64,000 bases of DNA. Source: Chloroflexota bacterium. Lineage in GTDB: Bacteria > Chloroflexota > Dehalococcoidia > Bin125. The DNA lies in assembly GCA_026705025.1 (NCBI GenBank), contig JAPPBN010000030.1, positions 12,822-76,821 of the forward strand, in the 5' to 3' direction. Below the pieces are notes generated by a model. The model was not told the DNA's origin, ran no database searches, and was given only the letters and a program-made list of their open reading frames with translations. This document shows positions 1-64,000 of the stretch, piece by piece. The position numbers were made by a program, and so were the translations under genes. Each line of letters starts with the position of its first letter. Positions within the stretch are counted from its first letter, which is position 1.

Positions 1-3
1 TCG

Positions 4-1710
4 TCATAGGACGCTCCCGCCAAACTGGTGCTTCGCCGAGGTGATGGGATTGGGCGCCATCTGACCGAGGCCGCAGAGCGATCCCGCGGCAATCAACGGG
101 ATCAGCGCCTCAACGTCGGCCCAATTGCCTTCCGCGAGGGCGGCGGCCATTCGCCCTGAGCCCTCGCGGCAGGGCGTGCATTTCCCGCAAGACTCATTGG
201 CGTTGTACTCCGCCCAGACGGCGAGTGCGCGCTCAATCCCGAAGGATTGCGGGATGGCGATGATCCCGCCTGCGCCAAGCAGCGCGCCATGTCCATCCAT
301 TTGGCCGGGCGCAATCGGCGTGTCGAAGTGCTCAGGCGCGAGGAATCCGCCCGACGGGCCGCCCATGGTCACACCCGCCAGCGGTTCCGCCGGCTCGCCC
401 AATGCGACGATCTCCGAGACCGGCGTGCCCAACGGCAACTCGATCACTCCACGATTGCGGAAGGCCCCGCTGAGTTGGATCAGTTTGGTGCCGGGCATGC
501 CCTCCGCGCCCACTTCGCGGAACCAGTCCGGGCCGAACTCGAAGATGTCGGGAAGATTGGACAGGGTCTCGACGCTGTTGATCGCCGTCGGCCGTCCCCA
601 GAGTCCACGCTCGGTCGGATAGGGCGGTTTGAGTCGCGGCACGGCGCGGCGACCCTCGATTGACTCCAGGATCACCGACTCCTCGCCGCAAACGTACCCG
701 CCGGCGCCTCGTCGAATCTCGACAGTCAATCCATCCAACAATCCAGCCGTTTGGGCGGCAGCGATCGCTGCCGCAGCAGCCGAGGCAGAGCGGTCGGCCA
801 TGCCGTTGATATACCAGAACGCGTGCGGGGCGCCGAGCGCGTGACAGGCGATCCCGATTCCCTCAAGAATCCGCTGCGGATCCGACTCCATCAACCAGCG
901 ATCCTTGAAAGTTCCCGGCTCACCTTCTTCGCCGTTCGCGACGAGGTACGGCTGTCCGCTTCTCGAAGATGCATCAACCGCGCCGCCCCACTTGAGATGA
1001 ACGGGGAAGTAGGCGCCACCTCGGCCGAGCAGTCCCGCGCGCTCGACCAACGCCAACGACTCGGACCGACTCAGTCGCGTCGCGGCCCGCCAACCGCGCC
1101 AATCCGGCGGATCGGTTGTTCTCTTACCAGTCACTCGAGTCAATCCGCCAGGGACGGTTGCCCTGGCCGCATCGAAGACTGATTCGGCAACCGACGACTC
1201 AAGGCGGTCCGGTCCCGACACTGAGATTGGACTGTCGCTCGCGGCAGCGCAGAGGAACATGCACTCGTGATCGTCACCAACGCTCGCCGAGTCGCCTGCC
1301 GCAATCCGACACGGCAATCCTCGACAGACGCGCGTCGAATCCTCTGTCAGCGGACTCCAGCGAAACTCGGTGTAGCTGGTCGCGACAGCAAACAACTCCG
1401 CGCGTGGCATATGCACCCATTGCGCGACCTGCTCCAGAGCCTGGTGATCGAGATAGCCGTACACCTCGTCAACGATGTGAAGTGCAGGCAAGACCTGCGT
1501 TCGCTGACGAGGCAGCGCTGCCAACGCCAGCTGGAGTTCGCTCAGATGCGCCTCGGTTGCCGTCTCTGTGACCACGTCGTTCTTGCCCTTCACCCGGTTA
1601 AGTCGGCGATTGATCGCTCCCTGAGACGTGCTGGATACCATTCTAGATACCACTGCGGGAGGTCCCACGAGCGCGAGAAGTGAAGATGACCGAGCAATCG
1701 AATCTGCCAC
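4..1710 (-). CDS. NuoE/NuoF-type fused NAD(H)-binding Fe-S flavoprotein (NADH dehydrogenase subunit F / formate dehydrogenase beta-subunit family)
   Basis: 568-aa ORF. N-terminal NuoE-like part (LPALHIVDEVYGYL, VCRGLPC) followed by NuoF-type motifs GGAYFPVHLKWG, GEEGEPGTFKDR and ESCGKCTPCREG. Stop TGA at 4-6. Start uncertain: GTG 1710 overlaps the divergent gene; ATG 1641 is an alternative. Confidence 0.85.
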   Translation of the reverse strand: MADSIARSSSLLALVGPPAVVSRMVSSTSQGAINRRLNRVKGKNDVVTETATEAHLSELQLALAALPRQRTQVLPALHIVDEVYGYLDHQALEQVAQWVHMPRAELFAVATSYTEFRWSPLTEDSTRVCRGLPCRIAAGDSASVGDDHECMFLCAAASDSPISVSGPDRLESSVAESVFDAARATVPGGLTRVTGKRTTDPPDWRGWRAATRLSRSESLALVERAGLLGRGGAYFPVHLKWGGAVDASSRSGQPYLVANGEEGEPGTFKDRWLMESDPQRILEGIGIACHALGAPHAFWYINGMADRSASAAAAAIAAAQTAGLLDGLTVEIRRGAGGYVCGEESVILESIEGRRAVPRLKPPYPTERGLWGRPTAINSVETLSNLPDIFEFGPDWFREVGAEGMPGTKLIQLSGAFRNRGVIELPLGTPVSEIVALGEPAEPLAGVTMGGPSGGFLAPEHFDTPIAPGQMDGHGALLGAGGIIAIPQSFGIERALAVWAEYNANESCGKCTPCREGSGRMAAALAEGNWADVEALIPLIAAGSLCGLGQMAPNPITSAKHQFGGSVL

Positions 1711-2699
1711 GCTCCTACGAAGAAGCCCACCTCAAGGCGCGCCCGGCCAATCGCTATGGCCCCTCGTTCACGTTTCTCGGCGTGCCGCGAGCCAACCTGC
1801 GTCAACCGGAGACATTGGATGATGCCGGCGTGGTCATCCTCGGCGCTCCGTTCGACGCCGGCACCAGCTACCGACCCGGCGCCCGATTCGGACCGCAGGC
1901 GATCCGCTCGGCCGACTACATTCCCCACTCCGGCTACCGTCCACATCTGGGGCTCGGCGTCGATCCGTTGGGAGAACTGGGTGTCGTCGACGCCGGCGAC
2001 GTCAACATGCAGCAGCTGGACAGCGAGCCCAGCCTGCAACGCCTGATGGAAGCCTGCCGACAGGTCGCAGCCGCTGGCGCCATCCCCGTCGTTCTCGGCG
2101 GAGACCACACCATCACTTACGCGACCGCACAGGGAGTGGCCAAGCACCACGGATTCGGCCGCGTGGCGCTGATTCACTTCGACGCCCACGCCGACACCGG
2201 CGACTCCGACGGCGGACTCTGGGGTCACGGAACGCCGATGCGACGGCTCATCCTCAGCGGCGCGGTCCGCGGCGACCGATTCCTCCAGATCGGCCTGCGC
2301 GGCTACTGGCCCGACCCGCCAATCCTCGAGTGGATGGCCGACCAGCGCATGCGGTGGTTCGAAATGACCGAAGTGGTTCAGCGCGGACTCGACGACTGCC
2401 TCGACGAAGCGCTCGACATCGCCGCAGATGATTGCGATGGTGTGTTCCTGTCCGTCGATGTCGATGTGGTCGATCCCGGCATGGCGCCCGGCACCGGCAC
2501 GCCCGAGTCCGGCGGCCTCACCTCCCGCCAACTCCTCGACGCCGTCCGACGGATCGGCATGGAGTCCAACCTGCTCGGCATGGACGTGGTCGAAGTCGCG
2601 CCGCCCTATGACACGTCGGATGTCACGGCACTCCTCGCCAATCGAGTCGTGCTGGAGGCGCTCTCCGGAGTCGCCGTGCGGCGCAAGGGCGACGAATAG
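1680..2699 (+). CDS. agmatinase/arginase-family ureohydrolase
   Basis: 339 aa with ureohydrolase metal-binding motifs GGDHTITY, HFDAHADTG and SVDVDVVDPGMAPGTGTPESGG. Alternative ATG at 1686. Confidence 0.85.
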   Translation: MKMTEQSNLPRSYEEAHLKARPANRYGPSFTFLGVPRANLRQPETLDDAGVVILGAPFDAGTSYRPGARFGPQAIRSADYIPHSGYRPHLGLGVDPLGELGVVDAGDVNMQQLDSEPSLQRLMEACRQVAAAGAIPVVLGGDHTITYATAQGVAKHHGFGRVALIHFDAHADTGDSDGGLWGHGTPMRRLILSGAVRGDRFLQIGLRGYWPDPPILEWMADQRMRWFEMTEVVQRGLDDCLDEALDIAADDCDGVFLSVDVDVVDPGMAPGTGTPESGGLTSRQLLDAVRRIGMESNLLGMDVVEVAPPYDTSDVTALLANRVVLEALSGVAVRRKGDE

Positions 2700-2726
2700 C
2701 GCGGGATCTACAGCTAACCTGATCGC

Positions 2727-3740
2727 ATGACCTCTCCCAACGGCCAGATGAAGTTCGGCGTCCTGCAATTCTTCAGCTGGCCCGGACGTCGCGTGCCGCT
2801 GCCTACCGTCTACGAGCGCGCGCTCAACCGGATCGACATCATGGACGAGACCGGTTACGACTGCGTCTGGCTGGCCGAGCATCACTTCTCCACCTACTCC
2901 GTCTGTCCCTCCGTCCACCTGATGGGTATGCACGTCGCCGGACGCGCGAAGCAACTCCGCATCGGCACCGCCGTCACCCTCGCCTCCTTCTATCACCCGC
3001 TGCGCATCGCCGAGGAGGTCGCCCTGCTCGACATTCTCTCCGGCGGACGCGTCAACTGGGGCGCCGGCCGCGGCTTCGACCGCACCGAGTTCCGCGCCTT
3101 CGGCGTCGAATTCGAGGAGTCGTACCCACGCTTCCGCGAATCGGTCCAGGTCGTCATTGAGGCCTGGCGCCAGGAGCGAATCACCTGGCACGGCGACTAC
3201 TACGACTTCGACGAGATCGAGGTCCTGCCCAAGCCGTACCAGCAACCCACGCCGCCCTTCTGGGTCGCCGCCGGCGGTCCCGACGCCATCGACTGGGCCG
3301 CGAAACAGGGCTACTCGATCCTTATGGACCCGCACGCCACCCACGAAGAACTGGGTGACAAGCGCCGCAACTACTTCAAGGCGCTGGATCAATACGGTCA
3401 TCAGACCGAGGACCGTTCAATCCCCATGGCCCGCCTGATTGCCGTCGCCGAGACCGACGCGGAGGCCGAGCAGATCGCGATCAACGGCGCCCAGTGGACG
3501 ATCGGCTCCTACGCCAACGAAAAGGTCAGCGGCAACGCCAGTCCCGTCCGTCAGCTGTCCGACGACGAACGCATCGACCGCTATGCCAACCAGGTGGTGA
3601 TCCATGGCAGCGCCTCGAAGGTGATCGACCAGCTCGAAGAACTGCGAGAGACTATCGACCTCGACTACCTGATCGCCTCCCCCTTCTCCCACGACTCGTT
3701 CGTCCGCTTCACCAACGACGTCATGCCCCATTTTCAGTAG
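2727..3740 (+). CDS. LLM-class (luciferase-like) flavin/F420-dependent oxidoreductase
   Basis: 337 aa. MKFGVLQFF start region, WLAEHHF and GGRVNWGAGRG are typical of luciferase-like monooxygenases. Confidence 0.8.
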   Translation: MTSPNGQMKFGVLQFFSWPGRRVPLPTVYERALNRIDIMDETGYDCVWLAEHHFSTYSVCPSVHLMGMHVAGRAKQLRIGTAVTLASFYHPLRIAEEVALLDILSGGRVNWGAGRGFDRTEFRAFGVEFEESYPRFRESVQVVIEAWRQERITWHGDYYDFDEIEVLPKPYQQPTPPFWVAAGGPDAIDWAAKQGYSILMDPHATHEELGDKRRNYFKALDQYGHQTEDRSIPMARLIAVAETDAEAEQIAINGAQWTIGSYANEKVSGNASPVRQLSDDERIDRYANQVVIHGSASKVIDQLEELRETIDLDYLIASPFSHDSFVRFTNDVMPHFQ

Positions 3741-3768
3741 CCCGCAACGCGAAAGGGAAAGGACCGAC

Positions 3769-4626
3769 ATGTCCTACGAACTGATCACCGTCGAGCGCAA
3801 AGGCGATCACGACGGCATCATCTGGCTTGAGCTCAATCGTCCGGAAAAGCTCAACGCCCTGACCTTCCCGTTGCTCGCCGAAATGTACGACGCGCTGACG
3901 AGGATCCGGATGGATCGCACCGCGCGTGTCCTTGTGATCACCGGCAAGGGCCGCGGATTCTGCGCCGGCATGGATGCCGGCGGAGCCGGAGACGGACGCG
4001 GAACCGAGTTCTGGGATGACAACCCCGATCCGCTGCAGGGCGCGCCGGATTCCCCCAACTACACCGACAACGAAGGGCAGCGGCTCAACTTCCGCTACGA
4101 GACCAAGACCTTCGCCGAGCTGCGCCGCCTCGACATTCCCGTGATCGCCGGCGTCAATGGACCATGCGTTGGCGCAGGATTCGATATGGCATGTCTCTGC
4201 GACCTCCTCGTCGCCTCGACCAACGCCCGCTACCAGGTCGCCTACGTCAAGCGCGGTCTCTACGCCGACCTCGGCGGCTTCTGGGCCATCCCCAAGATCT
4301 TGGGATGGCGCAAGGCCATGGAGATGATGTTCACGGGACGCTTTATGACCGCCGAAGAAGGCCATGAAGCAGGCGTCAGCAACTACCTCGTCGAACCCGA
4401 AGCGTTCCGGGACAGGCTGATGGAGTTCGCGCAGGAAGTCGAAAACGGACCGCCCGTCGGCCAAAAGGTCGGCAAACTGATGGCCTACCGCACCGCGTAT
4501 CTCGACTACGAGTCCGCCCTCGAACTCTCCGGCGGAGTCCTGCCCCTCGTCACCGGTTCCTACGACCGCATCGAGGGAGGTACATCCTTCCGAGAACGCC
4601 GAGAACCAAAGTTCACCGGCTTCTAA
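3769..4626 (+). CDS. enoyl-CoA hydratase/isomerase (crotonase) family protein
   Basis: 285 aa. ITGKGRGFCAGMD and AGVNGPCVGAGFDMACLCD crotonase-fold motifs. Confidence 0.8.
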   Translation: MSYELITVERKGDHDGIIWLELNRPEKLNALTFPLLAEMYDALTRIRMDRTARVLVITGKGRGFCAGMDAGGAGDGRGTEFWDDNPDPLQGAPDSPNYTDNEGQRLNFRYETKTFAELRRLDIPVIAGVNGPCVGAGFDMACLCDLLVASTNARYQVAYVKRGLYADLGGFWAIPKILGWRKAMEMMFTGRFMTAEEGHEAGVSNYLVEPEAFRDRLMEFAQEVENGPPVGQKVGKLMAYRTAYLDYESALELSGGVLPLVTGSYDRIEGGTSFRERREPKFTGF

Positions 4627-4643
4627 GACCGCTCATAAGGAAC

Positions 4644-4691
4644 CAGACCTCCCCCTCCGGGGGAGGTGCCGCGAAGCGGCGGAGGGGGCCC
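4644..4691. repeat. REP family 1 (CCTCCCCC-N3-GGGGGAGG hairpin plus GCCGCG-AGCGGC tail)
   Basis: cagacctccccctccgggggaggtgccgcgaagcggcggagggggccc. About 42/48 nt identical to 37925-37972; the hairpin core recurs at 18727-18747. Confidence 0.8.
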
Positions 4692-4695
4692 ACCA

Positions 4696-4914
4696 ATGTG
4701 CCGCTCAATCAAACGCCTGCGCCAACCCGCCGGAATCGACCCAACCCAGGAAGAAATCGAACAGGCCGCCCGCCAGTTCGTCCGCAAGATCTCCGGGATC
4801 CAGCACCCCTCATCGAGAACCGAAGACGCCTTCCAGCAAGCCGTCAATGAAATCAGCCAGGTAGCAACAACACTCCTCCAGGACCTTCCGCCCCTCAAAC
4901 AACCCCGAGCCTGA
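4696..4914 (+). CDS. DUF2277-like small protein
   Basis: From ATG 4696: MCRSIKRLRQP...EEIEQAARQFVRKISG, matching my recollection of the DUF2277 N-terminus (MCRxI..L ... YVRKVSG). The first 10 codons of the tracked ORF (4666) are the translation of a REP element. Confidence 0.7.
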   Translation: MCRSIKRLRQPAGIDPTQEEIEQAARQFVRKISGIQHPSSRTEDAFQQAVNEISQVATTLLQDLPPLKQPRA

Positions 4915-4920
4915 CGCTCC

Positions 4921-4997
4921 CGCCACCCCCTCCCGACGCCCCGTCACCCCTTCTTATGCCCGTGCCCTCTCTCGATGCCCCGTGCTTGACACGGGGC
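4921..4997 (+). repeat. degenerate ~21-nt tandem units (CCGATGCCCCGCAC-like) ending in a hairpin
   Basis: Units cccgacgccccgtcac / ttatgcccgtgccc / cgatgccccgtg, then hairpin gccccgtg-cttga-cacggggc (4977-4997) followed by ccagaccgcgatc. Same architecture at 32789-32880. Confidence 0.7.
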
Positions 4998-5091
4998 CCA
5001 GACCGCGATCACAAAGCGCAGCCAGACAGTAACCCTCGCCTCAGCTCCTCACGAACCACTACCCTCCCCGACCCATCGCGGGATACAATCA

Positions 5092-5103
5092 GAACATAAG
5101 TAC
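5092..5103. promoter_or_regulatory. GAAC-N4-GTAC dyad (LexA/Cheo-box-like operator candidate)
   Basis: tcaGAACATAAGTACac lies 26 nt upstream of ATG 5129. A near-identical site sits upstream of the paralog at 55866-55877. Confidence 0.35.
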
Positions 5104-5128
5104 ACACTCCCAAACAAGGAGCATCCCA

Positions 5129-5431
5129 ATGCCAAACCCCTACCACTTCCGAGCCAACATCGATCGGCTCTGGCGACAGGCCAACAGCAACGTCGCCGCC
5201 TACCGCCGCCTCAATGCCCTCGACATGGTCGTCCGAGAACTCTTCGCCCCCAACGAACGCGCCCGCCTCAACTATCAGCGCTACCTCGCCACCGACCCCT
5301 ACGACGTCGCCCGCCACCTCCTCCGCGACCTCTACGACCGCCCCGGTCCCATGATCCTCGCCGGCGAAGACTCCCTTCCAGTCTCTTTCGCAGAGGAAGA
5401 GGCCAACGAAGAAGACGCCGACCCGTTGTAG
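5129..5431 (+). CDS. hypothetical small protein with acidic C-terminal tail (paralog A)
   Basis: 100 aa, MPNPYHFRANIDRLWRQ...ends EEEANEEDADPL. Clear paralog of 55901-56215 at protein and DNA level. Followed by a T-rich tract. Confidence 0.65.
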   Translation: MPNPYHFRANIDRLWRQANSNVAAYRRLNALDMVVRELFAPNERARLNYQRYLATDPYDVARHLLRDLYDRPGPMILAGEDSLPVSFAEEEANEEDADPL

Positions 5432-5558
5432 TCGCCAACTTCATCTCTTTTTCCCGCCCGTTTTTTTTCTCACAGGCCTCGCACCGCTGTCGGCCCCGTC
5501 CTGCCCTACGCTGAGCATGGCTCCCAGACACGACCCGGCGTCTGAAAGGCAATGCATC

Positions 5559-6725
5559 ATGACCACCTTCCAGCTCTCCGAAGCCGACCGCATGGTCCAG
5601 CAGACCGCTCACGACTTCGCCGCCAGGGAGGTGCGCCCCGTCGCCATGGAGTACGACGAGCGCAACGAATTCGCCTGGGATGTCGCAGCCAAGGCCGCCG
5701 AGATTGGTCTCACCGGCGTGCCGCTTGGTGGACTTTCGGCCGAGCCCGGCATCACCGCAATGATCACGGCCGAAGAGCTGAGCTGGGGCTGCGCCGGGAT
5801 CGCCCTGGGCACGCAGGTCTCTGGCCTCGCCGCGACGGCCATCTCGGTGATCGGCACGCCGGAGCAGAACGAGCGCTGGCTGCCCGAGTGCACCTCCGAC
5901 GACGGCAATCTGCGTCTCGGCGCGCTCGCCCTGACCGAGCCCGACGCCGGCTCCGACGCTGCGATGATCAAGACCCGCGCTGTCCGCGATGGCGACGAAT
6001 ACGTGCTCAACGGCACCAAGCGGTTCATCACCGGCGGAGGCATTGCCGACATCACTGTTGTCTTCGCCCGCGAATCCGACTCCGAGGGCTGGCGCGACGT
6101 CTCCGCCTTCGTCGTGCCCAAGGAGGCCGAGGGATTCTCCCAGATCAAGATGTGGGACAAGATGGGCATTCGCGCCTCGCACACCGCCGACCTGGCCTTT
6201 GATGACGTGCGTATTCCCCTGGAGAACCGCCTCGGCGACCCCGACCCCGACTTTCGTTCCGGCGGTCGTGGCGCCCTCGGCACCCTCGCAGCGACCCGTC
6301 CCTGGATTGGCGCCTTCGCCGTCGGCCTGGCCCGCGCCTCCTTCGAATACGCCGCTGCCTACGCCCGCGAACGCAAGACGATGAAACGCCCGTTAATCGA
6401 GCACCAGGGCGTCGGCTTCATGCTCGCCGACATGGACATCGCCATTGACGCTGCTCGCCTACTCACCTGGCGAGCCGGCGAGATGGCCGCCTCGAATGAG
6501 CCGTTCGACCTCGAGGAAGCGAGCAAGGCCAAGACCTTTGCTTCCGACATGGCAATGAAAGTCACCACCGACGCCGTCCAGGTCTGTGGCGGCGTTGGAT
6601 TCATGCGGGAACTCCCGCTCGAGAAGTGGATGCGAGACGCCAAGATCTTCCAGATCTTCGAAGGCGCCAATCAGATCCAGCGAATGGTCATCGCCCGCAA
6701 CATCCAGAATCGGTACTTCGCCTAG
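5559..6725 (+). CDS. acyl-CoA dehydrogenase
   Basis: ACAD architecture from MTTFQLSEADRMVQQTAHDFA. ALTEPDAGSD, GTKRFITGG and C-terminal IFEGANQIQRMVIAR motifs. ATG 5559 chosen with GAAAGG upstream. Confidence 0.9.
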   Translation: MTTFQLSEADRMVQQTAHDFAAREVRPVAMEYDERNEFAWDVAAKAAEIGLTGVPLGGLSAEPGITAMITAEELSWGCAGIALGTQVSGLAATAISVIGTPEQNERWLPECTSDDGNLRLGALALTEPDAGSDAAMIKTRAVRDGDEYVLNGTKRFITGGGIADITVVFARESDSEGWRDVSAFVVPKEAEGFSQIKMWDKMGIRASHTADLAFDDVRIPLENRLGDPDPDFRSGGRGALGTLAATRPWIGAFAVGLARASFEYAAAYARERKTMKRPLIEHQGVGFMLADMDIAIDAARLLTWRAGEMAASNEPFDLEEASKAKTFASDMAMKVTTDAVQVCGGVGFMRELPLEKWMRDAKIFQIFEGANQIQRMVIARNIQNRYFA

Positions 6726-6769
6726 CCCCAAATGGTTCGGCTGGCGAAACACTGACTGTTCCCTACATA

Positions 6770-6781
6770 GAACAGGCGTGC
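6770..6781. promoter_or_regulatory. GAAC-N4-GTGC dyad (operator candidate)
   Basis: cataGAACAGGCGTGCc, 34 nt upstream of ATG 6815. The core AACAGGCGT recurs inverted at 7203-7214. Confidence 0.3.
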
Positions 6782-6814
6782 CGTCTACATTGTGCGCATT
6801 GGAGCGGAAGCACG

Positions 6815-7114
6815 ATGGCGGTCTTCAATACGGCACGATTGCTGGACATTCTCGTACGAGGCCGCTTTGCCGCTCCCGAGCCAGCCACCGAGTTCGTCAC
6901 AGAGCTCGAAGACCAGATGAGCGACGCGCTGACGGCATATCCCACCAACGATCAAGTGAACCTGGGGTTCGAGCGTGTCCTTCGGGCCATCGCGGAGCTA
7001 GACGTCCGCCGAGCTGAGATGGAAGCTCGCCAGGCCCGACACGTCAATCAAGCAGACGGAATTCTGCTCGCCGGTCTCGCCCTGGCGGTGGGGATCATTC
7101 TCGGCTTCGGGTGA
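6815..7114 (+). CDS. small tail-anchored membrane protein (DUF1640-like architecture)
   Basis: 99 aa, MAVFNTARLLDILVRGRF...coiled region...C-terminal TM ILLAGLALAVGIILGFG. Tandem paralog of 7249-7527. Confidence 0.6.
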   Translation: MAVFNTARLLDILVRGRFAAPEPATEFVTELEDQMSDALTAYPTNDQVNLGFERVLRAIAELDVRRAEMEARQARHVNQADGILLAGLALAVGIILGFG

Positions 7115-7202
7115 GCCAGATGGTCATCCGCATGGGCTGGCCGTGGCACGACTCCAACTCCACTGCCGTTTGCTCCTTGGAAGAGCCAGGGTTTTCTATC
7201 TA

Positions 7203-7214
7203 GAACGCCTGTTT
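7203..7214. promoter_or_regulatory. GAAC-N4-GTTT dyad (operator candidate)
   Basis: tctaGAACGCCTGTTTgg followed by TATGAT, 35 nt upstream of ATG 7249. Confidence 0.3.
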
Positions 7215-7248
7215 GGGGTATGATGTGGAAATCGTTTGGGGTGAACGT

Positions 7249-7527
7249 ATGGCAGTGTTCAATACATCGCGTCTGCGGGATGTTCTGGTCCGAGGACGGA
7301 TAGCCGATGATCGGACGGCCACAGACTTCGTAGAAGAGCTGAACTCACAGACCGAAGAGGCACTCTCGGCCTACGCGCCTCAAGAACAGGTGGGACTGGC
7401 GTTCGAGCGACTGTTGCGCGCGGTTGCCGAGGCGGAAGCGAGACAGGCCAGGCATCTCAATCGAGCCGTCGGAATACTGTTGCTCGGCCTGGCGCTCGCC
7501 GTTGGTATCGTGCTTGGCGTTGGATAA
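7249..7527 (+). CDS. small tail-anchored membrane protein (DUF1640-like architecture)
   Basis: 92 aa, MAVFNTSRLRDVLVRGRI...C-terminal TM ILLLGLALAVGIVLGVG. Paralog of the preceding gene. Confidence 0.6.
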   Translation: MAVFNTSRLRDVLVRGRIADDRTATDFVEELNSQTEEALSAYAPQEQVGLAFERLLRAVAEAEARQARHLNRAVGILLLGLALAVGIVLGVG

Positions 7528-7545
7528 CTTGCGGCTGTTGGTTGT

Positions 7546-7656
7546 CTAGAACGCGCCCGCCCAGGCCAGAATCGTCCAGACGACCATGGCCACGAAACCG
7601 GCGCCCAGCAGCAACTGGAATAGAATCAGACTCTCGGCGGGGCCTCTCTTGGGCAT
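7546..7656 (-). CDS. hypothetical 36-aa membrane peptide
   Basis: ATG 7656 preceded by GGAGG. MPKRGPAESLILFQLLLGAGFVAMVVWTILAWAGAF has one hydrophobic helix. Confidence 0.4.
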   Translation of the reverse strand: MPKRGPAESLILFQLLLGAGFVAMVVWTILAWAGAF

Positions 7657-7684
7657 GGTCAACCTCCGAGAGACAGGGTAATCG

Positions 7685-8029
7685 ATGCTCGAATTGGCGG
7701 TCTTTGAGGACCTTGCCGAACTGCGTGACGCGGTGTTGATTCTGGCCGGAATCGGCGGCTGTGTCGTGGCGTTGCTATTCCTCGCTGCCGCGGTCAAATT
7801 CTCGCTCGTGGCCTATCGGATCGTGCGGCGGCTCGAGCGCTTTCACGAGCGCCGGATCGCAGGCAACGTTGCGGCCGCCGACGCGAAGCTCGCTGCTTGG
7901 CTGGAGGAGGATCGCTGGTCGGTTCGAGGCGTCCTCGAGGTGCTGCAGCTCGCTGCGCAACAAGTACAGGCCCGGCGCAACCCGCCGCCGAAGAAGCGGC
8001 GTCTGTTCGGACTGCTGCCTCCCGCGTAG
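7685..8029 (+). CDS. hypothetical membrane protein
   Basis: 114 aa with one TM (ILAGIGGCVVALLFLAAAV), codon usage like neighbours, no recognisable family. Confidence 0.45.
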   Translation: MLELAVFEDLAELRDAVLILAGIGGCVVALLFLAAAVKFSLVAYRIVRRLERFHERRIAGNVAAADAKLAAWLEEDRWSVRGVLEVLQLAAQQVQARRNPPPKKRRLFGLLPPA

Positions 8030-8144
8030 CATCGGCTGCCGCCGGATGATTGTTGTCTCCGCTACAGCGCTCGCCTAGCATGATCGCCAGCCGCGCCAGA
8101 CCGCGCGGCATGTTGGATCCGCACAACCTGGGAAGGAAACCGCC

Positions 8145-9260
8145 ATGAAAGCTGCCATCTGGGAACCGGGAGCACAGGCCAAGGACGGCGACCGCGACTT
8201 GCTTGAAGTGCACGATGTTGAAGTGCGCGACCCTGAGCCGACCGAAGTGCTAGTCCGCACCACGACCAGCGGCGTCTGCCACTCAGATCTCCACTTTATC
8301 GACGGCAAGTGGGGCGCCGCGTTTGGCGGTCGACCGACCATTCTCGGGCACGAGGCTGCCGGTGTCGTCGAAGAGGTTGGATCCGACGTCACATACGTGG
8401 CACCCGGCGATCACGTGATCATGTCCTTCCGCCCCTTCTGCGGTGACTGCTATTGGTGTTGGCGCGGCGAGCCAAACCTCTGTCCGGCCCCGGCCGACAC
8501 CCGGCTGTCAATGAATCGCTTGAGCTGGGACGGCCGTCAGGTCATGCAGATGGCCTCAGTCGGCTCGTTCGGCGAGTACATGCTCACCACGCAATCCGGT
8601 GTGCTGAAGATTCCCGAGGACGTCCCGCCGGCCGAGGCCGCGCTGGTCGGATGTGGCGTGATGACCGGAGTCGGCGCTGCGCTTTACACGGCCAAAGTGC
8701 CCGGCGGCTCCATCGTTGCCGTGATCGGCTGCGGCGGTGTTGGCTTGAACGTGATTCAGGGCTGCAGAATCGCCGGAGCGAGCCGAATCATCGCAGTGGA
8801 CATCCTCGACAACAAGCTCGACTTCGCCGAGCAGTTCGGCGCGACCGACCGGATCAACGCCAAAGAGGTCGACGCGGTCGAGGCCGTCAAGGACTTGACC
8901 GAGGGTATGGGCGTGGAGATCGCGTTTGAGGCGATCGGCAACGTCAATGCCGCACGCCAGGCCTGGGATATGGTCCGCCCCGGCGGCACCGCCTGCATCG
9001 TCGGGATGATGCCGCTCGGCTCCGAGGTCAACCTGCCCGGTCCCGAGTTCCTGCAAGAGAAAAAGGCGATCGGCTGCATGTACGGTTCGACTCGCTTCCG
9101 CGAGCACATGCCGAAACTGCTCGACCTCTACCGCCAGGGCAAGCTCGACCTGACTGGTCTGGTCTCCAAGCGCTTCGCGCTCGACGAAATCAACGACGCC
9201 TTTGCAGCCATGCAGGCCGGAGAAGTCGCCCGCGGCGTGCTCGACATTTCGCAGCCATAA
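8145..9260 (+). CDS. zinc-dependent alcohol dehydrogenase (class III / mycothiol-dependent formaldehyde dehydrogenase-like)
   Basis: 371 aa. GVCHSDLH, GHEAAGVVEEVG and GCGGVGL Rossmann motif. Confidence 0.85.
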   Translation: MKAAIWEPGAQAKDGDRDLLEVHDVEVRDPEPTEVLVRTTTSGVCHSDLHFIDGKWGAAFGGRPTILGHEAAGVVEEVGSDVTYVAPGDHVIMSFRPFCGDCYWCWRGEPNLCPAPADTRLSMNRLSWDGRQVMQMASVGSFGEYMLTTQSGVLKIPEDVPPAEAALVGCGVMTGVGAALYTAKVPGGSIVAVIGCGGVGLNVIQGCRIAGASRIIAVDILDNKLDFAEQFGATDRINAKEVDAVEAVKDLTEGMGVEIAFEAIGNVNAARQAWDMVRPGGTACIVGMMPLGSEVNLPGPEFLQEKKAIGCMYGSTRFREHMPKLLDLYRQGKLDLTGLVSKRFALDEINDAFAAMQAGEVARGVLDISQP

Positions 9261-9348
9261 TCCGCGACCAGCGGCAACCAAACGCGCCGTCCGCACACCG
9301 GGCGGCGCGTTTGCGTATGTCGGATTCGATCGTGAGGGAGAGTCGGCG

Positions 9349-10644
9349 ATGACGACCATGGACTTCGATGCATACCTGCCGCCTCGATCCGCACCGAGCT
9401 TATCTCGTGAGGGCTCGCCAGAGCAGGCACTGCGCCAGATTCCCGACGGCGCCCGTGTCGTCGTGCCGCCGATGTCGGCGACCCCTGTCGGATTGCTGCA
9501 CGCTCTCGACGAAATCCGGGACGGTTGGACCGACATCGAGATAGCCACTGGCAACCTCTTCACTCATGTGGCTCCACTCGACCACCCAGGCCAGCCATTC
9601 CGATTCTCGACCTACCAAACCAGCGGCCCACTGCGCGAAGTCGAATCCGCCGGCGCACTCGAACACATCCCGGCAACCTATGCCCAGGTACCGTCCCTGT
9701 TCCGGCCGGATGGTCCAATGCCCGCCGACGCCATCCTGATCCAGGTGTCGGAATCAGGCCCCGAAGGCATGTACTCGCTGGGGACTTCCGTCGGCGGAAT
9801 CGTAGATGTCGTCAGAACGGCCCCGTTGGTCATTGCACAGGTCAACCCGAATCTTCCCTATACCTTCGGTGCAGCCGAGCTCCAGCCCGAGGAGATCGAC
9901 TGGGTCGTTCCCCTCGAAAGCGACGTGTTGGAGCTACGCCGGGCCGATCCGGGACCACTGGAACGTGAGATCGCGGAATCGGTGGCTGAACTTGTCACCG
10001 ACGGCGCAACCCTGCAGTTCGGCATTGGTGGCGTGCCCGAAGCGATCATGGGCATGCTCGGCGATCGGCGTGACCTGGGGATCCACTCCGGCTTGATCTC
10101 TGATGGCGTGATGGGGATGGTCGAGAGCGGCGCACTCACGGGGTCGCGGAAGTCGACGGCTCCCGGACTGATCATCACGACCGAAGCCGCTGGCAGCGCC
10201 GAGTTCTTTCACTGGATCGACCGAAACCCGGCAGTCTGCATGGCGCCTGCGGGCTACACGCACGCGCTCGAGGTACTGGCGAGGCAGCATAACTTTGTGG
10301 GGATCAACTCCGCCGTGCAGGTCGCTCTCGACGGCACGATCAACGCCGAGTCACTGGGCCCGCGGCAGATTTCCGGTCCCGGCGGCCAACCCGACTTCGC
10401 CTCCGGCGCGATGCTCAATGGTGGAGTCTCGGTTGTGGCGATGCCTTCGACGGCGGCGAGGGGCAAGGTCTCGAGGATTGTCAGACGACTGGATTCCGAC
10501 GCCGTCGTGACGACGCCGCGCACATTGGCCGATCGGATCATCACCGAGTTCGGTCAGGCCGAGTTGGCGGGACGCACCCTGGGAGCGCGGACCGAGGCAC
10601 TGCGCGAAATTGCCCATCCCGACTTCCGCGACCAGCTGACGTAA
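9349..10644 (+). CDS. acetyl-CoA hydrolase/transferase family protein
   Basis: From ATG 9349 (GAGGGAG upstream). Overall similarity to 4-hydroxybutyrate/acetyl-CoA transferase family (GIGGVPEAI, SGPGGQPDF motifs). Confidence 0.75.
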   Translation: MTTMDFDAYLPPRSAPSLSREGSPEQALRQIPDGARVVVPPMSATPVGLLHALDEIRDGWTDIEIATGNLFTHVAPLDHPGQPFRFSTYQTSGPLREVESAGALEHIPATYAQVPSLFRPDGPMPADAILIQVSESGPEGMYSLGTSVGGIVDVVRTAPLVIAQVNPNLPYTFGAAELQPEEIDWVVPLESDVLELRRADPGPLEREIAESVAELVTDGATLQFGIGGVPEAIMGMLGDRRDLGIHSGLISDGVMGMVESGALTGSRKSTAPGLIITTEAAGSAEFFHWIDRNPAVCMAPAGYTHALEVLARQHNFVGINSAVQVALDGTINAESLGPRQISGPGGQPDFASGAMLNGGVSVVAMPSTAARGKVSRIVRRLDSDAVVTTPRTLADRIITEFGQAELAGRTLGARTEALREIAHPDFRDQLT

Positions 10645-10793
10645 ACGGCGATCCCTTCGGTTCGCAACTTGATTCACAAGCAGGTGGCCAGTGGTCTCGC
10701 CCGTACACCACCGAGACGGAGCGACCCGTTATCTTGCACGTGAAGCAGCGCACGACCCGCGTCGAGCGCCAGGGATCAGCTTCGGAGGTTGAA

Positions 10794-11234
10794 ATGCCGG
10801 TTTCGATTGAAGACATGCTCGCCAACACCTCGCTGTTCTCTCGCGTTGATCGCGATGAACTGCACAACCTCGCCGCCTGGGTCCAGGTCCAGAACTACAA
10901 CTCAGGCCAGGTGATCGACGCTGAGGGAGACTTGGGCACCACGCTGCATATCATTCGCAGCGGATCGGTGGATGTGTACCAGTCCTACGGGTCGGACGAC
11001 CAGACCCTCCTCGCCTCGTTTGGCGAGGGCGACTTCTTCGGCGAGATGGCGCTTCTGCTCGGGCGGCCGCGCTCGGCCACCGTGATCGCCAAGGAACAGA
11101 CCGAGTGCTTGCAGATTCTGCGCAACTCATTCGAGGAAGGCGCGACCGTTCCGGTCCTCTGGGCCATGCTCCAGCACGTCGCCGAACGCCTAGCCCACGC
11201 CGACGAGACCATCGGCGAGATGCACTCGCACTAG
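10794..11234 (+). CDS. cyclic nucleotide-binding domain protein
   Basis: 146 aa from ATG 10794 (GGAGG upstream). cNMP-binding signature GDFFGEMALLLGRPRSATV. Confidence 0.8.
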   Translation: MPVSIEDMLANTSLFSRVDRDELHNLAAWVQVQNYNSGQVIDAEGDLGTTLHIIRSGSVDVYQSYGSDDQTLLASFGEGDFFGEMALLLGRPRSATVIAKEQTECLQILRNSFEEGATVPVLWAMLQHVAERLAHADETIGEMHSH

Positions 11235-11238
11235 ATTC

Positions 11239-12126
11239 CTATTCCGAAACGCTCTGGCCGAGCCCGGACACGACGCGTGCCAGTGCCTGTGTGCCTTCGT
11301 CTCCAAGATCAGACGTCTGCAGTTGGTAGTAGAGCTGCTGCACGAGCGAGGTGTTCGGCAGCGGCTGCAATACATCCCCGCCGGCCTCAAGCGCCAGCCG
11401 CAGATCCTTCTGCATCAGCTTGACCATGAAGCCCGGCGCGTAGTCCCCGACAGCGATTTTGGGCCCCAGGTTGGTGAGTTGCCAGCTGCCCGCTGCGCCG
11501 GCCGAAATCGCGGCCAGCATTCGCTCTTGGTCCACGCCCGACTTGTCCGCCAGCGACAGCGCCTCGCAAACGCCGAGAAGCGCGCCCGCGATCGCTACCT
11601 GATTGCAGAGTTTCACAGTCTGTCCGGCGCCAATCGGTCCGCAATGGGTGATGGTCGTCCCCATTGCCTCAAGCACCGGCAGACAGCGCTCCAGGACGTC
11701 GCCGTCTCCACCGACCATGATTGACAATGTGCCCGCCTTGGCGCCGGTGTCGCCCCCTGACACCGGCGCGTCGAGCATCGCCACGCCGCGATCAGCGAGT
11801 TGCCGGGCGACATCGCGTGTCACCGCCGGTGAAATCGTCGACATATCGATGACGACAGACCCAGAAGCCAGGCCATGGATCGCGGCGTCATCACGTTGGA
11901 CGAGTACGGATTCCACATCGGGTGAGTCGGTGACGATGGTGATCAGGATGTCGCTCGCTTCAGCCACCGCCCGAGGAGAATCGGCCGACGAGGCGCCCAG
12001 TTTTGTGCAGGCATCGATTCCCGGCCGGGAACGATTCCACACGGTCGGCAGATGGCCTGCCTTGATCAGGTTGGCCACCATCGGCACACCCATGATCCCG
12101 AGGCCGATGAATCCGATCCGTTCCAT
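11239..12126 (-). CDS. NAD(P)-dependent 3-hydroxyisobutyrate dehydrogenase-family oxidoreductase
   Basis: 295 aa. MERIGFIGLGIMG dinucleotide fold, DAPVSGG, HIBADH-type C-terminal domain. Confidence 0.85.
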   Translation of the reverse strand: MERIGFIGLGIMGVPMVANLIKAGHLPTVWNRSRPGIDACTKLGASSADSPRAVAEASDILITIVTDSPDVESVLVQRDDAAIHGLASGSVVIDMSTISPAVTRDVARQLADRGVAMLDAPVSGGDTGAKAGTLSIMVGGDGDVLERCLPVLEAMGTTITHCGPIGAGQTVKLCNQVAIAGALLGVCEALSLADKSGVDQERMLAAISAGAAGSWQLTNLGPKIAVGDYAPGFMVKLMQKDLRLALEAGGDVLQPLPNTSLVQQLYYQLQTSDLGDEGTQALARVVSGLGQSVSE

Positions 12127-12170
12127 GGCTGGCTCCGTTCTTGCGTTCGACTGCGACTACGATACGACCC

Positions 12171-12452
12171 ATGCCGCTCTACCTATCGCAAGCCCGTTGG
12201 GATGTCCGAAGGCCGCTGGAGCAGGTGCTGACTGAGTTTGAAGGCATCGTCCAACGGACCGGCGGTCAGGTGCTGCAAGTGCTCCAGGTTGACGGTGATC
12301 TCTCATTCACCATTGAGACCCCTGATGACCTGTCTCTGTTCCGGATTGGGCGCGAGGCGTCCGTGCTGGGCCTGGAGCTGTCCTCGCGCGTAGCATTGTC
12401 ACGAACCGAAGCGGAGGCGCTGGACAACGCGCATCGAGATCGGAATAGATAG
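12171..12452 (+). CDS. hypothetical protein
   Basis: ORF with ATG 12171 (tracked from 12141). No family recognised. Confidence 0.4.
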   Translation: MPLYLSQARWDVRRPLEQVLTEFEGIVQRTGGQVLQVLQVDGDLSFTIETPDDLSLFRIGREASVLGLELSSRVALSRTEAEALDNAHRDRNR

Positions 12453-12463
12453 GAGTCGGTCAG

Positions 12464-12661
12464 ATGGCGGACGACGCACGCTGTGAAGAAATGCGGGCCG
12501 AGCGCGCGCGACTCAACAAGCTTGCCGACGATATGCCCGGCAAACTGCCTCCTCGGCCCGGCGAGGGACCACTAGGCCGACCGAATCCCGAACTGCGCCG
12601 CATCTACGACCAGATCAACGATCTGCGCAAGGAACTTCTGGCAATGGGTTGCAAACCGTAG
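12464..12661 (+). CDS. hypothetical small protein
   Basis: 65 aa, AGGAG upstream of ATG 12464. No family recognised. Confidence 0.4.
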   Translation: MADDARCEEMRAERARLNKLADDMPGKLPPRPGEGPLGRPNPELRRIYDQINDLRKELLAMGCKP

Positions 12662-12796
12662 AGCGGACAACCTGAAGCCGGGGCACGGCTGTCCGGCCGA
12701 CGTTGCTTGCCTGAGATTCACACTCGGTTAACACTCGGAACCAGGCATTGGCAATTGTCTCCAGGACTGGTTACCCTTGGAGGCACAACAGAATAT

Positions 12797-12948
12797 TCGG
12801 GCCGAATCCCTGTGATGCCCAACAGCGGACCAGGGAGCGGGGGACCCAACACTCTGGGGTGAATGCGAGACTCGTCTTCATTGAAGCGAAATCGCACGGC
12901 GCACTCCTTCGCGCCGAACCCGTCAGCTAACCCCGTAGGCGACCGAGG
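12797..12948 (+). promoter_or_regulatory. c-di-AMP riboswitch (ydaO/kimA class)
   Basis: GAAUCCC...GGAGCGGGGGACCCA...GGGGUGAAU...GCCGAACCCGUCAGCUAACCCCGUAGGCG. Matches the conserved cores I recall from B. subtilis ydaO (GAGCGGGGGACCCA, GGGGUGAAUC, CCCGAACCCGUCAGCUAACCUCGUAAGCG). Confidence 0.8.
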
Positions 12949-13139
12949 GAGATGCGCTGCGGAGCGTTTGCACCGAAGCGCAATTCAAGAACCCGTGTCT
13001 TGAGCACGGCTCCACCGGTTCGCCCAACTGTTGAGAGACAGTGATCGGCCGCGAACGTGAGAGTCACGTCGGGAGCGACCGCCCGGCGCACTCAGGGGCA
13101 CGGGTTTCTCGCTCGCCCGTCCCCGTCCTTCCTGGCCGA

Positions 13140-13172
13140 CCCCCGGACCTGCTGTCCGGGGGTTCGGTTTTT
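13140..13172 (+). terminator. intrinsic terminator
   Basis: cccccggac-ctgct-gtccggggg followed by ttcggttttt. Confidence 0.75.
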
Positions 13173-13200
13173 CCAGGCGATCCGCACGACGCTGGCAGGT

Positions 13201-14016
13201 CTAGCGGCCGACGAAGTTCGGGGGACGCTTCTCGAGGAAGGCGCGGGCCGCTTCCTTGTTGTCTTCGCCCGTGAAGGACAGCATGACGTGCGATCCTTCC
13301 TGGTAGAGCGAGTCGCTCAGGCTTGACGTGGCGGCGTAGTTCAACGTCCACTTCATCATCGAGAGCACCGCGGTCGGACCCTGCGCCAGCTCGCGACAGA
13401 ATGCCAGACCCTCGGACAACAGATCGTCATGCGGCACGATCTTCGTGACGATGCCGAGCGCCTCGGCCTCGTCGGCGTTGATCCGACGGTCGAGCATCAG
13501 CAACTCACGAGCGCGTGTGATCCCGACCATCTGATTCAGGAACCAGGCGACGCCGTAGTCGCCCGAGACGCCGATGTTGCGGAACGCAGTCACGAAGCGC
13601 GCACGGTCCGAGGCAATCCGAAAGTCGGTCGCCAGGCACAGGCCGAGCCCGCCGCCGGCGGCCGGCCCGTTGACCAGCGACACGGTCGGCGTGCCCATTT
13701 CGTGCAACATCCCCGATGTCTGCTGTTGGCTGCGATGGCTACGCCGGTTGACTACACCCGGGCCAGGCGGAGTGCCGGAAGATCCGCGGCTCATGTTGTT
13801 GATGTCCGCTCCGGCTGAGAACCCACGCCCCGCACCGGTCAGCGCCACGCAGCGCACGTCCGGATCATCTTCACAATCGACCAGCGCTTCGGTCAGTCTC
13901 TGAAGCAGGTCGTCGCCGAAGGCATTCAAGCGCTCCGGTCGGTTCAGCGTGATCAGGGCGACGCCATCGTCGCGCTTGTCGAGGATGACCGTCGGTTCGC
14001 CGTTCGTGTCTGACAT
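13201..14016 (-). CDS. enoyl-CoA hydratase/isomerase family protein
   Basis: 271 aa. LTGAGRGFSAGADI and VNGPAAGGGLGLCLATD crotonase motifs. Confidence 0.85.
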   Translation of the reverse strand: MSDTNGEPTVILDKRDDGVALITLNRPERLNAFGDDLLQRLTEALVDCEDDPDVRCVALTGAGRGFSAGADINNMSRGSSGTPPGPGVVNRRSHRSQQQTSGMLHEMGTPTVSLVNGPAAGGGLGLCLATDFRIASDRARFVTAFRNIGVSGDYGVAWFLNQMVGITRARELLMLDRRINADEAEALGIVTKIVPHDDLLSEGLAFCRELAQGPTAVLSMMKWTLNYAATSSLSDSLYQEGSHVMLSFTGEDNKEAARAFLEKRPPNFVGR

Positions 14017-14087
14017 GTATCGGGCCTCTCACTGAGCATTGAATTCCTCCGCTCAATGCTAAGGCCAGACCTACCTACACTGACCTC

Positions 14088-14792
14088 ATGTGCGCCCGAT
14101 TCACACTGACACAAGAAGAGGAAGCGCTCGTGGAGACCTGGGGGGAACTCGGGATCGAGGTCAGCTTTGACTTCTTCTCACACAAGCCACGATTCAACGT
14201 CGCCCCGACCCAGGTGCACCCGATCCTGCTGGCCGAGCGCGAAGCATTCGCCGTTCAGCCGGCTCGTTGGGGTCTGGTCAACTCGTGGGCGAAGGACGCC
14301 AAGCGTGCCTCGCGGCAAATCAACGCACGTTCCGAAACCGTAGCGGAGTCCCGCGCGTACGCACGGCCGTTCAAGCGTCGACGCTGCCTCGTCCCAGCCG
14401 ACGGCTGGTACGAGTGGAGCGGGCCGAAGAACCACCGCCAGCCGTACTGGATCCACCGCGCCGACCGAGAGGTCTTCGTCTTCGCTGGTCTCTTCGACAT
14501 CTGGTACCCCGAGCCCGAACACCCGGCGGTCACGTTCACGATCTTGACCCAGGACTCGACCGAGTCGCTGGCCAGCATCTACCCGCGAATGCCGGTGGTC
14601 TTGCCTCCCGATCGCCTGGAGGCCTGGCTCGACTCCGGCAAGGAGGACACGGAGTCCGTGCTAGCCCTGCTCGACCTCCCGCCCGACGACGCCTTCATTG
14701 CCGAACCGGTCTCGACCCGTGTCAACTACGTCAAGAACGACGACCCTGACCTCTTGCGGGTCGAACAACAGCCGACGCTCGACCTCGGATAA
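14088..14792 (+). CDS. SOS response-associated peptidase (SRAP/YedK family, abasic-site processing)
   Basis: 234 aa starting MCARFTL (catalytic Cys2). NARSETV and WYEW motifs. Confidence 0.85.
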   Translation: MCARFTLTQEEEALVETWGELGIEVSFDFFSHKPRFNVAPTQVHPILLAEREAFAVQPARWGLVNSWAKDAKRASRQINARSETVAESRAYARPFKRRRCLVPADGWYEWSGPKNHRQPYWIHRADREVFVFAGLFDIWYPEPEHPAVTFTILTQDSTESLASIYPRMPVVLPPDRLEAWLDSGKEDTESVLALLDLPPDDAFIAEPVSTRVNYVKNDDPDLLRVEQQPTLDLG

Positions 14793-14806
14793 CCCTGGAG
14801 CATCAC

Positions 14807-15334
14807 ATGTTCACCGACATCGATAGCTTTCTGCGCTACTTCCGCTCCGTCAACCGACGCGCGGTACGTGACGTGACTGCACTGCCTCCGGCAGCGGACG
14901 GTTGGACCCCGATTGGCGGTGAAGGCGAGAACGCGTGGTCGATCAACAAGCTGATCGGGCACATGTGCGGCTCGCGGCTCTACTTTGCCAGCGCCTATCG
15001 TCGCCAGGGTTGGATTTCTCCGGAGCCGCCCGACGTCTCGAGCCCCGACCTCTGGGCGCCGGCGCTGGACGCCAGCTTTGAGGAGTTCAGCCGGCTCGTG
15101 ACCGAGGTTGGTCCTGAAGGGCTGACCCGCCAGATCGAAATGATCGACACGCCCGGAGCCACACTGAGCGGTTGGCGACTGCTACTGATGATGATGGAGC
15201 ACGACATCCATCACCGCTCCCAGATCGACACCTACGCCGGCCTCAACGGCTGGGATCCGCCCGACATCTATTTCCGCTCCGCCGAGACCATCGCCGAGCG
15301 CCAGCCCGAGCAGATCGCGAAGTACCGCTCGTGA
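14807..15334 (+). CDS. DinB-family (DinB_2) metal-dependent protein
   Basis: 175 aa. LIGHM...MMEHDIHHRSQI four-helix-bundle His motifs. Confidence 0.7.
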   Translation: MFTDIDSFLRYFRSVNRRAVRDVTALPPAADGWTPIGGEGENAWSINKLIGHMCGSRLYFASAYRRQGWISPEPPDVSSPDLWAPALDASFEEFSRLVTEVGPEGLTRQIEMIDTPGATLSGWRLLLMMMEHDIHHRSQIDTYAGLNGWDPPDIYFRSAETIAERQPEQIAKYRS

Positions 15335-16305
15335 GGCCCACACTCGTCGCTCCGGCCCTGGAGGAGATCAGACGCGCACACGAAATCATCAATCGAGAGA
15401 TCGGACTGCCGACCCCGCTGATACACAGCCCTGGGCTCTCTGAGCACCTGAACGCTCACGTTTCGATCAAGTTGGAAGCGGCGACGCCTACGTCTGCCTT
15501 CAAGGTTCGGGGCGGCATCTATCTCGCTTCTCAACTCGGCGTTGACGCTCGCGAGCGGGGGCTGGTGACCGCGTCAACCGGCAATCACGGCCAGTCCATC
15601 GCGTACGGCGCCGCCGTCGCTGGAACGTCGGCAACGATCTTCATGCCGACCGACGCCAATCCCGACAAGATTACGGCGATCGAGCGCTTCGGCGGCCGCG
15701 TGGAGCTGGTCGGTGAACGAGTCGATGAGTGTTTCATCGCGGCGGCGGAGTATGCCCACGAGCGAGGCGCGCTCTACGTGGAGCCGGTCAATCAACCCAC
15801 CTTGATCGCAGGAGTCGCGACAGCCGCGCTGGAAGTGCTGGAGACGCAGCAGCCAGACACCGAACTCGTGATTGTGCCGCTTGGCGGCGGTACCGGGGCG
15901 TCTGGGTGGGTCCTTGTGCGCGATGGTCTGGGACATCCGGCAGAGGTGTGGGCGGCACAATCGTCGCAAGCACCGGCCGTTCACGATGCCTGGCGTTCGG
16001 GCAAGATGGAACCGCGACCCAATCGAACGCTTGCCGAAGGCATCGCCACTGGCGTGGTGTTCGAGCTCCCGCTGGGAATCCTGCGCGCTTCGCTCAACGA
16101 CTTCATTTTGGCCGATGACGGCCAGATCCTTGCGGGCCTGCGTCGGCTCTGGGATCTGCAGCACATCATGTCCGAGCCCGCGGGCGCCGTTGGCGTTGCC
16201 GCTGCCGAGCAGGAGCGCGAGCGGCTCTCGGGGAAGCGCGTCGTCATCGTCGTCAGCGGCGCCAATGCGACGCGAGCGCAACTTGCTAAGTGGCTGGGCG
16301 ATTAG
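15331..16305 (+). CDS. threonine/serine dehydratase-like PLP-dependent enzyme
   Basis: GTG 15331 overlaps the preceding stop (GTGA). PTSAFKVRGG (PLP lysine), ASTGNHGQS, GGGTGASG. Confidence 0.8.
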   Translation: MRPTLVAPALEEIRRAHEIINREIGLPTPLIHSPGLSEHLNAHVSIKLEAATPTSAFKVRGGIYLASQLGVDARERGLVTASTGNHGQSIAYGAAVAGTSATIFMPTDANPDKITAIERFGGRVELVGERVDECFIAAAEYAHERGALYVEPVNQPTLIAGVATAALEVLETQQPDTELVIVPLGGGTGASGWVLVRDGLGHPAEVWAAQSSQAPAVHDAWRSGKMEPRPNRTLAEGIATGVVFELPLGILRASLNDFILADDGQILAGLRRLWDLQHIMSEPAGAVGVAAAEQERERLSGKRVVIVVSGANATRAQLAKWLGD

Positions 16306-16592
16306 TTCGCTGCGTCATTGATTTGACCCGCCAGGACGAAGTCGAAGTCGGTGACGCCGCCGGCGTCGTGGGTGTTGAGGGCGATCGAAACCGTGTTGTA
16401 GACGTTCGACCAGTTGGGATGGTGGTCGAGCTTCTCGGCCAACAGGGCGACCGACGACATGAACCCGAAGGCGGAGACGAAGTTGTCGAACTGGAACTCG
16501 CGGGTCAGCGAACCGTCTTCGTAGCCCCAGCCCGGGATTTCCGACAGCCGACCGCTAATCTCAGAATCATCAAGCTTGCGTCGCTCCGGCAT
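16302..16592 (-). CDS. pterin-4-alpha-carbinolamine dehydratase
   Basis: 96 aa from ATG 16592 (GGGAGG upstream). FxFxxF...AEKLDHHPNWSNVYNTV signature. Confidence 0.8.
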   Translation of the reverse strand: MPERRKLDDSEISGRLSEIPGWGYEDGSLTREFQFDNFVSAFGFMSSVALLAEKLDHHPNWSNVYNTVSIALNTHDAGGVTDFDFVLAGQINDAAN

Positions 16593-16641
16593 GAGAACCT
16601 CCCGCTGAACTTCCTCTGGATGCCGCGAGTATAGGAAGCCG

Positions 16642-17070
16642 ATGACTTCACTCGATGATGTTCGCGCCACGCTCGAAACGGCCCGACACGGATATCTCTC
16701 AACGGCTTCGGCAGAGGGCGATCCGCATCTCCAGCCGGTGGTGTTTCAGCTTGTGGAGGACTCGGTCTACATCGCCATTGACGAGAAACCGAAGACAACA
16801 CTTCGTCTTCGACGGCTGACGAACATCGAGTCCAATCCGAGGTTCGCTTTGCTGGTCGACAACTATGACGATACCTGGGATCGACTGTGGTGGATTCTGT
16901 TGCGCGGACCGGCGACTGTGTTGTGGCCATCAACGTGGGATGTTGATGAATCGAACGCGGCGATCAGGGCGCTTCGAGCGAAGTATCCGCAGTACGAGTC
17001 GATGGCGCTGGAGGAGCGCCCTCTGCTGAAGCTGACGCCCGACCGGATTACGCGCTGGTCGGCCTCGTGA
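16642..17070 (+). CDS. PPOX-class (pyridoxamine 5'-phosphate oxidase-like) probable F420-dependent oxidoreductase
   Basis: 142 aa. ARHGYLSTASAEGDPHLQPVVF and RNIESNPRFALLVD split-barrel motifs. Confidence 0.7.
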   Translation: MTSLDDVRATLETARHGYLSTASAEGDPHLQPVVFQLVEDSVYIAIDEKPKTTLRLRRLTNIESNPRFALLVDNYDDTWDRLWWILLRGPATVLWPSTWDVDESNAAIRALRAKYPQYESMALEERPLLKLTPDRITRWSAS

Positions 17071-17071
17071 G

Positions 17072-17863
17072 CTACCTCCAGTCGCGGCCGGTGAACTGGT
17101 TGTAGCGGGCGTCGGGACCGGTCCAGCCGCCGTCGACGACGAGCTTCTGTCCGGTGATCAGCGCTGAAGCGTCGGATGCCAGGAACAGCGCGGCATTGGC
17201 GATGTCGATCGCCTCTCCCGATCGGCCGATTGGGTGCATCTGCGCCCAGTCCTGTCTGGTCTGTTCGACGCGCTCTTCGCTGAGCCATCCCTGACCGGTG
17301 GCGATGCCTCCGGGGCAGATGCAGTTGATCCGGATGTTCTTGGACGCCCACTCGCCAGCCGCAGCCTGGACCATGGCGATCACGGCGCCCTTGGACGCGC
17401 AGTAGGCTCCCATCCCGGCCAGGCCGACCAGCCCGGCAACCGATGCCGTCGCAATGATCGATCCGCCGCCGGCGCGCTCGAGGTGCGGGATGCCGTACTT
17501 CATGCCCAGCCAGACCCCGCGGATGTTGACGTCCGAGACCAGGTCGTAGGTATGTTCCGGACACTCCAGAATGCCGCCCTCAGGCGGTCCGACGCCGGCA
17601 TTGTTGTAGATCACGTCGACCCGGCCCCAGGCTTCGTCGGCGGCCGAGAACATGCCCTGCACGTCCTCGCCGTTGCGCACATCGGTCTCGACGTACAACG
17701 CCGCGTCGCCGATGTCCGAAGCGACCGATGGTCCTCGCTCCGCGTTGCGATCGGCGATCAAGACCCTCGCTCCTTCGGAGGCGAAGAGCCGCGCCGTCGC
17801 CTCACCGATGCCCGACGCGCCTCCGGTGATCACCGCCACCTTGCCTGTCAATCGATCAGCCAT
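17072..17863 (-). CDS. SDR-family oxidoreductase (paralog 1 of 3)
   Basis: 263 aa from ATG 17863. TGGASGIGEA, NNAG, YCASKGA. Confidence 0.9.
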   Translation of the reverse strand: MADRLTGKVAVITGGASGIGEATARLFASEGARVLIADRNAERGPSVASDIGDAALYVETDVRNGEDVQGMFSAADEAWGRVDVIYNNAGVGPPEGGILECPEHTYDLVSDVNIRGVWLGMKYGIPHLERAGGGSIIATASVAGLVGLAGMGAYCASKGAVIAMVQAAAGEWASKNIRINCICPGGIATGQGWLSEERVEQTRQDWAQMHPIGRSGEAIDIANAALFLASDASALITGQKLVVDGGWTGPDARYNQFTGRDWR

Positions 17864-17876
17864 GAACTGTTCCTCT

Positions 17877-18674
17877 CTATCCCTGCGAATACTGAGGTCC
17901 CATGACCTGGACGTAGCGGTCGTCGAGGCTGGTCCAGCCGCCGTCGACGACCAGTTTCTGCCCTGTAATGAGTGAGGATGCGTCCGAGGCCAGGAAGAGC
18001 GCCGCATTGGCGATGTCGATCGCCTCGCCCGAGCGGCGCACCGGGTTGTACTGAGCCATGAATTCACGTGACTGCTCGATCTGGTCCTCGTCGCGAGAAC
18101 CCTGGCCGGTCGCGATGTTGCCGGGCAGGATGCAGTTGATGCGGATGTTCTTCGAGGCCCATTCGCCGGCGGCTGCCTGAACCATCGCAACCACGGCGCC
18201 CTTGGAGGCGCAGTATGCCGAGACACCGGCCACGCCCGTGATTGCCGCGATCGAGGCGGTGACGATGATTGAGCCGCCACCCGCGCGCTCCAGGTGCGGG
18301 ATTCCGTACTTCATGCCCAGCCAGACGCCGCGAATGTTGACGTCGGAAATCAGGTCGTATCGCTCTTCCGAACACTCGGTCACCCGACCCTCGGGACCAC
18401 CGACGCCGGCGTTGTTGTAGATCACATCCACGCGGCCCCAGGCCTCGTCGGCCACGGCGAACATGCCCTGCACGTCCTCGCCGGAGCGCACGTCGGTCTC
18501 GACGAAGCGGGCTGCGTCGCCGATTTCTGAGGCCACCATCGGTCCTCGCGACGAGTCGCGGTCGGCAATCACGACTCGCGCGCCTTCCGAAGCGAAGAGC
18601 CGGGCTGACGCTTCGCCGAGCCCGGAGGCTCCTCCGGTGATGACCGCGACTTTGTCTTTGAGCCGTTGAGGCAT
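17877..18674 (-). CDS. SDR-family oxidoreductase (paralog 2 of 3)
   Basis: 265 aa from ATG 18674. TGGASGLGEA, NNAG, YCASKGA. Highly similar to 17072-17863. Confidence 0.9.
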   Translation of the reverse strand: MPQRLKDKVAVITGGASGLGEASARLFASEGARVVIADRDSSRGPMVASEIGDAARFVETDVRSGEDVQGMFAVADEAWGRVDVIYNNAGVGGPEGRVTECSEERYDLISDVNIRGVWLGMKYGIPHLERAGGGSIIVTASIAAITGVAGVSAYCASKGAVVAMVQAAAGEWASKNIRINCILPGNIATGQGSRDEDQIEQSREFMAQYNPVRRSGEAIDIANAALFLASDASSLITGQKLVVDGGWTSLDDRYVQVMGPQYSQG

Positions 18675-18726
18675 CGGTCTCTCCGTTGTTTTCGTCGGAG
18701 GGCGGCCCCCTCCGTCACTTCGTGAC

Positions 18727-18747
18727 ACCTCCCCCAGAGGGGGAGGT
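18727..18747. repeat. REP family 1 hairpin core
   Basis: acctccccc-aga-gggggaggt between two SDR genes. Confidence 0.7.
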
Positions 18748-18761
18748 CTTGGTGTTGGCGC

Positions 18762-19568
18762 CTACGAGAAGTCGACGCCGGCGAAGTCGGCCCAACGTCC
18801 GTCGACCGCCGTCCAGCCGCCATCGACAACGATTGCCTGACCGGTCATGAAGGATGACTCATCGGAGGCGAGGAACAACGCTGCCTGGGCGATATCGCTG
18901 CCCTCGCCCGAGCGGCCCAACGGGTGCGCTGTGGCGTTACGCTCGCGTCGGCGTTCCAGCTGCGCGGGATCCTGGGGGCCTTGCGAGTTGTCGCCGATCC
19001 GCGTCGCGATCGCGCCGGGGCAGATGCAGTTGATCCGGATGCCCGACGATGCGAACTCACCGGCAACGGTGCGGGTCAGGGAAATCACGCCGCCCTTGGA
19101 GGCGCAATAGGCGGTGATGCCCGACAGTCCTGAGAGTCCCGCCACAGAGGCTGTGGAGATGATCGAGCCTCCCCCCGCGCGCTGCAGGTGGGGAATGCCG
19201 TACTTCATGCCCAGCCAAACGCCGCGCAGGTTAATCGCCATGATCTCGTCGAAGACTTCCTCGGGACAGTCGCGGACGTTGTCTTCGCGGCCACCGATGC
19301 CGGCGTTGTTGTAGATGATGTTGACCCCGCCAAAGGCGTCGACGGCGGCCTGGTACATCGCCTGGACGTCCTCGCCTTTGGAGACGTCGCCGGTGAAGGC
19401 GACGGCCGCCTCCCCGATTCCCGAGGCAGCATCCTCGGCCCGTTCGGCCCAGCGATCCATGACCAGGACGCGAGCGCCTTCCTCGGCAAACAGCTCGGCT
19501 GTCGCCCGGCCCATGCCCGAGCCCGCTCCGGTGATGACGGCGACTTTGCCGTCCAGTAGTCTTGCCAT
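18762..19568 (-). CDS. SDR-family oxidoreductase (paralog 3 of 3)
   Basis: 268 aa. TGAGSGMGRA, NNAG, YCASKGG. Confidence 0.9.
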   Translation of the reverse strand: MARLLDGKVAVITGAGSGMGRATAELFAEEGARVLVMDRWAERAEDAASGIGEAAVAFTGDVSKGEDVQAMYQAAVDAFGGVNIIYNNAGIGGREDNVRDCPEEVFDEIMAINLRGVWLGMKYGIPHLQRAGGGSIISTASVAGLSGLSGITAYCASKGGVISLTRTVAGEFASSGIRINCICPGAIATRIGDNSQGPQDPAQLERRRERNATAHPLGRSGEGSDIAQAALFLASDESSFMTGQAIVVDGGWTAVDGRWADFAGVDFS

Positions 19569-19692
19569 CTCAGAACCTCCTGCTAGAGGCGCGACCCACG
19601 ACGCGCACCGTAGGGAGGGTAGAGCCTGGAAGAAGCGGTTTTCAGGTTTCGGCTGAAATTCTTTTTCACGGCCGAAACGGACCGGATCTGGT

Positions 19693-19723
19693 CACGATCT
19701 CCAGTGTTTAGCTGGAGATCGTG
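19693..19723. promoter_or_regulatory. perfect 12-bp inverted repeat
   Basis: cacgatctccag-tgtttag-ctggagatcgtg, in the 600-nt region upstream of the SDR operon. Confidence 0.5.
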
Positions 19724-19734
19724 AATCCGGGACG

Positions 19735-19779
19735 TTCAGCTTTTTTCAGCTTTTTTCAGGTTTCTTCAGCATTCTTCGG
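19735..19779. repeat. 10-bp phased TTCAGC/T-tract tandem repeat
   Basis: ttcagctttt ttcagctttt ttcaggtttc ttcagcattc ttcgg. Confidence 0.7.
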
Positions 19780-20056
19780 ACCTCTGCAGGCGTTCCCTGT
19801 GTTCGGGCTCGTTCGGATGCGTTCGGCGGTGTCGGAACAGCAGGCGGTTGTCACGTGGTCGCTCCCTCGCAGCTATGTTGGCGCCGCCGGAGGCGACGGC
19901 CGGTGCGCTACGGGTTAGTGTACAGAACTTGTGTTCTCCTGCCAGTGATCTGTGCGTGGGAGTGTTCGCTCAGGGCGAGTCGGGAACCTGGAGAGCAGCG
20001 CAGCGGCCGGGACGTACCCACTTAGATGGGCACAGCCGCGGTCACCCGCTGCGGAG

Positions 20057-20090
20057 CCCTCACCCCCACCCTCTCCCTCGGGAGAGGGGG
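20057..20090. repeat. REP family 2 (CCCTCACCC-N-CCCTCTCCC-N3-GGGAGAGGG)
   Basis: ccctcacccccaccctctccctcgggagaggggg. Related copies at 36504-36536, 62652-62684 and 62710-62743. Confidence 0.8.
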
Positions 20091-20181
20091 CCGAAACCAG
20101 GAGCGATGGGCAGGTCTCCAGAGGAGAGTGCGGACGCGGATATTGCCATTTCAGGCGGATGGCTGGTCGTTTGGACAGCAC

Positions 20182-21426
20182 CTAGGTGAGGGCGTCGGCG
20201 ATCGCCAGTTCCGCGATTCGTTCGTCGTCGTAGCTGAGGATGTCGCGCAGCACCAGATCGTTGTCTCGGCCGATTGACGGGGCAACCGAGCGGTAGCTGG
20301 GTGGCGTCTCCGTCATCTGCCCCTTGGCCGCCTCGAAGGTTGTCGTGCCGTGCTCGGGATGCTCCATGGCGACGAAGTGCCCACGATGCCGCATCTGCGG
20401 ATCCTGGGCGGCCGCCGAGCTGTTTGAGACCGCGTGGGCTGGCACGCCGAAGGCCTGGAGCATGTACTCGATCTCGACCGCGCCGCGTTCCGAAGCCCAG
20501 GTTGCAACGATGCCGTTGAGTTCGTCCTCATTCGCCCGGCGCGCGGCGAGGTCGGCGAAGCGGTCGTCGCAGGTCAGTTCGCCCTGGCCCATCGCTGAAC
20601 AGAGATTGGCCCAGTCGCCGTCGTCGCGGACGGCGATCGCGACCCAATCGTCGTCGCCGGATGCGGCATAGCAGCCGTGGGGCGCCATGTCGGGGTCGGC
20701 GTTGCCGACGAGTTGTGGGACGCGTCCGTTGACGTGGTAGTCGAGCAGCGCCGTGCTCATGAAGTGCAGAGACGACTCCGCCTGTGCCTGGTCGATGTAG
20801 AGTCCCTCGCCTGTCCGATCGCGGTGATCGAGCGCGGCGAGGATCGTTGGCAAGGCGAAGCGCGGGGAGAGGTAGTCGGTATAGGCCGAATACGGCCCGA
20901 TCGGCGAGCCGCCGGGATTGCCGGCCAGCGCGATGTACCCACCGATCGCTGCGCCCATCGTGCCGAATCCGGCAACCCGTGAGAGCGGCCCTTCCTGTCC
21001 GAAGAGGCAGGTCGAAAGCATGATCAGCTCTGGTTTGATCTGCCTGAGCGACTCGTAGTCCATGCCCCACGCGCGCATGGCGCGGGGCGAGAACGACTCG
21101 GTTAGGACGTCGCACCACTTGATCAGGTCGAGCAGGACGGCACGCCCCTCGTCGGTGCCGAGATTGAGCGAGAGTCCGAGCTTGTTGACGTTCATGTTGC
21201 CGAACAGGCCGGAGTGGTCCGGTCCCTGCCCGTTGTTGTGATAGGGACCAATCCCACGCGCCGTCTCGATCCGGTTGGCCGATTCGACGCGGACCACCGT
21301 CGCCCCGAAGTCGGCCATGGCGCGGGTCGCCGTTGGTCCGGCTACAACCCACATCAGGTCGAGCACCTTGAGTCCGGCGAGCGCGCCCTCGGCCGGGATT
21401 CCGGGAGCGTTGTTGAGCGTTGTCAT
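20182..21426 (-). CDS. family III CoA-transferase (CaiB/BaiF)
   Basis: 414 aa. LAGLKVLDLMWVVAGPTATRAMADFGATVVRVES N-terminal signature. Confidence 0.9.
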   Translation of the reverse strand: MTTLNNAPGIPAEGALAGLKVLDLMWVVAGPTATRAMADFGATVVRVESANRIETARGIGPYHNNGQGPDHSGLFGNMNVNKLGLSLNLGTDEGRAVLLDLIKWCDVLTESFSPRAMRAWGMDYESLRQIKPELIMLSTCLFGQEGPLSRVAGFGTMGAAIGGYIALAGNPGGSPIGPYSAYTDYLSPRFALPTILAALDHRDRTGEGLYIDQAQAESSLHFMSTALLDYHVNGRVPQLVGNADPDMAPHGCYAASGDDDWVAIAVRDDGDWANLCSAMGQGELTCDDRFADLAARRANEDELNGIVATWASERGAVEIEYMLQAFGVPAHAVSNSSAAAQDPQMRHRGHFVAMEHPEHGTTTFEAAKGQMTETPPSYRSVAPSIGRDNDLVLRDILSYDDERIAELAIADALT

Positions 21427-22668
21427 CTAGATCACCCCACGTTCCCGCAGGTCGCTGATCGCGTCGTCGTCGAGGCCGAGTTCCGCGTAGACCTCGGCGT
21501 TGTGTTCGCCGAGCGTTGGCGCTCGGCGACGGTACTCAATCTCGTTGTCGGAGAGCTTGACGAACGGCCCGGGGAACCGCACCGGGTCCGGCCAGCCGGG
21601 CATCTCGTGCTCGCGCCAGAACTCCCGTGCCTCGAACTGCTCCGAGTTGGCGACTTCGTCGACGGTCGTGACGGGGACGATCAGGAGTGAGCGCGACTGG
21701 GCCTCTGCGAACAGCTCGTCGCGGCTGCGCTTCTTCAGGAACTCGCCGACCACCTCCATCAACCGGGCCCAGTCGGAGAGCGGCCGCGCGCCGGAGATGA
21801 ACTCCGCGCCGAGACCGATCCAGTCGAGATCTCGGTCCTCGAGCGAGCACTCGCCTTCGTCGTACATCCACTCGAAGAGGCGTCGCGAGAACGGTCCGAT
21901 GCCCGAGCCGAAGAGGAAGGTCAGGGAGATGTATCCGTCGGCGACCTCCCAGATCAGTTTGCCGGTGAACGGCCCGACAGCCATGCCGCCGGCGACGCGG
22001 GCAGTCTCGGCCGCTCCGATCGAGGCAGCGAGATTGGCCGACATCGTGGCGGCGGCCACGGATTGTTGGGCCGAAATGTCGATGTGCTGTCCGCGGCCGA
22101 TCTTGCTTCGCGCGCGCAGCGCGACCATGGCGGCGATCGCCGCTTCGCCGCTGGCGTGACTCCAGGCCTGCGGCACGGACACGCGAACCGGCGCCTCACC
22201 GGCGCCGCCCGAGAGAATCAGCGGTCCGCCTGCCGCCATAAGGATCAGGTCTGTCGCCTGGTATCCAGCTTTGGGGCCCGATTGTCCGAACGCGGAGATT
22301 GATGTGTAGATGAGACCGTCATGATCCGCCGACAGGTCGTCGTAGCCCAGCCCGCGAGCGGCCATCGCGCCGGGGTCGGCGGACTCGAGGACGAAGTCGG
22401 CGCCGGCGGCGAGTTGGCGGATCAGAGCTTGACCGTCCGGATGGTCGAGGTTGCAGGTGATGCCGCGCTTGTTGCGCGCGTAGGCCCACCAGAAGAGCGA
22501 GCGGTCGGGCCCGGGATCGTCGCCGGCGAAGGGTCCGACAGCTCGCGCTGATGATCCATCAGGCGGCTCAATCGCGATCACGTCGGCGCCCAGGTCGGCG
22601 AGGATCTGGCCGGCCAACATGCCGCGCTGATCGGTCAAATCCAGCACGCGATACGGCGATAACAGCAT
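21427..22668 (-). CDS. family III CoA-transferase (CaiB/BaiF)
   Basis: 413 aa. YRVLDLTDQRGMLAGQILADLGADVIAIEPP. Abuts the downstream paralog with no gap. Confidence 0.9.
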   Translation of the reverse strand: MLLSPYRVLDLTDQRGMLAGQILADLGADVIAIEPPDGSSARAVGPFAGDDPGPDRSLFWWAYARNKRGITCNLDHPDGQALIRQLAAGADFVLESADPGAMAARGLGYDDLSADHDGLIYTSISAFGQSGPKAGYQATDLILMAAGGPLILSGGAGEAPVRVSVPQAWSHASGEAAIAAMVALRARSKIGRGQHIDISAQQSVAAATMSANLAASIGAAETARVAGGMAVGPFTGKLIWEVADGYISLTFLFGSGIGPFSRRLFEWMYDEGECSLEDRDLDWIGLGAEFISGARPLSDWARLMEVVGEFLKKRSRDELFAEAQSRSLLIVPVTTVDEVANSEQFEAREFWREHEMPGWPDPVRFPGPFVKLSDNEIEYRRRAPTLGEHNAEVYAELGLDDDAISDLRERGVI

Positions 22669-22728
22669 CAGGCGGCCTCCTCCCCCTCGGCGATTGAAGG
22701 GTATCGCAAGCGACGAGCGGTCGGCGGC

Positions 22729-23799
22729 TTACTGCAGCGCGCCGGATCCGCTGATCTCCCACGCCTCCTGGACCACACCGGCTCGATGCGCGTGGAGCAT
22801 TCGGTGCAGGAGCACCGTGCTGTCTGAGTAGTGCGGAATCATCTCGACCCGGTCGCCGATCCTCAGTGCATCGCCGTCGTCGCGCGATAGGTGGGTGTGC
22901 TCGGCGCTGAGCCCGACGCAGCTCCAGCCTTCCGGGTTGACAACCGACGGCAGACCGGTGTGCCGGCCCGTCGCCTTCCAGCCAGCGTCTCCGGAGGCCC
23001 TATCGGGGCTGGCGGCTGAAACGACCTGACAGACGAGGCTCAGAGCTCTGCGGTGGTTGGTCACGCCCATCGTTTCGTAGGTCAGGTCCATGAGCGCCGC
23101 GCCGCCCGCCTGGAGTTCGCGCAGGATGCCCTGCTTGAGCACATAGCGATAGTTGCCGCTGCCGCCTCCGGAGAGCACTTCGATCTCATGTCCGTCGGCC
23201 CGGCACAAATCATGAGCACGCGCGAGGATCGACGCAGATGCCGCGGTCTCGCGTTCCTTTTCCTCCTCCGGCAGTCCCATCACATGACCTTCGTAGCCCA
23301 TCAGACCACGGAGTCGGACCGCCGGCATGTCGGCAATCAGCGCGCAGAGGGCCGGCGCTTCCTCGGGCGTGACGCCGCAGCGGTGCAGATTGACGTCGAT
23401 GTCGACCAGCAGATCGATGGTCACGTCGGCGGCGTCGGCCGCTGCGGAGATCTCGCGGATGTTGGCGGCGTCGTCAACCGCCACGCAGAGGGTCGCCAGT
23501 CTGGCGACTTCGACCAGTCGCGCGACCTTCCGCTCTCCAACGACCTCATTGGCGATCAGGATGTCGGTGATGCCGCCGTTGGCCATGGCCAACGCCTCCG
23601 ACGCCTTGGCGCATGTCACGCCGACGGCGCCGGCGTCGATCAACCTCAGTGCCATCGCCGGAGCCTTACAGGCCTTGACGTGCGGGCGCCAGTCGATACC
23701 GGCGTCGGCGCAGCGTTGCGCCATCAGTGAGGCGTTGTGGTCGAGCGCGTCCAGATCGACCAGCAGCGCCGGCGTGTCCAGATCCCAGATTGAGGTCAT
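22729..23799 (-). CDS. alanine-racemase-fold PLP enzyme (D-serine deaminase / D-threonine aldolase-like, DSD1 family)
   Basis: 356 aa. TPALLVDLDALDHN, PHVKACKAP (PLP Lys) and C-terminal beta domain. Confidence 0.7.
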   Translation of the reverse strand: MTSIWDLDTPALLVDLDALDHNASLMAQRCADAGIDWRPHVKACKAPAMALRLIDAGAVGVTCAKASEALAMANGGITDILIANEVVGERKVARLVEVARLATLCVAVDDAANIREISAAADAADVTIDLLVDIDVNLHRCGVTPEEAPALCALIADMPAVRLRGLMGYEGHVMGLPEEEKERETAASASILARAHDLCRADGHEIEVLSGGGSGNYRYVLKQGILRELQAGGAALMDLTYETMGVTNHRRALSLVCQVVSAASPDRASGDAGWKATGRHTGLPSVVNPEGWSCVGLSAEHTHLSRDDGDALRIGDRVEMIPHYSDSTVLLHRMLHAHRAGVVQEAWEISGSGALQ

Positions 23800-23847
23800 A
23801 GCATGCTCCCTACCAAAGACAGTGGAAGCCTAACGAAACGCCGACCC

Positions 23848-24590
23848 ATGCCCTTTGCTGAGATCAACGGACTACAGCTCTTCTATCACGAACAGGGACC
23901 GGTTGATCCTGATGCGCCGACGATCGTCTTCGTTCATGGCACGCAGGGCAATGCCTCGCTGTACGCGGGTCTGATGGATGCGCTCTCTGACCGATTTCGC
24001 TGTGCGGTACTGAACCATCGCGGGCGTCCGCCGTCGGAATCGCCGGACGATGCATCGATGTACAGCATCGAGCAGTTTGCCGACGACCAGGCGTCGTTCA
24101 TCGAACAACGAGGCTACGAAAACATCACCATGATGGGCTGGTCGCTGGGCGTGCGGACGACGCTGGCTTACCTGCATCGGCACGGATCGGGTCGGGTGGG
24201 TCAGGCGATTCTCGTCGCCGGGCCTCCATCTCCGAACTTCGGCGGGCAAGCGTTGACGCCTCCCGATCAGAGCGCGCCGCCGCGCGAGGTGTGGGGGGAG
24301 CAGTTCAGATCGTCGACCGAGGCGTGCTGGGAGGGGTCGCAGCATTCGAGGGCCACGTGCGACCTGGAAGCATCGCAATCCCGGTCGCAATCTTTCCCGG
24401 CCGACATGATCCGATCTGTCCACATGCGGCGGCTGAGTTCATGGCTCGGGAGATTCCGCACGCGACGCTGAGGACGTTTGAGGAGTCGGGCCACGCGCCG
24501 CTGGTCACTGAGGCTGAACGCTTCGTGGAGGAGACAGCCGCATTCATCAAGCGCTGCGAAGCGGCTCGCTCGGCCATTACTGGGGACTAG
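23848..24590 (+). pseudogene. alpha/beta hydrolase, frameshifted
   Basis: N-terminal part (IVFVHGTQGN, GWSLG nucleophile elbow) is in the frame of ORF 23803-24471. The C-terminal part (IPVAIFPGRHDPICP...ESGHAPLVTEAERF) is in the frame of ORF 24291-24590. The switch coincides with a G6 run at 24293-24298. Confidence 0.65.
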
Positions 24591-24647
24591 TTATCCCCGA
24601 AGCGGACAGCGAAGTGTACAGCCGCTGCCGGTCTCCGGAGAGCGGTG

Positions 24648-25313
24648 CTAGCCCTCGGCCAGTTCCTTGACCAACTCGATGAGGGCGTCGGCCCGGGTCG
24701 GGCCGCGTTCGCCGTTGATCACTACGGTGGGCGTACTGGCTAGGCCCTGCGAGACCGCGTCCGTGTGCTGCTGATAGATCCGGTCGAGGTGCGCGCCGTC
24801 GTCGATGCACTGCGCGAACTCGTCGGTGTCCAGACCGAATTCAGCCGCGACGGCAACTGCACCGTCGCGTGTATAGGCGTCGCGACTCGGACCTTCGAAG
24901 TAGTAGTCGTGGAACTCCCACCAGTGGTCCTGGTCGCCGGCGCATTCGGTCGCCAGCGCGGCCATCTCGGAGGCTGCGCCATGATTGATGATGTGCCGGT
25001 ACTCAAAGCGGGCCAGGCCCGTGGCCACCAATTCTTCTTCGATGCGCGGCCCAACCTGGGTCGCGAAATGACGGCAGCCGCCTCAAAGGAAGTCGGAGTA
25101 CTCCTGGATCACGACCGGCGCGTTGGGATCGCCGAGCGAGGCGCGATCGCGGATGACCTGGACCCGCGCCTGCGCTTCGGCTGACTCCGCCTCCTGCGAC
25201 GCGGTCGACTGGGTCCCGGTCTCCTGCGCGACATCGTCCCCACCCGAGCACGCAGCGAGGAACAACGCACTGAACAGCATGACCAGGACGGTGCTCCGGA
25301 GGCAGTGGTTCAC
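24648..25313 (-). CDS. DsbA-like thioredoxin-fold lipoprotein, predicted selenoprotein (UGGC motif; in-frame TGA at 25083-25085)
   Basis: ORFs 25083-25313 and 24648-25031 are in one frame (offset 435 nt). Reads ...APVVIQEYSDFL-U-GGCRHFATQVGPRIEEELVATGLARFEYRH.... Lipobox LFLAAC. GTG 25313 with GAGGAGG upstream. Confidence 0.8.
25046..25064 (-). promoter_or_regulatory. SECIS-like hairpin (gene 1)
   Basis: GCGACCC-AGGUU-GGGCCGC, starting 21 nt after the U of UGA. Confidence 0.6.
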
Positions 25314-25315
25314 GT

Positions 25316-26251
25316 TCAGCCCTCCTCAGACTCCAACTGTGCTGCGAGCTCTTGCACCTGCTCGATCAGCGCGTCGTTGACTGCCCCGCCCTCGCCGTTG
25401 ATCCGGATCGTCGGCGTCCGGTTGAACCCTGCCTGGGCGGCGGCTCGATGCTGTCCTTCGACCAACTCAAGGTGAACCTCGTTGTCCAGGCACTGAGCAA
25501 ACTGCTCCGTGTCCAGCGAGAGCGAGGCAGCCAGAGCGACGGCTCCGTCGCGGCTGAAGTCCTGCGTGGTCATGTAGTGGTCGTGGAAGTCCCGCCAGCG
25601 GCCCTGATCGCCGCCGCACTCAGTGGCCAATGCCGCGGCGACAGAGGGCGGACCGTGATTGAGAATGTGCCGGTACTCGAATCGCGCCAGGCCGGTGCGC
25701 ACCAGTTCGTCGATCACGCGCGGCTCAACCTGAGCCGCGAACCTGCGGCAGTTTCCTCAAAGGAAGTCCGAGTACTCGGTGATCACGATCGGGGCGTCGG
25801 GATTGCCAACGACGTTGCGATTGGCGAACAGCCCGGCCCGATGTCCGGACTCGATGATCTGGCCGACCATCGCCTCCGGCTCAGCTTCAGTCTCGGCCGA
25901 GGGCTCATCCTCGGTCTCAGCCTCTTCGCTCTGCTCTGACGCCTGCGGCTCGGCCCTCGTTGCCTGTTCTTGCTCGGCCGCGTCGGTCAGGCCGGCTTCG
26001 TCGGCGGACTCACCAGCTTGTTCGGCTTCCACTGGCGACGATTGCTCTGCGGCCTCGTCCTCAGCCGTCTCGCTCTGGCCCGCCCGGTACGAAGTCGCCG
26101 GCTGCTCTTGCTTCGCCTCTGACTGTGCGGCTATAGATGTATCGCTTGTCCGCGATTGTTGCCTTGCATCATCGTCAGTCGAACACGAGAGGAACAGCAC
26201 GGTGATTGCAGTGATGAGGGTTGCGGCACGCCAATATGATGAGTGCTTCAT
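25316..26251 (-). CDS. DsbA-like thioredoxin-fold lipoprotein, predicted selenoprotein (UGNC; TGA at 25757-25759)
   Basis: ORFs 25757-26251 and 25316-25717 are in one frame (offset 441). Reads ...APIVITEYSDFL-U-GNCRRFAAQVEPRVIDELVRTGLARFEYRH.... Lipobox LFLSC plus acidic/Gln-rich linker. Confidence 0.8.
25719..25739 (-). promoter_or_regulatory. SECIS-like hairpin (gene 2)
   Basis: CGCGGCUC-AGGUU-GAGCCGCG, perfect 8-bp stem. Confidence 0.65.
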
Positions 26252-26254
26252 TGG

Positions 26255-27265
26255 TTATCGCTCCGCATCATCCGTCTGCTTCCTTTGCGCTTGCTCTTGT
26301 CCCCGATTTAACAGATCCTCCACCTGTTCGAGCAACGCATCACTGATCACCGAGCCGCCCTCCATACTGATCTCAACATAGAGTGCCGGTGTGGCTCCTC
26401 GTTCCTCGGCCTCGCGATGCTGATCCATCACGTAGTCGAGATATCTCTGACTATCGATGCACTCAGCGAACCGCGCTGTGTCAAGCGAGAACGACTCTGC
26501 CACGGAGATGGCGGCCGCGCGGCTAAAGTCGCTCGTCGCCATGAAATGATCATGGAAATCCCACCAAGCTTCCTGGTCCCCTCCACACTCCGTGGCAATG
26601 GCGGAGAAGACTGAGGGCGAGCCGTGAGTCAGGTAGTGATGGTAAACAAAGCGGATTTGACCGCCGCGGATCAACTCTTGGATCAGTCGCGGTTCAACCT
26701 GAGCCGCGAAGGTGCGGCAGTGAGGTCAAAGGAAGTCTGAAAACACCGTGATTGTGACCGGCGCCAATGGGTTGCCGACGGAGTTCCTATCCGCGAACAA
26801 CCCGGCTCGGTGTCCCGACTTGATTACTTGCCCGCCCATCTCCTCCTGTTCGACGGACGACTGCTGTTCGGCCGGCTCGCCCCTCGGTTCGCCACCGTGT
26901 TCAGCCTCCTCGGTTTGGTTGGACGCTTGCCGCTCGGGCTGAGCCTCGGTGTAGGCCTGTACGGTCTGCGTCGACTGCTCCCGTTCAGCAGTCTCGCTTC
27001 TCTGAGGTTCCTTAGCATGTTCGTCTGCGGCAAACCGGTCCGGCCGCTGTCGCTCCCGGGGGACCTTTTGCTCGGTGAGGTCGTCTTGGCCCGACTGGGC
27101 CTGGCGGCTCTGACGGGAACTCGCTGGTTGTTCTTTTGGCTGCCCGTTTGCTTGTACTGACGCAGCCGAACGCTCATGGCGCGGTGGCACCTCTTCGGAA
27201 CTTCTCGAACACCCGATGAGCAACATCGCAGTTGCTGTCAAGACGATGCCCGATTTGAGCATCAT
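26255..27265 (-). CDS. DsbA-like thioredoxin-fold lipoprotein, predicted selenoprotein (UPHC; TGA at 26726-26728)
   Basis: ORFs 26726-27448 and 26255-26674 are in one frame (offset 471). Reads ...APVTITVFSDFL-U-PHCRTFAAQVEPRLIQELIRGGQIRFVYHH.... Start ATG 27265 (MMLKSGIVLTATAMLLIGC lipobox) overlaps the upstream stop. Confidence 0.8.
26689..26707 (-). promoter_or_regulatory. SECIS-like hairpin (gene 3)
   Basis: GCGGCUC-AGGUU-GAACCGC (one mismatch). Confidence 0.6.
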
Positions 27266-28020
27266 CAGCTGCCCTCCTGGTTCTCTACGGCTTCGGCGGC
27301 GGCGCGCACCTGCTCGATGATTCCGCTCAGTGAACGGGCGGCGGGCTGGCCGTTGATTCTGAACGTGGGCGTTCCGCTGATCCCGACGGAGCGTGCATGC
27401 CGCTGCATCTCGAGGATGCGGCCGCGATGCTCCTCGTTGTCGACACACTGCGTAAACCGAGCAACGTCGAGCCCGTTGTCCCGGGCCAGGTCAATCGCAC
27501 CCGCTCGCGTGAAGCTGCGTGCCTGGGCATCAAGCAGATAGGCGTCGTGAAACTCCCACCACGCGCCCTGATCACCCGCGCATTCGGTCGCCATCGCGGC
27601 AAACTGGGAAGCCGACCCGAAGATGATGAAATGGCGGTATTCATACCGGGCAATTCCGCTGTGAATGAGTTCTTCCATAATCTGCGGCTCAGCCTGAGCC
27701 GCGAATCGGCGGCAACTTGGTCACTGGAAGTCGGAATACTCGACGATCAGCACCGGCGCCTCGGGATCGCCGACCACGTTCCTGGCAAACGGCAGCCCCT
27801 CGCGATGGCCGAACGCAATCACGCCGGAATCTGCGCCCACCTCTGCTGGTTGGTCAGCTCCCTGTTCTTGCTGCATGATCGACGCTTCACGATCGGTGCG
27901 GTCACTGCGCACCGTGCCGGTTGAGACGTCCTCATCGGCGTCTCCGTCACCGGATCCGCAAGCCGATACGAGCAATCCGATTCCTGCGAGCAGGGCTACC
28001 AGAAACAGCGTCAGCTTCAT
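27265..28020 (-). CDS. DsbA-like thioredoxin-fold lipoprotein, predicted selenoprotein (UPSC; TGA at 27721-27723)
   Basis: ORFs 27721-28071 and 27265-27678 are in one frame (offset 456). Reads ...APVLIVEYSDFQ-U-PSCRRFAAQAEPQIMEELIHSGIARYEYRHF.... Start ATG 28020 gives MKLTLFLVALLAGIGLLVSAC. Confidence 0.8.
27684..27702 (-). promoter_or_regulatory. SECIS-like hairpin (gene 4)
   Basis: GCGGCUC-AGGCU-GAGCCGC, perfect 7-bp stem. Confidence 0.65.
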
Positions 28021-28067
28021 GGGTTGACTGTATCTGACACTGGTTTCGCCTGACGCAAACGACCCGA

Positions 28068-28859
28068 TCACTGTGCGGCCTGTCCGGCAGCTTCCCTGAC
28101 TGCCTCGTCGATCGCCTCGAAGGTCGGGTCGACTCTCCTGTCGTTGACGAACACCGACGGTGTTCCCGCTACGCCGCGCGCTTCTCCCTCAGCCTTGGAA
28201 GCGTCGACGAGAGGCGCCATCCGTCGCTCATTCATGCAGGTCACGAACTCTGGGTAGCTCAGACCTTCAAACGTGATCTGCCGCCGCAATCCGGCCTCGG
28301 TGAAGAGTGTCTCGTCGCCGGCCATGAATCTGTCATGCAGCGGCCAGAACCCGCCCTGTTCCGCCGCGCATTCCACCACTTGCGCGGCAAAGTCTGCCGC
28401 CTCGCCGCGAACTGGAAAATGTCGGAAGACGAAGCGGGCGATGCCCGGCTCGACCAGTTGCTCCAGAATCATGGGCTCAACCTGAGCCGCAAACCACTGG
28501 CAGCCGCCTCAAGTGAAGTCGCCGTAGTAGCGAATCTCCACCGGAGCGTCCGGTTCACCCAGAACGTGGCGCTCCGATCGCACCCCTTTGTGCTCACCGA
28601 CAATCTCGGTGGGGAGTTCAACAACCTGCTGTTCCTGAGGCTCCTCCTCCGACGCCGCAGTCTGCTGTTGCGGGTCCGCCTCGTCCACCGGCTGCTCTTC
28701 GACCTCCGCGTCCGGTGCTGCCTGTTGCTGTTGAGCGACGGTCGCCTGTCGCTGCACGCGCTCCGCCGCCGCCGTCCCCGTTGGCTGCCCCTCCCCGCCC
28801 GATCCGCAAGCAACCATCACCAGCCCGACCATCGCCGATGCGATAGAGAACCACCTCAT
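28068..28859 (-). CDS. DsbA-like thioredoxin-fold lipoprotein, predicted selenoprotein (UGGC; TGA at 28509-28511)
   Basis: ORFs 28509-28859 and 28068-28472 are in one frame (offset 441). Reads ...APVEIRYYGDFT-U-GGCQWFAAQVEPMILEQLVEPGIARFVFRHFP.... Lipobox LVMVAC. Confidence 0.8.
28473..28490 (-). promoter_or_regulatory. SECIS-like hairpin (gene 5)
   Basis: GCGGCUC-AGGUU-GAGCCC. Confidence 0.55.
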
Positions 28860-28991
28860 GACGTCAGCCTATCGAGGGACCGGAGTCGTTTGACGAGCGG
28901 ACGCTACGCGACTATCGTTCCCGATACACCCCCTGTGCGCTTCGGCGGCAGGGCGCGAGGCTGCCGGAAGGCAGCCTCAGCCATTTCTTGG

Positions 28992-29624
28992 GTGAGAGTC
29001 ATCCGCGCCAACATCTACGTTGACGGCTTCAACCTCTACTACCGCGCGTTGCGGGACACGCCTGATCGTTGGCTGGACCTTGGCCGACTGGCTCAACTCC
29101 TGCTGCCCGGGCACCAAATCAATCGGATTCGCTACTTCACCGCTCGCGTGAGCAGTCGGCCCGGTGATCCCACCCAGGCGCAGCGCCAACAGGCGTATCT
29201 CCGTGCACTGAAGACCGTTCCCGACCTGACGATCCACTACGGGCATCTGCTCGCCAAGCGCAAGCGCCGCCCACTGGCCACGCCACCGCCAACTGGATCT
29301 GCCATCGTTGAGATACTCGACACCGAGGAAAAAGGATCCGACGTCAATCTCGCCTCATACCTCTTGCTCGACGGATTCGAGCAAGACTACGAACTCGCTG
29401 TTGTCATCTCTAACGACTCCGACCTGCAGCTCCCAATCACGTTCGCGCGTGATCGACTCCTGAGAACCGTCGGCGTCTTCGATCCCAGCCGCCGTCGCAG
29501 CTTTCAGCTGTCTCAAGCCGCGTCCTGGTATCGCCGCTTGAGGCGAGGTCCGCTGAGCGCTAGCCACTTCGCCGACACCCTGTCCGACGAGCAAGGCGTG
29601 ATTGTCAAGCCATCCAGCTGGTGA
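28992..29624 (+). CDS. NYN (LabA/PIN-like) domain protein
   Basis: Only the 3' 210 codons of the 429-aa tracked ORF look coding: VRVIRANIYVDGFNLYY...EEKGSDVNLA...VVISNDSDL. GTG 28992 proposed as start. Confidence 0.65.
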   Translation: MRVIRANIYVDGFNLYYRALRDTPDRWLDLGRLAQLLLPGHQINRIRYFTARVSSRPGDPTQAQRQQAYLRALKTVPDLTIHYGHLLAKRKRRPLATPPPTGSAIVEILDTEEKGSDVNLASYLLLDGFEQDYELAVVISNDSDLQLPITFARDRLLRTVGVFDPSRRRSFQLSQAASWYRRLRRGPLSASHFADTLSDEQGVIVKPSSW

Positions 29625-29635
29625 CGCTCGGAGCC

Positions 29636-31324
29636 TCATTCCCGCAACCGCGACATTTCGTCTCGCAGCTGCTGCAGACCCATTGGGCCCAGATCCAGCG
29701 CGGCCTTGTGGAAACTCTTCAAGTCGAATGCATCGCCCATCGACTCTCGCGCCGCCTCACGTGCGGCCAACCACTCGCGCTCTCCGACCTTGTAGCTGAT
29801 TGCCTGGCCCGGCCAACCCAGATACCGATCGACCTCGCTGGCCAGCATCTTCTCGGGGAAGAACGAGCGCTCGATCAGGAATGGCAGGGCCAGCTCCGGC
29901 GTCCAGGTCTCGCCGCCGTGATACTCCTCCTGCTCGGGGATCGGCAGCTCCAGATGCATCCCGATGTCGATCACCACGCGCACCGCGCGCAGCGCCTGAC
30001 TGCTCAGCAGACCCATGTAGTAGGCCGGATCCTCCAGATAGCCCAGCTCCGCCATCAGACGCTCGGCGTACAGCGCCCAACCTTCGACGTAACCCGACGT
30101 CCCCGCCAACAGCCGCTGATAGCAAGTCAGTTCCTCGCCCAGATACCGCGTCGTACCGATCTGCAGATGATGTCCCGGCACGCCCTCGTGGTAGCAGACC
30201 GACAGCTCACGCCACAGCGGGAATCGAGTCTCCCCGCCCGTCGGATACCAGGTCCGGCCCGGGCGCGAAAAGTCTTCCGATGGTCCCGTGTAGTACATCG
30301 CCAGCGCCCCGCCAGGTGGGGCGATCATTGCCTCGATCCGCTGCACCGGCTCGGCGATATCGAAGTGCGTGCCCAGCAGCGCCTGCATCGTCTCGTCCTG
30401 CGTCTGCTGCATCCATTCGCGGAAGGCGTCCTCCCCGGTAATCGCCCGTGCGTCGTCCGATTCCAGCAACGCGATCGCCTCGGCCGCCGACGCGCCCGGC
30501 GAGATTCGCTCGGCCGTCGCCGCCATCTCCGACTGGATCCGCCAGACTTCTTCCCAACCCCATTGATACGTCTCGTCCAGGTCAAGCTCGATGCCGTTGA
30601 ACCCCCGTGACGCCGCCTGGTAGCGCTCCCAGCCGACCGGATCCCGAGGATTCGCATTCGGCAGGTACTCCCGCTCCAGCCAATCTCCCATTGCCGCATA
30701 GCCCTGTTCCGCCGCCGTCGCATTCGGCCCACCATCGATTCCCAGTTCATCGCACAGCCCCTGGAAGAACCCGGCTCCCGTTTCGCTCGGGCCACCGCTT
30801 GGTCCCGCTCCAGACCACACCCGACACTGCTCGACCGCGCCCCGCACCTGCCGCTGAGCCACCACGATCCCCTGCGCCATTCCCGACGCGAGCGACGCCC
30901 GATAGCGGTCCAACGCCTCCGGCACCGCTCCCATGCGCTCAACGATGATCGCCTGGTCCTCCTCCGTCTCACGGGGCATTAGGTCAAAGATCTGCCGCGT
31001 GTTCTGTAGCGGCGACGCCAGGATGTTCAGCGATCGCAAGTGTTCCTGCTGCGTCTCCAGTTCCGCCTCATAGTCAAAGCGCTCCAGCATCACGTCGCGA
31101 GCCACGCGGTCTCGCTCCGTCTCCACGTTGATCAACCGCAGCGCCGCCTCCGCCTGCCGGCGAATCGCCGACCGTTCCGCATGCCCATCCGGCGAGTAAT
31201 CCGTCAACTCTGTCTCGCGACCCGGAATCCCCAGGGCCGTCGCCATGTTCGGACTCGCCGCCGCGAGGGCGTCGACGTACCAATCCGAGATTGCCGACAC
31301 GGACGAGACATCTGGTGTAGTCAT
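29636..31324 (-). CDS. DUF885-family putative metallopeptidase
   Basis: 562 aa from ATG 31324. YHEGVPGHHLQ motif and overall DUF885 layout. Confidence 0.75.
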   Translation of the reverse strand: MTTPDVSSVSAISDWYVDALAAASPNMATALGIPGRETELTDYSPDGHAERSAIRRQAEAALRLINVETERDRVARDVMLERFDYEAELETQQEHLRSLNILASPLQNTRQIFDLMPRETEEDQAIIVERMGAVPEALDRYRASLASGMAQGIVVAQRQVRGAVEQCRVWSGAGPSGGPSETGAGFFQGLCDELGIDGGPNATAAEQGYAAMGDWLEREYLPNANPRDPVGWERYQAASRGFNGIELDLDETYQWGWEEVWRIQSEMAATAERISPGASAAEAIALLESDDARAITGEDAFREWMQQTQDETMQALLGTHFDIAEPVQRIEAMIAPPGGALAMYYTGPSEDFSRPGRTWYPTGGETRFPLWRELSVCYHEGVPGHHLQIGTTRYLGEELTCYQRLLAGTSGYVEGWALYAERLMAELGYLEDPAYYMGLLSSQALRAVRVVIDIGMHLELPIPEQEEYHGGETWTPELALPFLIERSFFPEKMLASEVDRYLGWPGQAISYKVGEREWLAAREAARESMGDAFDLKSFHKAALDLGPMGLQQLRDEMSRLRE

Positions 31325-31403
31325 GCTCAAACTCCAATCCTCACCATTATCGACGCGATTATCGCCGAGCCGCGCGCCGTGTGCCCAGTCGTAAACTCTT
31401 CGC

Positions 31404-32783
31404 ATGAGGCGAAGTATCCAGGGCTGGAGATCGAACACCTTCCTCGCCCTCGGGCATCCCCAGTTCCGCATCCTCTTCGGCGGCACGCTCTTCGCAATGC
31501 TCGCCTACATGATGATGTTCGTCGCCATGTCGGTCGTGGCCTACGACCTGGGCGGCACCAACTCGGCCGTCGGACTCGTCTCGATGGGCACCGGCATCTC
31601 GATGCTGATCGGCTCGCCCTGGGGCGGCGTGATCGCCGACCGGGTCAACCGCAAACGTCTGATCATCTGGGGCCAGGGCTCAGGCGCCTTCATGCTCGCC
31701 CTGACCGGCGTCCTGCTGCTGCTCGACCTCGTCAACCTGCCCCTGATGTTCATCCTCACGTTGATCCTGGGCGCGACGTTCGTCTTCATGGGTCCGGCGC
31801 GCAACGCTTTCACCGGCGACATCGTCGGCCCCCGCCTGATCGGCAACGCGGTCTCGCTGAATCAGCTCGCCCACAGCTGGGGACAACCCGTCGCGCCCAT
31901 GATCGCGGCGTTGCTGCTCGAGTCTGCCGCCGGAGGCGGCGGCACCTATGTCGTCATGGGCGTGCTCGTTTCGATCGGCGTCCTGTCGATGGTCGTCATG
32001 CCCAACACGGGCAAGCCGCAACAGACTGAGCGACGCAGCCCGATGTCGGATCTGCTCGACGGTGTGCGCTACGTGACGCAGCGCCCGCCGCTGCGCCTGA
32101 TGCTGCTGCTGTTCATGGCCACCGTCGTGATCGGGTTCATGTTCCGCGTCCTCACCCCCGCCCTACTGGAACAGCATCTCGACCGCGCCTCGACCGACAT
32201 GGGCCTGATGATGACCGTGTTCGGCATCTCCAGCGCCGTGGTCGCCATCGCGATCGCCGGGATGGCCACCTCACGCTGGTCCTGGCCGGTGATCTTTGTG
32301 CTCATGGCGGTGATGGGTCTGGGCTATCTGATCATGTCGCAGTCCCAGAGCTACGGCGCCGCGGTCGCCTCGATGGTCCTGCTTGGACCTGGCCTCCAGG
32401 GTCCAACCCTGCTGCTGCAGGCCAAGATCGTGATGACGACCGAGTCCGCCTACCTCGGCCGAATAACTGCCTTCACGATGATGGCCTACGGCATCTCCTC
32501 GGTCGGCGGCGGACCGGCCGGGGCGGTCGCCGATTGGCTCGGCGAGCGCGAGGTCCTGGCCGGCGTCGCCCTGCTGACCTTCGTTGTCGTCGCTCTCGGC
32601 GTCGTCGGCTGGCTGGGCATCCGCAAGTACGAGGCGAGACTCCCGCAGATCCGCCTGACGCCACAGACTGACATCCGAGGAGCCCATGCCGCCTCCAACG
32701 CAGGCATACTCACCCCAGATATGCCGCCGCCGCCCATGCTGCGCCCGGTCGCTCTGATGTCGGGCCAGAAGCTCCGCAACTGA
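31404..32783 (+). CDS. MFS transporter
   Basis: 459 aa, about 12 hydrophobic segments, GGVIADRVNRKR loop motif. Paralog of 44898-46316 including the tail PPPPMLRPVALMSGQK. Confidence 0.85.
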   Translation: MRRSIQGWRSNTFLALGHPQFRILFGGTLFAMLAYMMMFVAMSVVAYDLGGTNSAVGLVSMGTGISMLIGSPWGGVIADRVNRKRLIIWGQGSGAFMLALTGVLLLLDLVNLPLMFILTLILGATFVFMGPARNAFTGDIVGPRLIGNAVSLNQLAHSWGQPVAPMIAALLLESAAGGGGTYVVMGVLVSIGVLSMVVMPNTGKPQQTERRSPMSDLLDGVRYVTQRPPLRLMLLLFMATVVIGFMFRVLTPALLEQHLDRASTDMGLMMTVFGISSAVVAIAIAGMATSRWSWPVIFVLMAVMGLGYLIMSQSQSYGAAVASMVLLGPGLQGPTLLLQAKIVMTTESAYLGRITAFTMMAYGISSVGGGPAGAVADWLGEREVLAGVALLTFVVVALGVVGWLGIRKYEARLPQIRLTPQTDIRGAHAASNAGILTPDMPPPPMLRPVALMSGQKLRN

Positions 32784-32788
32784 ATGTT

Positions 32789-32880
32789 CTCCGATGCCCG
32801 CACGCCCCCCTCCGATGCCCCGCACGCCCTCCCCGATGCCCCGCACGGCCCCCTCCGATGCCCCGCACTTGATGCGGGGC
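32789..32880 (+). repeat. four ~21-nt tandem units (CTCCGATGCCCCGCACGCCCC) ending in a hairpin
   Basis: Units at about 32789, 32810, 32831 and 32855. Terminal hairpin gccccgca-cttga-tgcggggc (32860-32880) followed by ccagcccgcgatc. Same design as 4921-4997, with a degenerate reverse copy near 52624-52694. Confidence 0.8.
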
Positions 32881-32984
32881 CCAGCCCGCGATCTGCCCAC
32901 GCAGCACCGCTCTGATCCTGCGCTGAGACGTTGCGAGCTCTGGGCTCCGCGTCGAGCGCGGAGCAACGGACTCAGCCTGCAGAC

Positions 32985-33680
32985 TCAGACCGGCGGACCA
33001 TGCGTATGACGCTCCAGCGCCGACAACCGCTGTTCAATCGCCAGCAACCGACCGTCTCCGTAGCCCGACAGCCAGGCGACGCGCTCAAGCAGGGCCGCCC
33101 AGGGAAAGTCCTTCCCCGGATCCGACTTCTGACGGGTCAACTCGCTGTGACCGACGTGGTGCGTCCGATCGATCGGGATGCCGTACTTGCGGCAGACGTA
33201 GGCCGACCACGCCGCGACGGTCTCGAACTGCCGACTGCCCGGGTTGAACGTCTGGCCGATCTCGCGGGCGTAACCCTCGATCTCGATTGAGAGCATGCAG
33301 GCGTTGTAGCTGACGTACTCGTCCCGCCACCACGACGGCCGCGGCAGGACCAGGTCCTTGCGCCGGACCCCCTGGGCCCAGGCGAAGTCCGCGTCGCGCA
33401 CCATCTGGTACAGATCGCCGTCCGAGTCGGCGTAGTAGTTGGTGCTGGCATTGGCGCGAGGATCCTCAAACCAGGCTGGAGTGACCTCGTTGTCGTCCCA
33501 CGGTTCCTCCGGCGTGTGGTAGCAAATCGCCACGAACCGCCGCGTCGCCCCCGAGTAGGGCCGCGACGCGGCGGTGTAGTAGTTGCTCGGATGCGCAGGG
33601 CGCCAAATCGTCCGCGCGCCCTCGGGCAGACCCGTGAGGCCGCTCAGGTCTGGCGCTGGCGCAGTCACGTCCGTCGTCAT
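32985..33680 (-). CDS. N-acetylmuramoyl-L-alanine amidase (PGRP/Amidase_2-type endolysin)
   Basis: 231 aa from ATG 33680 (ATGA overlap with the upstream gene). ICYHTPEE, NASTNYYADSDGDLYQMV, SIEIEG, HHVGHSELT..KSDPG. Confidence 0.8.
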   Translation of the reverse strand: MTTDVTAPAPDLSGLTGLPEGARTIWRPAHPSNYYTAASRPYSGATRRFVAICYHTPEEPWDDNEVTPAWFEDPRANASTNYYADSDGDLYQMVRDADFAWAQGVRRKDLVLPRPSWWRDEYVSYNACMLSIEIEGYAREIGQTFNPGSRQFETVAAWSAYVCRKYGIPIDRTHHVGHSELTRQKSDPGKDFPWAALLERVAWLSGYGDGRLLAIEQRLSALERHTHGPPV

Positions 33681-33952
33681 TCCGCACCTCCAGTCTTCCC
33701 GTCGCGGGCGCGCAAGAGTCCGTAGCCCGCAGCGATCGCAATAGCGATCGAGCGCACGGCGTCGGAGGCCTGAGCGCCCACGGCGCCCGTCTCCAGCAGC
33801 GCCCAGACGCCAATCACTCCCAGCGCGATTAAGGCCCGGACGCTGCCTCGGGGCAGCCACAGCGGATCGTGCTGGCCATCGCGAGCGCGCTCAGCCGTTT
33901 CGGATGGATGTTGTTGTTCACTCATGGTTCGTTCCGTTTCTGTTGCAGTCAC
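33677..33952 (-). CDS. holin-like small membrane protein
   Basis: Two hydrophobic helices (ALIALGVIGVWALL, IAIAIAAGYGLL) directly upstream of and overlapping the amidase gene. Start uncertain (GTG 33952 or ATG 33925). Confidence 0.5.
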   Translation of the reverse strand: MTATETERTMSEQQHPSETAERARDGQHDPLWLPRGSVRALIALGVIGVWALLETGAVGAQASDAVRSIAIAIAAGYGLLRARDGKTGGAE

Positions 33953-33991
33953 CGTTCTTCGTCCCCGCGTCCGAGCGGGGATCTGGTCACC

Positions 33992-34240
33992 TCAGCCGCC
34001 GCGGATGATGAAGGCCGAGCCCAGACCGATCGCGGCCAGCAGGACCGTGCCTCCGCCGAGGGCGATGTACAGCCGGTCGATTCGCGCGTCGATCTGGTCA
34101 AGCCCGCTCTCGATCCGGCGCAGGTAGTGCCAGAGCGCATCGGTCGCTTCGCTGTGCGGCTCGTTCGGCCAGCCGCCCGACCCTGGTGGATCGGGCGGCT
34201 GCGGTCTCGAGGCTGGAAGGCGTGGATCCGGCATGGTCAC
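33992..34240 (-). CDS. tail-anchored coiled-coil protein (XhlA-like lysis accessory candidate)
   Basis: 82 aa. Coiled segment LRRIESGLDQIDARIDRLY followed by C-terminal TM VLLAAIGLGSAFII. Positioned in the lysis cassette. Confidence 0.4.
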   Translation of the reverse strand: MTMPDPRLPASRPQPPDPPGSGGWPNEPHSEATDALWHYLRRIESGLDQIDARIDRLYIALGGGTVLLAAIGLGSAFIIRGG

Positions 34241-34587
34241 TCAGCTCCTTCCTCGCTCGCTTCGGCCGCGGGGAACGCATCCCGTCCCTCGGCCAGCTCG
34301 CGCCAGGGCGCAGGTAGCTCGTCTGCCGACTCAGCCTCGCGCCATCCAATTGCTCGGTGCTTGAGGTACTTGGACGCCGGCACCTGGATCCAGTGCTCGT
34401 CTGCGTGCAGCCCGTCTGCGTCGGCCGCGTCGTCCTCGGGACGCCGCATGAGGATGTCGTAGTCCTCGACGCCTCGGCCCGCCGCGCGGGCGCGTCGAAA
34501 CTCGTCGTGGCTCAGGAGTACGGCGCGCTCCCCGGCGCGAACGAACAGCAGAACGTCCGCGCCTTCCTCGGTTGTCTTGCTTGCCAT
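34237..34587 (-). CDS. hypothetical protein (phage-like module)
   Basis: 116-aa ORF overlapping the downstream start by 4 nt. No family recognised. Confidence 0.45.
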   Translation of the reverse strand: MASKTTEEGADVLLFVRAGERAVLLSHDEFRRARAAGRGVEDYDILMRRPEDDAADADGLHADEHWIQVPASKYLKHRAIGWREAESADELPAPWRELAEGRDAFPAAEASEEGAE

Positions 34588-34630
34588 TGGTTGCTTCCTC
34601 TCTGTTCAGGGTTCTGCCCTGCGGTTGTGT

Positions 34631-34948
34631 TCAGCTCGGACCGAAACCAGCGTTGATCTCGGTCTGGAGCCAGGGTTCGGCCTCGATCGACACGGCCTCA
34701 TGCGGAAGTCCGTGCTCCTCGGCCGCGTCGAGCAATAGCCGTTCAGCTTCCCGCGCGTCGTGGAAACCGTTGCCCAGCAGCGCATGGTCTCGAGCGAGAT
34801 ACTCGCGACCGTGCCGGTCGCGTTTCGGTACTCGCAGATGCGCGCGCTGGGCCCGCAGCCTGCCTCCGAGCTGCGGCGCCGAGAAGGTCTCGGAGCGCAG
34901 CTGGGAGAAGTCCGCCGGCGACCAGAGTCCGCGGTCGTCCAGGGGCAT
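34631..34948 (-). CDS. hypothetical protein (phage-like module)
   Basis: 105-aa ORF 3 nt downstream of the capsid-like gene. No family recognised. Confidence 0.45.
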   Translation of the reverse strand: MPLDDRGLWSPADFSQLRSETFSAPQLGGRLRAQRAHLRVPKRDRHGREYLARDHALLGNGFHDAREAERLLLDAAEEHGLPHEAVSIEAEPWLQTEINAGFGPS

Positions 34949-34951
34949 GAC

Positions 34952-35833
34952 CTAGCCTCCGTCCGCTGTGATCTGGCAGCCGTGGTGGCTGAATCCGGCG
35001 ATGCCGGCGTTGTAGTCGGCCAGCGAGCGCAGCGTCACGCCGGGCCACTCGGCCTCTTCGAAGACCGACATCTGCCAGTCCATCGAGCAGGCCCAGACCA
35101 GCGCCTCGCTGCCGAACATCGAGCAGATGTAGTCGCCGCTGCCGTCGGCGGACATGTAGCCGTCGACGAACACGGCCGTGCCCATCAGCGGGATCTCCGA
35201 GACGTGGAATCGCCGGATCATCTGCTCCGAGATGCCCGCCGGAATCCAGTTGGATCCCGATCCCACACCGCTCGCGCCGATGTCCTCGAGTACGTGTTCG
35301 GCGACCACCGGTGAGAGCACCGTCACGACGTCGCCGCGCGGTGGTCCGCCCTTCGATCGCGCCACCGACTGTAGAATTCGGCGGGCTTCGCGCAGCTTCG
35401 CCAGGGTCAACTGTTCGCCGGTTGCCCCGACGTCGTTGTCCGTGTGCCAGTTCGCGAACTCACCGGTCAGGTCCGTGTCGATGTCCTGGCCCTGCGATAG
35501 CGCCATCTCGTCCGAGACCAGGCGGACCAGGTCTTCCTGCGAGTAGTTGATCGCGCGAACGTGAATGCGCACTGAGATCGCCCGGAACGTGGGCGAAATC
35601 GTGTTGCTGGCCAGGGTGAAGCGCGACGTCGTGCTCAGCTCTTCGCCCTCGCCCGGCGTTTGCACGCTCGAGACGCTGGAGACTCGCGGAATCTGAGCGC
35701 TGTTCGAGCCCTTGGGCACAATCAGCTTGCGCGCCAGGGACAGCATTGGCGCCGACTGCGGCATCTGCGCAATCGTCCGTTCGACCATCGCCGCGTACGA
35801 GGCCGAAATGTTGGTGGTCAGGGTGTCAGCCAT
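34952..35833 (-). CDS. phage major capsid protein-like
   Basis: 293 aa. Size, composition and position (after an acidic scaffold-like gene, colinear with terminase genes) fit an HK97-fold capsid protein. Not verified by alignment. Confidence 0.5.
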   Translation of the reverse strand: MADTLTTNISASYAAMVERTIAQMPQSAPMLSLARKLIVPKGSNSAQIPRVSSVSSVQTPGEGEELSTTSRFTLASNTISPTFRAISVRIHVRAINYSQEDLVRLVSDEMALSQGQDIDTDLTGEFANWHTDNDVGATGEQLTLAKLREARRILQSVARSKGGPPRGDVVTVLSPVVAEHVLEDIGASGVGSGSNWIPAGISEQMIRRFHVSEIPLMGTAVFVDGYMSADGSGDYICSMFGSEALVWACSMDWQMSVFEEAEWPGVTLRSLADYNAGIAGFSHHGCQITADGG

Positions 35834-35899
35834 GAAAAAGTCCTTTCAGTTGGTCGTCATTCCCGCGCAAGCGAGAATCTCGATTTCCGTGCATGAACG

Positions 35900-36337
35900 T
35901 CATGCCTCCGGATGTCGCGCCAGCCAGTCGGCGAACTGGGCTCGGCGCCGCTGCCGATGAGCTTCGTCATCGCTCGATCGGATGAAGTCGGTCCACTCGG
36001 CGACGCTGTCCGGCTGGGCAGCCGGCGGGCCGCCGCGCAGGCCGCTGGTCGGACGCGGTTGCGAAGCGCGGGCGCGCGCCTCGAAATCCCGTGTCAGCTC
36101 CGAGCGAACCGTGGCCTCGCGTTCGCGAGCCGCCCGCTCCGCGATCAGATCGCGCCAGGCGTTGGCCAGGTCGTCCGGCTCCTCAGCCGAACCAATGCGA
36201 TCGCGTTCATCTGCCGACAACTCGCCGATCGCATCGAGCATCGCCTCCCGTAGCGCCGTCCCGTCGCCCGCTCCCGCTTCCGGTTGCAAGCCGTCGCCAA
36301 CGGCCGTGGTCTCTGCAGATTCCATCTGCGCCTCCAA
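35900..36337 (-). CDS. scaffolding-like acidic/coiled protein
   Basis: 145 aa, Glu/Asp/Arg/Ala-rich, immediately upstream of the capsid-like gene. Confidence 0.4.
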   Translation of the reverse strand: MEAQMESAETTAVGDGLQPEAGAGDGTALREAMLDAIGELSADERDRIGSAEEPDDLANAWRDLIAERAAREREATVRSELTRDFEARARASQPRPTSGLRGGPPAAQPDSVAEWTDFIRSSDDEAHRQRRRAQFADWLARHPEA

Positions 36338-36429
36338 ACAAACTGAGCGCCGACGGACAATGTCCGGTCGGCGCTCGAAGGCGCGCGGTCCGTTGCGCTA
36401 GGTCGTCGAATGTATGCCGTCGCCCCATA

Positions 36430-36441
36430 GAACACAAGTTC
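36430..36441. promoter_or_regulatory. perfect GAAC-N4-GTTC dyad (LexA/Cheo-box-like)
   Basis: cataGAACACAAGTTCcctattgt, 93 nt upstream of the scaffold-like gene start. Confidence 0.35.
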
Positions 36442-36503
36442 CCTATTGTGCCCCCGGCAACACCCTCAAACTTGGAGGCCCCTACGAGATACAAGATCTG
36501 GTT

Positions 36504-36536
36504 CCTTCTCCCTGAGGGAGAGGGTTAGGGTGAGGG
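36504..36536. repeat. REP family 2
   Basis: ccttctccctgagggagagggttagggtgaggg. Confidence 0.8.
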
Positions 36537-36635
36537 CCCTTCAGCGATCGAGCCAGGCCAACTTCCCACCGCCAAACAGCAAACGCATCGAATTTTCTGG
36601 CGCTAGTTGGTCAAAACCTGACAAAACTGAGCCAG

Positions 36636-36675
36636 ATCTGGACCAATCTGGACAAATCTGGACAAATCTGGACGC
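36636..36675. repeat. four tandem 10-bp units ATCTGGACAA (iteron-like)
   Basis: atctggacca atctggacaa atctggacaa atctggacgc. The reverse-complement 16-mer gtccagatttgtccag recurs at 52575-52590. Confidence 0.8.
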
Positions 36676-36799
36676 CAGAACGCGCGATTCTCAGTCCACA
36701 ACAGCAGATCAACCAATCGCCTCCCAAAATCGCCCGCCCGCCCCACATCCCTCCCGGATCGGTGATTGGGCCCTCGATCGCTGCAAGTATCCTGACCCA

Positions 36800-39226
36800 A
36801 TGCTCAACGACACCCGAATTCTCGACCTCACCGACGAACCGCTCGCCCTCGGCGCGCGCATGCTCGCCGATATCGGCGCCGACGTCGTCCGCATCGAAGA
36901 CGCCCGCGGCGACCAGCTCCGCATGCGCGAACCAGCCATCAATGGCGACGCGCCCAGGGCCGAGCGCGGCTGGGCCCACCTGCTCTACAACGCCGGCAAG
37001 CGCTCCGTCGCCGTCAATGTCGACGATCCCGAGACCTGGACCCGGATCGAATCGCTGCTGCCGCACTTCGACGTAGTCCTCGCCCCGCTGGAACCGGCCG
37101 ATGCGCTGGCCGACTGGCTCGAACGCGGCCGCAACGGCGAGTGGTCCGCCGAGATCCCCATCGTCGACGCCGTCTTCCGCCGAGGCGCCGACGAGCCGAT
37201 GACCGACCTCACCGCCATGGCCGCCGGCGGACACATCGTGCTCAACGGCCATCCCGAAGACCCGCCCGTCTGGCCGGCCGGCAACCTCTCCCACAAGCAA
37301 GGCTCAATCGCCATGGCCGAGGCAGCCATGGCCCTGATCATGCAGCGTCGACGCGGCGGCGAGGTCGGCCGGATCACGGTCGGCATCCAGGAAGCGGTCA
37401 CCTTCACCACCCTGCAGACCGCCAGCGGCAACTGGTGGACCTGGCACGGCACCTCGCCCAGCCGCCACATCCCCATCGGCTCCGGCGTCACCTTTCAAGC
37501 CAAAGACGGCCACTGGCTCTCCTTCACCATCCACCCGCCGCACTGGTACCGATTCGTCAACTGGGTCGACGACGTGCTCGGCCTCGAAGAGGGCGAACTC
37601 AGAGGCGAAGACTGGGACGACGAGTTCTGGCGCGAGCAGCACCAACCAGAGATCGTCCCCTGGATCGACCGCCTCTGCAAGGCCCTCACCGTGGCTGAAC
37701 TGCACGACAAGGGCCAGGAACTCGGACTCCTCGTCCTACCGATCAACACGGTCGAGGAAGTCGCCAACGACCCCCACTTGATTGCAAGGGGCTACTACCA
37801 GTCCGTCGACCACCCCCAGCTGGCAACCAGCCTCATCCTCCCCCGCTCCCCAATCCGAACCCGAGGCGAACAAACCCGCGCCCGGCGAGCCCCCACCCTC
37901 GGCGAGCACAACCGCGAGATTCTCCAGACCTTCCCTTCCGGGGGAGATGCCGCGGAGCGGCCCAGGGGCCCCGCTCCAAACCAGGCGCCAGTCCTCTTCA
38001 ACGGCACACCCCCGCCACCACGAAAACCCCTCGACGGCCTCCGAGTCCTCGACTTCACCTGGGCCATCGCCGGCTCGCTCGGCACCCGGCTGCTCGCCGA
38101 CCTCGGCGCAGATGTGCTGAAGATCGAATCCGAATCGCGAATCGACCCGATCCGCTATCGAGGCGTCCAGCCGCCCGACCACTTCTCGATCAACACCAAC
38201 GGCACCTTCAATGACTGCTCCGGCGGCAAGAAGTCGGTCACGCTCAATCTCAAGACTGAAGAGGGAATCGAAGCCGTCCGCGAACTGGCCCAGCATGCCG
38301 ATCTCGTCACCTCCAACTACACCCCCTACCGGCTCGACCGCTGGGGCATCGGCTATGACGATCTGCGCCAGCTCAAGCCGGACATCATCGTCTGCAACGT
38401 CGCCGTCATGGGCATCGAGGGTCCGCGCGCCGAATGGCGCTCCTACGGCAACGGGATCGTCGCCATGTGCGGTCTTGCCCATCGCTCCGGATTCCCCGGT
38501 AAAGCGCCGATTGGACTCGGAACCCTGCACACCGATTTCACCGTCCCCTACTACCTGTCAACCTCAGTCATGGCCGCCCTCGACCATCGAGAGCGCACTG
38601 GCGAGGGCCGCTACCTCGAGATCGCCCAGTACGAGACTGCCGTCCAACTGCTTGACACCGAACTCATCGAAGCACTCAACGGTGCAGCTGAGCGTCCACG
38701 GATCGGAAATCGCTCGCTCTTCATGTCGCCGCACGGCGTCTTTCCCGCCGCCGGGGACGAGCGCTGGGTCGCGATCGCATGCCGCGACGACACCGACTGG
38801 CGCAGCCTCTGCCGGGTCATGGGCCGCGCCGACCTCGCGGCGAGGCCAGAGCTCGACAGCCTCGCCGGGCGCCAGGCCAACGAGGACGAGCTGGAAGCCG
38901 CCATTGCCAGCTGGACCCAAGCCCAGGACGACTGGACCTCGTACCGACTGCTGATCAATGCCGGAGTCCCCGCCAGCCCGGTCGAGCGTCTCGAGGACTT
39001 CTTCGACGGCCAGGACCGCGCGATGAGAGACAACTACAACCCTGCGGAATCGCCCGAGGGCTGCACATTCCAGATCCAGCAGGAGCCAATCATCTGGGAC
39101 GGCGAGCGCCTCCCCGCTGTCCGCGCTCCGATCTGGAGCGAGCACACCGAGGAAGTGCTCAAGGGTCTGCTGGGCTACAGCGACGACGATATGACCCGCC
39201 TCGCCGCCGCCGGCACGCTGGGTTAG
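36800..39226 (+). CDS. fused two-module family III CoA-transferase
   Basis: 808 aa from ATG 36800. Module 1 has TRILDLTDEPLALGARMLADIGADVVRIED...APTLGEHNREIL. A linker follows, then module 2 with LRVLDFTWAIAGSLGTRLLADLGADVLKIES...APIWSEHTEEVL. The 118 upstream codons of the tracked ORF run through repeats and are not coding. Confidence 0.85.
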   Translation: MLNDTRILDLTDEPLALGARMLADIGADVVRIEDARGDQLRMREPAINGDAPRAERGWAHLLYNAGKRSVAVNVDDPETWTRIESLLPHFDVVLAPLEPADALADWLERGRNGEWSAEIPIVDAVFRRGADEPMTDLTAMAAGGHIVLNGHPEDPPVWPAGNLSHKQGSIAMAEAAMALIMQRRRGGEVGRITVGIQEAVTFTTLQTASGNWWTWHGTSPSRHIPIGSGVTFQAKDGHWLSFTIHPPHWYRFVNWVDDVLGLEEGELRGEDWDDEFWREQHQPEIVPWIDRLCKALTVAELHDKGQELGLLVLPINTVEEVANDPHLIARGYYQSVDHPQLATSLILPRSPIRTRGEQTRARRAPTLGEHNREILQTFPSGGDAAERPRGPAPNQAPVLFNGTPPPPRKPLDGLRVLDFTWAIAGSLGTRLLADLGADVLKIESESRIDPIRYRGVQPPDHFSINTNGTFNDCSGGKKSVTLNLKTEEGIEAVRELAQHADLVTSNYTPYRLDRWGIGYDDLRQLKPDIIVCNVAVMGIEGPRAEWRSYGNGIVAMCGLAHRSGFPGKAPIGLGTLHTDFTVPYYLSTSVMAALDHRERTGEGRYLEIAQYETAVQLLDTELIEALNGAAERPRIGNRSLFMSPHGVFPAAGDERWVAIACRDDTDWRSLCRVMGRADLAARPELDSLAGRQANEDELEAAIASWTQAQDDWTSYRLLINAGVPASPVERLEDFFDGQDRAMRDNYNPAESPEGCTFQIQQEPIIWDGERLPAVRAPIWSEHTEEVLKGLLGYSDDDMTRLAAAGTLG
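37925..37972. repeat. REP family 1 copy inside a coding region (interdomain linker)
   Basis: cagaccttcccttccgggggagatgccgcggagcggcccaggggcccc, about 42/48 identical to the intergenic copy at 4644-4691. Confidence 0.75.
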
Positions 39227-39741
39227 CTCTGCCAGCGCCCCTTGCCCCAACCGCCCATGCCATCCCGATCGAAGCCGTTGTTCACGACATCTTCAATCCG
39301 GGTCGCTGCCTCCGACTTCTTCGTCTCGGCCTCTTCATCGGTCAGCTTGCCGGCCTCCACGGCCGCGTCGATCCGCTCGTTGGCCTTGACGACCAGCGCG
39401 TCGATCACCGTCTGCGCATCGACGCCGTTCTCCCCGGCAATCTCGGCCAGCGTCTTGCCTTCGGCGAGCGCAGTCTTCAGTCCGTCGACATCCGTGCCCA
39501 CCAGCTCGGCCAGCGCTGAAACACCGGCGCCGAACTTGCCGTGACCCCTGCGGCCTTCGCAGTCTTCCTTCTCCGATTCTCCTTCGCCCTCCGAGAATTG
39601 CTGGCCATGTTGAGTGCGATTGCCGTCTTCCGAACGTGCCGAGATGACCGTCACTGCTGCGACCCCGATCGAAGCAACCAGCGCCAGCGGCAGGAGCCAC
39701 TTGTAGGCCAGACCAATCCAGCGATTCGAAATTGTTTCCAC
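39223..39741 (-). CDS. hypothetical N-terminally anchored/secreted protein
   Basis: 172 aa. N-terminal TM WLLPLALVASIGVAAVTVI, then an acidic and helical region. Confidence 0.5.
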   Translation of the reverse strand: METISNRWIGLAYKWLLPLALVASIGVAAVTVISARSEDGNRTQHGQQFSEGEGESEKEDCEGRRGHGKFGAGVSALAELVGTDVDGLKTALAEGKTLAEIAGENGVDAQTVIDALVVKANERIDAAVEAGKLTDEEAETKKSEAATRIEDVVNNGFDRDGMGGWGKGRWQS

Positions 39742-39862
39742 CGGTCATTCCCTTCTTGCATCTGGGGGCCGTCCCCGATGCAAGAAACCTATGGAGACGA
39801 CGTAAGCGCCATCCGACCGGCAGGTATGCAGAGCGTCAACGCTCGGTGAAGTCTGGCGCTGG

Positions 39863-41206
39863 CTAGGGAATCTCGGGGTCGTAGTCCATCCCGATATGGC
39901 CGCGCTCCCGGAACGCCTCGTATTCCGACTCCGGATAGCCCAGCACCTCGCGATAGACGTAGTCGTTGTCTTCGCCCAGCGCGACCGCCGGCTTACGGAT
40001 CCCCAGCGGCGTCTCCGAGAACCTCATGAACGGCGTGTTGTAGCGGAACGAACCCACGTCGTCGTAAAGGTCGTGCTCTTCGTTCAGACCCCGGTGCTGC
40101 ACATGCGCATCGTCGTAGATCCGCGATGAATCCAGCACAGGCGCCGCGGGCACGCCGTGCGACTGCAACACATGCATCAGCTCATAATCCGTCTGAGTCG
40201 ATGTCCATTTCGCAATCTGCTCGTCCAGTAGGTCGTGACCTTCCAGACGCCCCGCCTCTCGCCGCAGTTCCGGCGCGCTTGCCCATCCCGGATCGCCCAT
40301 CGCCGCTCGCAGACCCAGCCACTGGTCGTCATCCATCACCGAGATCGAGATCCAGCGGTCGCTGCCGTCCGTCCCGTCGCCGTCCGATTTCGCCGGATAG
40401 AGGTTGTACGGAGCGTGTCCGTTGACCGATCGATTGCCGATCCGTTCCTGCACGACCCCATTGAACGAGTAGTCCATGAAAGCCTGTGCCAGCATCCCTC
40501 CTGCGCACTCCGCCTGCGCCAGCTCAATGAACTGGCCCTCGCCCGTCCGACGCCGGTGCCGCAGCGCCGCCATAATCGCGAACGCCGCGTGCGCCCCGGC
40601 GACATAATCCCCGGAAAAGATCGAAGTGATGTAGGACGGGTCAAGGTCGGGATAGCCGCGCAACAGCGTGTGTCCCATTACCGACTCGAGATGCACGCCC
40701 AACGCGCGTGCGAAGCGGTAGGGACCGTTCGACCCGTATGCGGGCATTCGCAGGGCGATGATGTCCTCGCGCGACTGACGCAAGAAGTCCGGTCCAATGC
40801 CCAGCTTTTCCAGCGTGCCCGAGGCATTGTTTTCGACCAGCGCATCCGATTTCGAGACCAGGTTAGCGAAGATCTCGCGACCTTCGTCGGAGACGAGATC
40901 GACGGTCATCGAGTGCTTGTTGCGGAACTGCTGGACGAAGGTCGGCGCGTAGTTCCAGGGCCGCGGTCCAGGTTCTGCGTTTGGGTAGCCCACCGCCCAG
41001 CCTGCGCCGGCTTTGACCATCTCCGCCGACGGCCGGGCCTGTCCGCCCCGGGTCATCGGTTGCCAGACGTGGATGTTCTCGACTTTGATCACTTCGGCGC
41101 CAAGGTCGGCCAACAGCGTTGTCCCGAAGGTCCCCGCCCAGACCACAGTCAGGTCAATCACGCGAATGCCAGAGAGTGGCAGAGTCAAGGCTGGATCGCT
41201 ACTCAC
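39863..41206 (-). CDS. family III CoA-transferase
   Basis: IRVIDLTVVWAGTFGTTLLADLGAEVIKVEN. GTG 41206 preferred (8-nt overlap with the upstream stop); ATG 41251 is the maximal ORF. Confidence 0.85.
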   Translation of the reverse strand: MSSDPALTLPLSGIRVIDLTVVWAGTFGTTLLADLGAEVIKVENIHVWQPMTRGGQARPSAEMVKAGAGWAVGYPNAEPGPRPWNYAPTFVQQFRNKHSMTVDLVSDEGREIFANLVSKSDALVENNASGTLEKLGIGPDFLRQSREDIIALRMPAYGSNGPYRFARALGVHLESVMGHTLLRGYPDLDPSYITSIFSGDYVAGAHAAFAIMAALRHRRRTGEGQFIELAQAECAGGMLAQAFMDYSFNGVVQERIGNRSVNGHAPYNLYPAKSDGDGTDGSDRWISISVMDDDQWLGLRAAMGDPGWASAPELRREAGRLEGHDLLDEQIAKWTSTQTDYELMHVLQSHGVPAAPVLDSSRIYDDAHVQHRGLNEEHDLYDDVGSFRYNTPFMRFSETPLGIRKPAVALGEDNDYVYREVLGYPESEYEAFRERGHIGMDYDPEIP

Positions 41207-42419
41207 CCAGCGCTCCCGTCGCTCGCAGATCCCCGATCTCTGACGAGCCAAACCCGCACTCCGACAACACCTCGTCCGTGTGCCCCCCCAGCTTGGGCGC
41301 CGGGCGCCTCAGCGACCAGGGTGAGGCCGACATCATGAACGGGCGGCCGGGAATCTGGACTTCACCCAACTCGTCGTGATTGGTCTCGGCCCAGAAGCCG
41401 CGATCGCTGAAGTGGGTGTCTTCGAAGAGCTCGTCGACCGAGAACAGTGGGCCGCAGAGCACCTTCGCCTCTCGCGCCTCGGCCCAGATCTCACGTTTGG
41501 TCCGCTCAAGCGCCCAAGGCAAGAAATGGGCGTTGAATTCTTCAACCAGCGCCGGATTTACTCCGGCGCCCGGCCGCCACCACTTCTCCTCCTGCAGCCA
41601 CTCGGGGCTGCCTAGCATCTCGTCCAGGCGCGGGACCCGAATCGCGGCACCCGAAAATTCCACGTAGCCATCGGCGCAGGGATAGACGCCCGATAGCATG
41701 CCCGCCGCCGGACCGGGCGCGCGCAGCGACTTGCGCCCGGCGTACTCCCAGCCCATGGTTGTCGCGTGGCGGCGGTCGACGCCGTTGAACTGTGCATCGG
41801 CCATGGCGAAGTCGACGTGCTGGGCGATGCCCTGCAGCTCGGCCGAGGTCAACGCTCCCATCGCCGCGGCCGCCGCTGCCGAGCCGCACTCGACGAGCGA
41901 AGCAGTGCCGTACATTTTGACCGGCTCACGATCCTGTACGCCGATCGAGTACATCTCACCGGCGAACCCGTACAGCACCAGGTCCGAGACCCGGTAGTCG
42001 CGGTAGGGCGAGTCGTGGCCGAACGGCGTGATCGAGACCATCGGCAGGTCGCCGCGCGACGCGCTCACCTGCTCCCAGCCGTAACCCAGCGACTCCAGCC
42101 GCCCGGCCGGCTGCGACTCGATTACGATGTCGGCCCGCCGCAACAGCCGCTCCATCACCGCTCTCGCCTCTTGCCGTTCCAGGTCAAGCACCATCGAGCG
42201 CTTGTTGGTGTTGAAGTAGAAGAAGGTCCCGGACCGTTCCGGCCCGCTGACGCCCTGATACCAGGGCCCGACTGACCGCGACGGATCGCCGCCGGGCGGC
42301 TCAACCTTGATCACGTCCGCGCCGAAGTCGGCAAACAGCTTGGTGCAGTACGGACCCGCGACGTGCTCGGTCAGATCGAGAACGGTGACGCCTTCGAGGG
42401 GTCCAGCTGGGTCCGCCAT
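41199..42419 (-). CDS. family III CoA-transferase
   Basis: 406 aa from ATG 42419: MADPAGPLEGVTVLDLTEHVAGPYCTKLFADFGADVIKVEPP. Confidence 0.85.
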   Translation of the reverse strand: MADPAGPLEGVTVLDLTEHVAGPYCTKLFADFGADVIKVEPPGGDPSRSVGPWYQGVSGPERSGTFFYFNTNKRSMVLDLERQEARAVMERLLRRADIVIESQPAGRLESLGYGWEQVSASRGDLPMVSITPFGHDSPYRDYRVSDLVLYGFAGEMYSIGVQDREPVKMYGTASLVECGSAAAAAAMGALTSAELQGIAQHVDFAMADAQFNGVDRRHATTMGWEYAGRKSLRAPGPAAGMLSGVYPCADGYVEFSGAAIRVPRLDEMLGSPEWLQEEKWWRPGAGVNPALVEEFNAHFLPWALERTKREIWAEAREAKVLCGPLFSVDELFEDTHFSDRGFWAETNHDELGEVQIPGRPFMMSASPWSLRRPAPKLGGHTDEVLSECGFGSSEIGDLRATGALGE

Positions 42420-42536
42420 GCGTCGGAGTGTAGGGGTAGCGTCGAAACACAGGCTCGGCAGCCGCGCTTCTCCAATGCGAACCGCAGCCGTTCTGAACAT
42501 AGAGCAGATAAACCAGGTATCCGCTATATTGACCAC

Positions 42537-42767
42537 ATGGCAGCAATGAATCCGATCCTTCGCATTCGCCGGGCATTCCGAGAGTTCGGCGCGACCTCCG
42601 CACAGGCCGACGAAGCGGTGAGCGCCGTTGACGAGTACTACGTGAGCCGGCAAGAGTTCGATGACCGGATCAGGGCCATCATGGCAGAGCAGACCAACCG
42701 CATACTCCTAGGCACATTCGTCCTGCTCAGCATCGCCGTCGGCGTGATTCTCGCTTTCGTCGCCTGA
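42537..42767 (+). CDS. small tail-anchored membrane protein (DUF1640-like architecture)
   Basis: 76 aa, MAAMNPILRIRRAFREFG...C-terminal TM LLGTFVLLSIAVGVILAFVA. Confidence 0.55.
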   Translation: MAAMNPILRIRRAFREFGATSAQADEAVSAVDEYYVSRQEFDDRIRAIMAEQTNRILLGTFVLLSIAVGVILAFVA

Positions 42768-42779
42768 GTTGAGCTCGAC

Positions 42780-43040
42780 ATGGCGACGATGAATCCAATC
42801 CTGAGACTTCGGCAAGCATTCCGATCGATGGGCGTTGAGGACGACCGGGCGGACGAAGCCGCGGACGCCATCGACCACCACACCTACGGACGTCGAGAGT
42901 CGGATCTGTTTCATGCCCAGATGATGTTGGAGTTTCGCCGTGACATGGCGGAAATGCGCACTCAGATGCTCCTGGCCATCTTCATCGCCGCGGGTTTGAT
43001 CATCACCGCGGTCGGAGTTCTCATTGCCGTGTTCGACTGA
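42780..43040 (+). CDS. small tail-anchored membrane protein (DUF1640-like architecture)
   Basis: 86 aa, MATMNPILRLRQAFRSMG...C-terminal TM LLAIFIAAGLIITAVGVLIAVF. Tandem paralog. Confidence 0.55.
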   Translation: MATMNPILRLRQAFRSMGVEDDRADEAADAIDHHTYGRRESDLFHAQMMLEFRRDMAEMRTQMLLAIFIAAGLIITAVGVLIAVFD

Positions 43041-43049
43041 CTCCATGGC

Positions 43050-44426
43050 TCAATCCGGATGACGCGCGATCTGGCCTCTCGGTTTTGTCGTGATCACAGC
43101 CGTCCCGGTTCTGAACGGTTTCAGGATCGTCAGTTCGTGCATGTAGCGGTCCGCGTCGAGGAGGTCGTCGTTCAGTTTCTTCGGTTTGGGCGATTGCTCG
43201 CCTGATTTCAGGTCCCACTGGTACTCGCGCATCCGCTCCGGAAAGCGGTGCATGGGCGGGGTGTAGTAGGAACCGGGCGGATCCTGACTGAGTCGCTGTT
43301 GGACCAGGCTGATGCCCCAGTTGAGAGAGTCCGGTCCTCCCTTACTGGGCACGACCCTGTGCCCCTGGCGGCGTTGATGATCGATCCAGGCCGACTGCGA
43401 GCGATCGGCGCACCACTGGATCGGGCCCAGCTTGCGCTGCCAGTGATGTTGCCATTGCTCGAGCCGTTCCGTCACGCCGGGCCCGCGATCTTCGAACTCA
43501 CCGAGACGGATCAGCACGTTGGGACCGCAGGGCGCGCGATTGGAGGTGATTCCGGCGACGACTCCAGCCGTGTAATGGTCACGCGGCGACTGCCCGCCGA
43601 AGTCGAGTCCTCCGATGTATCTGGCGAACGGGGGCAGCGGGGCGTCCCAGAGCTGGCGTCGGGGATCGAAGTCGGGGTAGATCTGACCCTCGAACGCATC
43701 GAAGCGGCCCTCGATGAAGCGCTGGACCCACTCGCCGGGCTGCAGCGCCTGCTGCTGAGCGGCATAGTTGTCGGGCAGGTGCGGGTTGTCGGGAATCCTG
43801 GCGGGGATGTACACGATCCTGCCTGCGGCCTCGGCGAATGCGGATTCGTCCAGCTCACGACGAGCAAACCAGCGCTCGAACCACCCAGGCCAGGGATTGG
43901 AGGCGGCGACGAACCAACGTTGGGGCTGCGCCGGATGCCTGAGACGGGTCAAGAGCATCTGCGCGGCCTCCTCGGCCACTTCGCCGGCTTCGTCGACAAA
44001 GACCGCGCCGTACTGTTCCGATCCCAGCCCAGTCCACTCCGACAGATGCCGAAAGTGGATCGTCGAGCTCACTCCGCCAGGCCAGGCCACATCTCGGATT
44101 GACACCCATTGCGGCGCCGATCGTTGCCGACCGACTATGAGGCGCTCCGGCAGACATTCGAAGAACTCACGCATCGTGGTGGTCTGTAGATCGGAGTAGT
44201 GCTGCCGCGCGACGAGGATGTTCGTCCCGGGATAAGAGAGTGCAGTATCGATCGCCAATTCAGCGATCGCGCGGGTCTTGCCGCCGCCCATCGCGCCGCC
44301 GTAGCCAACCAGAGTCGTGCCGCCGGCCGGCGTCTGGCGCAGAGCGTCGTACACCGCGAGTTGCCGAGCGGTTGGCGTAAATCGTTGCTCCTGGGGCTCA
44401 AGGGCACTCAGGCTACGTGTCGCCAT
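43050..44426 (-). CDS. phage terminase large subunit
   Basis: 458 aa. Walker A GYGGAMGGGKT, Walker B AVFVDEAGE, C-terminal nuclease-type LLDADRY. Confidence 0.8.
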   Translation of the reverse strand: MATRSLSALEPQEQRFTPTARQLAVYDALRQTPAGGTTLVGYGGAMGGGKTRAIAELAIDTALSYPGTNILVARQHYSDLQTTTMREFFECLPERLIVGRQRSAPQWVSIRDVAWPGGVSSTIHFRHLSEWTGLGSEQYGAVFVDEAGEVAEEAAQMLLTRLRHPAQPQRWFVAASNPWPGWFERWFARRELDESAFAEAAGRIVYIPARIPDNPHLPDNYAAQQQALQPGEWVQRFIEGRFDAFEGQIYPDFDPRRQLWDAPLPPFARYIGGLDFGGQSPRDHYTAGVVAGITSNRAPCGPNVLIRLGEFEDRGPGVTERLEQWQHHWQRKLGPIQWCADRSQSAWIDHQRRQGHRVVPSKGGPDSLNWGISLVQQRLSQDPPGSYYTPPMHRFPERMREYQWDLKSGEQSPKPKKLNDDLLDADRYMHELTILKPFRTGTAVITTKPRGQIARHPD

Positions 44427-44778
44427 CGCCCGCTCCCGCTCGTACTCCGGGAGGCTGATCCAGCGGCGGGGTCAATCGCACGACCGGCACGCCTCCCTCG
44501 GGTGTGCTCTCCTTGAACATGCCAATGTCTCTGCCCATGACTTCCCAGGCGCGCAACTGGACGTTCTCCGATGCGCTGCGATAGGCCAGTTGGCGAATCC
44601 CCTGTATCACCTCACTCCTGGTTACCGGCCCCTCGGGAATCTCGACCGCATCCTGTTCACGATCAGACAAAACAATCCTCGCATTCTGCAGTCTCGCCTC
44701 GGCAGGCGAGCCACACGCAATCGACGGAAGAATGCGGTCGATCATATACGTACATCTGTGCGAGGTCGATTTCGCCAC
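44413..44778 (-). CDS. terminase small subunit-like protein
   Basis: 121 aa overlapping the terminase large gene by 14 nt. ...LRAWEVMGRDIGMFKE resembles the helix seen in small terminases. Start uncertain. Confidence 0.35.
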   Translation of the reverse strand: MAKSTSHRCTYMIDRILPSIACGSPAEARLQNARIVLSDREQDAVEIPEGPVTRSEVIQGIRQLAYRSASENVQLRAWEVMGRDIGMFKESTPEGGVPVVRLTPPLDQPPGVRAGAGDGDT

Positions 44779-44897
44779 GCGCTATGACAGTGAAGCAAGC
44801 GACAGCCAGGAACCATGCGCCGCTCCGTGCCCGATCGATCAGAGCTCAGCCTCTGCAGCGCCCAGGCCTCGTCACCGGGACCGCCAGAACTTGGCGG

Positions 44898-46316
44898 CTA
44901 ATCCTTTTGACCCGACATCAGGGCGACGGGGCGCAGCGTTGGTGGAGGCGGCATCGTTGGTGCGGCGGCGCCGTTAGCGCCGTTGGTTGACGCGGCGGCT
45001 CGAGCGGGCGCGGGGAGCGCCGACGGCAGTATGGGATGGTCGTCCTTGCGGATGGCGAGCCAGCCGAAGGTTCCGAGGACGGCGACGACGAAGGCGGCGA
45101 GGCCCATCATGCCGAATACTTCCCGCTCGCCGATGGCGTCGGCGAGCACTCCTGCCGGGCCGGCGAAGACCATCTGCACGCCCCAGGCCATCATCGTGAA
45201 GGCCATCACCCGACCGTAGTAGGCCGACTCGGTGTTCATCATGATCCGCGCCTGGAGGATCATCACCGGCCCTTGCAGGCCGGGACCCAGGATGGCCATG
45301 CCGATCATCGCCTGACCGAAGGTCTGCGAGGCGGCCAGGACGAAGTAACCAACTCCCAGCGACGCCACCAGCAGCAGGGTGGTCGGCCAGGCCCAGCGGG
45401 TCGTGGCCAGGCCGGCGACGACAAATGAGATGATCGCCGCCGCGATCCCGTTGACCAGGAAGAGCTGTCCCATGTCGGTGGTGGGACGATCGAGGTGCTG
45501 GTCAAGGAAGGCCGGCGTCAGGATGCGGAAGAGGAAGCCGATCACGACAGTGCTGACGAACATCAGCAGCATCAAGCGCAGAGCCGGCCGCCGCCAGACG
45601 TAGCGACCGCCGTCGACGATGTCGGCGATGACGCCCCGTCGTTGGGCGGGCTGCTGGGCGCCCGTCGCCGTTGCCTCTGGAGCGCCCGGGTCGCCCTGGC
45701 GACGGCGATTCGGCATAACGGCCACGGTGAACACGCCGACCGCAACCAACGCGCCCATCACCAGATACGTGCCGCCTGATCCTGCCGCAGACTCCAACAG
45801 CAGGGCCGCGATGAACGGCGAGAAGGGCTGTCCAATCGTGTGCGATAGCTGGCTCAGCACGATCGCGTTGCCGATCAGGTGCGGGCCAACCAGGTCGGCG
45901 GTGAAGGCGTTGCGCGCCGGCCCCATCACCACGAAGGTGAAGCCGAGCCCCAACATCAGCACGAACATCAGCGGCAGCGTCATCTGACCCAGCAGGAGTA
46001 GCACGCCGGTGAGCGCCAGCATCGCTGCGCCGCCGCCCTGGCCGATGACGATCACCCACTTGCGGTTCATGCGGTCGGCAATCACGCCGCCGAATGGCGC
46101 AAGCAGCATTGCCAGGCCGACGCCAGTCCCGATCACTCCGACCGCGGTATTCGTCCCTGACAGGTCGTAGGAGACGACGGACATCGCCAGGAACATCATC
46201 ATGTAGGCGAATGTGGCGAACAGCGTGCCGATAAAGAGCACGCGGAAGTGGCCGTCGTTCAGAGCGGCGAACGTGTTCCGCCGCCATGCGCCGAATGCGT
46301 CGATACTTCGCGCCAT
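44898..46316 (-). CDS. MFS transporter (inverted paralog of 31404-32783)
   Basis: 472 aa. Same N-terminus (RRNTFAALNDGHFRVLFIGTLFATFAYMMMFLAMSVVSYDL) and tail (PPPPTLRPVALMSGQK) as the other copy. Confidence 0.85.
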   Translation of the reverse strand: MARSIDAFGAWRRNTFAALNDGHFRVLFIGTLFATFAYMMMFLAMSVVSYDLSGTNTAVGVIGTGVGLAMLLAPFGGVIADRMNRKWVIVIGQGGGAAMLALTGVLLLLGQMTLPLMFVLMLGLGFTFVVMGPARNAFTADLVGPHLIGNAIVLSQLSHTIGQPFSPFIAALLLESAAGSGGTYLVMGALVAVGVFTVAVMPNRRRQGDPGAPEATATGAQQPAQRRGVIADIVDGGRYVWRRPALRLMLLMFVSTVVIGFLFRILTPAFLDQHLDRPTTDMGQLFLVNGIAAAIISFVVAGLATTRWAWPTTLLLVASLGVGYFVLAASQTFGQAMIGMAILGPGLQGPVMILQARIMMNTESAYYGRVMAFTMMAWGVQMVFAGPAGVLADAIGEREVFGMMGLAAFVVAVLGTFGWLAIRKDDHPILPSALPAPARAAASTNGANGAAAPTMPPPPTLRPVALMSGQKD

Positions 46317-46434
46317 GCGAACAGTTTAGATTCGCCAGAGATTGACTCTCGGGCTCAATCCCGGCCACGGCGGTGAAGTGTGTTGGAGTGATCCAGCGGC
46401 TGGCGCGCAGCCGAACGCGAGATACGCTGACTCG

Positions 46435-47022
46435 ATGAACACCGCGGGGATCAACCTGCAGCGCTGGCTCATCATCGCGATTGTGGGTGGCATCGTCGCC
46501 GCCGGGATCTGGGCGTTCAGCGCCGATAAGCCGGCGCGCGTCAGCCAGGTTGAGATTGCGATTCGCCATATCGACGAGCAGCGCGCCGAGTTGGGTGTCC
46601 GCGAAACAGACCACGAGGGCCGTGAGTACTTTTACGAGGCTGACGGTCCGGACCTGGACCTGTCACTGGTCGATCGCCCGCGTTCTCTGTATAGCGAGGC
46701 GATTGTGCTGTCGAACGACAAACACAACGCGCCGAGCAAGGTGCGAATCACGATGCGCAGCCTGTCGGACAGCGAGGTCAAGCTGGGGCTGCGCTCAATC
46801 AGGTCGAGCGGGGCGTGGGATAGCACGCGGTTCCCTCGTGATGAGCCGATCACGATGTCGGAGCTGCGAAGCCAGGAGTGGACCTACCTGAGTTCGTTGC
46901 CGGTGCGAGTGCTGTACCACCAGCCGCTAGTCGACGGTGTCCGGCTGTTGCTGTATATCGCCGCCGCGTTCGGAGTCCTGTTCGCGCTCATCTGGATCGT
47001 CTGGAGACGCTGGCTGAGCTGA
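46435..47022 (+). CDS. hypothetical membrane protein
   Basis: 195 aa from ATG 46435, with N- and C-terminal TM segments. No family recognised. Confidence 0.45.
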   Translation: MNTAGINLQRWLIIAIVGGIVAAGIWAFSADKPARVSQVEIAIRHIDEQRAELGVRETDHEGREYFYEADGPDLDLSLVDRPRSLYSEAIVLSNDKHNAPSKVRITMRSLSDSEVKLGLRSIRSSGAWDSTRFPRDEPITMSELRSQEWTYLSSLPVRVLYHQPLVDGVRLLLYIAAAFGVLFALIWIVWRRWLS

Positions 47023-47844
47023 TCAGTCTCCGCCGCCGACCTGGTAGATCGTCCGATGGCGCAGGCGGGCCAGGTCTTCGCCAGATTCGCTGCTGATCGT
47101 CACGTCGAGCAGGCAGTACTCGTGCAGCTTGCGGCGGTAGCCGTCGGTCATGTGTCCGGAGACGACCAGGGTCTGTCCAGCCTTGACTGGTCCGAGCATC
47201 TGGATCTGGCTGCCGGCGTGGATTCCGGCTCGGTAGGTGTACGTGTGACGGATCAGCCGCGTACAGCGTCCGGCGATCCAGCCGGGATGTAACCGAGCAT
47301 CGTCCTCACGCCAGCGCCGATGCGGATCACGCGCGAACTGGTCGGCGTACTCGGCCGCGTCCTCGATTGACATCGGCACGGCCATCGGCGGCATGTCCTC
47401 GCCGACCGGCAGGTTTTCGTTGGTCAACAGCGTCAGAGGATCGGCCGGCGGCACGACGACGCGATTTTGCGCCACGGCGAGATCGCCGTAGAACTGGGCC
47501 TCGCCCATGCCGGCCGTACCGGCGATGCAGACCTCTCCGGATTCCTTTGACATGCTGAACTCAACGCCGTCGTCGGTCGGAGTCACGCGGGTTGTGATCT
47601 CGTCGCCGGGATAGACCGGGCGGCGCAGGCGGAAATCGATCCAACCGGAATCCAGCCAGCGTTCGCCGAGGGCTTCGATCAGGGCAGGGACAGCCCAGGA
47701 GTAGACGGTGACGCCGCCGACCAGGGCGCCGGAGAAGCCAAACGTTGCCGCGCCTTCGGTCGAGTGGATGATGTTGTCGATCTCGAGTGAATCCTCACCG
47801 TCGAGGAAGGCGGTGATTGAACGCTCGATGGTCTGGGTCGTCAT
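47023..47844 (-). CDS. MaoC-like/hotdog-fold dehydratase candidate (two-lobed)
   Basis: 273 aa. IHSTEGAATFGFSGALVGG...RRPVYPGDEI pattern in the N-half and a second hotdog-like half. Tandem paralog follows. Confidence 0.5.
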   Translation of the reverse strand: MTTQTIERSITAFLDGEDSLEIDNIIHSTEGAATFGFSGALVGGVTVYSWAVPALIEALGERWLDSGWIDFRLRRPVYPGDEITTRVTPTDDGVEFSMSKESGEVCIAGTAGMGEAQFYGDLAVAQNRVVVPPADPLTLLTNENLPVGEDMPPMAVPMSIEDAAEYADQFARDPHRRWREDDARLHPGWIAGRCTRLIRHTYTYRAGIHAGSQIQMLGPVKAGQTLVVSGHMTDGYRRKLHEYCLLDVTISSESGEDLARLRHRTIYQVGGGD

Positions 47845-47854
47845 GATCAGCTCC

Positions 47855-48670
47855 TTAGCGTGCTCCGACCTGGTAGATCGTTGGTTGACGCATCACCACC
47901 AGGTCGCGGCCGTCCTCCGAGGTGATGGTGAGGTCGATCACTGCGTATTCGTGGCCCTTGCGTTCGTAGCCGGATTCAAGCCGACCGCTGACCAGCAGTT
48001 GCTGGTCGGCATGCACGGGGGCGAGGTGCTGAATCTGACTCGAAGCATGGATTGCGGTGTAGCGCCAGGTGTGGGCCAGCAGTGCATTCGCCCGCTGCGC
48101 GATCCATCCCGGGTGGACTCGGCCTCCAGCGCCGCGCCAGCGCGGATCCGGGTCATTGGCTTTCTCGTCGGCGTATGTCTCGGCATCGACATGGCTGAGG
48201 TCAATCGCCATCGCCGGTAGGTCCTCACCCAGAGGCGCCAGGGCTCGAGTGATGAACAGCCGCTCCTCGGGCTGGGGGACCGGCGTACGATCGGCGGCCG
48301 TCGAGATTTCGGTCAGGAAGCCCGCAACGCCGAGTCCGGCCGTGCCTCGAACCGCCACATCGCCGGTGTGCTTCGTCATCGTGAATTCAACGTCACCGCC
48401 GTTGGCAGTCACGCGAGTCGTGATCACCTCATCCGGATAGACCGGCTTGCGAAGCTGGAACTCCACCCAGCCCTCGTCCAGCCAGGCGTCGCCCAGGGCC
48501 TCAACCAGCGCGCCGGCCGACCACGAGTACACAGTCGTCCCTCCGACCAGCGCGCCGCTGTAGCCATAGCGCGCCGCGCCCGCGGTCGAGTGGATGATGT
48601 TGTTGATCTCCAGCGAGTCGTCCCCGTCGAGGAAAGCGGTGATGGTTCGTTCAACGATTGCAGTGGTCAT
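47855..48670 (-). CDS. MaoC-like/hotdog-fold dehydratase candidate (two-lobed)
   Basis: 271 aa, colinear paralog of 47023-47844. Confidence 0.5.
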   Translation of the reverse strand: MTTAIVERTITAFLDGDDSLEINNIIHSTAGAARYGYSGALVGGTTVYSWSAGALVEALGDAWLDEGWVEFQLRKPVYPDEVITTRVTANGGDVEFTMTKHTGDVAVRGTAGLGVAGFLTEISTAADRTPVPQPEERLFITRALAPLGEDLPAMAIDLSHVDAETYADEKANDPDPRWRGAGGRVHPGWIAQRANALLAHTWRYTAIHASSQIQHLAPVHADQQLLVSGRLESGYERKGHEYAVIDLTITSEDGRDLVVMRQPTIYQVGAR

Positions 48671-48688
48671 AGGTGTCTTCCTCCGAGT

Positions 48689-49333
48689 TCATTCAACGTT
48701 GGCCTCGTCGGCCAGACGCCAGATTTCGGCGCAATCGACCTTGAGGCCCACGAGGACGTCTTCGCCGTCAAGCGTTGCTGGACGCTCCAGCAGCTGGGGT
48801 TCCTGAGCAGGGCGGAAGATCCAGACGTTGCAGGCATCGAGGTCGACGAGCCAGCCGAGGCGTACGCCGTAGTGCATCCAGATTTCCATCTTGGTTTGCT
48901 GGTCACGGAGCCGGTCACTGGGGGAGCGGATCTCGACGACGAAGTCGGGGTTGAACGACATCGCGCCTTTGACGTCCTCGCGCATCGCTGTGGCCAGCCG
49001 CTCCGGGCTCACCCATGAGACATCGTGTTCCAGCAGCCGGGTTTGGCCGTTCGCATCGGTCATTCTGTAGCCAGCGCTGGAATCGCGGTTACGACCCCCG
49101 CCGCCACCGATGCGCCAGTTTCCAACCTGTCGCCCAAATTCTGCTCCGACGTCCGAGCTTTCATCACCGGCATGCACGTTGATCACCAACTCCCCGTCGT
49201 CGAGTTCGAACTTCCAGCCCGGGTTTTCGTCGCTGATGCGCTCGAGTTCTTCGTCGCTGATCGCTTCGAGGCCGCAGCCGATGCGGATCAGGCCGGGCAA
49301 GGGTGGTGCGTCGACAGGAGCGGTGGTGGCCAT
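48689..49333 (-). CDS. Uma2-family (DUF820) endonuclease-like protein
   Basis: From ATG 49333. PDFVVEIRSPSD and the WLVDLD-type C-terminus typical of Uma2. Confidence 0.7.
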   Translation of the reverse strand: MATTAPVDAPPLPGLIRIGCGLEAISDEELERISDENPGWKFELDDGELVINVHAGDESSDVGAEFGRQVGNWRIGGGGGRNRDSSAGYRMTDANGQTRLLEHDVSWVSPERLATAMREDVKGAMSFNPDFVVEIRSPSDRLRDQQTKMEIWMHYGVRLGWLVDLDACNVWIFRPAQEPQLLERPATLDGEDVLVGLKVDCAEIWRLADEANVE

Positions 49334-49376
49334 GCCATCTCCATTGCTTGCCGAGATCGTAGCAAGGCGAAGACCG

Positions 49377-50561
49377 CTAGATGACGCCATCTACGGCGAG
49401 CTGTTCCAGTACATCATCGCTGATCCCGAGCATGCCGCCGTAGATTTCGCGGTTGTGCTCTCCCAGCGTCGGCGCCCGATGCTTGACGGCTCCCGGCGTC
49501 CGTGACAGACGCGGCACGATGCCCGGTTGAGGGAGTTCGCCGTGTTGCTCGGATGGGACATCCACAATCTGGTCGCGGGCCGCGTAGTGCTCGTCGTCCA
49601 TGATGTCTGAGGTGGTGTAGACCTTGGTGGCGGGGACGCCATGCTTGTCGAGCAAGTGTTGGGCTTGCTCGAGCGTGAGACTGGCGATCCATTCGCCGAC
49701 AATCTCGTGGATTGCTTCGTAGTGTTGGCGTCGATCTCGATGGACCTCAAAGCGCGGGTCCAGGAGCAGCTCAGGCTGTTCCATGGCGGCGACGAGACGC
49801 TCGAAGGTGCCCTGCGTGGTCGCGTTGATGATCAGATGGTGGCCGTCTGCGGTCTCCCACTGTTCGGCCGGCACGACGCCGGGCCAGTAGTTTCCCGATC
49901 GTTCGCGGTTCCGCCCGGTCATCTGGAACTGCGACGCATGCGTGCCCGACTGCTTCCAGATCGCCTCGTAGAGCGCTACGTCGACATCCTGGCCGATTCC
50001 CCCGTTCACGTCGCGAGCGCGGAGGGCCATCATCGTGCCCATCGCGGCGAAGACGCCGGCGGAGTAGTCGGCGACCATGTAGCCGGGACGCACGGGCGGA
50101 CCATCGGCCCAGCCGGTCTGGTAGGTCATGCCGGCGAAGCCCAGCGCGACCCGGTCGAAACCGGCCCGCTCCCGGTAGGGACCGGTCTGTCCGTAACCCG
50201 ATACCCGCGTCACGATCAGGCCCGGATTGCGCTCTCGCAGCGAGTCGGGCGCGAGGTCCATCTTCTCCAGCGTGCCCGGTCGGAAGTTCTCGATCAGGAC
50301 ATCGGTCTGCGAGCACAGGCTGCGGAACAGATCTTTGCCGCGAGGATCGGCCAGATTGCAGGTCACACCTCGCTGCGAGCGGTTCTCCTGCACATATGAG
50401 ATCGTCCCGTGGTTCGTCTCGCCGGTGCCGGGCCGTTCCAGCTTGATCACGTCAGCGCCAAACTCGGCGAGGATCGTGGCGCAGTGCGGCGCAGCGAGGA
50501 TCTGCCCGGCGTTGATCACAGTGATGCCGTCAAGTGGAGGTCGGAGATTGTTGGTAGTCAT
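49377..50561 (-). CDS. family III CoA-transferase
   Basis: 394 aa from ATG 50561. ITVINAGQILAAPHCATILAEFGADVIKLERP...APTLGEHNREIY. Confidence 0.85.
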   Translation of the reverse strand: MTTNNLRPPLDGITVINAGQILAAPHCATILAEFGADVIKLERPGTGETNHGTISYVQENRSQRGVTCNLADPRGKDLFRSLCSQTDVLIENFRPGTLEKMDLAPDSLRERNPGLIVTRVSGYGQTGPYRERAGFDRVALGFAGMTYQTGWADGPPVRPGYMVADYSAGVFAAMGTMMALRARDVNGGIGQDVDVALYEAIWKQSGTHASQFQMTGRNRERSGNYWPGVVPAEQWETADGHHLIINATTQGTFERLVAAMEQPELLLDPRFEVHRDRRQHYEAIHEIVGEWIASLTLEQAQHLLDKHGVPATKVYTTSDIMDDEHYAARDQIVDVPSEQHGELPQPGIVPRLSRTPGAVKHRAPTLGEHNREIYGGMLGISDDVLEQLAVDGVI

Positions 50562-50799
50562 GGAAGCGAGGATACGAGCAGGTCCACCATCGTCATACCC
50601 GCGCTTGCCGCGGGTATCTCGCCGGGTCCAACATGAACCCTGGTGCCGGGAACAGCGAGATTGCCGCGGCAAGCGCGGCAATGACGAACCCATGACGTAG
50701 CTGTTGAGTTCATGCGGCCGAACGAGATGGGAAGCAGGCGCGGAGGACGTACGATTCGAACAACGGACCGATCAGACGAACATTGAAGAAGCGCGCACC

Positions 50800-52470
50800 A
50801 TGACCTACGACTTCGACCTCGGCGCCTACAGCCGAACGATCACGACCTCCTCGCCCGAGGCGCAGACCTGGTTCGACCGCGGACTGATCTGGACCTACGG
50901 CTTCAACCACGACGAAGCCGTCCACTGCTTCCGACAGGCGGTCGCAGCCGACCCGGATTGCGCCATGGCTCACTGGGGCATCGCCTATGCGATCGGGCCC
51001 AACTACAACAAGCCGTGGGAGGCGTTCGGCCGGAAGGAAGTCGCCCAGGCGCTGACGACGGCCTACGAGGAAGCCAACCTTGCGGTGTCACTGTCCGACG
51101 AATGCACACCGGCGGAGCGCGACTTGGTTGCGGCGCTGCGCCACCGATATCCGCAGACGGAGCCGTTGGACGACATGATGGGCTGGGTCGACGACTACGC
51201 CGACGCCATGCGCGAGGTCTACCGCAACCACTCCGAAGACTCCGATATCGGCTCGCTGTTTGCAGAGGCGATGATGAATCGGACTCCCTGGTCGCTGTGG
51301 AATCTGGAGTCGGGCGAACCGGCGGACGGCGCCGACACGGTCGAGGCGCGCGAGGTGCTGGAGGGTGCCATGGCGCGCATCGCTCATTGCGGCGAGCCGC
51401 GGCATCCAGGCATCCTGCACATGTACATCCACCTGATGGAGATGTCGCCCTTCCCCGAGCTGGCCCTGCGGGCGGCCGACCAGTTGCGCGGGATCGCTCC
51501 CCACTCCGGACACCTGCAGCACATGGCGACGCACATCGACGTGCTCTGCGGTGACTACCTGAACGTCGTCAACTGGAACGAGCGGGCAATCCAGGCCGAC
51601 CGACCGTACGTGGAAGCGCGCGGGCCGTTCAACTTCTACACGATGTACCGGGCCCACAACTATCACTTCAAAATCTACGGCGCGATGTTCCTCGGCCAGT
51701 TCGAGCCGGCGTTAGAGACCGCGCGGGCGATGCAGGGCGAGATTCCCGAGGAGCTTCTGCGGATGGAGACGCCCAACATGGCCGACTGGCTGGAGGCGTT
51801 TGTGCCGATCGATCAGCACGTGCTGGTCCGGTTCGGCAAGTGGGAAGAGATCCTCGAACAGCCGCTGCCGGAGGACCGCGAGCTCTACTGCGTCACCACT
51901 GCGACGATGCGCTACGCGCGGGCGATCGCCCTGGCCACGCTGGGCCGGACCGACGAGGCGGTGGCCGAGGCGAAGGAGTTCGATCGCGCCTTCGAATTGG
52001 TGCCCGACACCCGCTACCAGTTCAACAATCCCAGCCGCGACATCCTCGCCATCGCGCAGGAGATGATGCGCGGGGAGATCGCCTATCGGCAGGGCCAGTT
52101 CGACGCCGCCTTCACGCACCTGCGCCACGCGGTCGAGCTCGACGACCACCTGCACTACGACGAGCCCTGGGGCTGGATGCAGCCCGTCCGCCACGCGCTC
52201 GGAGCGCTGCTGCTGGAGCAGGACCAAGTGTCGGAGGCGCTCGACGTGTACCGCGCCGATCTGGGCTACGACTCATCGGTCAGCCGTCCCCGCCAGCACC
52301 TGGACAACGTCTGGGCGCTGGCAGGCTACGTGGAGTGCCTGGAGCGCACCGGCCAGGACGACCTCGCCGCCGTCGCCCGCCAACGCCTCCACCTCGCCCA
52401 GGCCCGAGCCGACACCGAAGTCCAGTCCTCCTGCTTCTGCCGCCTCGACCTCGGCGAGTGCTGCGAGTAG
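50800..52470 (+). CDS. TPR-like helical repeat protein
   Basis: 556 aa from ATG 50800. AQTWFDRGLIWTYGFNHDEAVHCFRQAVAADPDCAMAHWGIAY and further TPR-like helices. Confidence 0.65.
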   Translation: MTYDFDLGAYSRTITTSSPEAQTWFDRGLIWTYGFNHDEAVHCFRQAVAADPDCAMAHWGIAYAIGPNYNKPWEAFGRKEVAQALTTAYEEANLAVSLSDECTPAERDLVAALRHRYPQTEPLDDMMGWVDDYADAMREVYRNHSEDSDIGSLFAEAMMNRTPWSLWNLESGEPADGADTVEAREVLEGAMARIAHCGEPRHPGILHMYIHLMEMSPFPELALRAADQLRGIAPHSGHLQHMATHIDVLCGDYLNVVNWNERAIQADRPYVEARGPFNFYTMYRAHNYHFKIYGAMFLGQFEPALETARAMQGEIPEELLRMETPNMADWLEAFVPIDQHVLVRFGKWEEILEQPLPEDRELYCVTTATMRYARAIALATLGRTDEAVAEAKEFDRAFELVPDTRYQFNNPSRDILAIAQEMMRGEIAYRQGQFDAAFTHLRHAVELDDHLHYDEPWGWMQPVRHALGALLLEQDQVSEALDVYRADLGYDSSVSRPRQHLDNVWALAGYVECLERTGQDDLAAVARQRLHLAQARADTEVQSSCFCRLDLGECCE

Positions 52471-52572
52471 TTGCCCATCGGAGTTCGCAGGAGACGATCT
52501 GACCTGCCTGGGCGGTGATTTTGGGCTAGTTTTGCTCAATTTCGTGTGCTGGACAGGGAATTTTGGCCGTTT

Positions 52573-52610
52573 GAGTCCAGATTTGTCCAGAAGAGTCCAG
52601 ACCAGTCCGG
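52573..52610. repeat. 10-bp phased GTCCAG repeats
   Basis: gagtccagat ttgtccagaa gagtccagac cagtccgg. Reverse orientation of the array at 36636-36675. Confidence 0.75.
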
Positions 52611-52718
52611 GTGTCGTGAGTGTGAGTGCGGGCCGATCCGGGTGAGTGCGGGAATGTCGGGGGTGGGGTCTAGGGGGTGGTCGGAGCATCGGAGCTCGGC
52701 ACTCTGGGGTTGAGTCGT

Positions 52719-52893
52719 TCAGATGTTCTCATTGTATGCGGAGTCGGGGATGACGGGGTCGGTGGCCCCGGCGTCGAGGGCGGGGAACTGGTGGCGGATG
52801 TATGAAGTGTCGTCTTCGGAGAGGTCGTAGACGGGGAAGAACAGGGCATCGAGGCGGGTGCGGAGCTTGCGGCGCCCGGGTAGATCGCAGTAA
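52719..52893 (-). pseudogene. C-terminal remnant of a larger gene (possibly a DNA methyltransferase/restriction-type C-terminus)
   Basis: Startless open frame reading ...YCDLPGRRKLRTRLDALFFPVYDLSEDDTSYIRHQFPALDAG...NENI* with stop at 52719-52721. The LDA..h..YxLSxEE..YI...FP pattern resembles C-termini of type IIG/BREX-type methyltransferases as I recall them. A G9 run lies just upstream at 52895-52903. Confidence 0.3.
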
Positions 52894-53048
52894 AGGGGGG
52901 GGGCGACAGACGTTTGTCGTGCACATTTGGTCAGGGGTTGGTCATTGGGTTAGGGCCTAGAGAGTGCTTAGGAGTGGGTGGCGTGGATAGCGAGAACGCG
53001 ATAGCATGCGTCAGCCGAAATTTTCGCTTTTGTGAACTGAGGGTAGAA

Positions 53049-55571
53049 ATGCAACTCGCGACCGCCTACGTAAGATTCTATAAGGCATTCAACTACGACT
53101 ACCTTCGGAAGGCTCACCCTGATTTTGAACCGGATCCCTGGGATGTTTTGGAAGACGGTCCAGCATATCCATACATCACAGTCCCCATCGAGTCGAAACT
53201 CACTTGCATTGTCGGTGCTAATGAAGCCGGCAAGAGTCAACTCCTCGACGCGATTCAGTTGGCGCTAAGCACGGAAACCCCAAAGCCGACCGACCTTTGC
53301 CGTTACTCGGAGTTCTTTACGGTGTCCGGAGAACCGCGCGTACCCGACGTCGGTCTCCACTTCAGCCAACTTACGGATGAGGAGTCAGTCGAACTCCAAG
53401 AAGTCGTTGGACGGCAGGGGGGTCCTGCGATCAAATCCTTCAGAATGTTCAAGGTTCATCCCAGGAAAATCTTGCTCTACTTCGACAATGAGGAGGAACC
53501 CCTAGACATTTCAGATCGCGGCGACGAGCTTGCCAAGCTTCTACCCGACGCTGTCAGAATTGAACCAACCTATGAACTCCCAGACAGTGTGCCCATCGGC
53601 GTGCTATTGCCGCCGGGTGCCGAGGGCTCTCTTGATATCGGGCTCGATCGAAGGGATCAGATTGAATTCACTAAGCTGCTCCTGCCGATCATCGAGGCTG
53701 TACGCGAAGATGATGCAGAGACCACGGATCACACCGCGGTCATCGAGCCCCTGATCCAACAGATCAGGAAGGTCGCCCCAATGAGCGAGCGCGATAGGAA
53801 GGAACTGCAGCAACGACAAGCGCTTGCGCGCGACCTACTGGTGGAGATTGCTGGGATCGGCCCGCAAGCAATCAGCGACCTTCAGCAAACATCGCCTGAC
53901 GGAGGGTATGGTCATGCGAGCGCCATTGAGGCCAAGATGAACGGTCAACTGGGCGATGCGTTGAATCTAGCCAAATGGTGGAGTCAGGACAGCGAGTTCC
54001 GATTGAAGATAAACGCGCACGATCAACAGCTGTTGCTTACAGTCCGCGACAGAACGGGGAGCCAGTACACATTCGATGAGAGGAGTCATGGGTTGAAGTA
54101 CTTTCTGAGTTATCTCATTCAGGCTCTGACGCACATGAGGTCCCGGACGGGACGAGAGATACTCCTCATGGATGAACCGGATGCCTTTTTGTCGAATGAA
54201 GGGCAACAAGACCTGTTGCGCGTCTTCGCCGAGTTCACTAGGCCGATCGGAGATGCGCCGGGCGCTCAAGTCATATACGTCACGCATTCCCCCTTCCTCA
54301 TCGACAAGAACCGCGGCGATCGCATTCGCGTGCTGGCGAAGGGCGATAGAGACGAAGGAGTGAGGGTCGTAAAAGATGTCGGCAAGAACCATTTTGAGCC
54401 CATCAGAACGGCGCTGGGGGGATTTGTTGGCGAGTCAGTCTTCATAGGGAACTGCAATCTCGTGGTGGAAGGAATGGCGGATCAGATTTATCTCGCCGGA
54501 TTTTCCGAGATGATTAGTCAAAATGAGGAGGGCATTTCCGCGGAACATCTTGACCTCAATCGTGTAACCTTGGTCCCGGCTGGCGGTGCCTCGGAAGTTC
54601 CCTATCATGTCTATCTGGCCCGGGGCCGAGGTGCGGAGAAACCCGCGTTGGTTGTCCTGCTCGATGGAGATCAAGCCGGAGATGATGCGGTTAGGAAGCT
54701 AAGGAGGGGAGGGCCGGGCAACAAGATGCTGCTAGAAGATAAGTACATTGCGCAGCTCAAGCCAAGCGAGGCTCTCGAGGTTTCAAGTGATCTAGAGCAT
54801 GGCGCGTTGGCGACCGAGGATTTGATTCCTGTTGAGTTGGGGGTGAAGGCCGCGAAAGCCTATTTGACGACAATGAAAGTGCCATACCGCGCGGATCTAC
54901 TCACACCGCAATCCGTGAAGCAGCACCTTGAGGATGCCAAGGGAGTATTCGAGGCGATCGAAAGTGTCGTCGAGGGTGCGATCCAAGGATCGGGCCAAGA
55001 TGAGGTGAGCGAATTCAGGCTATACAAGGTCGCATTTGCTCGTCATGTGGTCGAAGAGTGTCGAAGGGGCAATGGTGATTTGAGAGCCAAGACCCTTTCG
55101 CGATTCAAAGTACTGTTCAGATCGCTTACTAGCATGCAACGCGAAGCGGAATATGAGCGGGCACAAGAGGCAATCACGTCCCGCATAGATCGAGAAGTCA
55201 CGAAGTTTATCAAGGATTGGTTTTCACATGTTACGAAGTCAGATGTGAACACCTTGCTGGAGAGGCTTGGCTACGTCATCGACGACTCAGTAGCCGGAGA
55301 GGCGACTGCTCGAGCGATGTCTCAACTGCGAGTTGAGTTCAATCTGGATGTGAATCCCAATGAACGAATCAAGGTAGGTGATCTTGAGGGATTGAGAGTC
55401 AGGCTCATGGGTCTCAAGGACGCCGGAATTCAAGAATCACAACTCGAGTCGATCACATCGACGGAAGATGAGTCTACGATTGTGGGATCTGGCGCCGCCG
55501 CAGGGGCCACTAATGAAGATGAGATTGATCCGTCCGAGGGAGGCGGCAGTGCCGCGAACCTTGCTTCCTAG
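53049..55571 (+). CDS. OLD-family ABC-type ATPase + Toprim nuclease-like protein (defence candidate)
   Basis: 840 aa from ATG 53049. Walker A IVGANEAGKSQLLDAI, signature-like ERSHGLKYFLSYL, Walker B ILLMDEPDAFLS, VIYVTHSPFLI. Then Toprim-like NLVVEGMADQIYL and VVLLDGDQAGDDA. About 270-aa helical C-terminal extension of unknown function. Visibly AT-richer than its flanks. Confidence 0.8.
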   Translation: MQLATAYVRFYKAFNYDYLRKAHPDFEPDPWDVLEDGPAYPYITVPIESKLTCIVGANEAGKSQLLDAIQLALSTETPKPTDLCRYSEFFTVSGEPRVPDVGLHFSQLTDEESVELQEVVGRQGGPAIKSFRMFKVHPRKILLYFDNEEEPLDISDRGDELAKLLPDAVRIEPTYELPDSVPIGVLLPPGAEGSLDIGLDRRDQIEFTKLLLPIIEAVREDDAETTDHTAVIEPLIQQIRKVAPMSERDRKELQQRQALARDLLVEIAGIGPQAISDLQQTSPDGGYGHASAIEAKMNGQLGDALNLAKWWSQDSEFRLKINAHDQQLLLTVRDRTGSQYTFDERSHGLKYFLSYLIQALTHMRSRTGREILLMDEPDAFLSNEGQQDLLRVFAEFTRPIGDAPGAQVIYVTHSPFLIDKNRGDRIRVLAKGDRDEGVRVVKDVGKNHFEPIRTALGGFVGESVFIGNCNLVVEGMADQIYLAGFSEMISQNEEGISAEHLDLNRVTLVPAGGASEVPYHVYLARGRGAEKPALVVLLDGDQAGDDAVRKLRRGGPGNKMLLEDKYIAQLKPSEALEVSSDLEHGALATEDLIPVELGVKAAKAYLTTMKVPYRADLLTPQSVKQHLEDAKGVFEAIESVVEGAIQGSGQDEVSEFRLYKVAFARHVVEECRRGNGDLRAKTLSRFKVLFRSLTSMQREAEYERAQEAITSRIDREVTKFIKDWFSHVTKSDVNTLLERLGYVIDDSVAGEATARAMSQLRVEFNLDVNPNERIKVGDLEGLRVRLMGLKDAGIQESQLESITSTEDESTIVGSGAAAGATNEDEIDPSEGGGSAANLAS

Positions 55572-55865
55572 TCACGTTCTCATGCGAAGCCAGGTGTTGA
55601 ATCGGACGAGATCGGTCGGTCGGTCAGCATCTTGTGCCTGTGCAAGAGGCGTTGGTCGCTGGTCCGCGTCGGTCAAGCTTCGGCCAACTCTTGCGAAGTT
55701 GCGCAAGGCCTCGCACGGTGGCGAGGACGGAGAATTCTCAGCCGCCCGACCACGCTGATTCCGCCGTCGACGCGATCTCCCCACCAATCGAACACGCGAC
55801 CTCCGTCAAGTCCGACAGCACGAGCGTCGCCCCCCGCCCGTCCGACGCAATATCCGCTACGATAA

Positions 55866-55877
55866 GAACATACGTAC
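55866..55877. promoter_or_regulatory. GAAC-N4-GTAC dyad (operator candidate)
   Basis: ataaGAACATACGTACcg, 24 nt upstream of ATG 55901. Counterpart of 5092-5103. Confidence 0.35.
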
Positions 55878-55900
55878 CGTCTACTGAGAGGCCTGACCCG

Positions 55901-56215
55901 ATGCGCAACCCATTCCACCTCCGAGCCAACATCGACCGACTCTGGCGGCGCTCCGCCGACCACAACCCCGGCTACGTCCGCGTCGCTGCTCTCGACGCCA
56001 TCGTCCGCGAGCTCTACGCGCCTAACGAGCGCGCCCGCGCCAACTACCAGCTCTACCTCGCCACCGACCCCTTCGACGTCGCCCGGCACAAGCTCCGCGA
56101 CCTCTACGACCGGGCTGCCCTGTCCGCCCCCACACTATTCGAAGTCGCCCCCGCGCAGGCGGGGGCCGTCCCCGAGGAGGAAGAACAGCCCGAAGACGAC
56201 GACGACCCCTTGTAA
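55901..56215 (+). CDS. hypothetical small protein with acidic C-terminal tail (paralog B)
   Basis: 104 aa, MRNPFHLRANIDRLWRR...ends EEEEQPEDDDDPL. Paralog of 5129-5431. Followed by a T-rich tract. Confidence 0.65.
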   Translation: MRNPFHLRANIDRLWRRSADHNPGYVRVAALDAIVRELYAPNERARANYQLYLATDPFDVARHKLRDLYDRAALSAPTLFEVAPAQAGAVPEEEEQPEDDDDPL

Positions 56216-56301
56216 CTGCCCCACCCAGCACCACCGTTTTTTTCTTTTTCCAGTCCACCGACCACCTGGCTCTGCCGTGCCTGACCGCTACCTCAGCCGC
56301 A

Positions 56302-57540
56302 TCAAGCGGACGAACCGCCCAACCAGGCCGACTCGGCCGTTGAGGCGATCTCTTCGCCGATCAGCAGCGACGCTGTCGCGCCGGGACTTGGCGCGTTCAG
56401 GATGTGAATCAGGCGATCCTGGTGGGCGATTTCGAAGTCGTCGGCGAGGGTTCCGTCTCGGCGGAGGGCCTGGGCTCGGACTCCGGCTCCTCCCCGGACG
56501 AGTTGGTCGGGTTCGAGGTTGGGCATCAGGCGCTGGAGGGCGCTGACGAAGGCGGACTTGTTGGCGCTGCGCCAGACTTCGCCGAGGCCGGTTTGCCAGT
56601 GGTCGCGGGCGAGGCGGAGGAAGCCGGGCCAGGTGAGCGACTCGGCGGCGTCGCGGAGGGCGACGTCGCGCCAGCGGTAGCCCTCGCGCTTGAGGGCGAG
56701 GACGGCGTTGGGTCCGGCCTCGACGCTGCCGTCCAGGCGTCGGGTGAAGTGAACGCCGAGGAAGGGGAAGGCCGGGTCGGGGACGGGATAGATGAGGTTC
56801 TTGAGCATCCCGCGGGCTGCGGGCACGAGGTCGTAGTACTCGCCGCGGAAGGGCACGATGCGCAGGTTCCGAGCCTCGGGCGCGCCGGAGCGTCGGGCGA
56901 TGCGGTCGGCCTGGAGTCCGGCGCAGTTGACGGCGTACCTGGCGCGGACGATACCGGTCGTGGTGGCGAGCTGGACGCCCTCGGCGTCGACTCGGACGCC
57001 CGAGACGCGCGAGCGCAGACGCACCGATCCGCCGGCGGACTCGAGCAGTTCGCGGTACTTCTCGCAGACGCCTCGATAGTCGGCGATGCCGGTTGAGGGG
57101 ATGTGCAGGGCGGCGACGCCGGCGGCGTTGGGCTCGAACTCGGCCAGCTCGTCAGGTCCGAGTTCGCGGATGTCCGGGACGCCGTTGGCGTCGCCGCGGC
57201 GGTGCAGATCGCGCATGCGCTCGAGTTCGGACTCGTGCGTGGCGACGACGACCTTGCCGCAGCGCTCGGCGCCGATCCCGTGCTCGTCGCAGAACGCGTA
57301 CATGCGCTCGGCGCCGGCGACGGCCATGCGCGCCTTGGCCGAGCCGGGACGGTAGTAGAGGCCGGAGTGGATCACGCCCGAGTTGTTGCCACTCTGGTGT
57401 CGCCCAACGCCCGATTCCTGCTCCAGCGAGACGACGCGCAGCCCCTCATGCTTCGTCGCAAGCGCCATGGCGGTCGAGAGTCCAAGGATGCCGGCTCCGA
57501 TGACGGCGACGTCGGCCGTGTCGGAGTTGTGGTCAGACAC
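56302..57540 (-). CDS. lhgO: L-2-hydroxyglutarate oxidase/dehydrogenase-like FAD enzyme
   Basis: DVAVIGAGILGLSTAMAL FAD fold and HQSGNNSGVIHSGLYYRPGS, as in LhgO. GTG 57540 overlaps the selD stop by 8 nt. Confidence 0.75.
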   Translation of the reverse strand: MSDHNSDTADVAVIGAGILGLSTAMALATKHEGLRVVSLEQESGVGRHQSGNNSGVIHSGLYYRPGSAKARMAVAGAERMYAFCDEHGIGAERCGKVVVATHESELERMRDLHRRGDANGVPDIRELGPDELAEFEPNAAGVAALHIPSTGIADYRGVCEKYRELLESAGGSVRLRSRVSGVRVDAEGVQLATTTGIVRARYAVNCAGLQADRIARRSGAPEARNLRIVPFRGEYYDLVPAARGMLKNLIYPVPDPAFPFLGVHFTRRLDGSVEAGPNAVLALKREGYRWRDVALRDAAESLTWPGFLRLARDHWQTGLGEVWRSANKSAFVSALQRLMPNLEPDQLVRGGAGVRAQALRRDGTLADDFEIAHQDRLIHILNAPSPGATASLLIGEEIASTAESAWLGGSSA

Positions 57541-58636
57541 GCGGAGCCTCGGTCGGCACGACGCTGAGGCGGCCGCCGTCGGCGGCTTCTGTGACTCGGG
57601 CGATGGGTGTCGCCGTGACCCCACGCTCTTGCAGCTCGTTGATCAGGTGGGGGGCTTCGACGATTCCGGCGGCGATCAGCAAGCCTCCGGAGGTCTGGGG
57701 GTCGTAGAGGAGGGCTTCCTCGAACGTGGTGAGCTCCCGGCTGCCTTTGACGGTCAGGCGGGCTCCGTAGTAGTCGCGATTGCGGGACTGTCCGCCTGAG
57801 CCGAATCCGGCCGCGACGGCTTCGGAGAGGCCTCCCAGCGCGGGGGGCGCGCCGAGATCGATCTCGATGGCGGCGTCGCTCAGTTCGGCCATCTCGTGCA
57901 GGTGTCCGGCGAGGCCGAAGCCGGTCACGTCGGCGATGGCGTGCACACCGGCGGCGAGGTCGGGTTCGGTCGCGGCCTCGGCGGCGTCGCGGTTGAGGGT
58001 CATCATCTGGGCGATGGCGGCGTCCCAGTGTTGCTCGGAGACTGCGCCCTGTTGGTTCGCGCCGATCAGGACTCCGGTGCCGATCTCCTTGGTCAGGATG
58101 ATCGTGTCGCCTGGCTGCGCGCCGCCGGTCGTGCGGATCAACTCGCGTGCGACTTCGCCGGTGACGGCGAGCCCGTACTTGGGTTCCTCGTCGATGATCG
58201 TGTGTCCTCCGGCGATGACCGCGCCCGCTTCGCGCACCTTGTCGGCGCCGCCGCGCAGGACGTCGGCGATGATGTCGGGCGGAAGATCCTCGGGGAAGGC
58301 GGCGATGTTGAGCGCGAACAGCACGCGTCCACCCATCGCGTAGACGTCGGACATGGCGTTGGCGGCCGCGATCGCGCCGAATTGGTAGGGGTCGTCGACC
58401 AGCGGGGCGAAGAAGTCGAGCGTCTGCACCAGCGCGCGTTCGTCGTCGATGGCGTAGACGGCGGCGTCGTCGGGGCGTGCGAGGCCGACGAGCAACTGGG
58501 GATGCTCGGATGGCGGGAACTGGGGACCGAGATGGCTCAACACGTGAGCCAGGCCTTCAGGGCCGAACTTGGAGCCTCAACCGCCGCAGCGGGCGAGGTC
58601 GGTGAGGCGGATGGCTCGACTGTCGCGATCGGACAT
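57533..58636 (-). CDS. selD: selenide, water dikinase (selenophosphate synthetase), Sec-containing form
   Basis: ATG 58636 with AGGAGGG 10 nt upstream. MSDRDSRAIRLTDLARCGG-U-GSKFGPEGLAHVLSHLGPQF...DDAAVYAI...DFFAPLVDDPYQFGAIAAANAMSDVYAMGG. The in-frame TGA at 58577-58579 aligns with E. coli SelD Cys17 (GCGCK). The tracked ORF starts only after the TGA. Confidence 0.85.
58534..58550 (-). promoter_or_regulatory. SECIS-like hairpin (selD)
   Basis: GGCUC-ACGUGUU-GAGCC starting 29 nt after the U of UGA. Same stem sequence as the DsbA-like genes. Confidence 0.5.
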
Positions 58637-58760
58637 GTGCGGGCACCCTCCTGTCTGAGTCGCAGCCTATCGCGGTGATGTGGAGGATCTTCAATAGTAC
58701 TTGCGTTCTGGTACCGGTGACCGTAGCCTGTCGCAGATGAGCATGATGAGGAACGCCGAT

Positions 58761-59288
58761 ATGGATGAGCACTGTTGGATTGACACGCCACTGGGGACGA
58801 TGTATCTCGCGATTCGTAACGGCGCGCTGCAAGAGGCGGGGTTCGTCGACACCTGGGCGCGCCCGGTGTTGTCGCCGGACGCCGAGGAGGCAAGCGAGGA
58901 CTTGTCGAGCGAGGCGCAGCTCGTGCGGGACGCGGTCGCCGGCTACTTCGAAGGTGACATCGAAGCGATCGAGTCGATCACGATCCAACCCGAAGGCACC
59001 GACTTCCAGCGTGCCGTTTGGCAGGCGATTCGCGAGGTGCCGGCCGGTCAGACGGTGTCGTACCAGGACATCGCCCGAGCGGTTGGTAAACCGTCGGCGT
59101 ATCGGGCGGTGGGAACGGCGACCGGTCGCAATCCAGTCGGGATCGCGGTCCCTTGCCACCGGATTGTGCGTTCGGATGGCGGCCTCGGCGGATACGGCGG
59201 CGGGCTGCATCGCAAGGAGTGGTTCCTCGAACACGAACGCAAGAGTCTGAGAACCAGCAAGCAACCCAGCAAGAACGGACACGACTGA
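58761..59288 (+). CDS. ogt: methylated-DNA--protein-cysteine methyltransferase
   Basis: PCHRIV active site and VSYQDIARAVG..RAVGTATGRNP. ATG 58761 preferred (GAGGA upstream); the tracked ORF starts at 58701. Confidence 0.85.
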   Translation: MDEHCWIDTPLGTMYLAIRNGALQEAGFVDTWARPVLSPDAEEASEDLSSEAQLVRDAVAGYFEGDIEAIESITIQPEGTDFQRAVWQAIREVPAGQTVSYQDIARAVGKPSAYRAVGTATGRNPVGIAVPCHRIVRSDGGLGGYGGGLHRKEWFLEHERKSLRTSKQPSKNGHD

Positions 59289-59674
59289 TGGCTTCAACTT
59301 CCGACCCCGGCGTCGCAGAGGCGTTGGCCAACGATCTGGTGATCGATATCACGACGATTGGCCGCTCTAGCGGCGAGGCGAAGCGACTCGAAATCTGGTT
59401 CCACAACGTCGACGATCGGTACTACATCACGGGTCGGCCTGGACCCAGATCGTGGTATGCGAACGTGCTCGCCAATCCGGCGATCACGTTTCATTTCAAG
59501 GAATCGACCGAGGCCGACCTTGAGGGCACTGCCAGAGCCGTAACCGATGCGGCCGAGAAGCGGGCATTCTTTCTCACGGCCAGGAAGCTGAGCGAATATA
59601 TCAACGAGGACAACGTCCAGGAGTGGGTTGAAGGCTCGCCGTTGATCGAGGTGGTGTTCGACGAGCGAGAGTAA
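59288..59674 (+). CDS. deazaflavin (F420)-dependent nitroreductase-family (DDN/DUF385-like) protein
   Basis: 128 aa from ATG 59288 (TGATG overlap with ogt). TTIGRSSGEAKRLEIWF...GRPGPRSWYANVLANP pattern. Confidence 0.6.
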   Translation: MASTSDPGVAEALANDLVIDITTIGRSSGEAKRLEIWFHNVDDRYYITGRPGPRSWYANVLANPAITFHFKESTEADLEGTARAVTDAAEKRAFFLTARKLSEYINEDNVQEWVEGSPLIEVVFDERE

Positions 59675-59997
59675 TGCCGCCATTCGTCATCGAACTGGCG
59701 TGGAACGCGGTATCTCTGGACGAGCTCGCCGCGCACGGACTGACCCTGGATGACGCTCACGCAGTGCTTCAGATTCGCCCCAAGTTCTTCCCAAACAGGG
59801 GGAACAGGGAACGTTTGCGACGCGGACTCCGGCGTCGCTGGGTCATGATTGGACCTAGCCAGACTGGGCAGTTACTCACGTTCATCATTGACGATCCAGA
59901 TGAGCAGCGAGTCGCGCACCTCGTCACTGGTTGGCCGTCGAACCTTGCCCAAGAAACTCGATATGCTCAACCAGGAGGTAAGAGGAACCGACCATGA
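59674..59997 (+). CDS. BrnT-like toxin candidate
   Basis: 107 aa. W..(7)..L..HGLTLDDA..VL...R..MIGP...GQLLTFII...VTGW....E..Y spacing resembles BrnT/DUF497. Overlaps the next ORF by ATGA. Confidence 0.4.
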   Translation: MPPFVIELAWNAVSLDELAAHGLTLDDAHAVLQIRPKFFPNRGNRERLRRGLRRRWVMIGPSQTGQLLTFIIDDPDEQRVAHLVTGWPSNLAQETRYAQPGGKRNRP

Positions 59998-60233
59998 CCC
60001 ATGATCCGCGATTTCCAGACGAGGACTTTGAAGATGAGCCGGAAGAGTGGATCATCGCAGAGAATCCTGGTGCCGTACTCGAGGTGAGATTTACCTCTGG
60101 GGAAATCCGGGAAATTGGCGAAGAGCAGCGCGCCACGGGTATGAATCCCATTCACTTCATTCACGACCTGACGCTTGACACCATCCGCGAACGTCGGGCC
60201 AAGCGCTCCGGCCAGGCCGAGGTCGCCGACTAA
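59994..60233 (+). CDS. BrnA-like antitoxin candidate
   Basis: 79 aa, AGGAGG upstream. An acidic N-terminus, then LEVRFTSGEIREIGEEQRATGMNPIHFIHDLTLDTI (ribbon-helix-helix-like). Confidence 0.4.
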   Translation: MTHDPRFPDEDFEDEPEEWIIAENPGAVLEVRFTSGEIREIGEEQRATGMNPIHFIHDLTLDTIRERRAKRSGQAEVAD

Positions 60234-61045
60234 CGGATCGCCAGGACGGCGATCTGGGTGAAGATGAAGAAGGGGTCGTTCGAGTCGGCCCAGGTTGCCC
60301 AGCCCGCGGACAATCTTTGCAGTTCCACCTGATCGGCGAGGCCGTACTCGAGGGCCTGGTCGGCGATGCCGCTGTAGAGGATTCGCTGCGACCAGGTTCG
60401 GCCCCAGATACGTGCCTCCTCGCCATCCATTGCGACGACGTTCGGGTGAATCTCAATCTCCGGGAACCCTGCCTGTCGGACCCAGGTGGGCAGGGTGCGT
60501 CCGGCGTCGGGTTCGGCGTTGTTGCGGTAGGCGACCTCGTGGTAAAGGCGGTTCCAGTCGAGGAACTCGGGGAACTTCGGGTGCGGCGACATGGTTGCGT
60601 AGTCGGCGTCGCGAACGGCCAGCAACCCGCCAGGCTTGAGCACTCGGCGCATCTCCTGCAGGGCGCGCACCGGGCCGGTCAGATGTTGCAGGAGCTGATT
60701 CGCGTAGACGACATCAAATTCGGCCTCGGCATACTCCAGGTGGTAGACATCGCCGTCGACGAATGTGACATTGTCGACCGATTCCTCCGCCGCGTGCGCT
60801 CTCGCGTGTTCGAGCACTCCCGCAGCCGAATCAAGGCCTACGACCTCGCCCGGTGAAACCGCCCGTGCCAGTCCGGCGGTCACCGTGCCGGGACCACATC
60901 CGCAATCCAATAGGCGCATCCCCGACTCGAGGCTTGGCAACAGAAACCAGGCCTCGACCTCGGCACGGCGGCGCGCGTGCGATTGCACGACCGATTCGTG
61001 GTGACCGTGCGTGTAGCGATCCCTGGGCGCGTTACTCATCCGCAA
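60230..61045 (-). CDS. class I SAM-dependent methyltransferase
   Basis: 271 aa. LLDCGCGPG motif I and LKPGGLLAV. Confidence 0.8.
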   Translation of the reverse strand: MRMSNAPRDRYTHGHHESVVQSHARRRAEVEAWFLLPSLESGMRLLDCGCGPGTVTAGLARAVSPGEVVGLDSAAGVLEHARAHAAEESVDNVTFVDGDVYHLEYAEAEFDVVYANQLLQHLTGPVRALQEMRRVLKPGGLLAVRDADYATMSPHPKFPEFLDWNRLYHEVAYRNNAEPDAGRTLPTWVRQAGFPEIEIHPNVVAMDGEEARIWGRTWSQRILYSGIADQALEYGLADQVELQRLSAGWATWADSNDPFFIFTQIAVLAIR

Positions 61046-61649
61046 ATCCGTCGACCAGGCGAGTCAAGGTCTCGACTGCGCGCTCCGAAAGCGTCAGTTT
61101 CAGGGCGGCCTCCTGGCCGTTGGGCGACATCTTACGCCAGGTCCGGCCCAGCGCCCGGCGCAACTGGCGATCGTCGAGGTCGTCCAGCAGCGGTTCGAGT
61201 TGGGTGTCGAGGAAGACGAGCGAGAGCGCGTCTTCCAGCGTTTGGGCGTCGGGATCGCCGGCCTGGAGCAGATCGGCCTTCGCCACGAGCGAGGCGACAC
61301 GCTCGACTGAGCGTCGCGGGTAACCGCATTCCTCCAGGATCGCCGCCGTCAGTTCCGCGTGAACAGCGTGCAGCGCCCGGCGCCAGCGGAGGTATGCCGA
61401 CCTGCCGTCGGGGAACGTCGAGCGTGGGATCATCCAGCGACGGATGTGATGTGCCCGAGCGGCGAGCAGCAGTTCTTCTGAGGCCTGCGGATCGAGTTCC
61501 CGGACCCAGCGGGTCATCATCTCGGCGTGCGTCTGCTCCTTGGGCAGCACCTCGCCGTCGACCATCAGTGTGAATGGATCGTCCGCGTTGGCTGCGTCGA
61601 TAGCGGCGATGGCCTGATCAAACCGGTCCTGATCGTCTATGTCGGGCAA
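61032..61649 (-). CDS. DUF4202-like protein
   Basis: 205 aa. AARAHHIRRWMIPRSTFPDGRSAYLRWRR pattern as I recall for DUF4202. Confidence 0.55.
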   Translation of the reverse strand: MPDIDDQDRFDQAIAAIDAANADDPFTLMVDGEVLPKEQTHAEMMTRWVRELDPQASEELLLAARAHHIRRWMIPRSTFPDGRSAYLRWRRALHAVHAELTAAILEECGYPRRSVERVASLVAKADLLQAGDPDAQTLEDALSLVFLDTQLEPLLDDLDDRQLRRALGRTWRKMSPNGQEAALKLTLSERAVETLTRLVDGFADE

Positions 61650-61692
61650 CGTCTTCAGTCTCCAGATCGAGACCAGCGTATCTGCCGTGCGA

Positions 61693-62610
61693 TCAGGACT
61701 CTAGGACGGCCCGCGCCGAGTCCCACTCCGCGGCAAACTCGTCGCACACGTCCACCGCCCTGCCGAAGGTCACTCCCGGCTTCGACTTCATGTAGCCGAT
61801 CAGCCGCTCCAGCATCGAGACTCGGCCAGGTCGGCCAATGATGTATGGGTGCATCGTCAGTGTGAACACGCCGCCGCGGCGGTAGATCTCGTCGAAGGCG
61901 TCGCGCCAGGTCGACTCGACCTGTTCCGGCGCAGCCTGCAGACGGCGGCCGTCTGTGGGCGCGAAGACGAAGTAGGGGTAGTCGTCCAGGGCCCAGTGAA
62001 TCGGCAGTTCGACCAGCGCGGAGTCTCCGGTACCGACCCAGTATGGTGCGTCGGAACCCATCAACGACGAGTCGTAGCGAAAGTCGCGCTCCGACATCAG
62101 GGCCAGCGAAACGTCGCTCAACTCCCACGATGGCGACCGGTAGCCAACGACAGCCTCGCCGGTGATGCCTTGCAGGATGTGACTGCCCTTGTCGAGGACT
62201 TCCGCCTCTTCCTCGGCCGAGAGGGTCGCTGGCGGCTCATGCAGGTAGCCGTGGTGGCCAATTTCGTGTCCGGCCGAAGCGATCTGCTCCACCGTTGCGG
62301 GGTTGCGTTCTGCGACCGAGCCGGGAATGTAGAACGAGGCCCGCACTTCGGCTCGCGAGAGCGCGGTCAGGATGTGCGGCACGGCAACCGTCGGTCCGTA
62401 GTCGCCGAACGAGCGGGCCGAGGGTCGCTGTTCGACGCGAGGATCGCGGTTGATCATCCCCGATGATCCGTCGACGTCGAAAGAGAGTACGACGGTGCAT
62501 TCGGCCGCGCCGTCGTCGGTGTCGGGAGACCAGAGCGCCGCTCCGCAGGCCGGGCAAAATCGGCGGTCGCCTATCCACGTGCAGTGAGGACAGTCATGGG
62601 CCATCTTCAT
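61693..62610 (-). CDS. polysaccharide deacetylase (NodB-homology) family protein with N-terminal zinc ribbon
   Basis: 305 aa. CPHC..(10)..CPAC, then LSFDVDG and HEIGHHGYLH NodB-type motifs. Confidence 0.75.
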   Translation of the reverse strand: MKMAHDCPHCTWIGDRRFCPACGAALWSPDTDDGAAECTVVLSFDVDGSSGMINRDPRVEQRPSARSFGDYGPTVAVPHILTALSRAEVRASFYIPGSVAERNPATVEQIASAGHEIGHHGYLHEPPATLSAEEEAEVLDKGSHILQGITGEAVVGYRSPSWELSDVSLALMSERDFRYDSSLMGSDAPYWVGTGDSALVELPIHWALDDYPYFVFAPTDGRRLQAAPEQVESTWRDAFDEIYRRGGVFTLTMHPYIIGRPGRVSMLERLIGYMKSKPGVTFGRAVDVCDEFAAEWDSARAVLES

Positions 62611-62651
62611 TGCTCCCGGACCAGTGGGGCTTCAACTTGATTTGCCGACCT

Positions 62652-62743
62652 CCCTCTCCATCTGGGAGAGGGCCGGGGTGAGGGTCCGGTCCTCGGAACG
62701 TCCCTAGGGCCCTCACCCTAACCCTCTCCCGCAGGGAGAGGGG
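62652..62743. repeat. two REP family 2 copies in inverted orientation
   Basis: ccctctccatctgggagagggccggggtgaggg ... ccctcaccctaaccctctcccgcagggagagggg. Confidence 0.8.
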
Positions 62744-62764
62744 ATTAGAGAGGAACTCGCAGGC

Positions 62765-63808
62765 TCAGGCGAAGTCGGTGATGGTGACGAAGCCGGTGGT
62801 CTGGAATGTCGTCATCGATTCCACCACGTCCGGAACCTCGTCGATCGAGATCGTCTCGCTGACGATCGTCTCCGGCTGCAGCTTGCCCGATGCGACCATG
62901 TTCAGCATCGACGGATAGTTCTGGTTGGGCAGGCCCAACGATCCGCGGAACTCGATCTCGGACATCGTGATGAAGTCGATCGGCAGGCCAACCTCGCCCG
63001 CTTCCTCGGCCGACGTGATGCCGATCTGGACATGCACGCCGCCCTTGCGCAGCGAGTTGACCGAGTTCAGCATGGTCGCCTTGATGCCCAGTGCATCGAC
63101 CGAGACATTGGCGCCGCCATCGGTGATCTCGCGGACCCTCATGGGCACATCGTGCTCCAGTGCGTTAATCGTCTCCACGGCGCCCTGAGAACGGGCCAGG
63201 GAGAGCTTGCCTTCCTCGAGGTCAACCGCGATCACCTGTGCGCCCAGCGCAGCGGCGACCTGCACCGCCGACAGACCGATTCCGCCGCAACCGTTGACCA
63301 CGACCCAGTCGCCGCCCGAGACCTCGCCGCGGTCGGCAACGCCGTGGTAGGAGGTCATGAATCGGCAGCCCATCGCCGCTCCGGCCTCGAAGCTGACGTT
63401 GTCGGGCAGTGGGATGGCGTTGAAGTCAGCGCCGTGGATCGCCGCCTTCTGCGCGAATCCGCCAGCGAATCCGGCCTGGTTGTCGCAGATGTTGGGAAGT
63501 CCGACGCGGCAGAGTTGGCAGTTGCCGCAGCCGTTGTGGAACGGCGTCAGCACCCGCTGACCAGGCCGGATGTGCTCAACTTCGTCGCCGACCGCTTCCA
63601 CCGTTCCCGCCCACTCGTGGCCCAGCACGACCGGCAGCGGGAGTTCGAATCCGACCCATGAGAGGTCGCCCTGCCAGAGGTGCCAGTCTGAGCGGCAAAC
63701 GCCGCACGCTTCGACTCGGACCAGCGCGTCCTTCGGTCCGATTACGGGGTCCGGAAACTCCCGGACGACCAGTGGCTGGCGGACGCCTTCCATCACAACG
63801 GCTTTCAT
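62765..63808 (-). CDS. zinc-dependent alcohol dehydrogenase family protein
   Basis: 347 aa. GVCRSDWH, GHEWAGTVEAVG, structural Zn Cys cluster GCGNCQLC, GCGGIGL. Confidence 0.85.
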   Translation of the reverse strand: MKAVVMEGVRQPLVVREFPDPVIGPKDALVRVEACGVCRSDWHLWQGDLSWVGFELPLPVVLGHEWAGTVEAVGDEVEHIRPGQRVLTPFHNGCGNCQLCRVGLPNICDNQAGFAGGFAQKAAIHGADFNAIPLPDNVSFEAGAAMGCRFMTSYHGVADRGEVSGGDWVVVNGCGGIGLSAVQVAAALGAQVIAVDLEEGKLSLARSQGAVETINALEHDVPMRVREITDGGANVSVDALGIKATMLNSVNSLRKGGVHVQIGITSAEEAGEVGLPIDFITMSEIEFRGSLGLPNQNYPSMLNMVASGKLQPETIVSETISIDEVPDVVESMTTFQTTGFVTITDFA

Positions 63809-64000
63809 GATTCAACTCCTTACCAGGATCTGTGCGCTCTCGAATCTGACCAGAAGCTAGCAGCTTCAAGGCTACCTAGATTCCATCGACGAACGCGGGC
63901 CAACTCATGTCGGACGCTCGGACAGGGTCACGCTCGCCGTCACTTCATAGGCCCGCAGGCCATCCCGGAACTTGACACGTGGACCACCAACCGTCGCGGT

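Follow-up and report, generated by a model that had tools for sequence, protein, structure and literature searches.

A probable selenocysteine-type SelD, with a SECIS-like hairpin after its in-frame UGA, in a sponge-associated Dehalococcoidia genome

Introduction

A selD gene on contig JAPPBN010000030.1, from a sponge-associated member of the Dehalococcoidia (Chloroflexota), raises the question of how a TGA codon near its 5′ end is read: as a stop, as a defect, or as a codon for selenocysteine (Sec). The open reading frame listed mechanically for the gene (57533-58543) opens after this TGA, at a GTG (58543-58541), with an ATG lying 31 codons upstream. All positions refer to the window, that is, the whole stretch of 64,000 nt (64 kb) that was analysed.

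No bacterial selenoproteins are more widespread than SelD and FdhA, and cases in which Sec has been converted to Cys are documented for SelD (PMC1794560), in agreement with a preliminary description of this DNA, which had remarked that Sec-type SelD is known in some bacteria. SelD is also among the most abundant marine selenoproteins; in the Global Ocean Sampling data CxxU occurs in ~5.6% of single-domain Sec-SelDs and CxxC in Ndh-SelD fusions, and UxxC DsbA selenoproteins have already been described (PMC2398784). We find that the gene in the window is very probably a Sec-type SelD (selenide, water dikinase) that is read through by means of a SECIS element, and that its in-frame UGA almost certainly encodes Sec at the catalytic position.

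Materials and methods

Similarity searches. The UGA was replaced by Cys in the selD product for similarity searches. SelA and SelB were sought by tblastn with approximate E. coli sequences, the matches of which serve as a lead only.

Relatives. A scan with one genome per GTDB species gave 80 related selD loci, nearly all from Chloroflexota. Counts of variable columns refer to an 18-sequence close clade.

Independent assemblies. Logan contigs came from four sponge-metagenome runs, which represent different samples, two studies and independent assemblies.

Hairpin pairing. Pairs were counted explicitly in 65 distinct sequences aligned without gaps, because RNAalifold under-called the structure: from the ungapped alignment it recovered just 3 pairs of hairpin 2, since lower-stem registers differ between lineages.

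Results

Reading frame and start

The minus-strand letters of the gene are caggagggtgcccgcacATG TCC GAT ... CGC TGC GGC GGT TGA GGC TCC AAG TTC, and the read-through translation is MSDRDSRAIRLTDLARCGG-U-GSKFGPEGL. The TGA at 58579-58577 is the sole in-frame stop ahead of the terminal TGA (57535-57533). The preliminary description had placed the start at 58636 behind an AGGAGGG, the GTG call at 58543 and a lone TGA at 58577-58579, and inspection of the sequence and its translation finds all of these coordinates correct (Table 1). GGAG-type motifs occur near the same place in the selD leaders of relatives, the rest of the 5′ leader being variable. RNA evidence for the gene consists of a single 151-nt metatranscriptome contig (57653-57803) in its 3′ part, away from the UGA.

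Table 1. Features at the selD locus, in window coordinates
Feature	Position	Strand	Remarks
Full-length selD CDS	57533..58636	minus	367 codons + TGA stop; one in-frame UGA, almost certainly Sec, at codon 20
selD start codon ATG	58634..58636	minus	first start after in-frame TAG; invariant in 18/18 clade sequences
Shine-Dalgarno AGGAGGG	58647..58653	minus	spacer to selD ATG of 9 nt
UGA almost certainly read as Sec (U20), motif C-G-G-U-G-S-K	58577..58579	minus	opposite E. coli Cys17
Hairpin 1, GGCC-CUGAA-GGCC	58552..58564	minus	12 nt past UGA
Hairpin 2, UGGCUCA-CGUGU-UGAGCCA, likely SelB-binding SECIS	58533..58551	minus	7-bp stem; loop starts 32 nt past UGA
lhgO-like FAD oxidoreductase	56302..57540	minus	Pfam DAO; NF008726 L-2-hydroxyglutarate oxidase, 522 bits (cutoff 299)

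Identity and catalytic loop

The 367-aa product scores 359.2 bits against TIGR00476 selD (cutoff 125) and 326.9 bits against NF002098 (cutoff 299), and in a phmmer search its residues 7-357 match residues 4-342 of the E. coli SelD chain 3u0o with E=5e-63. The alignment to this Cys-type enzyme is full-length and shows conservation of the Asp-containing motifs DDAAVY, DFF, SDxxAMGG and DVTGFG. The segment RLTDLARCGG[U]GSKF falls opposite RLTQYSHGAGCGCKI of 3u0o, with U20 on Cys17 and K23 on Lys20, so that Sec stands where E. coli SelD has Cys17; the second Cys is at +2 in E. coli (G-A-G-C-G-C-K) but at -3 here.

The match of U and K to these two E. coli residues had been proposed from the sequence, and the 3u0o alignment bears it out. 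Comparison with the Cys form likewise relates the N-terminal codons to SelD, from E. coli residue 4 onward, and the proposal that the listed frame lacks the true SelD N-terminus holds, since the codons upstream of it align to E. coli SelD and are conserved as coding sequence. The 31 codons are thus the SelD catalytic loop and not a leader. Because E. coli SelD activity requires Cys17 and Lys20, a truncated SelD started at the GTG should be inactive.

Conservation across relatives

The nearest selD loci are in sponge-derived Dehalococcoidia MAGs and have 97-98% protein identity; the selD of one relative (L002) has 94-95% nucleotide identity. The related loci span 49-98% protein identity and show no further disruptions. 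At the aligned codon 68 of the 80 have TGA, 9 have TGC and 3 have TGT. As with the CxxU and CxxC subtypes in the Global Ocean Sampling data (PMC2398784), both forms occur in the Chloroflexota set: every TGA locus (68/68) reads C-x-x-U-x-x-K, with Cys at -3 and Lys at +3, so that CxxU appears universal among its Sec-type SelDs, and CxxC is found in 10 of the 12 Cys-type loci. The gene thus has the usual mark of a selenoprotein, an in-frame UGA that aligns with Cys in homologs and is flanked by conserved sequence on both sides.

Within the close clade, variable columns in codons 2-19 number 6, 4 and 16 at codon positions 1, 2 and 3, respectively, while the protein segment RLTDLARCGG is invariant and 30 of the 30 nt 5′ of the ATG are variable. 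The third-position bias together with the invariant segment indicates that the region is translated and under purifying selection, and hence that ribosomes cross the UGA. The four Logan assemblies (8-50x) show zero differences over 58400-58760, which excludes a sequencing error at the TGA. TGA also serves as an ordinary stop in 16 of the 43 confident genes of the window, selD itself included, so recoding of the UGA must be local and context-dependent.

Hairpins downstream of the UGA

Nearly every TGA locus carries, 3′ of its UGA, both hairpins of Table 1, and the mis-called GTG start is the GUG within the apical loop of hairpin 2. Paired cells amount to 72.7% in TGA loci versus 35% in Cys loci for hairpin 1, and to 89.5% versus 50% for hairpin 2. 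Mean local MFE differs in the same direction, at -8.4 versus -4.25 kcal/mol for hairpin 1 (Mann-Whitney p=2.6e-4) and -10.3 versus -5.2 kcal/mol for hairpin 2 (p=8.5e-6), these loci being related and the tests therefore not phylogenetically independent. Two-sided changes are seen in 7 of the 10 hairpin pairs (3 of the 4 in hairpin 1), and when the 3′ partners are slid out of register, as a control, overall pairing falls from 83% to 30-49%. At one pair of hairpin 2, 42 sequences have G-C and 10 have U-A, the latter being the state of the window's sub-clade; this change couples a synonymous change of an Ala codon with an Arg-to-Ser replacement. Hairpin 1 covaries despite a lack of conservation in the encoded peptide. 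The z-score of the single-sequence fold is modest (-2.07).

The bSECISearch model, as summarised in PMC13188914, constrains bacterial SECIS elements (bSECIS) to a loop of 3-9 nt with G in the first two loop positions, an upper stem of 4-16 bp, a spacing of 16-37 nt and an MFE <= -7.5 kcal/mol. Hairpin 2 has a loop of 5 nt with G at loop position 2, a stem of 7 bp, a spacing of 32 nt and -10.2 kcal/mol; it lies within all four published constraints, but its spacing is near the upper limit because the conserved hairpin 1 intervenes after the UGA. Hairpin 2 is likely to be the SelB-binding SECIS. An Rfam scan of the window at gathering thresholds matched no SECIS family and returned a c-di-AMP riboswitch only.

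That another conserved hairpin separates the UGA from the SECIS-like one is a modest local detail of these genes.

Sec machinery

Pfam scans of ~60 ORFs from the 64-kb window found no selA, selB or ybbB domains. ARAGORN found no tRNA genes in the window, tRNA-Sec included, and in 60 relatives it detected no tRNA-Sec at distances of up to 6 kb from selD. The tblastn searches with approximate SelA and SelB gave SelB matches in three relatives (L050, L056 and L075) and no match in the window or the close clade. In L050 SelB adjoins a Sec-type selD and has the Pfam domains GTP_EFTU, Beta-barrel_SelB, SelB-wing_2 and SelB-wing_3; L056, another relative with a Sec-type selD, has an adjacent SelB candidate identified by its tblastn match alone. 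When the L050 SelB was used to search the protein collection, SelB proved abundant among Dehalococcoidia MAG proteins; the best 120 matches were all nearer the L050 lineage, with none from the window's clade.

A DsbA-like array with similar hairpins

Five tandem DsbA-like genes (Thioredoxin_4/DSBA) occupy 24648-28868 on the minus strand, and in each of them TGA replaces the first Cys of CxxC (at 25085, 25759, 26728, 27723 and 28511). The nearest NCBIfam model to the read-through protein is NF041057, "Rcas_1661 family thioredoxin-like (seleno)lipoprotein", at 137 bits, below its cutoff of 190. Each UGA is followed by the hairpin GCGGCUCA-GGU-UGAGCCGC or a close variant of it, the loop starting 26 nt past the UGA, and the GGCUCA stem arm is common to the hairpins of four of the five genes. 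The window contains four matches to the core GGCTCA-N3-5-TGAGCC, where 0.05 would be expected; the array has three of them, and the remaining one is selD hairpin 2. The stem core GGCUCA/UGAGCC of selD is thus identical to the one that comes after the UGA of DsbA-like UxxC genes. Six genes of the window, then, combine a UGA at the catalytic Cys with a similar stem-loop, as a single SelB specificity would produce.

The preliminary description had taken the selD UGA as a sign of Sec decoding that supports this array, at a distance given as 29 kb. The TGA-specific SECIS-like hairpin and the upper stem in common agree with the first part, and the common stem core sustains the link between the two loci; the distance needs correction to 30-34 kb, the array lying at 24.6-28.9 kb.

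Neighbouring genes

With an 8-nt overlap between the GTG start of the lhgO-like gene and the selD stop, the two genes are probably co-transcribed. This neighbour lies downstream of selD in 21 of the 80 loci, all in the close clade. We weighed whether the FAD oxidase might be tied functionally to selD and rejected the idea: the neighbour is clearly an L-2-hydroxyglutarate oxidase equivalog and the arrangement does not extend beyond the close clade, so that relatedness alone accounts for the synteny. In contrast to Ndh-SelD fusions, SelD here is unfused, and the FAD enzyme encoded next to it is an LhgO-type oxidase in its own right rather than an Ndh domain. Upstream of selD there is a divergent ogt gene (methylated-DNA-protein-cysteine methyltransferase).

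Alternative readings of the TGA

Translation might start at the GTG (58543) or at some other downstream start, yielding a 336-aa enzyme devoid of the loop and leaving the 31 codons as untranslated leader. This is the form listed mechanically, and it is also the form in which close homologs are stored in the protein collection (P0001-P0021, ~336 aa, starting MLS/RHLGPQF). Such a start is nevertheless highly improbable, because the 19 upstream codons show coding-type conservation, with RLTDLARCGG invariant while third positions vary, and are homologous to the SelD catalytic loop; the GTG itself has no preceding Shine-Dalgarno and sits in a hairpin loop, and the truncated enzyme, having no equivalents of Cys17 and Lys20, should be inactive. 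Formally, a stop codon within the frame of a conserved gene disrupts it, and could be put down to a nonsense mutation or a sequencing error in a selD pseudogene. This has next to no probability: it is effectively refuted by conservation, given a TGA kept at 68 of 80 loci across 49-98% protein identity with no other disruptions, and purifying selection is apparent on both sides of the UGA, upstream from the third-position bias and overall from the full-length SelD alignment, while the identity of four independent assemblies at 8-50x speaks against an error.

Finally, the UGA could be read as a residue other than Sec: a suppressor or near-cognate tRNA might, for example, insert Cys or Trp independently of SelB and SECIS, which would fit the result that the 64-kb window yielded no genes for the Sec machinery. 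We regard this as very unlikely. TGA ends 16 of the 43 confident genes in the window, selD among them, so there is no global reassignment, and the UGA is followed by a covarying, SECIS-compliant hairpin that is specific to TGA genes. In five more genes of the window a UGA occupies exactly the place of a redox Cys and has a SECIS-like hairpin after it, the GGCUCA arm recurring in four of these hairpins, and SelB adjoins Sec-type selD in related Dehalococcoidia. Read-through with Sec by means of a SECIS is the reading that we adopt.

Discussion

Under the adopted reading, translation of selD would start at the ATG at 58636, and a SECIS stem-loop inside the CDS would recruit SelB carrying Sec-tRNA(Sec) to the UGA at 58579-58577. 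The recruiting stem-loop would be hairpin 2 (58551-58533), probably aided by hairpin 1. Insertion of Sec at position 20 would give the catalytic loop C-G-G-U-G-S-K, the counterpart of E. coli G-A-G-C17-G-C-K20, and the 336-aa ORF from GTG 58543 is a gene-caller artefact. For this gene we infer Sec insertion, SelB binding and enzyme activity, all of them putative.

Sec-containing SelD is exemplified by the enzymes of Haemophilus influenzae and Aquifex aeolicus, PDB entries 2zod and 2yye being from Aquifex. These enzymes belong to the same family (TIGR00476) and have Sec in the N-terminal glycine-rich loop with Lys at +3. In bacterial Sec-SelDs the SECIS lies inside the CDS just downstream, as here; their commoner loop has no Cys at -3, whereas the gene studied here, from a sponge-associated Dehalococcoidia host, has C-G-G-U.

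A more ambitious account would join several of these observations. Chloroflexota selD would have a distinct two-hairpin SECIS architecture; in the sponge-symbiont clade the SelB-binding stem would have undergone a co-evolutionary change (G-C to U-A) that matches it to the stem of the five genes for periplasmic UxxC DsbA-like selenolipoproteins; and the translationally coupled LhgO-type FAD oxidase, which is kept downstream across the clade, might be a split analogue of those Ndh-SelD fusions by which CxxC/CxxU SelDs are served. We consider this combination unlikely.

Sec-type SelD, the CxxU variant and the in-ORF bacterial SECIS are all established, so the locus poses no new biological question, and the gene, though correctly identified, is an unremarkable member of a selenoprotein family that is well known. 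Its annotation is another matter. Here and in every close homolog in a large protein collection the gene call for selD is wrong and gives a catalytically dead fragment of 336 aa, and the named full-length entries retrieved from the collection are Cys-type. The truncation across close homologs is systematic, and metabolic reconstructions of abundant sponge symbionts consequently under-report selenium use. Taken with the five UxxC DsbA-like genes, selD identifies its host as an organism that uses selenocysteine and whose selenoproteome centres on extracytoplasmic thiol-disulfide chemistry.

Putative DsbA-like selenoprotein genes

Five tandem genes make up the DsbA-like array that the preliminary description had reported as an array. 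In all five, UGA takes the place of the first Cys of the CxxC motif (UxxC), and 3′ of the UGA lies a SECIS-like hairpin, GCGGCUCA-GGU-UGAGCCGC, with 26 nt separating the UGA from the loop. The N-termini look lipoprotein-type in sequence (…ACGSG/…ACSGG), and the closest NCBIfam model is NF041057, the Rcas_1661 family thioredoxin-like (seleno)lipoprotein, with a score below its cutoff.

The fifth gene, on the minus strand, is overlapped by the 5′ third of a long plus-strand ORF with an NYN domain. That third is therefore probably non-coding, and the likely start of the actual NYN gene is at about 28.9-29.0 kb.

Neighbors of selD

The stop of selD overlaps by 8 nt the GTG start of a gene for L-2-hydroxyglutarate oxidase, and this pairing is kept in 21 loci, in the close clade of nearest selD loci only. 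In two Dehalococcoidia relatives (related loci L050 and L056) a SelB gene, putative in the latter, adjoins the Sec-type selD.

Features of the window and of two related selD loci
Feature	Locus	Positions	Strand	Remarks
c-di-AMP riboswitch (ydaO/yuaA type)	window	12790-12956	+	87.7 bits
Family III CoA-transferase paralogs	window	20182-22728, 36431-42707, 49377-50771		six ORFs
DsbA-like genes	window	24648-28868	-	Thioredoxin_4/DSBA
In-frame TGA codons of array	window	25085-25083, 25759-25757, 26728-26726, 27723-27721, 28511-28509	-	
NYN ORF	window	28038-29624	+	NYN at residues 323-489 only
Terminase large subunit-like ORF	window	43050-44471	-	Terminase_3 / Terminase_6N
Uma2-family putative restriction endonuclease gene	window	48689-49390	-	
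Low-GC stretch	window	52470-56300		GC 55% vs 64% for window
ATPase ORF, AbiEii-like	window	52884-55571	+	895 aa; AAA_21/AAA_15; inside low-GC stretch
L-2-hydroxyglutarate oxidase	window	56302-57540	-	equivalog
SelB	L050	7075-8946	-	Pfam: GTP_EFTU, Beta-barrel_SelB, SelB-wing_2/3
Putative SelB	L056	about 7758-8918		tblastn match only

Other genes and a low-GC island

The density of family III CoA-transferase paralogs in the window is unusual; one of the six ORFs (36431-39226, 931 aa) contains CoA_transf_3 in three stretches and is possibly a doubled form. Genes for enoyl-CoA hydratases, MaoC dehydratases and acyl-CoA dehydrogenase occur here too, and the Uma2-family gene is flanked by CoA-transferase and MaoC genes. 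The ORF with similarity to the large subunit of phage terminases stands isolated among metabolic genes, and no further phage genes were recognised near it.

The low-GC stretch gave no alignment to the related selD loci L001 and L002, both of which are syntenic elsewhere. It is therefore probably an island that varies between strains, and it may be a defence island.
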